NCBI RefSeq assembly: GCF_045865695.1
Contig: NZ_BAACAP010000227.1
Coordinates: 37,824-69,823 of the forward strand
Direction: 5' to 3'
Length of the DNA stretch: 32,000 nt
From: Scytonema sp. NUACC26
GTDB lineage: Bacteria; Cyanobacteriota; Cyanobacteriia; Cyanobacteriales; Nostocaceae
Shown here: positions 1-32,000 of the stretch, one piece after another
How the letters are laid out: each line of letters starts with the position of its first letter
Numbering within the stretch: position 1 is the first letter of the stretch
Position numbers and translations under genes: made by a program
The notes under the pieces: model-generated
What the model saw: the letters and a program-made list of their open reading frames with translations, nothing else
Told to the model about the DNA's origin: nothing
Databases searched by the model: none

Positions 1-4
1 AGAA

Positions 5-2518
5 TTGAGCAATCAATTGGCGCATTATCTGATAGCTAATGATGTGAAACCTCAAGATGTGGTTGCTATTTACGGGGAAAGAAGTGCTTTGCTTGTTGTG
101 GCAATTTTGGGTGTTTTGAAAGCTGGTGGGGCTTTTGTTGTTCTCGATCCGGCTTATCCTACTTCTCGATCCATTGATTGTTTGGAGTTGGTTCGGTCGC
201 GTGTTTTGTTGACAGTTGGTTTGGATTCTGAATTTTTGATGGAATGGAACCGCAGATGCACGCAGATGGACGCGGATGAGGGTTTCTGCTGTTTGGATGT
301 TTCTTATGATTCTATTTTAGTGGCGTTGCAAAGTTATCCTAAGAGTTGCCCGGAAGTGAGGGTGGAACTTGATGATTTGGCTTATGTTGCTTTTACTTCT
401 GGTTCTACAGGTAAACCTAAAGGTATTAAGGGGAGTCATAGACCTTTATCTCATTTTGTGGAATGGCATCAACAGTCTTTTGGTTTGTGCGAATCGGATA
501 AGTTTAGTCTGCTTTCTGGTTTATCTCATGACCCTTTGTTAAGAGATATTTTTACTCCCTTGTCATTGGGGGCGACTTTATGCATTCCTCAGCAAGAGGA
601 AATTGAGACATTAGATCGGTTAGCTGATTGGATGCGCGTGATGGGGATTAATGTTGCTCATTTGACACCAGCTATGGCACAATTACTGACGGCGAATATT
701 GAGAGTGAGATGGCGGATTTACGTTACCTGTTTTTTGCTGGTGATGTGCTAAAGTCACAAGATGTTACCAATATCCGTCGTTTTGCTCCTAACGTAACTT
801 GTGTCAATTTTTATGGTGCTACTGAAACACCCCAAGCTATGGGTTATTTTGTTGTACCTGAAGATTTTGGTGTTAATAGCCTAATACCTTTGGGTCGAGG
901 TATTGAGGGCGTACAATTACTTGTTCTGACCCAAAGCCTACAGTTAGCTGGGGTTGGTGAGATAGGAGAGATTTATGTTCGCACTCCTTACTTATCTTCT
1001 GGTTATGTTGGTGACGACGATCTAACTCAAGAACGTTTTATTGTCAATCCATTTACTAAGATTGCGACTGACCGACTTTATAAAACGGGAGACTTGGGGC
1101 GTTACTTACCTAACGGTAACATTGAGTTTTGCGATCGCATTGACGATCGAGTCAAGCTTCGTGGGTTCCGAATTGAGTTAGGCGAAATTGAAGTTGTGTT
1201 GACTCAACTTCCCTGTGTCCGAGAAGTTGTAGTTCTTTTAAGAGAGGATATTCCTAGTGAGAAGCAGTTAGTAGCATACGTTATTCCCAAGGAAAAACAA
1301 AGTTCTACAGCCAACGAACTCAGACAATTTCTCACAGAAAAGCTTCCTAGATACATGATTCCAGCTTCCTTTGTGATGTTAGAGACACTACCCCTAACTC
1401 CTAACGGTAAACTCAATCGCGCTGCCCTTCGGGTACCCGAAGTAGAAAAGAAAACCTTCATTGCTCCTCGAAACGAGTTAGAACGTGAGTTGGTAGAGAT
1501 TTGGGAACGAGTCTTAGGTCAACCTGTTGGCGTGAGAGATAACTTTTTTGAGCTTGGAGGACATTCTTTACTAGCAGTGAAGCTATTCGCCCAAATCGAG
1601 CAAAAATTTAACCAAAAACTTCCTCTTACCACTCTTTTTCAAGCGGGTACTATAGAAGACATTGCCAGAATACTTTATCAGTCTCTTTCTCAGTCTAAAG
1701 AAGAATTTACCCAATGGTCGTGCTTAGTTCCAATTCAACCCAAAGGTTCTAAATCACCATTGTTTTGCATTCATCCCCTTGGTGGAGAAATTTTGTGTTA
1801 CTACTCGTTAGCAAAGCATCTTGGTTTAGATCGACCGTTTTATGGGGTACAGCCACAAGGAATAGAAGGAAAATTGCCTTTCTTGACCAAAATAGAAGAC
1901 ATGGCAGCGCTTTATATTAGAGAAATTCAGTCCATTCAACCGAAAGGTCCTTATTTTCTGAGTGGTTATTCTTTAGGTGGTATTATTGCTTACGAAATGG
2001 CACAACAACTTTGCTTACAAGGTGAAGAGATTGGAATGCTTGCCATACTTGATACTTGTCTTCCTGGGTATAGCAGTCGATTGCCATTCTTGAAACGAAC
2101 GTTGATGCATATCAGTAACTTGTTAGAACAGGGACCTGCTTACCTGTGGCACAAGTTTAATAGTTTGACAGAATGGACTCAACACAACATCACAAATAAG
2201 TATTTAGAACATTTAAAGATGTCAGAACCTTTACCTGACAACGATTTGCACGTAGCCCTGATGGATGCCAACGTACAAGCCATCAAAGAATATAATTTGA
2301 AGAAATACTCAGGTAAAGTAACTCTTTTGCGAACTTCCGATAAACAACGAGATAAAGAAAAAGCCGTGGGAGTGCAATACGATCCGCACTTTGGTTGGAG
2401 TAGTGTAGTGACAGGAGAAATCAATGTTCGTCTTGTTCCCGGTTCTCATCTGACTTTGTTTGAGGAACCTCATGTTAAAGTGCTAGCGGAACAATTAAGG
2501 TTAGGGATTGGGGATTAG
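5..2518 (+). CDS. Non-ribosomal peptide synthetase, terminal module fragment (adenylation - thiolation/PCP - thioesterase); 5' end cut by the window edge
   Basis: A-domain core motifs in order: LKAGGAFVVLDP (A2), TSGSTGKPKG (A3), FYGATE (A5), GEIYVRTPYLSSGY (A6), YKTGDLGRY (A7), DRIDDRVKLRGFRIELGEIE (A8), LPRYMIP (A9), NGKLNR (A10). PCP motif FFELGGHSLLAVKL. TE alpha/beta-hydrolase GYSLGG. The ORF runs to the window start with no upstream stop. Confidence 0.9.
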   Translation: MSNQLAHYLIANDVKPQDVVAIYGERSALLVVAILGVLKAGGAFVVLDPAYPTSRSIDCLELVRSRVLLTVGLDSEFLMEWNRRCTQMDADEGFCCLDVSYDSILVALQSYPKSCPEVRVELDDLAYVAFTSGSTGKPKGIKGSHRPLSHFVEWHQQSFGLCESDKFSLLSGLSHDPLLRDIFTPLSLGATLCIPQQEEIETLDRLADWMRVMGINVAHLTPAMAQLLTANIESEMADLRYLFFAGDVLKSQDVTNIRRFAPNVTCVNFYGATETPQAMGYFVVPEDFGVNSLIPLGRGIEGVQLLVLTQSLQLAGVGEIGEIYVRTPYLSSGYVGDDDLTQERFIVNPFTKIATDRLYKTGDLGRYLPNGNIEFCDRIDDRVKLRGFRIELGEIEVVLTQLPCVREVVVLLREDIPSEKQLVAYVIPKEKQSSTANELRQFLTEKLPRYMIPASFVMLETLPLTPNGKLNRAALRVPEVEKKTFIAPRNELERELVEIWERVLGQPVGVRDNFFELGGHSLLAVKLFAQIEQKFNQKLPLTTLFQAGTIEDIARILYQSLSQSKEEFTQWSCLVPIQPKGSKSPLFCIHPLGGEILCYYSLAKHLGLDRPFYGVQPQGIEGKLPFLTKIEDMAALYIREIQSIQPKGPYFLSGYSLGGIIAYEMAQQLCLQGEEIGMLAILDTCLPGYSSRLPFLKRTLMHISNLLEQGPAYLWHKFNSLTEWTQHNITNKYLEHLKMSEPLPDNDLHVALMDANVQAIKEYNLKKYSGKVTLLRTSDKQRDKEKAVGVQYDPHFGWSSVVTGEINVRLVPGSHLTLFEEPHVKVLAEQLRLGIGD
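250..277. repeat. 28-nt dispersed repeat embedded in-frame in the NRPS A domain; inverted copy of 2568..2595
   Basis: The reverse complement of 250..277 (atccgcgtccatctgcgtgcatctgcgg) matches 2568..2595 (atccgcgtccgtctgcgttcatctgcgg) at 26 of 28 positions. It encodes RRCTQMDAD between motifs A2 and A3. Confidence 0.6.
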
Positions 2519-2542
2519 GGATTAGGGATTGGGCATTGGGTT
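2501..2542. repeat. STRR-type heptamer array (TTAGGGA/TTGGGGA, 6 units) containing the NRPS stop codon
   Basis: Direct reading: TTAGGGA TTGGGGA TTAGGGA TTAGGGA TTGGGCA TTGGGTT. The NRPS C-terminus RLGIGD and its TAG (2516..2518) are encoded by the array. Confidence 0.8.
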
Positions 2543-2567
2543 TCCCAGTTTACTGGAGTACAAATTT

Positions 2568-2595
2568 ATCCGCGTCCGTCTGCGTTCATCTGCGG
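2568..2595. repeat. Intergenic copy of the 28-nt dispersed repeat also present (inverted) at 250..277
   Basis: See 250..277. Translating it gives the spurious SVCVHLRL-type peptide seen in ORF 2536..2751. Confidence 0.6.
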
Positions 2596-2740
2596 TTAAA
2601 TTTCTCTTTAGTATTTTTTAGCCCGCACAAGCGGGCTTCATTTGCACAACTCCAGACTTCTAGCCTGAAGAGGTTAAATTCTTTGCGGCGAGATTTTAGA
2701 TTTTTTGAGGTAAATTCAAAATCTAAAATCCTGTTACAGA

Positions 2741-4894
2741 CTACCGATTAACTGCGGCTGCTTCTCGCGCTGCAGTTGCTTGGTCGGGGTGAATTCCCAA
2801 ACGGGTGAGATTAATCCTACCCTTGTTGTCAATCTCCCGCACTTTGACAATCACTTCATCACCAACTGCAACTTCATCTTCAACTTTACCAACGCGATAG
2901 TCCGCAAGTTGAGAAATGTGAATCATACCTTCTTTACCAGGTAAGAATTCCACAAACGCACCAATTGGTATAATACGTGTCACGCGACCTGCGTAAACAT
3001 CACCTTCGTTGAGCTTTCTCGTCATACCTTGGATAATATTACGCGCTCTTTTCGCCTTGTTTTCATCAAGGGCAGAAATCGTCACCGTACCATCATCTTC
3101 GATATCAATTTTTGCTCCTGTCTCTTCAGTAATGCCCTTAATTGTCTTACCTCCAGGTCCAATAACCAAACCAATGGTATCCGGATCGATCCGAATGGTC
3201 ATCAGACGTGGTGCAAAAGGTGACATTTCTGTGCGCGGTTGGTCGATGGTCTGGAGCATTTTCTCCAGAATGTGCAACCGTGCTGCTTTTGCTTGGTGGA
3301 CAGCTTGGGCAATAACTTCTAAGGGCAAACCGGAGATTTTCATATCCATTTGTAAGGCAGTAATCCCACTATCTGTCCCGGCGACTTTAAAGTCCATGTC
3401 GCCTAAAAAGTCTTCGATTCCTTGAATATCAGTAAGAACTCGAACTTCCTCACCTTCTTTGATCAAACCCATTGCTGCACCACTGACGGGTTTAGAAATG
3501 GGAACACCAGCATCCATTAATGCGAGTGTGGAACCGCATACGGAACCCATTGAGGTAGAACCGTTGGAAGAAAGGACTTCTGAAACGACTCGAATGACGT
3601 AAGGAAATTGTTCTTTTGGTGGTAGAACTGGCAACAAAGATCTTTCTGCAAGTGCTCCATGACCGATTTCCCTCCGACCGGGCGCACGTAAGGGTTTGGT
3701 TTCCCCTACGGAGAACGGTGGGAAGTTATAATGGTGCATATAACGCTTTTGTTGGTCTTGCTGCAAGTCATCGCTGAGGTATTGCATATCTCCCGGCGTA
3801 CCAAGAGTACAAGCAGACAGTACTTGAGTCAGACCTCGGTTGAACAACCCGCTTCCATGAACTCTCTTGGGTAAAAGATCCACCAGACAAGACACGGGGC
3901 GAACTTCATCTAGTTTGCGTCCATCAACCCGAACGTTGTCTTCGATGATTTGACGGCGCATGAACTTTTTGGTCAAATCCTTAAAGTTATTGTCAACCGC
4001 TTTGTCTGCTTTTGCGGCAATGCGAATGGAGTCTTCCTCAGATAGTTCCGCGATCGCACTTTCAATGGTAGCTTTAACTTCATCTAAAGCTGCATCGCGC
4101 TGTGTTTTGTCCAAATCAAATTGTGACAGGATTTTCTTAATATCTTCGGTTGCCCGTTCGCGTATAAAGTTCTCTAAGGTTGAGTCTACCTCTGGAGGTT
4201 CTTTTGTTATGATTTCTAACCCAAGTTCCGCAATCAAGTCTTGCTGTGCCTCGATCAGGTCTTGTACTGCTTCATAACCAAACTCAATTGCCTCAATAAT
4301 GTCCCTTTCTGGCAATTGATTCGCTCCTGCTTCCACCATGATGACACCATCTGGCGAACCAGCTACAATTAAGTCCAAATCGCCGGCTTCTATTTCCGCA
4401 TACGTGGGGTTAATGATAAAGTCATCACCGACTAACCCAACCCTGACTGCTGCCATTGGTCCGTTAAATGGTATTTTGGCAATAATTGTAGCGATAGAAG
4501 CACCTGTAACTGCTAGCACATCGGGTGGTACTAACTCATCCATGGACAGAGTTAGTGCAACAACTTGCAAATCGTCACGCAACCAAGACGGGAATAAAGG
4601 ACGTAAAGGACGGTCAATCAAACGGCTGGTCAGAGTTGCTCTTTCTGGCGGACGCCCTTCTCGGCGTAGCATGCCCCCAGGAATTCTACCTGCTGCATAC
4701 AGTCTTTCTTCATAATCTACCGTTAGGGGGAGGAAATCGATGCCTTCTCTGGCTTTCGAACTTGTAGCCGTCACTAAAACTGCTGTATCCCCAGATTGTA
4801 TCAACACCGATCCACCAGATTGGGGAGCTAATTGACCCACCTTCAGCCGAATATCCCGTCCGTCAAAGGATATTGACTTTTCAAATTCTCCCAT
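2741..4894 (-). CDS. pnp: Polyribonucleotide nucleotidyltransferase (PNPase)
   Basis: 717 aa. N-terminus [22 protein letters not shown], two RNase PH-like halves, FPPFSVGE and [15 protein letters not shown] motifs, a KH region ([22 protein letters not shown]) and a C-terminal S1 domain ([33 protein letters not shown]). Confidence 0.97.
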
Positions 4895-5280
4895 TCAGTT
4901 TTTTTTCCTTCTATTTTCGCTATCTCTCTCTGTGGCAATCCTAACATTTATGCACTAAGGCTGGTGTCAGTTGCACACAAAGATAAACAAGTGTAACCAT
5001 TCCTATTACTGAATGTAAATTCGGAACTCAATAAGTAAGTCTATGACAACTTTGGAGTTGTTCGATGTAAAATAAGAATTTGCGTGTATGCGATCGCCCA
5101 ATGGAAAAGGGGCTGGTTAAATTCTAGTGGAGTGAGCTAAAATCCCCGCTGGAAGTACACCATACGCCCTACTGTAAATTCCCGCAACTAGAGTATTGGG
5201 AGAGGATCGAACCAAAAAATTTTGGTAAAAGATTCAACAAGTTCAAAAGTTAGTTCGGTAAAAATCTGAGAATTTGTCAA

Positions 5281-8200
5281 ATGGCAATTTTACACGGTAG
5301 TTGGTTAATAAAGGATCGGGGTAGCTGTTTATTTATTTGGGGAGAAACTTGGCGGACTCTTGAAACTGGTGTTTGTAGGGATTTATCACGCGCAGAAGTC
5401 CCACAGCACCCATTGGCAATGACACCAGTGGAATTATACGAGTGGTTGCGAACGCATAACATAGCTATAGAAGCGCTCAACACAACGTCCCCACAAAATG
5501 GGCACAAAACAACCGATAATGGGCGGAGACGAAAATCCACAGAAACCACCATCAATTTACCAACTGACAGTCAGATTGTTGCCTTACCAACTAGTATTCA
5601 AAATGAAGAGGAAGCCCTATCGATTTCTCCAGCACATTCTGCCACATTAGGTACAGATGACAATGACACCCCGAAATATTTACAACCTTGGAAAGTAGAG
5701 GGCTTTTGTCTCAACCCCGAAGCCGCTACAAAATTTCTCACTTCTCTCCCCCTCAATATAAGTGACGAGGCAAGTCACTTTCGAGGAGGGGATTTACGTT
5801 TTTGGGGACAAATTGCTCGTTGGAGTTTGGATCTCATTTCTCGCTGTAAGTTTTTGCCTGTACTTCAACAGCAATCCGAGAATACTACAGTTGCTAAATG
5901 GCAAGCACTCCTAGATAGCGCCCAAGATGGAACTCGTTTGGAAAAGTTTTCTCAGTTAATGCCATTGGCTTGTCGGATGTATCGATTGGGGAACTCGGGG
6001 CCCCCTCTGGGGATAAGGGGCAATGGCGATTGGGGATTGGCGATTGGGGAAGGTTTGTATTCTCCAGTTTATGTTGATTTGCCAATTGAACCGCAAGAGT
6101 TGCTATTAGATTTTCTTAACAGTGCGGTAGATGCCCAAATACGAGGGATGGTAGGTTATCAACCGCCTGTGGAAGCTAGGATTATGGCATCTGTTCCATC
6201 CACAATACGACAGTGGTTGCATTCTCTAACGGCTGTAACTAATACAATCAGTGGGGATTCATTTGGGGTAGAACGACTAGAGGCGGCACTGAAGGCTTGG
6301 ACTTTGCCCTTACAATATCAAATGGGGGCAAAACATCAATTTCGCACCTGTTTTGTATTGCGACCTCCAGAATTAAACCAGCAAGATTGGATTTTGGCGT
6401 ATTATCTCCAAGCTGCTGACGATCCCAAGTTTTTGCTAGATGCAGCCACAATTTGGAACCAATCTGTAGAGAAGTTGGTTTATCAAAACCGGACGATTGA
6501 ACAACCACAAGAAACTTTTTTGCGGGGTTTAGGCTTAGCTTCGCGATTTTATTCACCTATTGCATCGAGTTTAGAAACTCCAAATCCTGAATTTTGTCGC
6601 CTCAATCCCGTGCAAGCCTATGAGTTTATTAAATCAACGGTGTGGCGTTTTGAGGATAGCGGTTTGGGAGTGGTTTTGCCTCCTACTTTGGAAAATAAAG
6701 GCACTATCGCAAATCGTTTGGGTTTGAAAATTAGCGCTCAAACACCAAAGAAAGCAAAGGAACGTTTGGGTTTGCAAAGTTTATTAAATTTTAAGTGGGA
6801 ATTGGCAATTGGCGGTCAAACTCTTTCTAAAGCGGAATTTGACAAACTAGTGGCATTAAACAGCCCTTTGGTAGAGATTAACGGCGAATGGGTAGAATTG
6901 CGATCGCAAGATATCAAAACAGCACAAACCTTTTTTGCTTCTCGCAAAGAACAAATGGCTTTGTCTTTAGAAGATGCTTTGCGAATTAGTATGGGTGACA
7001 CTCAGGTGATTGAAAAGTTACCAGTGGTTAGCTTTGAAGCATCTGGGGCATTGCAAGAACTCGTTACGACTTTAACAAATAACAAAGCTGTCGAAACAAT
7101 TCCAGCGCCTGCAAGCTTCCAAGGAAAATTACGTCCCTATCAAGAACGTGGCGTGGCGTGGCTTGCTTTCTTAGAACGTTGGGGCTTGGGTGCTTGTTTG
7201 GCGGACGATATGGGACTGGGGAAAACGATAGAACTCATTGCCTTCGTTCTCCATCTAAAAGAGCAAGAAGCATTGGAAAATCCAACTCTACTGGTTTGCC
7301 CAACATCAGTATTAGGAAACTGGGAACGAGAGGTCAAAAAATTTGCTCCTAACTTGAAAGTTTTACAATATCACGGTGACAAGCGACCCAAGGGAAAAGC
7401 ATTTGCAGAAGTGGCGAAAAAGCACGATTTAATTATTACTAGTTACTCCTTGGTTCATCGCGATGTAAAGTCTTTGCAAGGAGTTTCTTGGCAAATGATT
7501 GTTTTGGATGAAGCTCAAAACGTAAAAAATGCTGAGGCAAAACAGTCACAAGCAGTGCGGCAATTGGAAGCAACATTTCGCATCGCTTTAACGGGAACGC
7601 CAGTCGAAAATAGATTGCAAGAATTGTGGTCAATATTAGATTTTCTCAATCCCGGATATTTGGGCAACAAACAATTTTTCCAACGACGCTTTGCGATTCC
7701 TATTGAGAAATATGGCGATACTGCTTCCTTAACTCAGTTGCGTTCGTTAGTTCAGCCCTTTATCCTTCGTCGCTTGAAAACCGATCGGGAAATTATTCAA
7801 GATTTACCAGAAAAACAGGAAATGACTGTCTTTTGTGGGTTGACAGCCGAACAAGCAGAACTTTATCAAAAAGTTGTAGAAGATTCTCTAGGTGAAATAG
7901 ATTCAGCCGAAGGTTTGCAACGTCGGGGAATGATTTTAGCTTTGTTAAGTAAGCTCAAACAAATTTGTAATCATCCCGCACACTATTTGAAGCAGAACTC
8001 TTTGGTAAAACACCATTCCGGTAAACTTCAACGTTTGGAAGAAATGCTAGATGTTGCGATCGCAGGAGGCGACCGTGCTTTAATATTTACTCAATTTGCC
8101 GAGTGGGGTAAGTTACTTCAACCCTATTTAGAAAAGCAATTAAAGAGAGAAGCATTGTTTTTATATGGTAGTACCAGTAAAAAACAACGAGAGGAAATGA

Positions 8201-8571
8201 TTGACCGTTTCCAACACGACCCCCAGGGACCGCCAGTGATGATTCTCTCATTAAAAGCTGGAGGAGTGGGATTAAATTTAACAAGAGCAAACCACGTTTT
8301 CCACTTTGATAGATGGTGGAATCCAGCAGTGGAAAATCAGGCAACAGATAGAGTTTTTCGTATCGGTCAAACACGAAACGTACAGGTACATAAATTTGTT
8401 TGTACTGGGACTCTTGAGGAGAAAATTCACGACATGATTGAAAGTAAAAAACAACTTGCAGAACAAGTTGTCGGTGCGGGAGAAGATTGGTTAACAGAAA
8501 TGGATACCAATCAACTCCGTAACTTATTACTTCTCGATCGCAATGCTGTCATAGAAGAAGATGAAGAGTAA
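5281..8571 (+). CDS. SNF2/SWI2-family DNA-dependent ATPase/helicase with a long N-terminal extension
   Basis: 1096 aa. LRPYQERGVAWL (motif I region), LADDMGLGKT (Walker A), VLDEAQNVKN (DEAQ box), ALTGTPVENRL (motif III), C-terminal helicase lobe LIFTQF..., GGVGLNLTRANHVFHFDRWWNPAVENQATDRVFRIGQ (motifs V-VI). Confidence 0.9.
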   Translation: MAILHGSWLIKDRGSCLFIWGETWRTLETGVCRDLSRAEVPQHPLAMTPVELYEWLRTHNIAIEALNTTSPQNGHKTTDNGRRRKSTETTINLPTDSQIVALPTSIQNEEEALSISPAHSATLGTDDNDTPKYLQPWKVEGFCLNPEAATKFLTSLPLNISDEASHFRGGDLRFWGQIARWSLDLISRCKFLPVLQQQSENTTVAKWQALLDSAQDGTRLEKFSQLMPLACRMYRLGNSGPPLGIRGNGDWGLAIGEGLYSPVYVDLPIEPQELLLDFLNSAVDAQIRGMVGYQPPVEARIMASVPSTIRQWLHSLTAVTNTISGDSFGVERLEAALKAWTLPLQYQMGAKHQFRTCFVLRPPELNQQDWILAYYLQAADDPKFLLDAATIWNQSVEKLVYQNRTIEQPQETFLRGLGLASRFYSPIASSLETPNPEFCRLNPVQAYEFIKSTVWRFEDSGLGVVLPPTLENKGTIANRLGLKISAQTPKKAKERLGLQSLLNFKWELAIGGQTLSKAEFDKLVALNSPLVEINGEWVELRSQDIKTAQTFFASRKEQMALSLEDALRISMGDTQVIEKLPVVSFEASGALQELVTTLTNNKAVETIPAPASFQGKLRPYQERGVAWLAFLERWGLGACLADDMGLGKTIELIAFVLHLKEQEALENPTLLVCPTSVLGNWEREVKKFAPNLKVLQYHGDKRPKGKAFAEVAKKHDLIITSYSLVHRDVKSLQGVSWQMIVLDEAQNVKNAEAKQSQAVRQLEATFRIALTGTPVENRLQELWSILDFLNPGYLGNKQFFQRRFAIPIEKYGDTASLTQLRSLVQPFILRRLKTDREIIQDLPEKQEMTVFCGLTAEQAELYQKVVEDSLGEIDSAEGLQRRGMILALLSKLKQICNHPAHYLKQNSLVKHHSGKLQRLEEMLDVAIAGGDRALIFTQFAEWGKLLQPYLEKQLKREALFLYGSTSKKQREEMIDRFQHDPQGPPVMILSLKAGGVGLNLTRANHVFHFDRWWNPAVENQATDRVFRIGQTRNVQVHKFVCTGTLEEKIHDMIESKKQLAEQVVGAGEDWLTEMDTNQLRNLLLLDRNAVIEEDEE

Positions 8572-8581
8572 TTGAAAAATT

Positions 8582-9427
8582 ATGCAATCAAATCAAACAC
8601 TCCAAGCAAGTAGAGAATGGTGGTCGCAAAGGTGGCTGGATTTGTTAGATTCCTATCGGTTTAAAAAGCGGTTGGAACGTGGCAGAATCTATGCACGTGA
8701 GGGAAACGTTCTTAGTATTGAATTTAAAGGTGCAAGGGTTTTAGCTAAAGTTCAAGGAAGTGAGCCAGAACCTTATAAAGTTTCTCTTTCCCTCAACCCC
8801 TTTAGTAATGAGGAATGGGGTTTTGTGGCTGAAACTATGTCTAAAAAGGCAATTTTTCCTGCTAAGTTGTTGGCAGGCGAAATGCCACAAAATATAGAAG
8901 AGGTTTTTACTGCCAATGGTCTTTCTCTCTTCCCTTTTACTTTGTCAGATGTTCACAGTAAATGTTCTTGTCCTGATAAAGCAAATCCATGCAAACACGT
9001 TGCTGCTGTATATTATCAGTTAGGCGATCGCTTTAGTGAAGATCCGTTTGTCCTGTTCCAATTACGAGGACGTACCAAAGACCAGATTATTCGTAGTTTA
9101 CGTGAATTACGTAGCGATGGCAAGATAGAGACAGTAAACACAGAGAATGAGGAAACTCAGCGCGATGAGTCCCGACATACTACTTCCGTACCAGCATTGA
9201 GTTCTTTTTGGGAATACAATGAACCCCTAGAATCTTCTCTAGTGGTGATTGCACCTTCAAGTAGCGAAACTGTTTTGGATGCTTTAGGAGAAATTCCTCT
9301 GGCTAAAGAAGAAGAAAAAACAGCAAACTTGACAGTTGCTGATGTCGTGATGAAATACTTAGATACAGTTTATAAAGATGTCAGCCAGAAAGCTTTTCTA
9401 GCTGCTATGAACATTGGAGGGGGATGA
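8582..9427 (+). CDS. SWIM zinc-finger protein, co-operonic with the SNF2 ATPase
   Basis: 281 aa. CxCx(n)CxH signature CSCPDKANPCKH. The start is 8 nt after the SNF2 stop on the same strand. Confidence 0.85.
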   Translation: MQSNQTLQASREWWSQRWLDLLDSYRFKKRLERGRIYAREGNVLSIEFKGARVLAKVQGSEPEPYKVSLSLNPFSNEEWGFVAETMSKKAIFPAKLLAGEMPQNIEEVFTANGLSLFPFTLSDVHSKCSCPDKANPCKHVAAVYYQLGDRFSEDPFVLFQLRGRTKDQIIRSLRELRSDGKIETVNTENEETQRDESRHTTSVPALSSFWEYNEPLESSLVVIAPSSSETVLDALGEIPLAKEEEKTANLTVADVVMKYLDTVYKDVSQKAFLAAMNIGGG

Positions 9428-9511
9428 GGAAAAAATTTTACTTAATACTTTAGCGATATTGACTTATAGTGATTGAATGGTAAGGAGGCATAATCATCCA
9501 GTAAAGCCAAA

Positions 9512-9811
9512 ATGGAACTTCAAACCAAAATTATTACAGTAGAACTTGCTGATGGTACAAGTGTTCGAGTGGAAGCTATACAGATAGGCGATCGTAAGAT
9601 TAATTTTCAGTCTCGACCTTTTGAGGAAGTTACAACTGCTATTGAATCTCTAACGAAGGAAATTGCAGAGTCAGTGCGTAAGGTTAAGCCAGATAGAGCG
9701 ACTGTGAAATTTGGGGTTGATATTGCTGTTGAATCTGGTAAATTGACTGCTTTAGTGGTGAAGGGTGCAAGTAATGCCAATATCGAGATTACCTTAGAAT
9801 GGGGTCAGTAA
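9512..9811 (+). CDS. Small trypco2-like (trypsin-co-occurring domain 2 / CU044_2847-like) protein
   Basis: 99 aa. The layout resembles my memory of this family: an N-terminal beta segment (ITVELADGTSVRVEA), a central helix, and a C-terminal VKFGVDIAVESGKLTALVVKGASNANIEITLEW. The assignment is from memory only. Confidence 0.5.
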   Translation: MELQTKIITVELADGTSVRVEAIQIGDRKINFQSRPFEEVTTAIESLTKEIAESVRKVKPDRATVKFGVDIAVESGKLTALVVKGASNANIEITLEWGQ

Positions 9812-9845
9812 ATAAAAATGCCCTATAATTTTTACCCCACCCTAA

Positions 9846-9908
9846 CCCTCCCCTTATAAAGGGGAGGGAACTAAATTTCTCTTAATTTCCCCCCTTTACA
9901 AGGGGGGA
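9846..9908. terminator. Two GC-rich perfect hairpins between convergent genes; probable bidirectional terminators and members of a dispersed repeat family
   Basis: CCCTCCCCTT-ata-AAGGGGAGGG (9846..9868) and TCCCCCCTT-tac-AAGGGGGGA (9888..9908). They lie between the + strand trypco2-like gene and the - strand ptuB. Confidence 0.45.
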
Positions 9909-9965
9909 CTAAGGGGGGTAATGATATGATTCAAATGACAAACCAACTACTTTTAAAATATCCTC

Positions 9966-10610
9966 TCAAAAATACTGTTTAAGTATATACGTAATTGCTG
10001 CTGAAAATGGTGTAAACCGTCCGCTTGAATCTCGCTTATCGTAAGCTTGAGTTAACAATTGTATTTCTTCGCCTGTTAACCCATCAGTCGCTTGCAGTAC
10101 TGCATCAATAGCTGCGCGTCTTAACTTTCTTAACTTATTAATGTCAAGTGCGAGTTTTTGAATAGTAGTTTTCGCAGGTGCTTGCTTTTGTGGCTCATCA
10201 ATTGGCAGAATTTCTCCAGAACCAGAATATTTAAAATAATCAGGACAATTTGGATCTAAAGGAGAAATCATGAGTTCCTCATCAAACCACGCCTGTTTTT
10301 TGTGTCCGCAATGTACTGGTACGCGAGGTCTGTCTTCATCTTCTCCTTGACATGAAGCGATGAGATTTGTATATTCAAATGTGAGATGTTTGTATACACT
10401 CTTGGGTCTATAGTGTTCTATATGACATTGCTTTCTACTAATGGGTCTACCACAGTAACAACAAATATAACCTTGTTCTTGTAGAAGAGAGAAATACACA
10501 TCATCTTTCACGCCTTTGGAGAAAGATTTCCAGTCAGGTATTCGACTCCCACGCTTCAAATTCCATTTGGTTAAGCTGTCTGGTTCTCGGCTTTTTTGAA
10601 TATATTTCAT
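9966..10610 (-). CDS. ptuB: HNH endonuclease of the PtuB / TIGR02646 type (Septu nuclease subunit)
   Basis: 214 aa. Cys-rich HNH core YICCYCGRPISRKQCHIEHYRPKS ... HCGHKK. The start overlaps the upstream ATPase stop by 4 nt. Confidence 0.75.
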   Translation of the reverse strand: MKYIQKSREPDSLTKWNLKRGSRIPDWKSFSKGVKDDVYFSLLQEQGYICCYCGRPISRKQCHIEHYRPKSVYKHLTFEYTNLIASCQGEDEDRPRVPVHCGHKKQAWFDEELMISPLDPNCPDYFKYSGSGEILPIDEPQKQAPAKTTIQKLALDINKLRKLRRAAIDAVLQATDGLTGEEIQLLTQAYDKRDSSGRFTPFSAAITYILKQYF

Positions 10611-12013
10611 CTGTTTAAAATTTCCTTGCGGCGGATCAGTACATCTGCTCGGACAAATTCTGGATCGTCTTCTCCGATTTCATCTGCTAAATTTTGGCGT
10701 AATTGTTTGGCACTATCCAGATTCCCTCCATCGATCAATCTGAAGAGACGATCCAAACCATCTTTAATTTGTTGAGGTCTTTCAGCAACACCCATAATGT
10801 CTTCTAAAATAGTATTGCTATCCCTACCAAAAGAACTTTCTGGCTGTCGGGCTTCGATACCTTCAGATGTTGTTTCTAGAAGAAAGACGTTATCAGCTTG
10901 AACGTGACTGACAACTTGTGGTGAGTGGGTTGTGATAATAAATTGACAATTGGGGAATGTTCTGGTTAAAGCAGGAATAATTTCTCTTTGCCATTTTGGA
11001 TGTAGATGGAGTTCAATTTCATCCACTAAAACAACACCGTTTCCTTGAAGTGGATTGTCTAAACCTGGATTGGCAATTGCTAAGCGTCTTGCTAAATCTC
11101 CCACTAAGGCTAGCAAACATTTTTCGCCATCAGATAATTGACTGACGATGAATTCTCTACCTTGTTTTTTAACAGTCATGCGTAAAGGATCTCGCCCTAC
11201 ACGCAAGTCAGAAAAATCTGGTTGCATGGAAGAAACTGCATTTCTCACCGCTTCTAACTGTTTGTCTCGAAGTTCGGAATTATCTCGCCGCAACTCATTT
11301 TCTAAATCTTCGCGATTTCGGAACCATTCAAAAAAGCCTTTGAAGTCAATTCTTCCACCAGTTAATGCTTGGTCGTAAGCATTTCTTTGTTGAAAAGAAA
11401 ATGTTTCAGCAATTTCTAAAGGCATATCAAGAACTGCTCGATTGACTGGATAGTAAATTGCTAAGGGTATGCTAGCATTCTCGTCTGCTACCAACTGATT
11501 TCTGATTGCGTTAGCTGCTTTTTCTAAATCTTCTAGAAAATCTTCGCTTGTTTCCTGACCTTCTATTTGATTGAAGTCTTCTAATAGGGATTCCAAAACC
11601 AGTTTTAAACTTTTCTGTCCTACCCGCTTTTGTAAAGGTTGCTCTCTCTTATCTAGGAAAGCTTTGATTTCTTCAAGTTTTCTCGCTGCTGAACTTTCAG
11701 GAGATTGTTCTTGTGCTCTAATCTCACTTAAAGACCAGGTTAAATCTTGTCTTTCAGTTAGAGAAATGACGATCTCAATTTTAGTTTCTTGACTGCCATT
11801 GGTTATATCTTCTTCGCTTAAAGAACGCATAAATTCTATGGAATCTTGAATTCGTCCTGTCATCTGAGACAAAAGAATTGCAAGACAATCAAGGATACTG
11901 GATTTTCCTACACCATTGACACCGATAAGTACAGTTGGACCCGTTTCACAAAAATCCAACGTTAGATCGCCGATTCCACGGAAAGAAGACATTTTTAGGT
12001 GCTTGACTTTCAT
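10607..12013 (-). CDS. ptuA: ABC/OLD-type (AAA_15/AAA_21-like) ATPase, PtuA-like (Septu ATPase subunit)
   Basis: Walker A GVNGVGKSSILD, LSDGEK signature-like motif, Walker B VVLVDEIELHLHP, H-loop TTHSPQV. The ORF track begins at a TTG (12025); I prefer the ATG at 12013 (MKVKHLKMSSFRGIGDL). Confidence 0.75.
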   Translation of the reverse strand: MKVKHLKMSSFRGIGDLTLDFCETGPTVLIGVNGVGKSSILDCLAILLSQMTGRIQDSIEFMRSLSEEDITNGSQETKIEIVISLTERQDLTWSLSEIRAQEQSPESSAARKLEEIKAFLDKREQPLQKRVGQKSLKLVLESLLEDFNQIEGQETSEDFLEDLEKAANAIRNQLVADENASIPLAIYYPVNRAVLDMPLEIAETFSFQQRNAYDQALTGGRIDFKGFFEWFRNREDLENELRRDNSELRDKQLEAVRNAVSSMQPDFSDLRVGRDPLRMTVKKQGREFIVSQLSDGEKCLLALVGDLARRLAIANPGLDNPLQGNGVVLVDEIELHLHPKWQREIIPALTRTFPNCQFIITTHSPQVVSHVQADNVFLLETTSEGIEARQPESSFGRDSNTILEDIMGVAERPQQIKDGLDRLFRLIDGGNLDSAKQLRQNLADEIGEDDPEFVRADVLIRRKEILNR

Positions 12014-12021
12014 AGCAGATC

Positions 12022-12930
12022 TCAAGTTAATATAATCCCTTTATCAAAAACGCGGTTATCGCTGTCGATACCACTGATTTCTATTCTATCTGGATAAACC
12101 TCAACAGCAGCAAAACTTAGTTTTGATGCAGAATAATCTGTCCAATCGGAATGTCCAACAGGACGAGTTCCCGCACCTCCACCACAAATTAAATATGTTG
12201 TTCCGTTAATAACTTTTGTTCTTTCATAATGGTGTTCGTGACCGTTAATATAGAGTTGGACTCTATATTTTTGAAAGAGTGGAGTGAAGATTTTTATAAA
12301 ATTTGGATTACTACCATAAACACCCGATGCATAAATCGGATGATGACCGTATACAATTTTCCAAGTCGCGTTAGAACGAATTAATTCGTTCTCTAACCAT
12401 ATTAACTGATTTTTCCAATCGGCATTGTCGTTGGTATCTAAAGCGAAAAATTGTATGCGATCGCGACGAAAAGTGTAGAAGCGCCCCAATATATTAAAGT
12501 TAACATATTTCATTTGAGGGTTGCCATTTTCCGTGCGAATATCATGATTTCCTAAAACAGCTTGAAATTTCACGCCTTTTTGAAGCAAGGATGCATAGGG
12601 ACGCTCAAAAACTTCATTAATTTTTTCAATTTCGCCGTTAGTATATATATTATCTCCTGCCAGTAGAATGAGATCGTAAGGCTTTTGGCTGTGATATTTA
12701 GTCATTGCTCTAGCTACAGAATACTGACCGCTATCTCCGGTTCCTGTATCTGCAACAGAGACAAAACGAAGCAACAAATCTTTTGTTTTTGGTTGAGCAG
12801 AGACGACTGTATTTGCTACGGCAGCACTATGAGTATAATTGCGATTTTGACGACCTAAAAGACCAAGAATACCTGCACCAAGGGTACTTAAACTACCAAA
12901 AAAGAGAAATTGACGACGTTTTAGTTTCAT
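12022..12930 (-). CDS. Calcineurin-like metallophosphoesterase (purple-acid-phosphatase-like) with a Tat-type signal peptide
   Basis: N-terminus MKLKRRQFLFFGSLSTLGAGILG (RRxFL twin-arginine). Phosphoesterase motifs SVADTGTG, LAGDNIY, LGNHD, YGHHPIY, INGHEHHYER. Confidence 0.85.
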   Translation of the reverse strand: MKLKRRQFLFFGSLSTLGAGILGLLGRQNRNYTHSAAVANTVVSAQPKTKDLLLRFVSVADTGTGDSGQYSVARAMTKYHSQKPYDLILLAGDNIYTNGEIEKINEVFERPYASLLQKGVKFQAVLGNHDIRTENGNPQMKYVNFNILGRFYTFRRDRIQFFALDTNDNADWKNQLIWLENELIRSNATWKIVYGHHPIYASGVYGSNPNFIKIFTPLFQKYRVQLYINGHEHHYERTKVINGTTYLICGGGAGTRPVGHSDWTDYSASKLSFAAVEVYPDRIEISGIDSDNRVFDKGIILT

Positions 12931-12986
12931 GAAATTGGGTTAGTGGTTAGTAGCGTAGGATAGGCGTCTCGCCTGTCATCGTTAGT

Positions 12987-13035
12987 TGACAAATGACCAA
13001 TGACAAATGACAAATGACAAATGACAAATGACAAT
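12987..13035. repeat. STRR heptamer array (TGACAAA, 7 units)
   Basis: Direct reading: TGACAAA TGACCAA TGACAAA x4 TGACAAT. Confidence 0.85.
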
Positions 13036-13074
13036 ATAAATTTCAATCAATATAACATTTGCCCGGAAGAAAAT

Positions 13075-14304
13075 TTATGGGCTACAAAGGTTACTACCCA
13101 AACGATTGATACAAGAAGATTTTTCTTCAGACGTTAACTCATTCCATTCCACATCTCGGCGTAAAACGATACCATTATGACTATTTAAAAAACGCGGTAA
13201 TTGCTCGTACTGAATAACTTTTAATGTTTGAATATCATAAGTTGTATAAGTAGTTAATTCTGGTGAATTAAAGTTAATATCTAGCACAGTTAAAGATTTC
13301 AAACGACGAGGGGTAGTGTCAATTAATGGTCGAGGACCAGAACCGAGAAGCCCTAAGTGGAGTAGCTGTAAGTTACCGCGATGTCCGGGATAGTAAGCGT
13401 GCTGGTGACCGCTAATATAGGTGTGTACCTTGTACCTTTCTAGCATTGCCCGCAGTCGATCTGCATTATCCATGACGTTTCCCGGATCGTTACGACCAAC
13501 CGCAATTCCGTATAAAGGCAAATGACCGAGTAAAACTCTCATTTTGGCTGCTTGAGCTTTGGAACTAGCAAGAGTTTTTTCGACCCATTGCAGCTTTTCT
13601 TGTGGAATGCGGCTAGAAGAACCATCCCACACCAGGAAAAATATATCTTTGTACTCAAAAGAGTAGTAAAAAGGAAATTCAAAACGGTCAACAAATTGAA
13701 CTCCAGGGTCGTGTTTGGGATTATTCCAGTACTCTGTTGCTAAGTCTCGCTCTTTTTGGTAAATAAAATTACCCTTGGCTCCTAACGAGCTTGAAGCATC
13801 ATGATTACCAATGGTAAAACCAAAAGGAAGCTTGGCACGGCGGAGAGGGGCTGCAATGTGGTTATCAAAAGCAGCCCACATTGCCCGGATTTGTTGTTCT
13901 GATAGGGTAGCTTTTTGTCCAGCAACCATGTCTCCACCGCATAGAACGAGATCCGGTTGCCAAAAGGGAATTAACGCTATGCCCTTATCCACTTCTGGAT
14001 CGTAGTCGGTGGAACCATAAGCGCTATTGAGGTCGCTGATTGCTAACAAACGCACATCGCCACGCTTTGGATTGAACAAACCATCCAATCCCGCACTTTT
14101 GACAATGGCAGCTGTTTCTGGAGGTAAAGATGACTGTGAAACAGTTTGAGGTTGAGTTTGGGAAACATTAGTTTCAAGCGATCGCTGTACTGTAACAGGT
14201 ATTTGTGGCGATTTAACTGATTGACAGGCATGCAATGCAAAACAAAGACACAACCCCAAAGTAATTCCAAAAAAGATTTGAGGAAAAAACTGCCGAAAAC
14301 GCAT
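13075..14304 (-). CDS. Metallophosphoesterase, probable lipoprotein
   Basis: 409 aa. Signal peptide ending in the lipobox-like LHAC. Motifs ISDLNSAYG, CGGDMVAG, TIGNHDAS, LGHLPLY, SGHQHAYY. Confidence 0.8.
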   Translation of the reverse strand: MRFRQFFPQIFFGITLGLCLCFALHACQSVKSPQIPVTVQRSLETNVSQTQPQTVSQSSLPPETAAIVKSAGLDGLFNPKRGDVRLLAISDLNSAYGSTDYDPEVDKGIALIPFWQPDLVLCGGDMVAGQKATLSEQQIRAMWAAFDNHIAAPLRRAKLPFGFTIGNHDASSSLGAKGNFIYQKERDLATEYWNNPKHDPGVQFVDRFEFPFYYSFEYKDIFFLVWDGSSSRIPQEKLQWVEKTLASSKAQAAKMRVLLGHLPLYGIAVGRNDPGNVMDNADRLRAMLERYKVHTYISGHQHAYYPGHRGNLQLLHLGLLGSGPRPLIDTTPRRLKSLTVLDINFNSPELTTYTTYDIQTLKVIQYEQLPRFLNSHNGIVLRRDVEWNELTSEEKSSCINRLGSNLCSP

Positions 14305-14364
14305 TAGGTTTCGAGTCCAAGAATAATTTCATGGACTACCATAACCTATCTGTCGCGAGAAAAT

Positions 14365-15264
14365 TTATCGAGCTGCTAACCAAGCTTGTAAATCAGCCAC
14401 ACTTGTAAAATCTAAAAGTGCTTCGCTCAATTCTTCCACAACAGGTAAGGGTAAATTGGAAATTTGTTGGCGCAATTCCAATGAAAGTTCTCCAAAGCGC
14501 TTGTTCAACAGTCGGATAACGAGATTGACTGTCGCTTCCACGCGACCTTCTTCCTTGATTTCTCGATAAACTCGCGTTTCCTGCAATGTGATTCCTAGCA
14601 TAGACTCTATCTCCCTAGGGCTAAATTGTTCAAACTTATACACCATGATTGTTGTCACCATCTCTATTATGGCGCGAGTTGATGGTTGAGATTGTTCTTG
14701 ACGGGTTCCGGTTAACAAATATCTTGCTTCTTCAATGGCTTGTTCATCCTCTATGGTTGTCAGTACCATCAGTGCTACTCATAAGGGTAACTGACGAATA
14801 TTTCCCAACTCGTTTAAGTACACCCGATGTACTTGGTCGCTGTTGAGCAATGCACGATAGGGATAGCTATCGCTTTGTTCGATACTGCGTGACGGATAAA
14901 TTACCACTGCTTGCCAATCGCTAAATCTGTCGCGGTTGCGGTAGAAATAGAGTGAAGATTCCGCACATAAGCGTTCGTAAAGTCTTTCATCTTTTTGAAA
15001 TTGTACCTCACAAAAATAAACCACTCCTGCACCTTGATTTTCTGGTGGGAGAAACACACCATCAATTTCAAATTTCGGTTCTTTGACAGCAACAGAATCA
15101 AATTGATAAGTACCTGCATTGTTTGGAGAATTTGTCAATAGTTCAAAGAGTAAAGTTGGGGATTGTTGAAACAGTTTGTAAAAGATCGAGTCTCGACGCA
15201 TAAGGGATTTACTGATGAAGCTGTTTGATGACAACGCATTCAACAGTTTATCCCCTTCAGTCAT
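14365..15264 (-). pseudogene. Rpn/DUF2887-like PD-(D/E)XK nuclease (putative transposase family) with a DUF4351-like C-terminus, interrupted by one in-frame TGA
   Basis: ORFs 14779..15264 (DSIFYKLFQQSPTLLFELL ... VYFCEVQFQKDERLYERL ... WQAVVIYPSR) and 14365..14769 are in the same frame. They are separated only by TGA at 14779..14781 (...IRQLPL*VALMVLTT...). The likely true start is M22 at 15201. Confidence 0.7.
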
Positions 15265-15351
15265 CAGTTTTAAAAAGAATTGTTATTCTTTGAAAAAGAA
15301 ATATAAACCTAAATACTCTCAGGCGATCGCATCTTTAATTGACGACTTAAT

Positions 15352-15523
15352 TTAGGGACTTCCAAATAAAAAAATATACAATTTTCTCTTGTGGTGCGAA
15401 GAGCAGCGCCGTGCGGGGGTTCCCCCCGTTGAGGCGACTGCGGGGCGTCCCGCCCGCCAATAGTATAGAACGGGCGTCCTCGCCCGTTCCACAAGATGAA
15501 TAATTTATTTCTTGGAAATCCCT
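15352..15523. mobile_element. MITE-like element, copy 1 (AT-rich terminal inverted repeats around a GC-rich structured core)
   Basis: The left end TTAGGGACTTCCAAATAAAAAAA matches the reverse complement of the right end, AGGGATTTCCAAGAAATAAATTA. The inner boundary is CTTGTGG...CCACAAG. The core includes the hairpin AACGGGCGtcctCGCCCGTT. Related copies are at 18448..18568 and 24362..24599. Confidence 0.65.
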
Positions 15524-15555
15524 TATCGAGCTGCTAACCAAGCTTGTAAATCAGC
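15523..15555 (-). pseudogene. 33-nt relic of the 3' end of a second Rpn/DUF4351-like gene
   Basis: Identical to 14365..14397 (ttatcgagctgctaaccaagcttgtaaatcagc). On the minus strand it encodes ADLQAWLAAR-stop. Homology decays upstream (VAVADLQAWLAAR against TSVADLQAWLAAR) and it abuts the MITE. Confidence 0.6.
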
Positions 15556-15614
15556 TACTGCAACTACACGCTTATGAAATTATCTTACAAGTCATTAACC
15601 AAACATAGGTTAAC

Positions 15615-15995
15615 TCATGGCTGTAGCGGTTCAACTGTTTGCTGTAGAACGCTTAATAACCAGTTTGCAGCTGTTGCTCTGCGAGTTTGTCGAGGTCCAA
15701 ACTCACCAATTTTATAACCCTTAAAGCCTAGTTTTTCCTTCAAAAGTTGTTTGTTCTCTGGTGGAATGGAACGAGTCAGCTTGACTGTTGCAGGGCGACT
15801 TTCAATAAAATTAGGTGGTTCGGGATACTCATCTCGCCACTCAGGTGTAACTTGCGTATTGTCCCACTGCTCAGTTGACGAGTCATAGTGATAGCCCAAG
15901 GAGTACCAGACTAACTGATTGACTGTAGCGTCATCAATTTCTTCATTGAGAATTGCCCAAATAGTTTCTGTCGTAAGAGGTGGCAAATTAGACAT
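15615..15995 (-). CDS. Conserved cyanobacterial/plastid-lineage hypothetical protein (DUF1823-like)
   Basis: 126-aa ORF with coding-like composition. The family name is recalled from the TVNQLVWYSLGY...W..T.V..EWRDEYPEPP pattern and is tentative. Confidence 0.45.
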   Translation of the reverse strand: MSNLPPLTTETIWAILNEEIDDATVNQLVWYSLGYHYDSSTEQWDNTQVTPEWRDEYPEPPNFIESRPATVKLTRSIPPENKQLLKEKLGFKGYKIGEFGPRQTRRATAANWLLSVLQQTVEPLQP

Positions 15996-16214
15996 GGGTG
16001 CTTAAACGATGGAAAATGACAAAAAAGGTAGCGGGGAACGGGGAACAGAAATTACCCCTGTAAAAAAACGTGTGTTGTTGGTCTAGAACCGCATTAAAAA
16101 AAGGTGTTTTCCGAGCATAGAGTGGGCAAGGAAAAGAGTTCCTCTAAAACCAATTTTAAACAAGAATGGGACACATAGGAATCATAAATAATTTATAAAA
16201 AATTTTCAATGATG

Positions 16215-16440
16215 TAGGGTGGGCAATGCCCACCACATAAAGATTTTGGTGAGAATTGCCCACCCTACGTATATTTCAAAAATCAAATAGTCGTCCTATA
16301 TAGGACTTCTATATAGCAATCCTAAATCATTTATAAACAATGTTTGGTACTGTAGGTAGTGCTCTACCGTACAAAAGACTTGGTGGGCAATGCCCACCCT
16401 ACTTGTATTTTATAAATTAAATACGATTCCTATATATAGG
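16215..16440. repeat. Cluster of palindrome-containing dispersed repeats (core GGTGGGCAATGCCCACCCTAC, followed by an AT-rich tail ending TCCTATATAGG)
   Basis: Copies at 16215..16235 (core only), 16248..16306 and 16380..16440. A degenerate relative lies at about 28422..28460. Confidence 0.6.
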
Positions 16441-16528
16441 TTAAAATCCAAAATGGTATTACCTCGATCGCAAAGAAAAGTGCATAATAAACAAAGTAAG
16501 CTGGATATTATCAAAACTTAACCAGTTA

Positions 16529-16825
16529 ATGCAGAATACCACACCGCAATCAAAGCAAGTTCGCGCCCATGTATTCATTTCTGGGAGAGTTCAAGGAGTT
16601 GGCTATCGCTATGCCACCGTCGAAACTGCTACTCAACTCAGATTAACAGGTTGGGTGCGGAATCTACTAGATGGACGTGTAGAAGCAGTTTTTGAAGGAA
16701 GTCAGGAGGTTGTTGATGAGATGATTCGTTGGTGTCATGAAGGTCCACCTGCTGCTATGGTGAAAGATATGCATATAGAATACGAGCAACCGGAAGGGCT
16801 GCAAGGATTTCAAGTGAGACGCTAA
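16529..16825 (+). CDS. acyP: Acylphosphatase
   Basis: 98 aa. The signature VRAHVFISGRVQGVGYRYAT plus GWVRNLLDGRVEAVFEG is the classic acylphosphatase pattern. Confidence 0.92.
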   Translation: MQNTTPQSKQVRAHVFISGRVQGVGYRYATVETATQLRLTGWVRNLLDGRVEAVFEGSQEVVDEMIRWCHEGPPAAMVKDMHIEYEQPEGLQGFQVRR

Positions 16826-16835
16826 TAAAACTCTT

Positions 16836-18128
16836 TTACTCGTTCATATCTTTATATGTGGCTAATGCAGAAGGTGACAACCGACTGAGATAGCGGAATA
16901 TCCAATACTTAAATATAGTGTCTAAAATTACAGGAAAAGTAGCAATAAATAAAGATATCAAGCTCTGATTAGCTGGAAGCCCTAAATGTTCCGCAAAGCT
17001 ATCCAGAATAACTTCCCATCCATGAGGTGAGTGAAAACCCACAAATGTATCTGTGAATAAGATTATTAAAAAAGCTTTAGCACTGTCACTTAAACCATAA
17101 ATGATATTATCTAAAAAAGCTTTTACCACAAGAATTTCTTTCTGACTTATAACAATAACTAGGGCAAAAGCTATCAGCGATAACAAATCGGCAAACACAT
17201 TACTAATAGCACTGTTACTTTTAGAGTGGAATTCCTCAACAAGTTCGCGAGCTTTCTCTTTCACTTGATGCTCTATTGACTCTGGAGACAGAGGAGGTGC
17301 TTGAGAAATTAAGTGTTGAAATTGAAGCTTTTTCTCAAAATTTTTTAATTCTTTAAAAGCCTCTTCCTCCATTTCATGATGAAGAAAAATTGGATTTGCA
17401 TTTTCACCTCTCACTCTTTCAACAATAGGTACTATCAAAGGTTTAGAGAAGTGTTGGGTTAACATAGGGATAATGACTAACAGCAGTAAAAATCTGACTG
17501 CCATTCTTGTTCTATTTTGGGAAATCCGGAAATTTTTCACAAAATTTTCTTCAGCTTCTGAAGAAAAATCTGACTGAATTCTACTAAAAGTTCTACCAAT
17601 AGTTCTAGGCAATAATCCTGATTTATTAAAAGCTGACTCAACTCTTATCTCGGTTCCTTGAGATGAAGTCATTGGATTTTCAATAATGTTTTTAACTTGG
17701 GTATTTTGTGGTTTTAAGACTATACTGTCATCATTGACTAGCTTCGGCTTTTCCTGCTTATAAGTATACTTATCTAAAATCTCATCAATAAACTTCAACT
17801 TATCTAAAAATGTTGTATTGGGAGTATTGAACAATGAATTACCTATTTTAAATTCTGCTAATCTTAGTTTAATAATAATAATGTTTTTCTCTAATTGTAC
17901 CTGCCAATAAGACATGGCACTTTCAGAATAACTCGCTGATTCGAACGATATTTTCTTTCCTGCAAAGTGTTCTATCTCAATATTTCTAATGGTCAGAGCA
18001 GCTTGGTGAGCTTCTGAAAGGGATCTTTCTGGCGTACCTGTTAACCATTGGTAGATAGATTGCAAACGTTCTTGAAGTTTTCTTTTAGAAAAAAGAGTTT
18101 TCTTGGTCTTGATAATAGAATCTTTCAT
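16836..18128 (-). CDS. pcxA: Proton extrusion protein PcxA (CemA family inner-membrane protein)
   Basis: 430 aa. Long soluble N-terminus, then the CemA-like membrane core: FHSPHGWEVILDSFAEHLGLP...LFIATFPVILDTIFKYWIFRYLSRLSPSA. Confidence 0.85.
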   Translation of the reverse strand: MKDSIIKTKKTLFSKRKLQERLQSIYQWLTGTPERSLSEAHQAALTIRNIEIEHFAGKKISFESASYSESAMSYWQVQLEKNIIIIKLRLAEFKIGNSLFNTPNTTFLDKLKFIDEILDKYTYKQEKPKLVNDDSIVLKPQNTQVKNIIENPMTSSQGTEIRVESAFNKSGLLPRTIGRTFSRIQSDFSSEAEENFVKNFRISQNRTRMAVRFLLLLVIIPMLTQHFSKPLIVPIVERVRGENANPIFLHHEMEEEAFKELKNFEKKLQFQHLISQAPPLSPESIEHQVKEKARELVEEFHSKSNSAISNVFADLLSLIAFALVIVISQKEILVVKAFLDNIIYGLSDSAKAFLIILFTDTFVGFHSPHGWEVILDSFAEHLGLPANQSLISLFIATFPVILDTIFKYWIFRYLSRLSPSALATYKDMNE

Positions 18129-18447
18129 AAGAAGGTTAATTAATTAAATATTTATCTGATATTTATGAATTCGTTTCTAATGAAGAATAGTAAAGGGGCG
18201 ATTGAGAACAATCGGAACATAGAATAGAGCGATCGCTCATATCAAACAATTTTACACACTTTCCGTTACCTTTACCATACTTATATCCGAGAGGATGTCT
18301 GAGAAGTATCAAATTTTATTTAGATCCCCTTTAGTATTTTTAGAGGGGATTTATGGAGATCGGGAAAACCTTGATACATCAGTAAAAACTTTATAGACAG
18401 CCTTTGAAGTTGTGATGCAAGAACACAATAAGTAGATGCAAGTCACT

Positions 18448-18568
18448 AAGGGATTTTCAAGAAATAAATTATCTATCTTGTAGAGCGAGAGTTCCCGCCT
18501 GCCTGTTCTTTGAGACGAGCTATAAGCAGCATCCCACAAGATAAAGTTAAATATTTTTAATTAGGAAG
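18448..18568. mobile_element. MITE-like element, copy 2 (short variant)
   Basis: TAAGGGATTTTCAAGAAATAAATTATCTATCTTGTAG ... CCCACAAGATAAAG. It has the same end architecture as 15352..15523 with a different, shorter core. Confidence 0.5.
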
Positions 18569-18834
18569 CGCTTACACTCAACACCATTGTAGATATCAAA
18601 CCCTAAACATAGACTCAGTAAAATGTATAACTAAATAACTATATAACTTGATTTAGATTTTTACCTATATTTACTGACTTCATGACAAAGATTATTAAAT
18701 TCACCCTTTACTTTATTAAAAAGATCCGTTTTTTTGCTATATGGTAAATATGGTGTGGAATACTACAACTTAAATTTGTAGTCGAGTGTATTCATGAAAC
18801 AATTGCATCAACCCTTTATCAGTAGCTGATTTAT

Positions 18835-19413
18835 GTGAAGATAAGGTTATCGAGTCAGGCACTGACCGCAAGAACAGTAGTTTTGGGGATTGGAGTAGTA
18901 GCAACAGTGGGTACAACTGTCGTCCTGAATCAAGTTAGCAATGCGATCGGTAGCACAGCCTTCTACTGTGGACAAACAACAGACAAAGACGGTGTACGTG
19001 TACCTACAACATTTGCTCGCACTCAAGACGGAAAGGATCTAGCGGTAATTCGTTGGGTTCGCAAGATTTTCAAAGATCCGAACTTGACTCCACAAAAACG
19101 CTGTAAGGAAGTATCTCAAAGATTTCAAAAAAATTATGATAATGGTACGCTTAGATATGTCAAACCAGGTAAGCTGAATCGATCGCCTGTCGTATGCGCT
19201 TCTGTTCAAAAAGATGCTGGTTGCACAAACAAAACTTTGCTATTCACTCTTGAACCAGGTAGCGATCCCGAGGAAGTTGTTAGCCAATTATTTGACCGTC
19301 GTGCTTTAGCAGCTGGAGACGCACTCAATCAATTTGGTGGAGACAGAAGTAACAAACCAATCGTTATTGATTTGGAAGCGTATCTATACTTTGGATCGTC
19401 AACAGCTAAATAA
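18835..19413 (+). CDS. COP23-domain (circadian oscillating polypeptide-like) secreted protein
   Basis: 192 aa. N-terminal hydrophobic segment, then FYCGQTTDKDGVRVPTTFARTQDGKDLAVIRWV...TPQKRCKEVSQRFQ, which fits the COP23 pattern as I recall it. The GTG start is from the ORF track and is uncertain. Confidence 0.65.
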   Translation: MKIRLSSQALTARTVVLGIGVVATVGTTVVLNQVSNAIGSTAFYCGQTTDKDGVRVPTTFARTQDGKDLAVIRWVRKIFKDPNLTPQKRCKEVSQRFQKNYDNGTLRYVKPGKLNRSPVVCASVQKDAGCTNKTLLFTLEPGSDPEEVVSQLFDRRALAAGDALNQFGGDRSNKPIVIDLEAYLYFGSSTAK

Positions 19414-19465
19414 GCTTTATCAGTCCATCTGTTAATTCGGTGTAGGGGCAAACAATATTCTTTAG

Positions 19466-19849
19466 ATGACTTGGCGTAATTTGACACTGGTTGCTTGCAT
19501 GGGCGTAATATTAATTACGCTGCCAACATGGGTAGTAAATGTTAGTGTTAGTCAACTTTCTCAATCCAAACAAACTTCTATTCAATCTGTAAAACAATTG
19601 CATTCCTATGCACAAGCCATTAGTGTGAAGGTAATGTCATCATCAGATGTGTTAGGGTCAGGGTTTATCCTGAGAAAGGAAGGCTTAGTTTATACTGTAT
19701 TAACAAATGCTCATGTGTTGCGCTCAGGTCATCCGACTTATCGCATCCAAACTGTTGATGGTCGTATTTGGAATGTAGAGACCAAGGATGACAAGTCTTT
19801 ACAGGGTCGCGATTTAGCTTTTAAAGGGAGTTCTACACTAATGTCATGA
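19466..19849 (+). pseudogene. Trypsin-like (S1/DegP-type) serine protease, N-terminal fragment only
   Basis: Signal/TM segment, then VLGSGFILRKEGLVYTVLTNAHVL (catalytic His region) and GRDLAF (Asp region). The reading frame then runs into the antisense kinase fragment, and no GDSGG serine motif is present. Confidence 0.6.
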
Positions 19850-20154
19850 CCTTCTACAAACTCTTGAGCTATATAAAATTCTTGATTTTCTTCAAAATGA
19901 GCTAAGAAACGTGGAATTTGGTCATGATAACCTAATTTTTCCAGAATTTCTGCTTCCTGGTTAAACATTTTTTGTCCCACTTGCATAGTTAGGGGATCGG
20001 TAAACATTGGTTTAAATTGCTTGACAACGCACTTGGGATTTCCTGGGCGTTGCATATCTAGAGCTAAAAAAGTAATACCAAACCCCCCTTTTCCTAATTG
20101 AGCGATAATTTGATAGCGTCCACCTAGCATTTGACTCTGCATGGAAGTAACCAA
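19738..20154 (-). pseudogene. Ser/Thr protein kinase, N-lobe fragment only
   Basis: LGGRYQIIAQLGKGGFGITFLA (Gly loop), CVVKQFKP (catalytic Lys), EAEILEKLGYHDQIPRFLAHFEENQEFYIAQEFVEGHD (helix C to hinge). Recognisable kinase sequence stops at about codon 105, and there are no HRDLKP or DFG motifs. Confidence 0.75.
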
Positions 20155-20212
20155 TCGTAGATTGTGGAAGTTGCCACTTTATTTGTGATTTTGACATAAA
20201 ATAAAGTGGCTT

Positions 20213-20656
20213 TTATAGCTTTAGCGGGTCAACTGCCACAATCCCTTCAATTGCATAACGGGTAAAATCAGTTGTATTAAATGTCAGAATATGTGTCACA
20301 CTGTTTGCCTTCATGCTAGCAACAAGGTAAGCGTCATGCACTTGCACACCTGATACACCATACGTAACAACAAGCCGACGCCACTCAGGATAAATTGCAG
20401 GAGTGTCAGGCAATAATGGGAAAAGACGCTCGATTAACTGCAGTAATCGATTTGCATACGTTGGCGTCAAGCCTAATCCGTTTTTTACTGCTGGTCTTGT
20501 AGCGACGTTCCAAAATTATTTACAATTTTGCGGCGTGATTTTTAATTGTTCTCCATTGGCTCTAAGTTTTTTCCTAACATCTCTTACAATAGTGTTTAGT
20601 GGACTGCTGCAATCCACAAAACGTAGTAAGAAGTTCGTGTCCACAAGATATGTCAT
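20213..20656 (-). pseudogene. vapC: PIN-domain toxin (VapC-like) interrupted by an in-frame TAA
   Basis: My translation from the ATG at 20656: MTYLVDTNFLLRFVDCSSPLNTIVRDVRKKLRANGEQLKITPQNCK*FWNVATRPAVKNGLGL. It then continues in the same frame into the supplied ORF (TPTYANRLL...HDAYLVASMKANSVTHILTFNTTDFTRY). The stop lies at 20516..20518. Confidence 0.7.
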
Positions 20657-20765
20657 CACAATTAGGGGCGATCCTCATAAATACCTTCACGGCTTACCGC
20701 ATAGTCTGACAGTGTTGATAGATTTGAACCAATAAATAATAATTTGGTTATAACGCAAAACGAAA

Positions 20766-21179
20766 TTAGCGATCGCCTGCTATTTCATCTGGCATTAAAT
20801 CCATTACATTTTTGTATACTTCTGATGCCAGATGAAATGCTTTCTTAAGTTCTCCTGGGCTAGGATTGAAGTCTTCCGTTGCTTCTATAGGATATCGATA
20901 TGTCTGGTTATACTGGCTTAAATATCCTGCTTCTTTTAAGATAGTTGTGAATTCTGGTTGAAATGCTGAAGCTAGTTTTACTAAGGTGTTGATATTATGA
21001 GTATCTCCTGGATCGGTATCGTGGAGAATAAGAAAACCTTTAAGAGCTTTTTCTGCTGCTTGCTGGCAATGGTAAATAGCTATGTCTGGTAGCTCTGAAG
21101 ATAACTTTCGGGCAGCAAATAAATCACGTTGAGCTTTTTTCAACCAAAACTGTACCAAAATGCGCTTTGCTTTGTCCAT
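20766..21179 (-). CDS. HEPN-domain protein (toxin partner of a HEPN-MNT module)
   Basis: 137 aa. WLKKAQRDLFAARKL...AIYHCQQAAEKALKGFL is a typical HEPN helix-1/2 pattern. It lies immediately downstream of a minimal nucleotidyltransferase. Confidence 0.7.
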   Translation of the reverse strand: MDKAKRILVQFWLKKAQRDLFAARKLSSELPDIAIYHCQQAAEKALKGFLILHDTDPGDTHNINTLVKLASAFQPEFTTILKEAGYLSQYNQTYRYPIEATEDFNPSPGELKKAFHLASEVYKNVMDLMPDEIAGDR

Positions 21180-21495
21180 ACAGTAATTTTCCTTTTTCTA
21201 CAATTTTTCTAGTAAGGGAAGCAGGAACTGTTTTAAATGTTTCTACATCAGAACGGGTTTTTATCATAACATCTACGTCAACCATTAAATCCTCTAAAGC
21301 ATTTAATGCTCGTACTCCCCACTCAATACGGTCAAATTCCGCAATCTCATCATTTACAATGATGCATATATCTAGATCGCTGTACTTATTTGGTGTTCCC
21401 CAAGCATAAGAGCCAAAAAGAATAATTTCTTCCGGATTAAGTTCAGCTACTAAACGACGGGTTACTTCAGTAATCACCTCAGAATTAATGTTCAT
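21124..21495 (-). CDS. Minimal nucleotidyltransferase (MNT) domain protein (antitoxin partner)
   Basis: 123 aa. Pol-beta-type NTase motif ILFGSYAWGTPNKYSDLDICII plus a downstream DVDV. The 3' end overlaps the HEPN ORF by 56 nt. Confidence 0.8.
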   Translation of the reverse strand: MNINSEVITEVTRRLVAELNPEEIILFGSYAWGTPNKYSDLDICIIVNDEIAEFDRIEWGVRALNALEDLMVDVDVMIKTRSDVETFKTVPASLTRKIVEKGKLLYGQSKAHFGTVLVEKSST

Positions 21496-21573
21496 CTAAT
21501 ATCCACCTCTAACGACTACAATTAAAAAACCAAAGTTATCCTATGTTTATGTTATCAGGGTAATTGAGCGTAT

Positions 21574-21615
21574 TTCCCAATCCCCAATCTCCAGTCCCCA
21601 GTCCCCAGTCCCTCT
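21574..21615. repeat. STRR heptamer array (TCCCCAG/TCCCCAA, 6 units)
   Basis: Direct reading: TTCCCAA TCCCCAA TCTCCAG TCCCCAG TCCCCAG TCCCTCT. Confidence 0.8.
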
Positions 21616-21766
21616 ATACTCGCCACTTGTTAAAAGAAGATAATTGGCTACATTGCAGGTAGCGATCTAAATTTAGCATTAGTATTGTGAGCGCGATACG
21701 CCTTAAGGCGTTAAGCTTTGCTTATCGCTATGCCCTACCTCAAGAACGTCCAGATGACAGCAGATT

Positions 21767-22960
21767 ATGAAACTTAGCCTGTGTACGATTGTCAAAAACG
21801 AACAAAAAACCCTTCCCAAGTGTCTGAGTAGTGTTAAGAACCTTGTTGATGAAATGATTGTATTAGATACAGGTTCAACAGACAGCACTCCACAAATCGC
21901 TAAAAAATTCGGTGCTGAGGTACACCATTTTCAATGGTGTAATGACTTTAGTGCTGCTCGCAATGAGGCTTTAAAATATGTTACGGGCGATTGGGTTCTC
22001 GTACTAGATGCAGATGAAACTCTTACCCAAAAAATAGTACCGCAGTTAAAAGAAGCCATACAAAGGGAAGAATACCTGCTTATTAACTTGGTACGCCACG
22101 AAGTTGGTGCAGAACAATCTCCTTATTCCTTAGTTTCTCGCCTATTCCGCAAGCATCCAGAAATCTCCTTTTCGCGCCCTTACCATGCTTTGGTAGATGA
22201 TAGCGTATCTCAACTGATCGAGCGAGAACCGCATTGGCAAATCGGTTACTTGGAAGGAGTGGCAATTTTACATACAGGATATCAAAAAGATACCATAGCC
22301 CGACAAAATAAATTTGCTAAAGCACAAACCGCAATGGAGGAGTTTTTTGCCGCTCATCCTAACGATCCCTATGTTTGTAGTAAATTAGGCGCAGTTTATG
22401 TCGAACAAGGTAAAGTCATACAAGGAGTGGAGTTACTCGCAAAAGGAGTTGCGTCTGCTGAAGAGAACTACGATATTTTGTACGAACTTTATTATCATTT
22501 GGGTATTGCTTACAGTCGGTTGCAAAATACTAGACAAGCAATAGCTCACTATCAAGCTGCTATTAAATTACCTATTTATCCAATACTAAAATTAGGAGCG
22601 TATAACAATTTAGGGACTATGTTAAAAGCATCTGGAGATTTAAATGGGGCAAAAATAGCTTATGAAACAGCTTTAAAAATCGCTCCCAGTTTTACAACAG
22701 GATATTATAATCTTGGTATGACATTAAAAGCAATGAATTTATTGCAAGATGCGATCGCTGCTTATCAAAAAGCCATTCAATTAAATCCTAAATATGCCGA
22801 AGCTTACCAAAACTTGGGAGTTGTACTATTAAAACTAGGCTATGTAGAAGATAGTTTAACTGCTTTTAGGTCTGCGATCGCACTTCACGAACAACACAAT
22901 CCTGAAGAAGCAAAACGATTGCGCCAAGGTTTGAAAGAGATGGGATTGATTAACCAGTGA
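21767..22960 (+). CDS. Family-2 glycosyltransferase fused to C-terminal TPR repeats
   Basis: N-terminus LSLCTIVKNEQKTLPKCLSSV...VLDTGSTDST...ARNEALKYVTGDWVLVLDADE (GT2 DxD). The C-terminal half has repeated AxxxYxxAlxlxP TPR units (AIAHYQAAIKL, AKIAYETALKIAP, AIAAYQKAIQLNP). Confidence 0.85.
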   Translation: MKLSLCTIVKNEQKTLPKCLSSVKNLVDEMIVLDTGSTDSTPQIAKKFGAEVHHFQWCNDFSAARNEALKYVTGDWVLVLDADETLTQKIVPQLKEAIQREEYLLINLVRHEVGAEQSPYSLVSRLFRKHPEISFSRPYHALVDDSVSQLIEREPHWQIGYLEGVAILHTGYQKDTIARQNKFAKAQTAMEEFFAAHPNDPYVCSKLGAVYVEQGKVIQGVELLAKGVASAEENYDILYELYYHLGIAYSRLQNTRQAIAHYQAAIKLPIYPILKLGAYNNLGTMLKASGDLNGAKIAYETALKIAPSFTTGYYNLGMTLKAMNLLQDAIAAYQKAIQLNPKYAEAYQNLGVVLLKLGYVEDSLTAFRSAIALHEQHNPEEAKRLRQGLKEMGLINQ

Positions 22961-23097
22961 CCACCTGACCAGTGACCACCTGACCAGTGACCACCTGACC
23001 ACCTGACCAGTGACCACCTGACCAGTGACCACCTGACCAGTGACCACCTGACCAGTGACCACCTGACCAGTGACCACCTGACCACTAACCACTAACC
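22954..23097. repeat. Tandem array of a 15-nt compound unit (CCAGTGA+CCACCTGA), about 9 units, ending in CCACTAA variants
   Basis: Direct reading. The array fills the whole gap between two convergent genes and contains both stop codons (TGA 22958..22960; TAG on the minus strand at 23092..23094). Confidence 0.9.
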
Positions 23098-24261
23098 AAT
23101 AACTCCTTTGACAAACCTTTCCAATCTATCCATTCCCTTTTCGATTGTTGCCATGTCCGTAGCATAGGAAAGGCGAATGTTATCATCAGCACCAAAGGCT
23201 ATTCCTGGAATAACTGCAACTTGCTCTTTTTCTAGTAAGGCGTTACAGAAATCCAGGGATTTTAGCCCTGTTTTGCTAATATCGGGAAATAGGTAGAATG
23301 CGCCATCAGGTTTGGTACATACGAGTCCGGGAATCGCGTTGAGTCTTTCCAACATTACCTGTCGCCGTTGTGCGAAACCTTGGCGCATTTCTTCAACACA
23401 GTCTTGGGAATCTTCCAAAGCTGCGATCGCACCGTATTGAGCAAAAGTACACACATTAGATGTACTATGGCTTTGAATCGTAATTGTTGCTTTAATCAAA
23501 TCTAGAGGTCCCGCTAAGTATCCTATGCGCCATCCCGTCATAGAATAAGCTTTGGCAAAGCCATTACTGATAATGGTTCGAGCAAAAATTTCTTCTCCCA
23601 ATGAACCAATGCTGACGTGTTTTGCACCGTCATAAAGAATCTTTTCGTAAATCTCGTCAGAAACGACAAGGATATCTTTCTCAACAACTATCGCCGCTAA
23701 GGCTTTGATTTCATCTGGTGTATAAACCATCCCTGTGGGATTGGATGGCGAGTTAAGAATCAATAACTTTGTCCTAGGGGTAATCGACTTACGTAACTGT
23801 TCGGGAGTAATCTTATAATCCGTAGAGGCATCTGTAGAGACGATAACTGAAACCCCGTCTGCAAGCGTTACCATTTCAGGATAGCTTAACCAATAAGGTG
23901 CAGGAATAATCACCTCATCACCCGATTCAATCAATGCTAGTATCAAATTAAACAGAGAGTGCTTACCGCCATTAGTGACAACGACATTTTCTGCTTTGTA
24001 ATCCAAACCGTTGTCAGTTTTAAGCTTGCGGGCGATCGCTTCTCTTAACTTTGGTTCTCCGGCAGCTGGTCCATACTTAGTCTTACCATCATCCAGCGCT
24101 TTTTGTGCAGCCACTTTGACGTGCGTCGGGCTGTCATAATCTGGTTCTCCGGCGCTAAAACTACAAACGTCTATACCCTCTGCCTTCATCGCCTTGGCTT
24201 TTGCAGCGATGGCTAAGGTTATGGAAGGCGTTACCTGACTAACTCGTCCTGCAAGCTTCAT
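23092..24261 (-). CDS. Pyridoxal-phosphate-dependent class I aminotransferase (aspartate aminotransferase-like)
   Basis: [43 protein letters not shown]..., NPSNPTG, and the PLP-lysine motif [17 protein letters not shown]. The ORF track starts 7 codons earlier (24282); MKLAGRV at 24261 fits the family N-terminus. Confidence 0.92.
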
Positions 24262-24361
24262 CGTTTCTTTTATTAGGCACATTCTTACCTATTAAAGGAT
24301 ATACCAGAAACTTTATCGATTTTTGTCTTTTAATAATTACTTTTGTAAGTTGCTCGCCGAA

Positions 24362-24599
24362 GTTAGGGACTCCCAAATAAAAAAGACCCCAACTTTACTC
24401 TTGTGGGACGGGCGTCCTCGCCCGTTCTTTATCTGTGGCGGGCTAGAAGCTCCGCAGTCGCCTCAACTCTTGGAACCCTCCGCAGTTGCTTCAACGGGGG
24501 GAACCCTCCGCAGTCGCCTCAACGGGGGGAACCCCCGCACGGCGCTGCTCTCCGCAACGCACTGCTCTCCGCACGGCGCTGCTCTGCGCACCACAAGAT
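24362..24599. mobile_element. MITE-like element, copy 3 (core inverted relative to copy 1, with internal tandem duplications)
   Basis: TTAGGGACTCCCAAATAAAAAAG...CTCTTGTGGG ... CACCACAAGATG. The core segment ccgcagtcgcctcaacggggggaacccccgcacggcgctgctc is the exact reverse complement of 15401..15443. ccgcagtcgcctcaac occurs twice, plus a variant. Confidence 0.65.
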
Positions 24600-24770
24600 G
24601 GACAAACCACTAACACTATTGTTAACAAATGTAAAAACTTTTTGACACCTGCATAAATCTGCTTGCCACCTCCGTTAAGTAAACGAGGGTTCAAATCGGA
24701 AGCAAACTTTTGAGAGAATCCGAACTTACCTAGTACACATCGACTCACACTTTTTAAAGGAGAAAATTAC

Positions 24771-25295
24771 ATGGCTAACGGTACTTCTGGAAACGATACA
24801 CTTTACGGAACTGACTTGGCTGATAGTATCTACGCTTATGAAGGAGATGATACTGTTTACGCTGAGGCTGGTGACGATTACGTTGATGCTTGGTATGGCA
24901 ATGACACCGTTTATGGTGAAGCTGGTAACGACACGTTACTGGGTTATTACGGTGATGACTTCCTAAGTGGTGGTCGTGGAGACGATACTATCAAAGGTGA
25001 AGCTGGCAATGACACTCTCGTTGGTGGTTATGGTAAAGATACACTGTGGGGCGGTGATGGAGCTGATAAGTTTGTCTTTAACTACTTGTATGAAGGCGTT
25101 GATGTTATCAAAGACTTCCAGTGGACTGAAGGCGACAAAATTCTAGTTTCCGAAGCTGGATTTGGTGCTTGGTCTAATAACGACTTTAGCTATAACAGCA
25201 CAACTGGTGCTTTGTCTTTCCTTGGCGTTCAATTTGCCACTATTGAAAACAAGCCTTCTGGTTTTTCAACCAATCTTGATGTTCAACTCATCTAA
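24771..25295 (+). CDS. Small calcium-binding protein with RTX/hemolysin-type nonapeptide repeats
   Basis: 174 aa. About 8 consecutive GxxGxD-type units (GNDTLYGTD, GDDTVYAEAGDD, GNDTVYGEAGNDTLLGYYGDDFLSGGRGDDTIKGEAGNDTLVGGYGKDTLWGGDGADKFVF). A Shine-Dalgarno-like AAAGGAG lies upstream. Confidence 0.8.
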   Translation: MANGTSGNDTLYGTDLADSIYAYEGDDTVYAEAGDDYVDAWYGNDTVYGEAGNDTLLGYYGDDFLSGGRGDDTIKGEAGNDTLVGGYGKDTLWGGDGADKFVFNYLYEGVDVIKDFQWTEGDKILVSEAGFGAWSNNDFSYNSTTGALSFLGVQFATIENKPSGFSTNLDVQLI

Positions 25296-25462
25296 GCTCA
25301 TCACAATCTTTCTGTTTAAGAGACATTCATGACAAAAAGAGGTGGATAGAGTAGAACGTCTTTTCTTTTTCTCGCTTTTCTCAGCAAGCGTTGTGCTGTA
25401 TTTAATCGCTTAACTGCCACTTTACAAGTCAAGAAGAAAGTTTCCCAAGAAAGTAGTTTATT

Positions 25463-25491
25463 CCCACCGTCTTGCACGAGTGGGTTTTTTT
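25463..25491 (+). terminator. Intrinsic terminator downstream of the RTX-repeat gene
   Basis: CCCACCGT-cttgc-ACGAGTGGG (8 bp stem, one bulge) followed by TTTTTTT. It overlaps the stop codon of the convergent ATPase gene. Confidence 0.55.
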
Positions 25492-26923
25492 ATGTTTGTT
25501 CGTCACTACTTAAACGCATCTGAAAATATTGACGATATAAATTACAACGAGGCTGGACTTTATTACCAGCGAGTTTGACTAACCCCATACTTTGTAACTG
25601 ATAAGCTGATATAGGTTCTATTTGTACGGGATGATGTGTATGAATCACTTGTTGAAAAGCTGCTGCTAATTTGAGGTGTTCTTGCAAATCTAACCAGTAT
25701 TTCCATAAGTGAGGGCGGTAAATACCAGCTTCAGTTGGTGCTTCTGCTAAAAGTTGCTCCACTGTTATATCTGGATGGCTTTTAAGATGGGCAAAAGCTA
25801 ATTCTAACAGGTAGGGGTGTCCTCCTAATAATTCCATTAGTTGTGCAACGGAGTTTGATGCGATCGCAAGCCCATGTTGCTGAGACAAAGCCAAGACTTG
25901 CTCCTGAGTAAACTCAGACAACTCAATGGGTAACCCAACATTAAAGGGGGATTGATTAATATTGAGTTGAATATAAACATCAGTTGAGTGTAAGATTGCC
26001 AATCTTAACTTTTGCCAAAGCCGACGACTTCTTGCCTTTTCATACCAAGAACGGAGTAATCCAAAAAAGTCTTCGTAAATTTCTGGATGGGGAAACAGTA
26101 AATCGACATCATCCAAGCAGAGCACAAGGGGATTTGTCAGTTCAGTCAAAAGATATTCCTCAAAATATGTCGTACAACTGACTTTAGAACCTATACCCTC
26201 TTCATCCCAGTATTCATCCAATTCCACTGGTAACCGAAGTTCGCGACTAATATTGATGCAAAACCAACGTAAGAACTTATTTAAGTTGGTAAAATGTATG
26301 CTCCTATCTGCCAGTTTAAAACTCAAGTAAACAATAGAGTAGTCTTTTTCTACTACTTGACTCAACACTCGTGTCATTAAATACGTTTTCCCCATAAGGC
26401 TAGGGGCTTTAATCCGGATGAGAGAACCTGGTTGTAAAATATGTTCGTAGCAGAGAGATTCTATAGGAGGACGTTCTACATAAACCTCTATTTTTGAAAC
26501 TTCGTTCTTTTCTATTTGACTTCGTTCTTGTTGAATTTGCGTATTTTGTTTTAGCGAGTCTTCTTTGTTACTAGCAATATTTCTAGAAGTCTGTTTATCC
26601 CCTTCTGCGCCCGCTAAAACTTGTAAATTTCTACCGACTTCACTGAAAGATTGTTTCTCCCAATACCTTTTTAACGCTTCCTTAAAGTTACTTTTCTTAA
26701 CTTTTTCTCCCAAAGCATCGCTTAACAGTTTCCAAAATTTAGGCGCTACATCTTGACTAATGTAGGTTGTAGCGTATTGGTGTTTAGCAGCAATAGTATC
26801 ATAGTCCTCGCGCTGCCAAGCTCCCTTCACGATCGCGATTTCAAGGTCTGTTAGTTTTCTGTTGAATTTTGAATGTACGACTTGATTAGCTGCTTCAATA
26901 GCTTCGTTTAAATTGAAATCCAT
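25490..26923 (-). CDS. AAA_35-type (STAND-like) ATPase with an N-terminal HTH-like domain
   Basis: 477 aa. N-terminus LTDLEIAIVKGAWQREDYDTIAAKHQYATTYISQDVAPKFWKLLSDALGEKVKKSNFKEAL resembles the sigma-r4/LuxR-like module seen on many cyanobacterial STAND/WD40 proteins. Then YVERPPIESLCYEHILQPGSLIRIKAPSLMGKTYLM (P-loop) and VLCLDDVDLLF (Walker B). Confidence 0.7.
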   Translation of the reverse strand: MDFNLNEAIEAANQVVHSKFNRKLTDLEIAIVKGAWQREDYDTIAAKHQYATTYISQDVAPKFWKLLSDALGEKVKKSNFKEALKRYWEKQSFSEVGRNLQVLAGAEGDKQTSRNIASNKEDSLKQNTQIQQERSQIEKNEVSKIEVYVERPPIESLCYEHILQPGSLIRIKAPSLMGKTYLMTRVLSQVVEKDYSIVYLSFKLADRSIHFTNLNKFLRWFCINISRELRLPVELDEYWDEEGIGSKVSCTTYFEEYLLTELTNPLVLCLDDVDLLFPHPEIYEDFFGLLRSWYEKARSRRLWQKLRLAILHSTDVYIQLNINQSPFNVGLPIELSEFTQEQVLALSQQHGLAIASNSVAQLMELLGGHPYLLELAFAHLKSHPDITVEQLLAEAPTEAGIYRPHLWKYWLDLQEHLKLAAAFQQVIHTHHPVQIEPISAYQLQSMGLVKLAGNKVQPRCNLYRQYFQMRLSSDEQT

Positions 26924-27154
26924 AGTTTTATTGAAAATAATAATCTTTTTTGTAAATCAAATGTAGTTATAAGAGCTTGAGTCAAGAACGCAGTACTAGT
27001 GTTACATACAGTCATACCAAATCTACAAGAAAAATGTTAAGTACTCTTAGATGGGCATTACCTGACTTACAACTCTTGATTGCTCTTTCAGAAACCTAGT
27101 TTGTGAGAGACCATTTATAAAGTCCATCTTAAATCGCCAAACATAATATATTGC

Positions 27155-27185
27155 GTAGTTTGGTTTCGTTCCTCAACCCAACATA
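27155..27185. repeat. Hairpin-forming dispersed repeat (GTTTGGTTtcgttcctcAACCCAAC); inverted copy at 30979..31008
   Basis: The 25-nt core differs at 1 position from the reverse complement of gttgggttgaggaacgaaacccaac at 30981..31005. Confidence 0.7.
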
Positions 27186-27206
27186 CAGTTGAGATTATCT
27201 GAATTA

Positions 27207-27340
27207 ACCTGAATTTTCTGACCTTTTCTAACTTGTTGGAAGAAAAATTAATTCAAACACTCCTGAATTTAACTCAACTCCTTTCCGAAAGGATAAATCA
27301 TACTAACAATAGAAAGCAACAAACAAGCTTTCCAACAAAA
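27207..27340 (+). promoter_or_regulatory. Upstream module A (probable promoter plus 5' leader) of the cargo genes; paralogous to 28579..28721
   Basis: Blocks shared with module B: ACCTGAATTTTCTGACYTTTTCT, CTGAATTTARCTCAACTCCT, AATCATACTAAYAAYAGAAAGCAACMAAMAAGCTTTCCARCAAA. CATACT is a possible -10 element. Confidence 0.35.
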
Positions 27341-27376
27341 CATCAAACACAAACTAGAAAAATTAAGGAGTCAAAA

Positions 27377-27775
27377 ATGTCTACTTCTATTTCTCAAACA
27401 CAACTATTTACTGAAATGACAGCAGAAGAAGGAGCAACACTAAGCGGTGGAACTGCTCAAGTTTACCTCAAACATTTTGTGATTTACGACACTCAAGAAT
27501 GGCCTCGAGACGAACCTTATCTAAAAGTTGATGGTAGCACGATTTGGTCTAAAGATGGTGCGGGAAATGGCATTCACGCTATTGACAAAGCATTTAATAT
27601 CACTGGTACTTATGATACACTTTCCCTTTGGGAAAATGATTCCTGGCCAAATAATGATGAATTTTTAGGTGAAAATAAAATTTACTCTTGGCAACGAGGA
27701 ACAGATTTAGAACTCTCTTTCACTGGGGAAGGTGCTAACTACAAACTTGTCTATGATGTTTATGATGTTTATTAA
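27377..27775 (+). CDS. Double-glycine-leader secreted protein, paralog 1 (132 aa; predicted 25-aa leader, 107-aa mature domain)
   Basis: ATG at 27377 preceded by AAGGAG (27364..27369). Leader MSTSISQTQLFTEMTAEEGATLSGG ends in GG with hydrophobic -4/-12 and acidic -8/-9 residues. The ORF-track start (TTG 27233) is probably too far upstream. A C39-peptidase ABC transporter lies downstream. Confidence 0.75.
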   Translation: MSTSISQTQLFTEMTAEEGATLSGGTAQVYLKHFVIYDTQEWPRDEPYLKVDGSTIWSKDGAGNGIHAIDKAFNITGTYDTLSLWENDSWPNNDEFLGENKIYSWQRGTDLELSFTGEGANYKLVYDVYDVY

Positions 27776-27922
27776 AATCAAGCGGTTTCAGGTATCTAAA
27801 TCCATCACCTCAAAAGAGTAAATTCTACCCAACTAACTCTCAAACATATTAACGTTGGAAAGCTAATTCGCTTTCCAGCGAAAAATATCCAAGCACAAAC
27901 TAGAAAAATTAAGGAGTCAAAA

Positions 27923-28318
27923 ATGTCTACTTCTATTTCTCAAACACAACTATTTACTGAAATGACAGCAGAAGAAGGAGCAACACTAAGCGGTGGAACT
28001 GCTCAAGTTTACCTCAAACATTTTGTGATTTACGAGACTCAAGAATGGCCTCAAGACGAACCTTATCTAAAAGTTGGTGACAAAACAATTTGGTCTAAAG
28101 ACGGTGCGGGAAAGGGCATTCACGCTATTGACAAAGCATTTAAGATTACTGATGCTTATGATACACTTTCCCTTTGGGAAAATGATTCCTGGCCAAATAA
28201 TGATGAATTTTTAGGTGAAAATAAAATTTACTCTTGGCAACGAGGAACAGATTTGGAACTTTCTTTCACTGGGGAAGGTGCTAATTACAAACTTGTATAC
28301 GATGTTTACTCTGTTTAA
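27923..28318 (+). CDS. Double-glycine-leader secreted protein, paralog 2 (131 aa)
   Basis: The same 29 nt upstream and the first 37 codons are identical to paralog 1, including the leader and SD. There are 10 amino-acid replacements plus a shorter C-terminus. Confidence 0.75.
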   Translation: MSTSISQTQLFTEMTAEEGATLSGGTAQVYLKHFVIYETQEWPQDEPYLKVGDKTIWSKDGAGKGIHAIDKAFKITDAYDTLSLWENDSWPNNDEFLGENKIYSWQRGTDLELSFTGEGANYKLVYDVYSV

Positions 28319-28349
28319 ATCTAGAACATAACATAGGTGTTTTAATAAA

Positions 28350-28379
28350 CTCGGTATTTTTCAAATATCGGGTTTCTTT
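28350..28379 (+). terminator. Possible intrinsic terminator after cargo paralog 2
   Basis: Stem CUCGGUAU / AUAUCGGG (8 pairs including two G-U), 7-nt loop, then TTTCTTT. Confidence 0.4.
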
Positions 28380-28578
28380 ATAGAAATTCTATCTGATATG
28401 TGAAATCCACGTACTACGTTACATGGGTAATGCCTACCAAAAGTCTGATTTGGTGGGCTACAGTACTACAGTATTTAAAATTTTTCAGAAATTATCTGGC
28501 GTTCATATAAATAACAAACGAGGGAGATTGTACATTATCCTACCCAGTTACTCTAAATGGGTGCAAATAATTAGGGTG

Positions 28579-28721
28579 ACCTGAATTTTCTGACTTTTTC
28601 TGACTTTTTCTGACTTTTTAAACAAAAAATGAATTGAGGAGCTTCTGAATTTAGCTCAACTCCTATACAGAATTATCAATCATACTAATAACAGAAAGCA
28701 ACCAAAAAGCTTTCCAGCAAA
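28579..28721 (+). promoter_or_regulatory. Upstream module B (probable promoter plus leader) of the ABC exporter; paralog of 27207..27340, with a triplicated 10-mer
   Basis: Same conserved blocks as module A. TGACTTTTTC is repeated three times at 28591..28620. Confidence 0.35.
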
Positions 28722-28786
28722 GAATTCACAATTTTACTGAAAATTTTCCTCGGACTGTTTTTTGTACATCAATATTATTATCAATT

Positions 28787-30973
28787 ATGAAATACCAAGT
28801 TGTTCTACAACACAGTGAAGAAGACTGTGGTGCTGCCTGTATTGCCACTATTGCTAAACATTACGGACGTACTTTTGCTATCAGTCGAGTGCGGGAAGCT
28901 GTGGGTACTGGTTCGCGAGGCACTTCCTTACTGGGTTTGAAACGGGGTGCAGAAGCACTGGGGTTTAATGCTCGTCAGGTAAAAGCTAATCCTGAAATGC
29001 TCGATCGCTTAATCGAAGTCCCTTTACCAGCAATTATCCACTGGAAAGGATATCACTGGGTTGTACTACACGGTCAAAAAGGGAAAAAATACATTGTTGC
29101 TGACCCCAGCCTTGGTATGCGTTATCTGACTCGCAAAGAGTTAATGATGGGTTGGGTCAATGGTGTCATGCTTTTGCTAGAACCAGACTACAGCCGTTTT
29201 CTAGAACAACCAGAAGATAAAATTGGCGGTTTTGGACGTTTTATTGCCCGTGCTTGGCCTTATCGCTTTATTCTTGCTCAGGCAATTGCCATTAATATAG
29301 CCATTGGTCTCCTCTCTCTCGCCTCTCCCTTGATGATGCAATTACTCACCGATGATGTGTTGGTACGGGGAGATACTCAATTGTTAACAACAGTGGCAAT
29401 TGGGGTGATTACGATGAATTTTATTAGAAGTGCGATCGCATTAGTACAATCCCACCTCATCGGTCACTTCGGTCAGCGCTTGCAATTCGGATTAATTCTA
29501 GAATACGGACGCAAACTGTTACACTTACCCCTGTCATACTTTGAAGGTCGTCGTAGTGGGGAAGTCGTCAGCCGCATTTCTGATGTAAACGCCATCAACG
29601 CTCTTGTTTCCCAAATTGTTCTCGGTTTACCCAGCCAATTTTTTATCGCCGTGGTTTCCTTGGGGATTATGCTGTTCTACAGTTGGCAACTATCCATAGC
29701 TTCTTTTGTTGCATTTATCATCCTGACTTGCATTAATCTGCTTTTTGTACCGATGATGCGGAATAAAACCCGTAAATCCATCGTTTTACGCACAGAAAAT
29801 CAAGGTTTTCTGGTAGAAACTTTTCGCGGCGTCCAAGTGCTAAAAACAACCCAAGCAACCCCCCAAGCCTGGGAAGAGTATCAAACAAATTACGGTCGCC
29901 TTGCCAACCTGGGGTGGAGTACGATGAAACTGGGGTTATACAGTGGTACTATTACCGGTCTTATTTCCACATTCACCAATATTGCCTTACTTTGGTTGGG
30001 AAGTTACTTAGTCATCAATCATACATTAACAATTGGTCAACTTCTCATGTTTAACGGTATGAGTGGTAACTTCCTCGGTTTCTTAGGTTCAGCAATTGGC
30101 TTAATTGATGAATTTATTACCGCCCAAGTTGTCATTCAGCGCCTGACAGAAGTTATTGACGCCACCCCAGAAGACGAAAACGACTTCAAAAAACCTTGGG
30201 CGCAAATTCCCGGTAATGCAGATATCACCTGTACCAACCTCAACTTCCACCATGCAGGTAGAGTAGACCTACTGCAAGACTTTTCTCTCACTATTCCCGG
30301 CGGTCAAGTCATCGCTTTAGTTGGTAAATCAGGTTGTGGCAAAAGTACCTTAGCTAAATTGATAACTGGTTTGTATCAAACTCAATCAGGTAATATCTCT
30401 TATGATATATACAACCAACAAGATTTATCTTTAGAATGCTTGCGACAGCAAATCGTTCTCGTACCTCAAGAACCCCACTTTTGGAGTCGCTCAATTGTTG
30501 ACAACTTCCGCTTCAGTTATCCCAACATTACTTTTGAACAAATTGTACGAGCTTGTCAAATTGCTGGTGCAGATGAATTCATTAACAAACTACCCGACAA
30601 ATACCAAACAGTTTTAGGAGAATTTGGCGCAAATCTTTCTGGCGGACAAAAGCAAAGATTAGCTATTGCCAGAGCAATTGTAACCGATCCACCCGTACTC
30701 ATTTTAGACGAATCCACAGGTGCTCTCGACCCAGTTAGCGAAGCCGAAGTTCTCACTAAACTGCTACACCATCGACGAGGTAAAACCACAATAACGATCA
30801 GCCATCGTCCCAAAGTCATTCAACGAGCCGATTGGATTGTACTCCTCGAACAAGGTCGCTTAAAAATCCAAGGAACTCCAGAATATCTCCGACAAATTCC
30901 AGGCGAACACTTACATTTTCTCGAAGAAGGTAACATTCAAAGGTCATTGTTAACAGTCAGCAGTAACCAGTGA
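28787..30973 (+). CDS. Peptidase-C39-domain bacteriocin-type ABC transporter (leader-cleaving exporter)
   Basis: 728 aa. N-terminal C39 domain with catalytic Cys context QHSEEDCGAACIATIAKHYG and HWVVL His region. Six-helix TMD. NBD with GKSGCGKST (Walker A), LSGGQKQRLAIARA (signature) and LILDEST (Walker B). Confidence 0.95.
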   Translation: MKYQVVLQHSEEDCGAACIATIAKHYGRTFAISRVREAVGTGSRGTSLLGLKRGAEALGFNARQVKANPEMLDRLIEVPLPAIIHWKGYHWVVLHGQKGKKYIVADPSLGMRYLTRKELMMGWVNGVMLLLEPDYSRFLEQPEDKIGGFGRFIARAWPYRFILAQAIAINIAIGLLSLASPLMMQLLTDDVLVRGDTQLLTTVAIGVITMNFIRSAIALVQSHLIGHFGQRLQFGLILEYGRKLLHLPLSYFEGRRSGEVVSRISDVNAINALVSQIVLGLPSQFFIAVVSLGIMLFYSWQLSIASFVAFIILTCINLLFVPMMRNKTRKSIVLRTENQGFLVETFRGVQVLKTTQATPQAWEEYQTNYGRLANLGWSTMKLGLYSGTITGLISTFTNIALLWLGSYLVINHTLTIGQLLMFNGMSGNFLGFLGSAIGLIDEFITAQVVIQRLTEVIDATPEDENDFKKPWAQIPGNADITCTNLNFHHAGRVDLLQDFSLTIPGGQVIALVGKSGCGKSTLAKLITGLYQTQSGNISYDIYNQQDLSLECLRQQIVLVPQEPHFWSRSIVDNFRFSYPNITFEQIVRACQIAGADEFINKLPDKYQTVLGEFGANLSGGQKQRLAIARAIVTDPPVLILDESTGALDPVSEAEVLTKLLHHRRGKTTITISHRPKVIQRADWIVLLEQGRLKIQGTPEYLRQIPGEHLHFLEEGNIQRSLLTVSSNQ

Positions 30974-31128
30974 CCAGTAGGTTGGGTTGAGGAACGAAAC
31001 CCAACATTTAGTAACCAGTGACCAGTAATCAGTGACCAGTGACCAAGAAACAATTCAAAATCCAAAATCTAAAATTAATTAATCCAAAATCCAAAATCAA
31101 TTAATCCAAAATCTAAAATCCAAAATCC
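30961..31128. repeat. Two adjacent STRR arrays (CAGTGAC/CAGTAAC, then TCCAAAA/TCTAAAA); the first is split by the hairpin repeat at 30979..31008
   Basis: Direct reading. The ABC transporter stop TGA (30971..30973) lies inside a CCAGTGA unit. The second array ends 2 nt before the HlyD start codon. Confidence 0.85.
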
Positions 31129-31129
31129 T

Positions 31130-32000
31130 ATGTTCGGCTACTTCAAATCAGATTCTATCCCCTTCAACCAAGAAAACGATTTTCTGCCTCCCCTGAGTCG
31201 TTGGACAACTTACGGTGGAATGTTTATCTTAGGGGTCATAAGTTTAGTAGTTCCAATTGCTTCTGTGAGTAAATATAAAGAGGTTGTAAAAACAGAAGCT
31301 GTTATCCGTCCTGTTGGTGAATTGCGAATTGTGCAAGCAGCAACAGAAGGTCAAGTCATACAAATCTCTGTTCAAGAAAATCAATTTATTAAAAAAGGGG
31401 ATATCATAGCCACAATTGATGACTCCCGCCTACAAACTAAAAAAAGCCAACTACAAAGTAGTATTCACCAAGCGAAGTTACAACTTATTCAAATTAACTC
31501 TCAAATTGGTGCTCTTAACAATCAAATCCGCGCTGAAACTGACCGCGTAAACCGCACTATTGCTTCTGCTGAAGCCGAACTTAGCGGGCGCATTCGTTCA
31601 TACCAAGATAAAAAAATAACGACTGTTGCAGAAGTTCAAGAGGCTGAAGCTAATGTTGGAATATCTGAAGAGGAATTGCATAAAGCTCATGCAGAGTTAA
31701 GATCGGCACAAGCAAATTTAAATGCTGCTCGCTCGGCTTTGATAGCTGCACGTTCTAAACAGAATCGATATGAAATGGCGGCTATTGTAGGAGCGCTGTC
31801 AAAAGACCAGTTAGAAGAAGCACAACTCGCTGCTAAACAACAAGAACAAGCAGTGGAAGCACAAGATGCAGTTGTGGAAGCGCAAAAACAAACTATCGCT
31901 CGCCTCAAACAAGCTGTTTCTGCATCTGTTGCCAAACGACAACGAGCACAAGTTGCTTTAAATCCTAGCTCTTCAGAAGTCGCGATCGCAACGGAACGTA
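31130..32000 (+). CDS. HlyD-family periplasmic adaptor (membrane fusion protein), 3' end beyond the window
   Basis: My own translation; the ORF is not in the track because it has no stop in the window. MFGYFKSDSIPFNQENDFLPPLSRWTTYGGMFILGVISLVVPIASVSKYKEVVKTEAVIRPVGELRIVQAATEGQVIQISVQENQFIKKGDIIATIDDSRLQ..., followed by a long coiled-coil (QL/AE/AQ-rich) segment. There are no stops to position 32000. Confidence 0.85.
   Translation, partial: MFGYFKSDSIPFNQENDFLPPLSRWTTYGGMFILGVISLVVPIASVSKYKEVVKTEAVIRPVGELRIVQAATEGQVIQISVQENQFIKKGDIIATIDDSRLQTKKSQLQSSIHQAKLQLIQINSQIGALNNQIRAETDRVNRTIASAEAELSGRIRSYQDKKITTVAEVQEAEANVGISEEELHKAHAELRSAQANLNAARSALIAARSKQNRYEMAAIVGALSKDQLEEAQLAAKQQEQAVEAQDAVVEAQKQTIARLKQAVSASVAKRQRAQVALNPSSSEVAIATER

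Follow-up and report, generated by a model that had tools for sequence, protein, structure and literature searches.

Analysis of a 32,000-nt stretch of Scytonema sp. NUACC26 DNA (assembly GCF_045865695.1, contig NZ_BAACAP010000227.1, positions 37,824-69,823 of the forward strand; hereafter the window) makes it reasonably likely that the locus carries out PCAT-driven, type-1-like export of a small Ca2+-binding C2-type protein, with the unit probably switched on by an adjoining STAND-like ATPase. The export part is an already known layout; new are the type of cargo, the ATPase and the arrays in the upstream modules.

The export unit

Every gene in the order named by the original prediction (ATPase, spacer, two cargo genes, C39-ABC transporter and HlyD adaptor) was found, and the 453 nt given for the divergent intergenic region is the exact length. 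The genes are as follows:

25490..26923, minus strand: HTH_VMAP-M9 plus AAA_35 protein (HTH-AAA_35 ATPase), 477 aa; Pfam AAA_35 E=2e-142
27377..27775, plus strand: cargo gene 1, a 132-aa precursor with a 25-aa double-glycine (GG) leader and a predicted 107-aa C2-like domain
27923..28318, plus strand: cargo gene 2, a 131-aa precursor with a 25-aa double-glycine leader and a predicted 106-aa C2-like domain
28787..30973, plus strand: C39-ABC exporter (PCAT), 728 aa; Peptidase_C39, ABC_membrane and ABC_tran
31130..32000, plus strand: HlyD-family periplasmic adaptor, N-terminal 290 aa of a gene that runs past the window end; TIGR01843 type_I_hlyD E=1e-11

The proposed GG-leader, C39-ABC and HlyD export unit is borne out, and its peptidase active site is intact. 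The C39 domain (PF03412, E=7e-35) carries catalytic Cys14, His90 and Asp106, placed by alignment to the PCAT1 peptidase domain, with the Cys at the position changed to Ala in 7n87. This active triad, unlike the Cys-less C39-like domain of HlyB, is combined with type I ABC membrane and ATPase domains, as in PCATs. The exporter has a six-helix exporter domain, matches PF00664 and PF00005, contains Walker A GKSGCGKST513, signature LSGGQ617 and Walker B ILDEST639, and matches PCAT1 4ry2 (E=9e-103; residues 2-703 on PCAT1 12-712) and ComA over its full length. Complete HlyD orthologues of 501-511 aa follow the exporter in the complete syntenic loci L002, L003 and L006, in which no second peptidase-less ABC, LanM or SurA gene was found.

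The window genes, with a short-type C39-ABC, HlyD and multiple precursors, have the composition that defines group III clusters. The definition of such clusters also excludes a second peptidase-less ABC, LanM and SurA. For cyanobacteria the layout as such is not atypical: it is the known group III GG/C39-ABC/HlyD arrangement, with a reported precursor span of 29-129 aa (Wang, Fewer and Sivonen 2011, PMC3140520). As predicted, a scan of the larger ORFs in the rest of the window turned up no modification enzymes. The idea of a self-contained module did not hold, as no outer-membrane partner gene lies in the locus, so that this factor must come from elsewhere, and TpsA-like and TPR-CHAT genes are usually joined to the unit (in syntenic and distant loci). 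Copies of a dispersed palindromic element form a 29-nt inverted repeat on either side of the cargo-plus-exporter block, and short tandem repeats are abundant in the surrounding spacers.

The C2-like cargo family

Cargo gene 1 has a strong ribosome-binding site (AAGGAG at 27365). A start at TTG 27233 was rejected in favour of ATG 27377 because the upstream in-frame stretch loses frame in related loci. The two tandem GG-leader paralogues expected here are 92% identical (121 of 131 residues of cargo 2 are the same in cargo 1), and cargo 2 is 100% identical to a hypothetical protein of Scytonema sp. NUACC26. Double-glycine leaders were defined as stretches of 15-30 residues that end in GG, are hydrophobic at -4, -7, -12 and -15 and are acidic around -8/-9. 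The cargo leader, MSTSISQTQLFTEMTAEEGATLSGG, agrees with this definition (L-4, M-12 and F-15; E-8/E-9) but has G at -7, and the pattern LFTELTxEExxxxxGG is common to 30 of 150 cargo family representatives. At 107 and 106 aa, 12.3 kDa and pI 4.3-4.6, the mature cargos contain no cysteine, in line with the claim of a cysteine-free cargo of ~107 aa that is folded-domain-sized rather than a peptide.

Structure prediction and profile searches suggest that the mature cargo is a divergent C2 domain from an unannotated family. An AF2 model of cargo 2 (pLDDT 77) has a disordered leader and a predicted eight-strand beta-sandwich, consistent with the eight-stranded antiparallel sandwich of the C2 superfamily; every one of the best 50 Foldseek matches listed against the PDB is a C2 domain or a protein that contains one, the best of them with E=2e-5 and TM 0.55 over the full precursor. 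A 144-member family profile matches 27 PDB sequences, all C2-domain proteins, headed by otoferlin (4.8e-7), dysferlin (1e-5) and E-Syt2 (9e-4), and its matches fall exactly on the C2 calcium loop. The window cargo alone stays below every Pfam and NCBIfam threshold, and neither it nor its seven-sequence profile gives a C2 match; of the 144 family members, just 5 reach or come close to the Pfam C2 cut-off. D45, D88, D95 and G98 are near-invariant in alignments of 30 and 144 sequences and align on the C2 loop-3 motif, a conservation from which Ca2+ and ligand binding by the cargo may be proposed.

The GG-leader branch of the family (GG-C2) is confined to filamentous cyanobacteria, with 1-13 tandem copies and just 25-50% cargo identity among loci. 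Of the 19 loci whose downstream sequence reaches at least 1 kb, 17 have GG-C2 genes immediately upstream of a C39-ABC gene (hand tally from per-locus gene orders), and HlyD comes after C39-ABC wherever the contig goes on. The trio of cargo, C39-ABC and HlyD is kept across filamentous cyanobacteria. Frequent companions of this branch are a TpsA-like exoprotein and a signal-peptide-bearing TPR-CHAT protease: TPS and CHAT genes come after HlyD in L002 and L003, and in L006 a TPS gene follows HlyD after inserted genes, that locus ending before any CHAT gene could appear.

The HTH-AAA_35 ATPase and the upstream modules

Foldseek matches, sequence motifs and an AF2 model (pLDDT 76) agree with the predicted STAND-like ATPase with an N-terminal helical HTH-type head. 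After a four-helix HTH-type head (1-90) and a disordered linker (95-152), the protein has a P-loop core, then a helical domain, and it ends in a winged-helix-like C-terminus. Its motifs include Walker A GKT178, Walker B LDD270-272 and an invariant GGHP367, and the P-loop, helical domain with GxP motif and winged helix of a STAND core can all be recognised. The head is a putative assignment from the Pfam name on close orthologues (PF26355 HTH_VMAP-M9, carried by proteins 87-93% identical to the window ATPase) together with the helical model. Best fold matches were plant NLRs (NRC3/4 and Sr35), MalT, Apaf-1, CED-4, Avs3/4, archaeal Walker ATPases and ORC/Cdc6; because the last two groups score similarly, these matches do not fix the clade. 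The protein ends at residue 477, just past the winged-helix-like element, with no C-terminal repeat sensor domain (TPR, WD40 or LRR), and we therefore call it STAND-like rather than a typical STAND protein.

Four related genomes, with the locus in two different chromosomal settings, keep AAA_35, cargo genes, exporter and HlyD linked, as a conserved linkage would have it. At least seven other GG-C2 loci (L011-L014, L016, L034 and L035) have no HTH-AAA_35 gene within 5-10 kb, so the export unit does not generally depend on one. Of the co-occurrence of cargo homologues with C39 exporters and AAA_35 ATPases that was to be checked, the exporter part stood in nearly all loci and the ATPase part in some of them: the ATPase is a clade-specific rather than universal partner of the cargo. 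HTH-AAA_35 proteins form a very large paralogous family, with members also beside unrelated secreted-protein genes.

The same DNA module was said to lie upstream of the cargo and exporter units. It is real, spanning 158 nt at 73% identity, far beyond chance. The features of the two copies and the neighbouring spacers are:

27182..27339, plus strand: upstream module copy 1 (candidate promoter/operator and 5' UTR start), before cargo gene 1; direct repeat
27198..27226, plus strand: phased box array of copy 1, TCTGAATTA / CCTGAATTT / TCTGACCTT, 9-10-nt period, score 21/24; candidate HTH-AAA_35 sites
27262..27270, plus strand: proximal box CCTGAATTT within CCTGAATTTAACTCAAC, ~45 nt downstream of array copy 1
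27297..27332, plus strand: -10-like element ATCATACTAACAAT, then hairpin GAAAGC-N9-GCTTTC (27312-27332); predicted transcript start region and 5' stem-loop
27853..27880, plus strand: hairpin in the cargo 1-cargo 2 spacer with GGAAAGC-N6-GCTTTCC core, matching the hairpin pattern; dG -17.7 kcal/mol, z -5.7
28347..28375, plus strand: 13-bp hairpin then UUUCUUUAU, after the last cargo gene; dG -11.9 kcal/mol, z -4.7
28564..28721, plus strand: upstream module copy 2, before the exporter gene; direct repeat
28580-28617, plus strand: copy 2 array, CCTGAATTT and three TCTGACTTT, score 22/24
28644-28652, plus strand: copy 2 proximal box TCTGAATTT
28679, plus strand: copy 2 element ATCATACTAA, with hairpin at 28694-28714

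Copy 1 is conserved before the first cargo gene in L002, L003, L005 and L006, where the rest of the spacer varies; copy 2 exists in the window and L002 only, and in L003 and L006 the spacer measures 155-168 nt and has no module. No further copies were found in the other ~30 kb of the window or on cyanobacterial plasmids, the module has no Rfam match, and a consensus scan gave no sigma-70-type promoter within it. The proximal box keeps its relative position in L003, L007, L010, L031 and L033, and 27297..27332 is an invariant block in the alignment of related loci. The hairpin pattern was found 3 times against 0.02 expected, and the hairpin at 27312-27332 has a dG of -5.8 kcal/mol (z -7.5). The hairpin between the cargo genes is a candidate mRNA processing or stabilising element; the one after the last cargo gene, conserved in L002, L003 and L006, is terminator- or attenuator-like.

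The modules hold phased CTGAATTT decamer arrays. In 454 kb of related loci we found 16 phased arrays against ~0.35 expected, all 16 in loci with an HTH-AAA_35 gene and none in ~26 loci without one. Arrays also stand in paralogous HTH-AAA_35 loci without an exporter, before an RTX-TpsA operon and an S8 protease gene and possibly before a trypsin-like protease gene (~500 nt upstream); in L033, with the HTH-AAA_35 gene on the other side of the operon, the array still precedes the cargo gene. Wherever arrays occur, the HTH-AAA_35 protein keeps the recognition-helix motif QYAT[ST]Y[IL]SQD; three distant homologues with a changed motif come from loci without arrays. L031 and L036 have arrays below threshold only. 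This association is due in part to shared ancestry of whole loci, and one box common to all paralogues, if that is the case, would leave locus specificity to be explained. A shared module whose candidate operator co-occurs with the ATPase family nonetheless strengthens the idea of the ATPase as regulator.

Proposed mechanism, alternatives and known systems

We infer the biological role of the locus along the following lines. The divergent HTH-AAA_35 protein would act like MalT, as a signal-gated, nucleotide-dependent oligomer that binds the phased decamers and proximal box of the shared module and, once bound, activates a weak promoter directly upstream of the GAAAGC hairpin. As the module is duplicated in this lineage, we propose that cargo and pump each own a copy. 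Strong ribosome-binding sites, tandem copies and the terminator-like hairpin would yield far more cargo than pump. The C39 domain would cut the cargo after Gly25, and the ABC/HlyD pair, together with a TolC-like channel whose gene lies outside the locus, would carry it unfolded across both membranes. Outside the cell, Ca2+ on the conserved Asp cluster (D45, E86/D88 and D94) would drive folding, and the folded C2 domain may then attach to a membrane or cell-surface ligand.

It is improbable that the locus serves classical antagonism, as the original prediction had allowed, with the exported cargo killing competitors as a large bacteriocin or microcin of the class-II type. The GG leader, C39-ABC and HlyD are canonical bacteriocin export architecture and fit the group III clusters (PMC3140520), a cluster type first annotated as bacteriocin in cyanobacteria. 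Class II bacteriocins and microcins are peptides below 10 kDa with a dedicated immunity gene; the mature cargo, at 12.3 kDa, is larger and strongly acidic, and neither the window nor the surroundings of the 13 cargo copies in Moorena (L034) yielded an immunity-like small membrane protein. C2 domains target membranes, as in perforin, but the cargo is not joined to any toxin or pore-forming domain. Near-identical tandem precursor genes are common in such clusters, yet two cargo paralogue types are stably kept here with dN/dS ~0.2 and no diversification, which points to purifying selection. EbfG, the only experimentally studied cyanobacterial GG proteins that we found in the literature, serve biofilm formation and not killing (PMC4997328). 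With no immunity gene and apparent purifying selection, a bacteriocin role is unsupported. PADLOC defence-system models did not match the ATPase, cargo, TpsA-like protein or AAA_35-CHASE2, the matches being generic ABC-ATPase and TPR only.

Somewhat less doubtful, though still unlikely, is a role of the ATPase as the signalling part of an extracytoplasmic CHAT, TpsA, CHASE2 and DUF928 network rather than as the cargo's transcription factor; it would then adjoin the export unit only through a common larger gene island, and the shared module would be bound by another factor or work as RNA. AAA_35 domains are indeed fused to CHASE2 sensors in operons with TpsA and CHAT genes (L033), a Planktothrix plasmid has HTH-AAA_35 followed by CHASE2 and DUF928 genes with CHAT and ShlB/FhaC genes adjoining, and the TPS and CHAT genes after HlyD described above fit as well. 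The HTH_VMAP-M9 name itself derives from a region of vWA-MoxR-associated proteins in conflict systems (PMC7159879). The presence of arrays, however, goes with HTH-bearing paralogues and the sequence of their recognition helix rather than with CHAT or TPS: L013, L014 and L035 have TPS and/or CHAT genes and no arrays. Direct-repeat phasing of 10 nt is typical of a protein on one DNA face, and the conserved hairpins inside the module, which might speak for an RNA element, have invariant stems and hence give no covariation support, besides the missing Rfam match. Such a network is also compatible with our main reading, as the ATPase could control its transcription. Far less plausible is that the duplicated module is a MITE-like small mobile or recombination-prone repeat without regulatory role and incidentally placed. 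Its copy 2 is confined to the window and L002 lineage, the inverted repeat brackets the block and tandem repeats fill the spacers; against this, module orientation and distance to the downstream start codon are always equal, boxes are kept between loci whose cargos are only ~30% identical and whose flanking spacer is not conserved, and no further copy turned up in the rest of the window or on cyanobacterial plasmids.

Our preferred reading, regulated export of a C2-type protein, has partial counterparts in several known systems. PCAT1 of Acetivibrio thermocellus, ComA and CvaB with HlyD/CvaA-type adaptors share the C39-ABC membrane-ATPase order, the catalytic Cys/His/Asp, the adjoining double-glycine-leader substrate and the downstream adaptor gene; unlike in those systems, the substrate here is a predicted 12-kDa C2-type folded domain rather than a few-kDa peptide, no immunity or modification gene was found, and the outer-membrane partner lies outside the locus. 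Group III clusters likewise have a short-type C39-ABC without cNMP-binding extension, HlyD and several tandem GG precursors, whereas the accessible survey text gives such precursors no fold or family and makes no AAA_35, TPS or CHAT link, the words CHAT and hemagglutinin being absent from the paper (PMC3140520). In Synechococcus elongatus PCC 7942, the tandem GG-motif genes EbfG1-4 also lie directly upstream of a C39-ABC gene, PteB; they are co-transcribed, their secretion depends on the peptidase cysteine, and their function is extracellular and non-bacteriocin (PMC4997328). Mature EbfG is 6-7 kDa and reportedly without homologues in other cyanobacteria (PMC4997328), unlike the C2-like family of filamentous forms described here, for which regulation via a STAND-like ATPase is predicted.

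MalT (8bob) and other STAND proteins have a P-loop, helical and winged-helix core similar to that of the window ATPase, and MalT, too, has an HTH-type domain. MalT binds several decanucleotide boxes, partly direct repeats, upstream of weak promoters, an arrangement that the phased decamers and proximal box resemble by analogy. Unlike MalT, the 477-aa window ATPase has its HTH at the N-terminus rather than a LuxR-type C-terminal one, it lacks the C-terminal repeat sensor, and its DNA binding is putative. Eukaryotic-type C2 domains (synaptotagmin, Munc13, perforin and ferlins) share the predicted eight-strand beta-sandwich of the cargo, and its DEPYLKV and L-W-E-N-D-x5-D-E-F-L-G-E are counterparts of the C2 calcium-loop motifs SDPYVKV and D-x-D-x5-D-x-I-G-E; sequence similarity of the window cargo alone is marginal, and unlike those domains it is predicted to stand alone, as a bacterial protein that is secreted with a cleavable GG leader. 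RTX proteins offer an analogy for the proposed export, as they are acidic, cysteine-free and Ca2+-binding and leave by an ABC, HlyD and TolC-type route. RTX cargo stays unfolded in the low-Ca2+ cytoplasm and folds outside the cell, as the acidic, cysteine-free and putatively Ca2+-binding cargo of the window would. It differs from the present cargo in its uncleaved C-terminal signal, where ours is a predicted N-terminal cleaved GG leader, and in its beta-roll, where we predict a C2 sandwich.

Gene order and the exporter

The gene content and order put forward in the original prediction were borne out at sequence level, with an ATPase gene divergent from two cargo genes that carry double-glycine (GG) leaders, a peptidase-containing C39-ABC exporter and a HlyD adaptor. 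The two tandem cargo products share 121 of 131 residues.

Genes and spacer of the export locus, in window coordinates
25490-26923, minus strand: HTH-AAA_35 protein, a STAND-like ATPase of 477 aa (Pfam AAA_35, E=2e-142)
453 nt between the ATPase gene and cargo 1: divergent intergenic spacer
27377-27775, plus strand: cargo 1, GG-leader precursor
27923-28318, plus strand: cargo 2, GG-leader precursor in tandem with cargo 1
28787-30973, plus strand: exporter, 728 aa (Pfam Peptidase_C39, ABC_membrane, ABC_tran)
From 31130 past the window end, plus strand: HlyD-type adaptor (domain match)

We place the cargo 1 start at ATG 27377 on frame conservation, because the stretch 5' of this codon does not keep its frame across related loci. 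An in-frame TTG at 27233, giving a 180-aa ORF, was rejected on these grounds.

Exporter residues 2-703 align on residues 12-712 of PCAT1 (E=9e-103), and the protein matches ComA end to end as well. In these alignments, Cys14, His90 and Asp106 of the peptidase domain occupy the catalytic positions, with Cys14 pairing with the residue mutated to Ala in the 7n87 construct; the Walker A, signature and Walker B motifs are intact. Whereas HlyB-like proteins carry a dead C39-like domain, the catalytic triad and ATPase motifs are present here, and on sequence we therefore call the protein an active peptidase-containing exporter.

A predicted family of secreted C2-type cargo

Both cargo precursors start with MSTSISQTQLFTEMTAEEGATLSGG, a canonical double-glycine leader. 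As had been proposed from the sequence, the cargo is domain-sized and cysteine-free: the mature products have 107 and 106 residues, a mass of 12.3 kDa and a pI of 4.3-4.6. An AF2 model (pLDDT 77) has a disordered leader followed by an eight-strand beta-sandwich, and the best 50 Foldseek PDB matches listed are all C2 domains or C2-containing proteins (Munc13, perforin, MCTP2, intersectin, ferlins). Among 5.8 billion proteins, close relatives amount to six clusters, all of which come from Scytonema/Tolypothrix-like Nostocales or a single metagenome. Not one of the six holds a Pfam domain, and Pfam and NCBIfam gave no family above threshold for the window cargo.

An exhaustive profile search extended the family to 202 relatives. 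Among the 150 listed, 30 have an LFTELTxEE....GG leader joined directly to a 98-118-residue domain (GG-C2), ~43 have a Sec-type signal peptide, ~39 are leaderless stand-alone proteins and the remainder are repeats or fusions, with a C25 peptidase, Calx-beta, a glutamine-deamidase toxin domain or phosphoesterase/Ig arrays as partners. The C2-like domain makes up an unannotated bacterial family of its own. Outside the GG-leader branch we saw ~105-aa leaderless, Sec-signal, tandem-repeat and fusion forms (proteins P0009-P0156). A Lachnospiraceae membrane protein raised by a scan of genome contigs was discarded as a spurious eight-residue match.

A profile of 144 family members matched 27 PDB sequences, every one a C2-domain protein (otoferlin at 4.8e-7, dysferlin at 1e-5, E-Syt2 at 9e-4; also perforin, Munc13 and synaptotagmin-1), with alignments that span the L-x-D-x-D...DDFLGE calcium-loop motif. 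Pfam C2, found in 5 of the 144, is the sole recurring family among the members, and a profile of seven cargo sequences returned chance matches alone against PDB sequences. We file the cargo as a divergent C2-superfamily domain because predicted fold and family profile together point there; the window protein by itself falls below thresholds. D45, D88, D95 and G98 are near-invariant in the family.

Two cargo paralogue types coexist in most genomes of the window clade (the window and comparison loci L002, L003, L005 and L006). Type A reads ...TQVNLKYF...GIHTVNKRFNISG... and type B ...ARVNLKYF...GYHDVGKTFDI[SE]G...; the window has two copies of type A, and variation is concentrated at residues 62-79.

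Conserved neighbours and genomic setting

Within the window clade the cargo copy number varies from locus to locus.

Comparison loci of the window clade
L002: Nostocales genome syntenic with the window; six cargo copies; order AAA_35-cargo-exporter-HlyD
L005: Scytonema sp. UIC 10036; three cargo copies; contig stops at the last cargo gene
L003: different flank (alpha-amylase); two cargo copies; order AAA_35-cargo-exporter-HlyD
L006: S. hofmannii PCC 7110, alpha-amylase flank as in L003; two cargo copies; order AAA_35-cargo-exporter-HlyD

Beyond this clade we collected 23 metagenomic and three genomic GG-C2 loci whose cargo is 25-50% identical to that of the window; all named carriers are filamentous cyanobacteria (Calothrix, Scytonema, Nostoc, Moorena, Microcoleus, Coleofasciculaceae). 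Neighbours were tallied by hand from per-locus gene orders, so linkage frequencies come from ~30 loci. The expected linkage of cargo to both exporter and ATPase split in two. Between cargo and exporter the link is very strong: of 19 loci with 1 kb or more of sequence past the last cargo gene, 17 have a closely related C39-ABC gene next in line, and HlyD comes after it wherever the contig extends. Linkage to the ATPase is real but clade-limited. Apart from the window clade, an AAA_35 gene accompanies the cargo solely at L010 (divergent), L031 (at a distance of 4.6 kb) and L033; L011-L014, L016, L034 and L035 have none within 5-10 kb.

Two further genes recur. A TPS-domain (TpsA-like) protein adjoins 9 of 11 long-flank loci and a TPR-CHAT protein 5 of 11; both lie 3' of HlyD, directly in L002 and past two inserted genes in L003. 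Since the syntenic L002 has them there, they likely lie just past the window end. TpsA-like and CHAT proteins carry N-terminal signal peptides (the full CHAT N-terminus was read in L002 and L033), so the entire island deals with extracytoplasmic proteins, and the repeated linkage suggests a larger extracytoplasmic system specific to filamentous cyanobacteria. Our literature search on CHAT, TPS and DUF928 systems found nothing relevant, including no description of a periplasmic CHAT protease paired with a two-partner-secretion exoprotein.

The TpsA-like gene (TPS domain, NPNG motif, signal peptide) and the TPR-CHAT protease gene adjoin HlyD or the exporter at L002 16111-20396, L003 13197-16040, L013 14909-20375 and L033 1071-7426, with called coordinates that overlap by 4 nt in L002, L003 and L033. 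The HlyD-TPS junction appears to be an insertion hot spot; its inserts (L003 10282-12711; L006 979-4593) differ by genome and include an AAA_15/21 and DUF3696 pair, PIN and TacA toxin-antitoxin genes and an EAD1-protein kinase. In Moorena producens PAL-8-15-08-1 (L034, 4669-13102), thirteen tandem GG-leader C2-like genes of 121-122 aa precede C39-ABC and HlyD, with no ATPase, TPS or CHAT gene within 10 kb. At L012 (3335-10402) a GG-C2 gene sits beside a second C39-ABC that adjoins a LanM-type lanthipeptide synthetase (DUF4135 and LANC_like); in some genomes, C2 cargo may therefore leave through exporters that also serve lanthipeptide precursors.

No peptide-modifying enzyme turned up among the larger window ORFs scanned, in keeping with the claim that none lie nearby. 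The products of these ORFs include an NRPS end module (A-PCP-TE, 5-2518), PNPase, an SNF2 helicase and SWIM protein, an AAA_15/21 ATPase with phosphoesterases, CemA and COP23; nearer the locus are a glycosyltransferase-TPR protein and an aminotransferase, assigned via syntenic genes of L002. The SNF2 helicase (with DUF3670) and SWIM-finger protein at 5281-9427, and the AAA_15/AAA_21 ATPase followed by two calcineurin-like phosphoesterases at 10607-14304, each resemble a defence-island-type gene set. A 174-aa RTX (HemolysinCabind) protein at 24771-25295 adjoins the ATPase gene, as in L002 and L005. Several spacers carry short tandem repeats: three 28-nt and three 17-nt units lie between the genes for the aminotransferase and the RTX protein, heptamer-type units follow the glycosyltransferase gene in a run, and a 22-nt unit is present three times in the exporter-HlyD spacer (tracts at 24450-24595, 22856-23092 and 31059-31124). 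The cargo-plus-exporter block is flanked by a 29-nt inverted repeat, 93% complementary, at 27158-27186 and 30977-31005. This palindromic element, GTTGGGTTTCGTTCCTCAACCCAAC, also occurs in the L005 spacer and could be a hairpin repeat dispersed among cyanobacteria or a sign of cassette mobility. An Rfam scan of 24000-32000 gave nothing relevant.

A candidate operator for the HTH-AAA_35 family and a proposed role of the locus

The divergent ATPase belongs to a large family. HTH_VMAP-M9 plus AAA_35 architecture occurs in >6000 clusters at E<1e-10, nearly all named matches being cyanobacterial, with many paralogues at ~60-67% identity in a star-like pattern. In an AF2 model (pLDDT 76), a head of four helices at the N terminus is joined by a disordered linker to a P-loop core, after which come a helical domain and an end resembling a winged helix. 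The proposed STAND-like identity held: Foldseek relatives include the STAND proteins NRC3/4, Sr35, MalT, Apaf-1, CED-4 and Avs3/4, besides archaeal Walker ATPases and ORC/Cdc6, and the Walker A and Walker B motifs are in place, as is an invariant GGHP (GxP-like) motif. We keep to "STAND-like" because the protein has no C-terminal repeat sensor. The HTH-type head found no confirming match among PDB sequences, PADLOC defence models did not match the ATPase, and our search on AAA_35/PF14516 found neither a paper on the family nor a described function.

Paralogues at L007 and L008 adjoin trypsin, RTX, TPS, DUF928, CHAT and S8 peptidase genes, not exporters. At L033 an AAA_35-CHASE2 fusion heads the TPS-CHAT operon, and on a Planktothrix plasmid CHASE2 and DUF928 genes come after HTH-AAA_35, with CHAT and ShlB/FhaC adjoining. 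AAA_35 is fused to, or co-operonic with, CHASE2 extracytoplasmic sensors and DUF928 near CHAT and ShlB/FhaC (L033 7413-9722; L037 8001-12415), which hints that the family as a whole belongs to an envelope-signalling network.

Shared DNA upstream of cargo and exporter, also foreseen, proved to be a 158-nt direct repeat of 73% identity (27182-27339 and 28564-28721). The architecture of this module is fixed across aligned loci.

Elements of the upstream module before cargo 1, from the module alignment
27198-27226, plus strand: phased array in which (N)CTGAATTT-like decamers, three or four in number, repeat every 9-11 nt; the window has TCTGAATTA / CCTGAATTT / TCTGACCTT
Array to proximal box: A/T-rich spacer
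27262, plus strand: proximal box CCTGAATTTAACTCAAC
Between proximal box and hairpin, plus strand: ATCATACTAACAAT element
27312-27332, plus strand: GAAAGC-N9-GCTTTC hairpin
~40 nt past the hairpin, plus strand: strong AAGGAG ribosome-binding site

A hairpin related to that of the module lies 5' of cargo 2, and a 13-bp hairpin then a U-rich tract follow the last cargo gene. The copy before the exporter looks like a recent duplication because it is limited to the window and L002, while L003 and L006 have a short spacer instead. No consensus sigma-70 promoter was found in the module, and blastn against plasmids gave no match. Covariation, which would speak for an RNA element, is impossible here since the hairpin stems are invariant, and that reading was rejected.

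The module lies upstream of the cargo gene in every GG-C2 locus with an HTH-AAA_35 gene, where the cargo is ~30-50% identical, and is absent from every GG-C2 locus without one. Scoring arrays as three boxes with >=20/24 matches at 9-11-nt spacing, we counted 16 across the 454 kb of loci collected, where simulated sequence predicts ~0.35. Every one of the 16 is in a locus that has an HTH-AAA_35 gene (two each in the window, L002, L007 and L010; one each in L003, L005, L006 and L033; three in L008, repeated in its duplicate contig L009). The arrays of L007/L008 stand in front of an RTX-TPS operon, a glyoxalase/HTH-AAA_35 unit, an S8 peptidase gene and possibly a trypsin-like gene, the last ~500 nt downstream; the box therefore goes with the ATPase family rather than with the export cluster. 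In L007 a CTGAATTT array lies directly 5' of the RTX gene heading the RTX-TPS operon.

At L033 the HTH-AAA_35 gene lies beyond HlyD, yet the array still precedes the cargo gene. The putative recognition helix, QYAT[ST]Y[IL]SQD[VI]APK, is invariant in all array-positive loci and 40 homologues; three plasmid homologues (L037-L039, 43-50% identity) have an altered helix and no arrays, and a fourth (L036, 62% identity) has a degenerate array with no obvious downstream gene. A trans-acting activator whose operator is common to the whole family would give rise to such a pattern. MalT uses phased decamer boxes, and the window array resembles them by analogy, not by membership.

Gene content, motifs, fold predictions, conserved linkages and the array-ATPase association together allow a mechanism to be proposed. 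An oligomerising HTH-AAA_35 protein would activate the module promoter, from which transcription is predicted to start shortly 5' of the GAAAGC hairpin, while copy number, strong ribosome-binding sites and an attenuator hairpin could keep cargo in excess over the pump. Cargo would be cleaved after Gly25, which would leave Thr26 as its first residue, and exported in one step by way of ABC/HlyD and a TolC-type channel whose gene lies elsewhere. On the analogy of RTX proteins and C2 domains, Ca2+ might then drive its folding and ligand binding outside the cell.

Three things go further than current annotation: a putatively secreted bacterial C2-type cargo family, a recurrent TpsA-like/CHAT link and a candidate operator for HTH-AAA_35. 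We tentatively entertain, with more doubt than confidence, a joint reading in which the uncharacterised HTH-AAA_35 proteins are a new family of compact STAND-type transcription activators that, through the phased CTGAATTT decamers as common operator, turn on modules in multicellular cyanobacteria whose products are secreted or periplasmic (GG-C2 with its PCAT pump, RTX-TpsA operons, secreted proteases). GG-C2 proteins would then be a previously unrecognised class of secreted bacterial C2 domains that fold and bind membranes or cell surfaces on extracellular Ca2+. Their partners would be TpsA-like exoproteins and periplasmic CHAT proteases, in functions at the level of the filament that concern surface, matrix or self/non-self. 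One HTH type strictly co-occurring with one phased box offers a first testable function hypothesis for the AAA_35 family and a way to read its regulon from genome sequence.

In cyanobacteria, routine annotation treats GG-leader/C39-ABC clusters as bacteriocin loci, and natural-product mining draws on them. A classical bacteriocin role would suit the export layout, but three points argue against it: no immunity gene is present in the window, the cargo is acidic and folded, and fifteen close cargo genes are under purifying selection (dN/dS 0.17-0.33, about 0.2, which also led us to reject diversifying selection). This recurrent class is predicted to export a calcium-binding C2-type domain in up to 13 tandem copies. 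That speaks for an extracellular role in structure, adhesion or membrane targeting, and for the use by prokaryotes of a domain otherwise familiar chiefly from membrane trafficking in eukaryotes.

The locus core itself is a known export architecture. Group III cyanobacterial clusters are defined by Wang et al. 2011 (PMC3140520) as a short-type C39-ABC and HlyD with on average ~4 GG precursors of 29-129 aa; the window locus fits this definition and its export layout is therefore already known. For a non-bacteriocin role of the cargo, the best precedent is EbfG/PteB in Synechococcus biofilm formation (PMC4997328).

What the first reader, a model, noticed from the sequence alone, without database searches (positions are those of the whole stretch)
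27377..28318. GG-leader cargo proteins whose mature domain has a C2-domain-like sequence logic
After the predicted cleavage site (LSGG|TAQ), the mature sequence reads VYLKHFVIYDTQEWPRDEPYLKVDG...(about 45 aa)...LSLWENDSWPNNDEFLGENKIY.

This echoes two hallmark segments of eukaryotic C2 (Ca2+/lipid-binding beta-sandwich) domains as I remember them: the x-D-x(n)-SDPYVKV strand-loop, and the later VxDxDxxxxDDFIGE segment that supplies the Ca2+-binding aspartates. Domain length is similar, at about 107 aa against about 120 aa.

A C2-like domain exported through a bacteriocin-type transporter would be an unusual effector, for example one that targets membranes. An RTX Ca2+-binding protein is encoded 2 kb upstream. 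The resemblance is pattern-level only. I do not recognise the proteins as members of a named family.
Basis: inference. Interest (0 to 1): 0.8.

Follow-up and report, generated by a model that had tools for sequence, protein, structure and literature searches.

The report
Secreted bacterial C2-like calcium-loop domain
Two neighbouring genes in a filamentous cyanobacterium encode small proteins with a bacteriocin-type export leader, and their mature part is predicted with high confidence to fold like a eukaryotic C2 membrane-docking domain, a fold a 2012 survey said was unknown outside eukaryotes.

Summary

- **Genes.** Window 27377-27775 and 27923-28318 are tandem paralogues (132 and 131 aa, 92% identical). 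The best database match is a hypothetical protein of Scytonema sp. NUACC26.
- **Export.** Each has a 25-residue double-glycine leader. A C39-peptidase ABC exporter and an HlyD-type adaptor lie directly downstream. This module recurs in four other cyanobacterial loci, always with a divergently transcribed AAA_35 NTPase.
- **Fold.** Two AlphaFold2 models of the 106-aa mature domain (pLDDT 88.7 and 93.8) give an eight-stranded beta-sandwich. The top 50 Foldseek PDB matches of both models are all C2 domains.
- **Sequence.** The protein itself hits no Pfam or NCBIfam model convincingly. A profile of its relatives hits only C2 proteins in the PDB at E below 0.1. Pfam C2 passes its threshold on three multi-repeat relatives.
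- **Calcium loops.** Acidic positions in the two loops that bind calcium in C2 domains are 95-100% conserved across 80 relatives. A tryptophan sits at each loop tip.

Calcium and membrane binding, cleavage and biological role remain inferred. The closest locus has 92-96% identical flanks but only 41-43% identical mature cargo. I class it as a new, unannotated prokaryotic variant of a known fold, carried by a known export system.

The parts
27377..27775 (+). Cargo gene 1: 132-aa precursor. Leader is 27377-27451; mature C2-like domain is 27452-27772.
   Evidence: ORF and sequence. It is 92% identical to gene 2. It shares the RBS and 5' region of gene 2.
27923..28318 (+). Cargo gene 2: 131-aa precursor. 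Leader is 27923-27997; mature C2-like domain is 27998-28315.
   Evidence: It is 100% identical to a hypothetical protein of Scytonema sp. NUACC26. AF2 models have pLDDT 88.7 and 93.8. Foldseek top 50 are all C2 domains.
27491..27514 (+). Gene 1 loop between strands 1 and 2 (TQEWPRDE). This is the proposed calcium-binding loop 1 with tip Trp.
   Evidence: Translation.
27632..27661 (+). Gene 1 loop between strands 5 and 6 (ENDSWPNNDE). This is the proposed calcium-binding loop 3 with tip Trp.
   Evidence: Translation. It aligns to the C2 DxD...DDFLG segment.
28037..28060 (+). Gene 2 loop 1 (TQEWPQDE).
28178..28207 (+). Gene 2 loop 3 (ENDSWPNNDE).
28787..30973 (+). Peptidase-containing ABC exporter (C39 peptidase, ABC membrane and ABC ATPase domains). 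Predicted to cleave the leader after Gly-Gly and export the cargo.
   Evidence: Pfam Peptidase_C39 7e-35, ABC_membrane 3e-36, ABC_tran 3e-33. NCBIfam bacteriocin_ABC / HlyB-type. The sequence shows QHSEEDCGAAC, HWVVL and ADP motifs. It is adjacent to cargo in 5 loci.
31130..32000 (+). HlyD-family periplasmic adaptor, cut by the window end.
   Evidence: Pfam Biotin_lipoyl_2 5.6e-8 and a weak HlyD_3 hit. Full-length 496-501-aa orthologues with Beta-barrel_AprE hits sit in the same position in L002, L003, L004 and L009.
25490..26923 (-). Divergently transcribed AAA_35 STAND-type NTPase. Orthologues carry an N-terminal HTH_VMAP-M9 hit. Candidate regulator of the module.
   Evidence: Pfam AAA_35 2e-142. 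It is found immediately upstream and divergent in L002, L003, L004, L006, L009 and L010. In L009 and L010 the outer flanks are unrelated.
27182..27339 (+). Conserved non-coding element upstream of the first cargo gene (copy 1).
   Evidence: Direct repeat with 28564-28721. It is conserved in L002, L003, L004 and L009 upstream of cargo, ABC and precursor-like genes.
28564..28721 (+). Copy 2 of the same element, upstream of the ABC exporter gene.
   Evidence: No Rfam family matches.

Best explanation
Two tandem paralogous genes encode roughly 14-kDa precursors with a 25-residue double-glycine leader. The adjacent C39-peptidase ABC transporter, with its HlyD-type adaptor and presumably an outer-membrane channel encoded elsewhere, cleaves after Gly24-Gly25. 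It then exports a 106/107-aa acidic, cysteine-free domain (pI about 4.5).

That domain is a minimal C2-type eight-stranded beta-sandwich. Its connectivity matches the circular-permutation variant of C2 called type II: calcium loop 1 lies between strands 1 and 2, and loop 3 between strands 5 and 6. It belongs to a previously unannotated prokaryotic branch of the C2 superfamily.

Outside the cell, the conserved acidic residues of the two loops are proposed to bind Ca2+. In mature numbering these are E16, D20 and E21 in loop 1, and E61, D63, D69 and E70 in loop 3. The domain would then dock on an anionic surface, inserting the loop-tip tryptophans W17 and W65. Candidate surfaces are a phospholipid or lipopolysaccharide membrane, or an acidic sheath polysaccharide. 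This is how C2 domains of perforin, cPLA2 or synaptotagmin dock.

Status of each step:
- Shown: gene structure, leader, transporter linkage, fold prediction, and the profile-level link to C2.
- Inferred: cleavage and export, calcium binding, and membrane docking.
- Open: the biological role. Fast replacement of the mature domain between near-identical loci points to an inter-organism or surface-interaction function rather than housekeeping.
For: **Export**
- The leader E-M-x3-E-x3-L-x-G-G fits the cyanobacterial consensus ELx3E(I/L)x2(I/V)xG(G/A) quoted in PMC3140520 at every specified position but one.
- The leader is 89% conserved where the mature part has fallen to 41%.
- C39-ABC and HlyD genes directly follow the cargo in the window and in L002, L003, L004 and L009.
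- Other family members carry similar leaders.

**Fold**
- AF2 gives pLDDT 88.7 / pTM 0.80 with 7 sequences and 93.8 / 0.86 with 46 sequences, with the same 8 strands.
- The Foldseek PDB top 50 are all C2 domains in both runs: Munc13-1, perforin, cPLA2, intersectin, dysferlin. E-values go down to 5e-5 and TM-scores are 0.5-0.65.

**Sequence**
- An exhaustive HMMER search finds 175 cluster representatives. Eight of the 150 scanned match Pfam C2.
- These include a genuine 4xC2 protein and three multi-repeat relatives above the gathering score: P0025 at 32.4, P0034 at 27.5 and P0130 at 24.2 bits, against a threshold of 22.
- The 80-sequence family profile hits only C2 proteins in the PDB at E below 0.1: dysferlin 4e-6, otoferlin 7e-5, Piccolo C2A 3e-3, E-Syt2 7e-3.
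- hhalign against a small C2 alignment gives 93% probability and E 3.4e-7. The recalled Syt1 sequence used there was verified identical to PDB chains.

**Calcium loops**
- Across 80 relatives, position 16 is D/E in 95%, D20 in 100%, E21 in 90%, position 61 D/E in 100%, D63 in 100% and position 70 D/E in 99%.
- Aromatic or hydrophobic residues sit at the loop tips in 47 and 61 of 80 relatives.
- W17 follows the first acidic ligand and W65 lies two residues after D63. These are the same relative positions as Syt1 M173 and F234, known from my own knowledge to insert into the membrane.

**Binding-module use**
- The domain is fused to secreted hydrolases or toxins in relatives: Peptidase_C25, subtilase, glutamine deamidase toxin, metallophosphatase.
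Against: - The protein itself has no hit to Pfam C2, even at E up to 10.
- A narrow 7-sequence profile finds no C2 in the PDB.
- Sequence-level support covers mainly strand 5, loop 3 and strand 6. Single-domain E-values are modest (3e-3), and the best E-values are sums of weak repeats.
- TM-scores of 0.5-0.65 with rmsd about 4 A indicate the same fold but a distant relationship.
- I had no model coordinates, so clustering of the acidic side chains in space was not measured.
- Many C2 domains bind neither calcium nor lipid.
- The first loop-1 acidic position is Glu here, and that loop is one residue shorter than in most relatives.
- No experiment bears on cleavage, secretion, calcium or ligand.
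- dN/dS is below 1 everywhere, so there is no direct signal of an arms race.
Confidence: 0.5

Rival explanations
1. Extracellular matrix or adhesion protein. The exported C2-like domain is an abundant structural or adhesive component of the sheath or biofilm, bridging anionic polysaccharides or cells through calcium. This would be analogous in role to the GG-motif EbfG proteins of Synechococcus elongatus.
For: - EbfG1-4 are small GG-motif proteins exported by a C39 peptidase transporter (PteB) and enable biofilm formation (PMC4997328).
- Gene dosage looks amplified: 2 copies here and 6 in L002, in two allele groups whose copies differ by 0-3 nt.
- Selection is purifying.
- No immunity gene is present; the spacer to the ABC gene in L003 is only 169 bp.
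- Scytonema and Tolypothrix are sheathed (own knowledge).
Against: - No sequence or fold relation to EbfG proteins was tested.
- C2 domains classically bind lipid head groups, not polysaccharide.
- The strong divergence of the mature domain between near-identical loci is unusual for a purely structural protein.
Confidence: 0.25
2. Protein bacteriocin or antagonistic effector. The C2-like domain binds the outer membrane or a receptor of competing cyanobacteria, or the plasma membrane of eukaryotic grazers or algae, and damages it.
For: - The locus has the architecture that Wang et al. classed as cyanobacterial bacteriocin clusters: tandem GG precursors of 28-164 aa in arrays of 1-16 copies, with C39-ABC and HlyD (PMC3140520).
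- The mature domain is only 41-43% identical in a locus whose flanks are 92-96% identical.
- Mixed cargo sets occur in L009.
- The closest structural matches include the membrane-docking C2 of the pore-former perforin.
- Relatives are fused to toxin or protease domains.
Against: - No immunity gene or lytic/pore-forming module is present.
- A 12-kDa soluble acidic sandwich has no obvious killing mechanism.
- dN/dS is 0.15-0.3.
- There is no PADLOC or toxin-family hit.
Confidence: 0.15
3. Convergent or non-functional resemblance. The domain is a generic beta-sandwich whose acidic loops serve only for folding or stability, for example calcium-driven folding after export as in RTX proteins. It has no membrane or ligand docking and no true homology with C2.
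For: - The protein has no direct Pfam C2 hit.
- Profile similarity is confined to one strand-loop-strand segment rich in Asp.
- TM-scores are moderate.
- Substrates of type 1 secretion (ABC exporter plus adaptor) are generally thought to be exported unfolded, so calcium-triggered folding outside the cell would be useful (own knowledge).
Against: - All 50 best fold matches in two independent models are C2 domains and nothing else.
- The motifs are collinear with C2 landmarks along the whole domain in the extended alignment: DEPY on SDPY, VW on PVWNE, and LWExD...DDFLG.
- Pfam C2 passes its own threshold on multi-repeat relatives.
- Aromatic tip residues are conserved.
Confidence: 0.1

Closest known systems
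Eukaryotic C2 domains of type II topology (the circular-permutation variant), e.g. the perforin C2, cPLA2-alpha C2 and Munc13-1 C2B domains
   Same: - Eight-stranded beta-sandwich of similar size, giving the best fold matches.
- The acidic D...D / DxD...D pattern lies in the loops after strand 1 and strand 5.
- Aromatic residues sit at the loop tips.
- The conserved (W/Y)-(D/E)-x-D...DDFLG segment is detectable by profiles.
   Different: - It is prokaryotic and shorter (106 aa against 120-135).
- It is free-standing rather than part of a multidomain protein.
- It is exported by a double-glycine leader.
- It has family-specific signatures: TED/TQE, G-A-x-Y near the C-terminus, and a Cys at position 11 in most relatives but Ile here.
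- It has no direct Pfam C2 hit.
- Its calcium and lipid binding are unknown.
Cyanobacterial double-glycine precursor clusters with C39-ABC and HlyD ('bacteriocin gene clusters', Wang et al. 2011, PMC3140520)
   Same: - The leader motif matches.
- Precursor genes are arrayed in tandem.
- The exporter is a short-type C39 ABC transporter followed by HlyD.
   Different: - The cargo is a folded 12-kDa beta-sandwich domain, not a Gly/Cys/Ser/Thr-rich core peptide.
- No modification enzymes are in the cluster.
- A conserved AAA_35 NTPase partner is present.
EbfG1-4 / PteB of Synechococcus elongatus PCC 7942 (PMC4997328)
   Same: Small GG-motif proteins from paralogous genes are secreted by a C39 peptidase transporter in a cyanobacterium. 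Their role is non-antibiotic (biofilm).
   Different: - No sequence relation was established.
- The EbfG fold differs (amyloid-prone, from my own knowledge).
- The role of the proteins studied here is unknown.
C-terminal membrane-binding domain of Clostridium perfringens alpha-toxin (PLAT / C2-like; own knowledge, mentioned in PMC6986089)
   Same: It is a bacterial secreted beta-sandwich that docks on membranes with calcium.
   Different: - It belongs to the PLAT/LH2 fold family and is part of a phospholipase.
- It is exported by the Sec pathway.
- It does not appear among the top 50 fold matches here.

Membership tests
C2 domain superfamily (Pfam PF00168 and relatives) | Eight-stranded antiparallel beta-sandwich of about 100-130 residues | tested here: met
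   Two AF2 models with 8 strands, pLDDT 88.7 and 93.8. The Foldseek PDB top 50 are all C2 domains, with E from 5e-5 and TM 0.5-0.65. This is a prediction, not a solved structure.
C2 domain superfamily (Pfam PF00168 and relatives) | The protein itself matches the Pfam C2 model at or above the gathering score | tested here: not met
   No Pfam family is reported at E up to 10 for either window protein. NCBIfam gives nothing for gene 1 and only a sub-threshold GroES match for gene 2.
C2 domain superfamily (Pfam PF00168 and relatives) | Profile-level sequence similarity of its family to bona fide C2 domains | tested here: met
   - The family profile against PDB sequences gives only C2 proteins at E below 0.1: dysferlin 4e-6, otoferlin 7e-5, Piccolo C2A 3e-3.
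- hhalign gives 93% probability and E 3.4e-7 over 46 columns.
- Pfam C2 is above the gathering score on relatives P0025, P0034 and P0130.
- The similarity is restricted mainly to strand 5, loop 3 and strand 6.
C2 domain superfamily (Pfam PF00168 and relatives) | Acidic calcium ligands in loop 1 and loop 3 (this defines the calcium-dependent subset, not all C2 domains) | tested here: met
   - Sequence pattern only: E16, D20, E21, E61, D63, D69 and E70 are present.
- The same columns are 90-100% acidic in 80 relatives and invariant in close homologues.
- Spatial clustering was not measured because no coordinates were available.
C2 domain superfamily (Pfam PF00168 and relatives) | Calcium-dependent binding of phospholipid membranes | not testable with these tools
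   This needs ITC or Tb3+ luminescence and liposome co-sedimentation.
Double-glycine-leader cargo of peptidase-containing ABC transporters | N-terminal leader of 15-30 residues ending in GG/GA, with the conserved E, L/M, E and L/I/V positions | tested here: met
   - ...E13 M14 x3 E18 x3 L22 x G24 G25 was compared with ELx3E(I/L)x2(I/V)xG(G/A) from PMC3140520.
- Only position -7 deviates (Gly).
- The leader is 89% identical where the mature part is 41%.
Double-glycine-leader cargo of peptidase-containing ABC transporters | Adjacent ABC exporter with an N-terminal C39 peptidase domain carrying the catalytic Cys and His | tested here: met
   Pfam Peptidase_C39 7e-35 over residues 2-134. DCG Cys14, HWVVL His and ADP Asp are visible in the sequence. 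The assignment of these as catalytic residues rests on my own knowledge of the family.
Double-glycine-leader cargo of peptidase-containing ABC transporters | Linkage of cargo, exporter and HlyD adaptor conserved across genomes | tested here: met
   L002, L003, L004, L009 and L010. L009 and L010 have unrelated outer flanks.
Double-glycine-leader cargo of peptidase-containing ABC transporters | Demonstrated cleavage after GG and export | not testable with these tools
   This needs exoproteome mass spectrometry and an exporter Cys mutant.
Bacteriocin in the strict sense | Linked immunity gene and antimicrobial activity | tested here: not met
   No conserved ORF lies between cargo and exporter. 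L003 has only 169 bp there. Activity itself is not testable here.
RTX calcium-binding proteins | GGxGxD nonapeptide repeats | tested here: not met
   There is no HemolysinCabind hit in the cargo. The repeats are in a separate 174-aa protein at 24771-25295.

The most novel reading that the evidence does not exclude
These proteins represent a genuine, ancient prokaryotic lineage of calcium-dependent, membrane-docking C2 domains. The lineage includes leaderless, Sec-signal, double-glycine and toxin-fused forms. It would show that the C2 module was not a eukaryotic invention, and would offer a 12-kDa free-standing secreted bacterial C2 as a tractable model. The cyanobacterial GG-exported version would be a new class of extracellular membrane-targeting effector.
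Probability: 0.3. Interest if true: 0.85.

Novelty: new variant of a known kind. Interest (0 to 1): 0.7.

Why it matters
- **Origin of the C2 domain.** C2 domains are one of the main membrane-targeting modules of eukaryotic signalling and trafficking. [quoted passage not shown] I found no later paper in the searchable library that reports a prokaryotic C2 family. This window exposes a bacterial family of 175 cluster representatives at 50% identity. Every member checked in the source databases is named 'hypothetical protein' and has no Pfam model. The family keeps the calcium-ligand pattern. That makes the origin question testable by phylogeny and biochemistry.

- **Cargo range of peptidase ABC exporters.** The finding extends the known cargo of cyanobacterial peptidase-containing ABC exporters from peptides to a folded lipid-binding-type domain.

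- **A possible control circuit.** The finding links that export module to a conserved AAA_35 NTPase and a shared upstream DNA element.

Tried and rejected
- **Direct family scans of the cargo gave nothing useful.** Pfam gave no hit. NCBIfam gave only a 15.7-bit GroES match against a cut-off of 128, which I rejected as noise. PADLOC gave nothing.
- **The narrow 7-sequence profile failed against PDB sequences.** It returned only two insignificant non-C2 hits. The link appeared only with the 80-sequence family profile.
- **The search for related loci was unproductive.** This proved to be a false hit: a 905-aa membrane protein that shares ANYKLVYD by chance.
- **Positive selection was not found.** Nei-Gojobori dN/dS is 0.15-0.31 overall and 0.2-0.64 in the most variable patch, never above 1.
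- **The RTX protein is not a module component.** It is syntenic in L002, L004 and L006 but absent from L003 and L009 and lacks a GG leader.
- **Rfam on the intergenic regions found nothing** (one 0.89 E-value snoRNA hit).
- **Some literature searches were uninformative.** These were the searches for VMAP-M9 / AAA_35 and for the PDB entries 3W56/3W57.
- **Taxon names for distant relatives could not be obtained**.
- **Model coordinates are not exposed.** I therefore could not measure distances between the acidic side chains.
Full report
**What is at the coordinates**

The finding spans two tandem genes on the + strand: 27377-27775 (132 aa) and 27923-28318 (131 aa). They are 92% identical. They form a 546-bp duplication that begins 33 bp upstream of each ATG and includes an AAGGAG ribosome-binding site. 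ATG 27377 is therefore the real start of gene 1, not the TTG at 27233 listed mechanically.

Both products start MSTSISQTQLFTEMTAEEGATLSGG|TAQ. Gene 2 is 100% identical to a hypothetical protein of Scytonema sp. NUACC26. Only five other close homologues exist in 5.8 billion clustered proteins; those that carry a name are from Nostocales or are metagenomic, and all such names are 'hypothetical'. dN/dS between copies and orthologues is 0.15-0.31, so these are constrained coding genes.

**Export module**

Directly downstream lies a 728-aa ABC transporter with an N-terminal C39 peptidase domain (28787-30973). Pfam scores are Peptidase_C39 7e-35, ABC_membrane 3e-36 and ABC_tran 3e-33. NCBIfam places it with bacteriocin / HlyB-type exporters.

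From 31130 an HlyD-type adaptor runs off the window. Full-length orthologues occupy this position in the related loci.

The leader fits the cyanobacterial double-glycine consensus ELx3E(I/L)x2(I/V)xG(G/A) quoted by Wang et al. (PMC3140520), with only position -7 deviating.

The same module recurs in four other cyanobacterial genomes or metagenomes: L002, L003, L004, and L009 with its metagenomic duplicate L010. It consists of a divergent AAA_35 NTPase, one to six cargo genes, the C39-ABC gene and the HlyD gene. In L009 and L010 the outer flanking genes are unrelated. L002 has six cargo copies in two allele groups, ordered A A B A B B.

In L004 the flanking genes are 92-96% identical to the window and the leader of the two 138-aa cargo copies 89% (68% in the third). 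The mature domains, however, are only 41-43% identical. The leader and transporter are therefore the conserved parts, and the cargo is the part that is replaced.

**Fold**

AlphaFold2 on the mature domain with 7 sequences gave pLDDT 88.7 and pTM 0.80. With 46 sequences it gave 93.8 and 0.86. Both models have the same eight strands.

Foldseek against the PDB returned C2 domains in all of the top 50 places for both models. These include Munc13-1 C2A/C2B, perforin C2, cPLA2 C2, intersectin, MCTP2, dysferlin, otoferlin, CEP120 and PTEN. E-values go down to 5e-5 and TM-scores normalised to the query are 0.5-0.65. No PLAT, Calx-beta or Ig-type entry appears among them.

The conserved loops lie after strand 1 (residues 14-21) and after strand 5 (residues 62-69). 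That is the connectivity of type II C2 domains such as cPLA2 and perforin. This last point is an inference from strand order plus my own knowledge of C2 topology.

**Sequence-level test**

The proteins themselves hit nothing convincing in Pfam or NCBIfam. A narrow profile also finds no C2 in the PDB.

An exhaustive HMMER search of 1.84 billion cluster representatives found 175 relatives at E of 1e-3 or better. Their consensus is LxLxxLxCxxTEDxGxDExYLxVxGxxVW...LxLxExDxxxxDxDDxLG...FxxDGAxYxLxYxV.

Of 150 scanned against Pfam, eight match C2. One is a genuine 4xC2 protein (7.6e-67). Three multi-repeat relatives exceed the C2 gathering score of 22 bits: P0025 at 32.4, P0034 at 27.5 and P0130 at 24.2. 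They lack other eukaryote-specific domains, and P0130 has a signal peptide.

A profile of 80 domain sequences from this family, searched against all PDB sequences, returns only C2 proteins at E below 0.1: dysferlin 4e-6, otoferlin 7e-5, Piccolo C2A 3e-3, a plant C2 protein and E-Syt2.

hhalign against a small C2 alignment gives 93% probability and E 3.4e-7 over 46 columns. That alignment comprised four domains of the 4xC2 protein plus Syt1 C2A, Syt1 C2B and cPLA2 from memory. The Syt1 C2A sequence was verified identical to PDB chains. The extended alignment is collinear over the whole domain: DEPY on SDPY, VW on PVWNE, and LWExD...DDFLG on VWDRD...DDFLG.

The relationship is thus supported by sequence as well as fold. 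It is distant, however, and carried mainly by strand 5, loop 3 and strand 6.

**Calcium-loop logic**

Conservation at the acidic loop positions in the 80-sequence alignment, in mature numbering:

| Position | Residue(s) | Share of 80 |
|---|---|---|
| 16 | D or E | 95% |
| 20 | D | 100% |
| 21 | E | 90% |
| 61 | D or E | 100% |
| 63 | D | 100% |
| 69 | D | 75% |
| 70 | D or E | 99% |

D20 and D63 are two of only three invariant columns. This reproduces the five-Asp pattern of calcium-dependent C2 domains, which in Syt1 is D172, D178, D230, D232 and D238. The Syt1 numbering was checked against the verified sequence; the ligand roles come from my own knowledge.

W17 directly follows the first acidic position, and W65 lies two residues after D63. 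These are the same relative positions as the membrane-inserting Syt1 residues M173 and F234 (own knowledge). Aromatic or hydrophobic residues occupy these loop tips in 47 and 61 of the 80 relatives.

The mature protein is 12.3 kDa, has a pI of about 4.5 and contains no cysteine. I could not measure side-chain distances because model coordinates are not exposed.

**Wider family**

Among 154 relatives, 71 have no N-terminal extension. By my reading of the N-termini listed, about 13 carry double-glycine leaders and about 35 carry Sec/Tat-like signal peptides. The rest are multidomain.

Fusions include Peptidase_C25, subtilase, a papain-fold glutamine-deamidase toxin, a metallophosphatase and an LVIVD propeller. 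There is also a recurrent unannotated C-terminal domain of about 270 aa with a CGPA motif after 2-3 repeats. This is the usage pattern of a targeting or binding module.

Leaderless 112-aa members sit next to ricin-B-lectin proteins, one of which has an Exo_endo_phos domain.

Every member with a source name is called 'hypothetical protein', and all but one have no precomputed Pfam domain.

**Mechanism and rivals**

Best explanation (confidence about 0.5 for the whole chain):
- The precursor is cleaved after G24-G25 by the C39 domain.
- It is exported through the ABC / HlyD / outer-membrane-channel route.
- It then loads calcium on the acidic loops and docks on an anionic surface through the two tryptophans.

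The export step and the fold are well supported. Calcium binding and docking are inferred by homology. The target and the biological role are open.

Three rivals were considered:
- Matrix or adhesion protein, by analogy with EbfG/PteB (PMC4997328). This is favoured by copy-number amplification, purifying selection and the absence of an immunity gene.
- Protein bacteriocin or anti-grazer effector. This is favoured by cluster type and cargo replacement. It is disfavoured by the lack of an immunity gene and of any killing module.
- Mere convergent sandwich with calcium used only for folding. This is disfavoured by the uniform C2 fold matches and the collinear motifs.

**Comparison with what is known, and novelty**

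The export system is a known kind: the cyanobacterial GG-precursor clusters of PMC3140520. The fold is a known kind: C2. The combination, and the existence of a sizeable unannotated prokaryotic C2-like family that retains the calcium-ligand signature, appear new.

Zhang and Aravind stated in 2012 that C2 domains were not known outside eukaryotes and that their origin was unclear (PMC3495828). My full-text searches found no later report of a prokaryotic C2 family. Subscription literature and structure-database annotations could not be checked. In addition, Pfam C2 already grazes a few multi-repeat members.

I therefore rate it a new variant of a known kind, with interest 0.7.

**Other points**

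A roughly 158-nt element upstream of the first cargo gene (27182-27339) is repeated upstream of the ABC gene (28564-28721). It is conserved in the same two places in L002 and L004, upstream of the first cargo gene in L003, and before an extra cargo gene in L004. It also precedes two 65-66-aa ORFs next to a LanM-like gene in L009. It has no Rfam match. It is a candidate shared regulatory element, possibly the target of the divergently encoded AAA_35 protein, whose orthologues carry an HTH_VMAP-M9 hit.

Noticed in passing
window 27182-27339 and 28564-28721; L002 6190-6332 and 9943-10067; L003 4916-5058; L004 7805-7961, 10949-11020 and 11760-11880; L009 13031-13120 and 13486-13576: A conserved non-coding element of about 90-158 nt precedes the first cargo gene and the C39-ABC gene. 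In L009 it also precedes two 65-66-aa ORFs upstream of a LanM-like gene. It contains repeated CTGA(A/C)TTTT motifs and has no Rfam match. It is a candidate shared promoter or 5'UTR regulatory element for double-glycine precursor and exporter genes.
   Followed up: partly
window 25490-26923 (-): An AAA_35 STAND-type NTPase is divergently transcribed from the cargo operon in every locus examined, including loci with unrelated outer flanks. Its orthologues carry an N-terminal HTH_VMAP-M9 hit. It is probably a dedicated regulator or sensor of the export module.
   Followed up: partly
L004 8001-11485 compared with window 27377-28318: The flanking genes are 92-96% identical to the window and the leader of the two 138-aa copies 89% (68% in the third), but the three cargo mature domains are only 41-43% identical. 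This looks like cargo cassette replacement. A TacA1-like antitoxin plus acetyltransferase pair is inserted within the cargo array.
   Followed up: partly
L009 7001-8808: The cluster carries three double-glycine cargo genes: two divergent C2-like ones (128 and 123 aa) and an unrelated 119-aa one. A lanthipeptide synthetase-like gene lies further downstream.
   Followed up: no
L007 3861-6339; L008 329-2216: Leaderless 112-aa members of the C2-like family lie directly downstream of ricin-B-lectin proteins, one of which has an Exo_endo_phos (sphingomyelinase/nuclease-type) domain. This suggests a link to membrane- or glycan-targeting toxins.
   Followed up: no
relatives P0025, P0034, P0130 and P0147: In these proteins, two or three C2-like repeats are followed by a conserved C-terminal domain of about 270 aa. 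The domain has a (P)(L/F/V)CGP(A/T)(A/S) motif and no Pfam match. It may be a new cysteine-dependent effector domain.
   Followed up: no
window 24771-25295 (+): A small 174-aa RTX-repeat protein without a double-glycine leader. It is syntenic in L002, L004 and L006 and diverges fast (60-77% identity against 92-96% for its neighbours). It is absent from L003 and L009.
   Followed up: partly
window 20766-21495 (-): A HEPN (137 aa) and nucleotidyltransferase (123 aa) gene pair with overlapping ORFs, typical of a HEPN/MNT toxin-antitoxin module.
   Followed up: no
L002 14111-16396; L003 13197-14040; L004 15952-16405: A large protein with a TPS (two-partner-secretion) domain follows the HlyD gene in three loci. 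The equivalent position lies beyond the end of the window.
   Followed up: no
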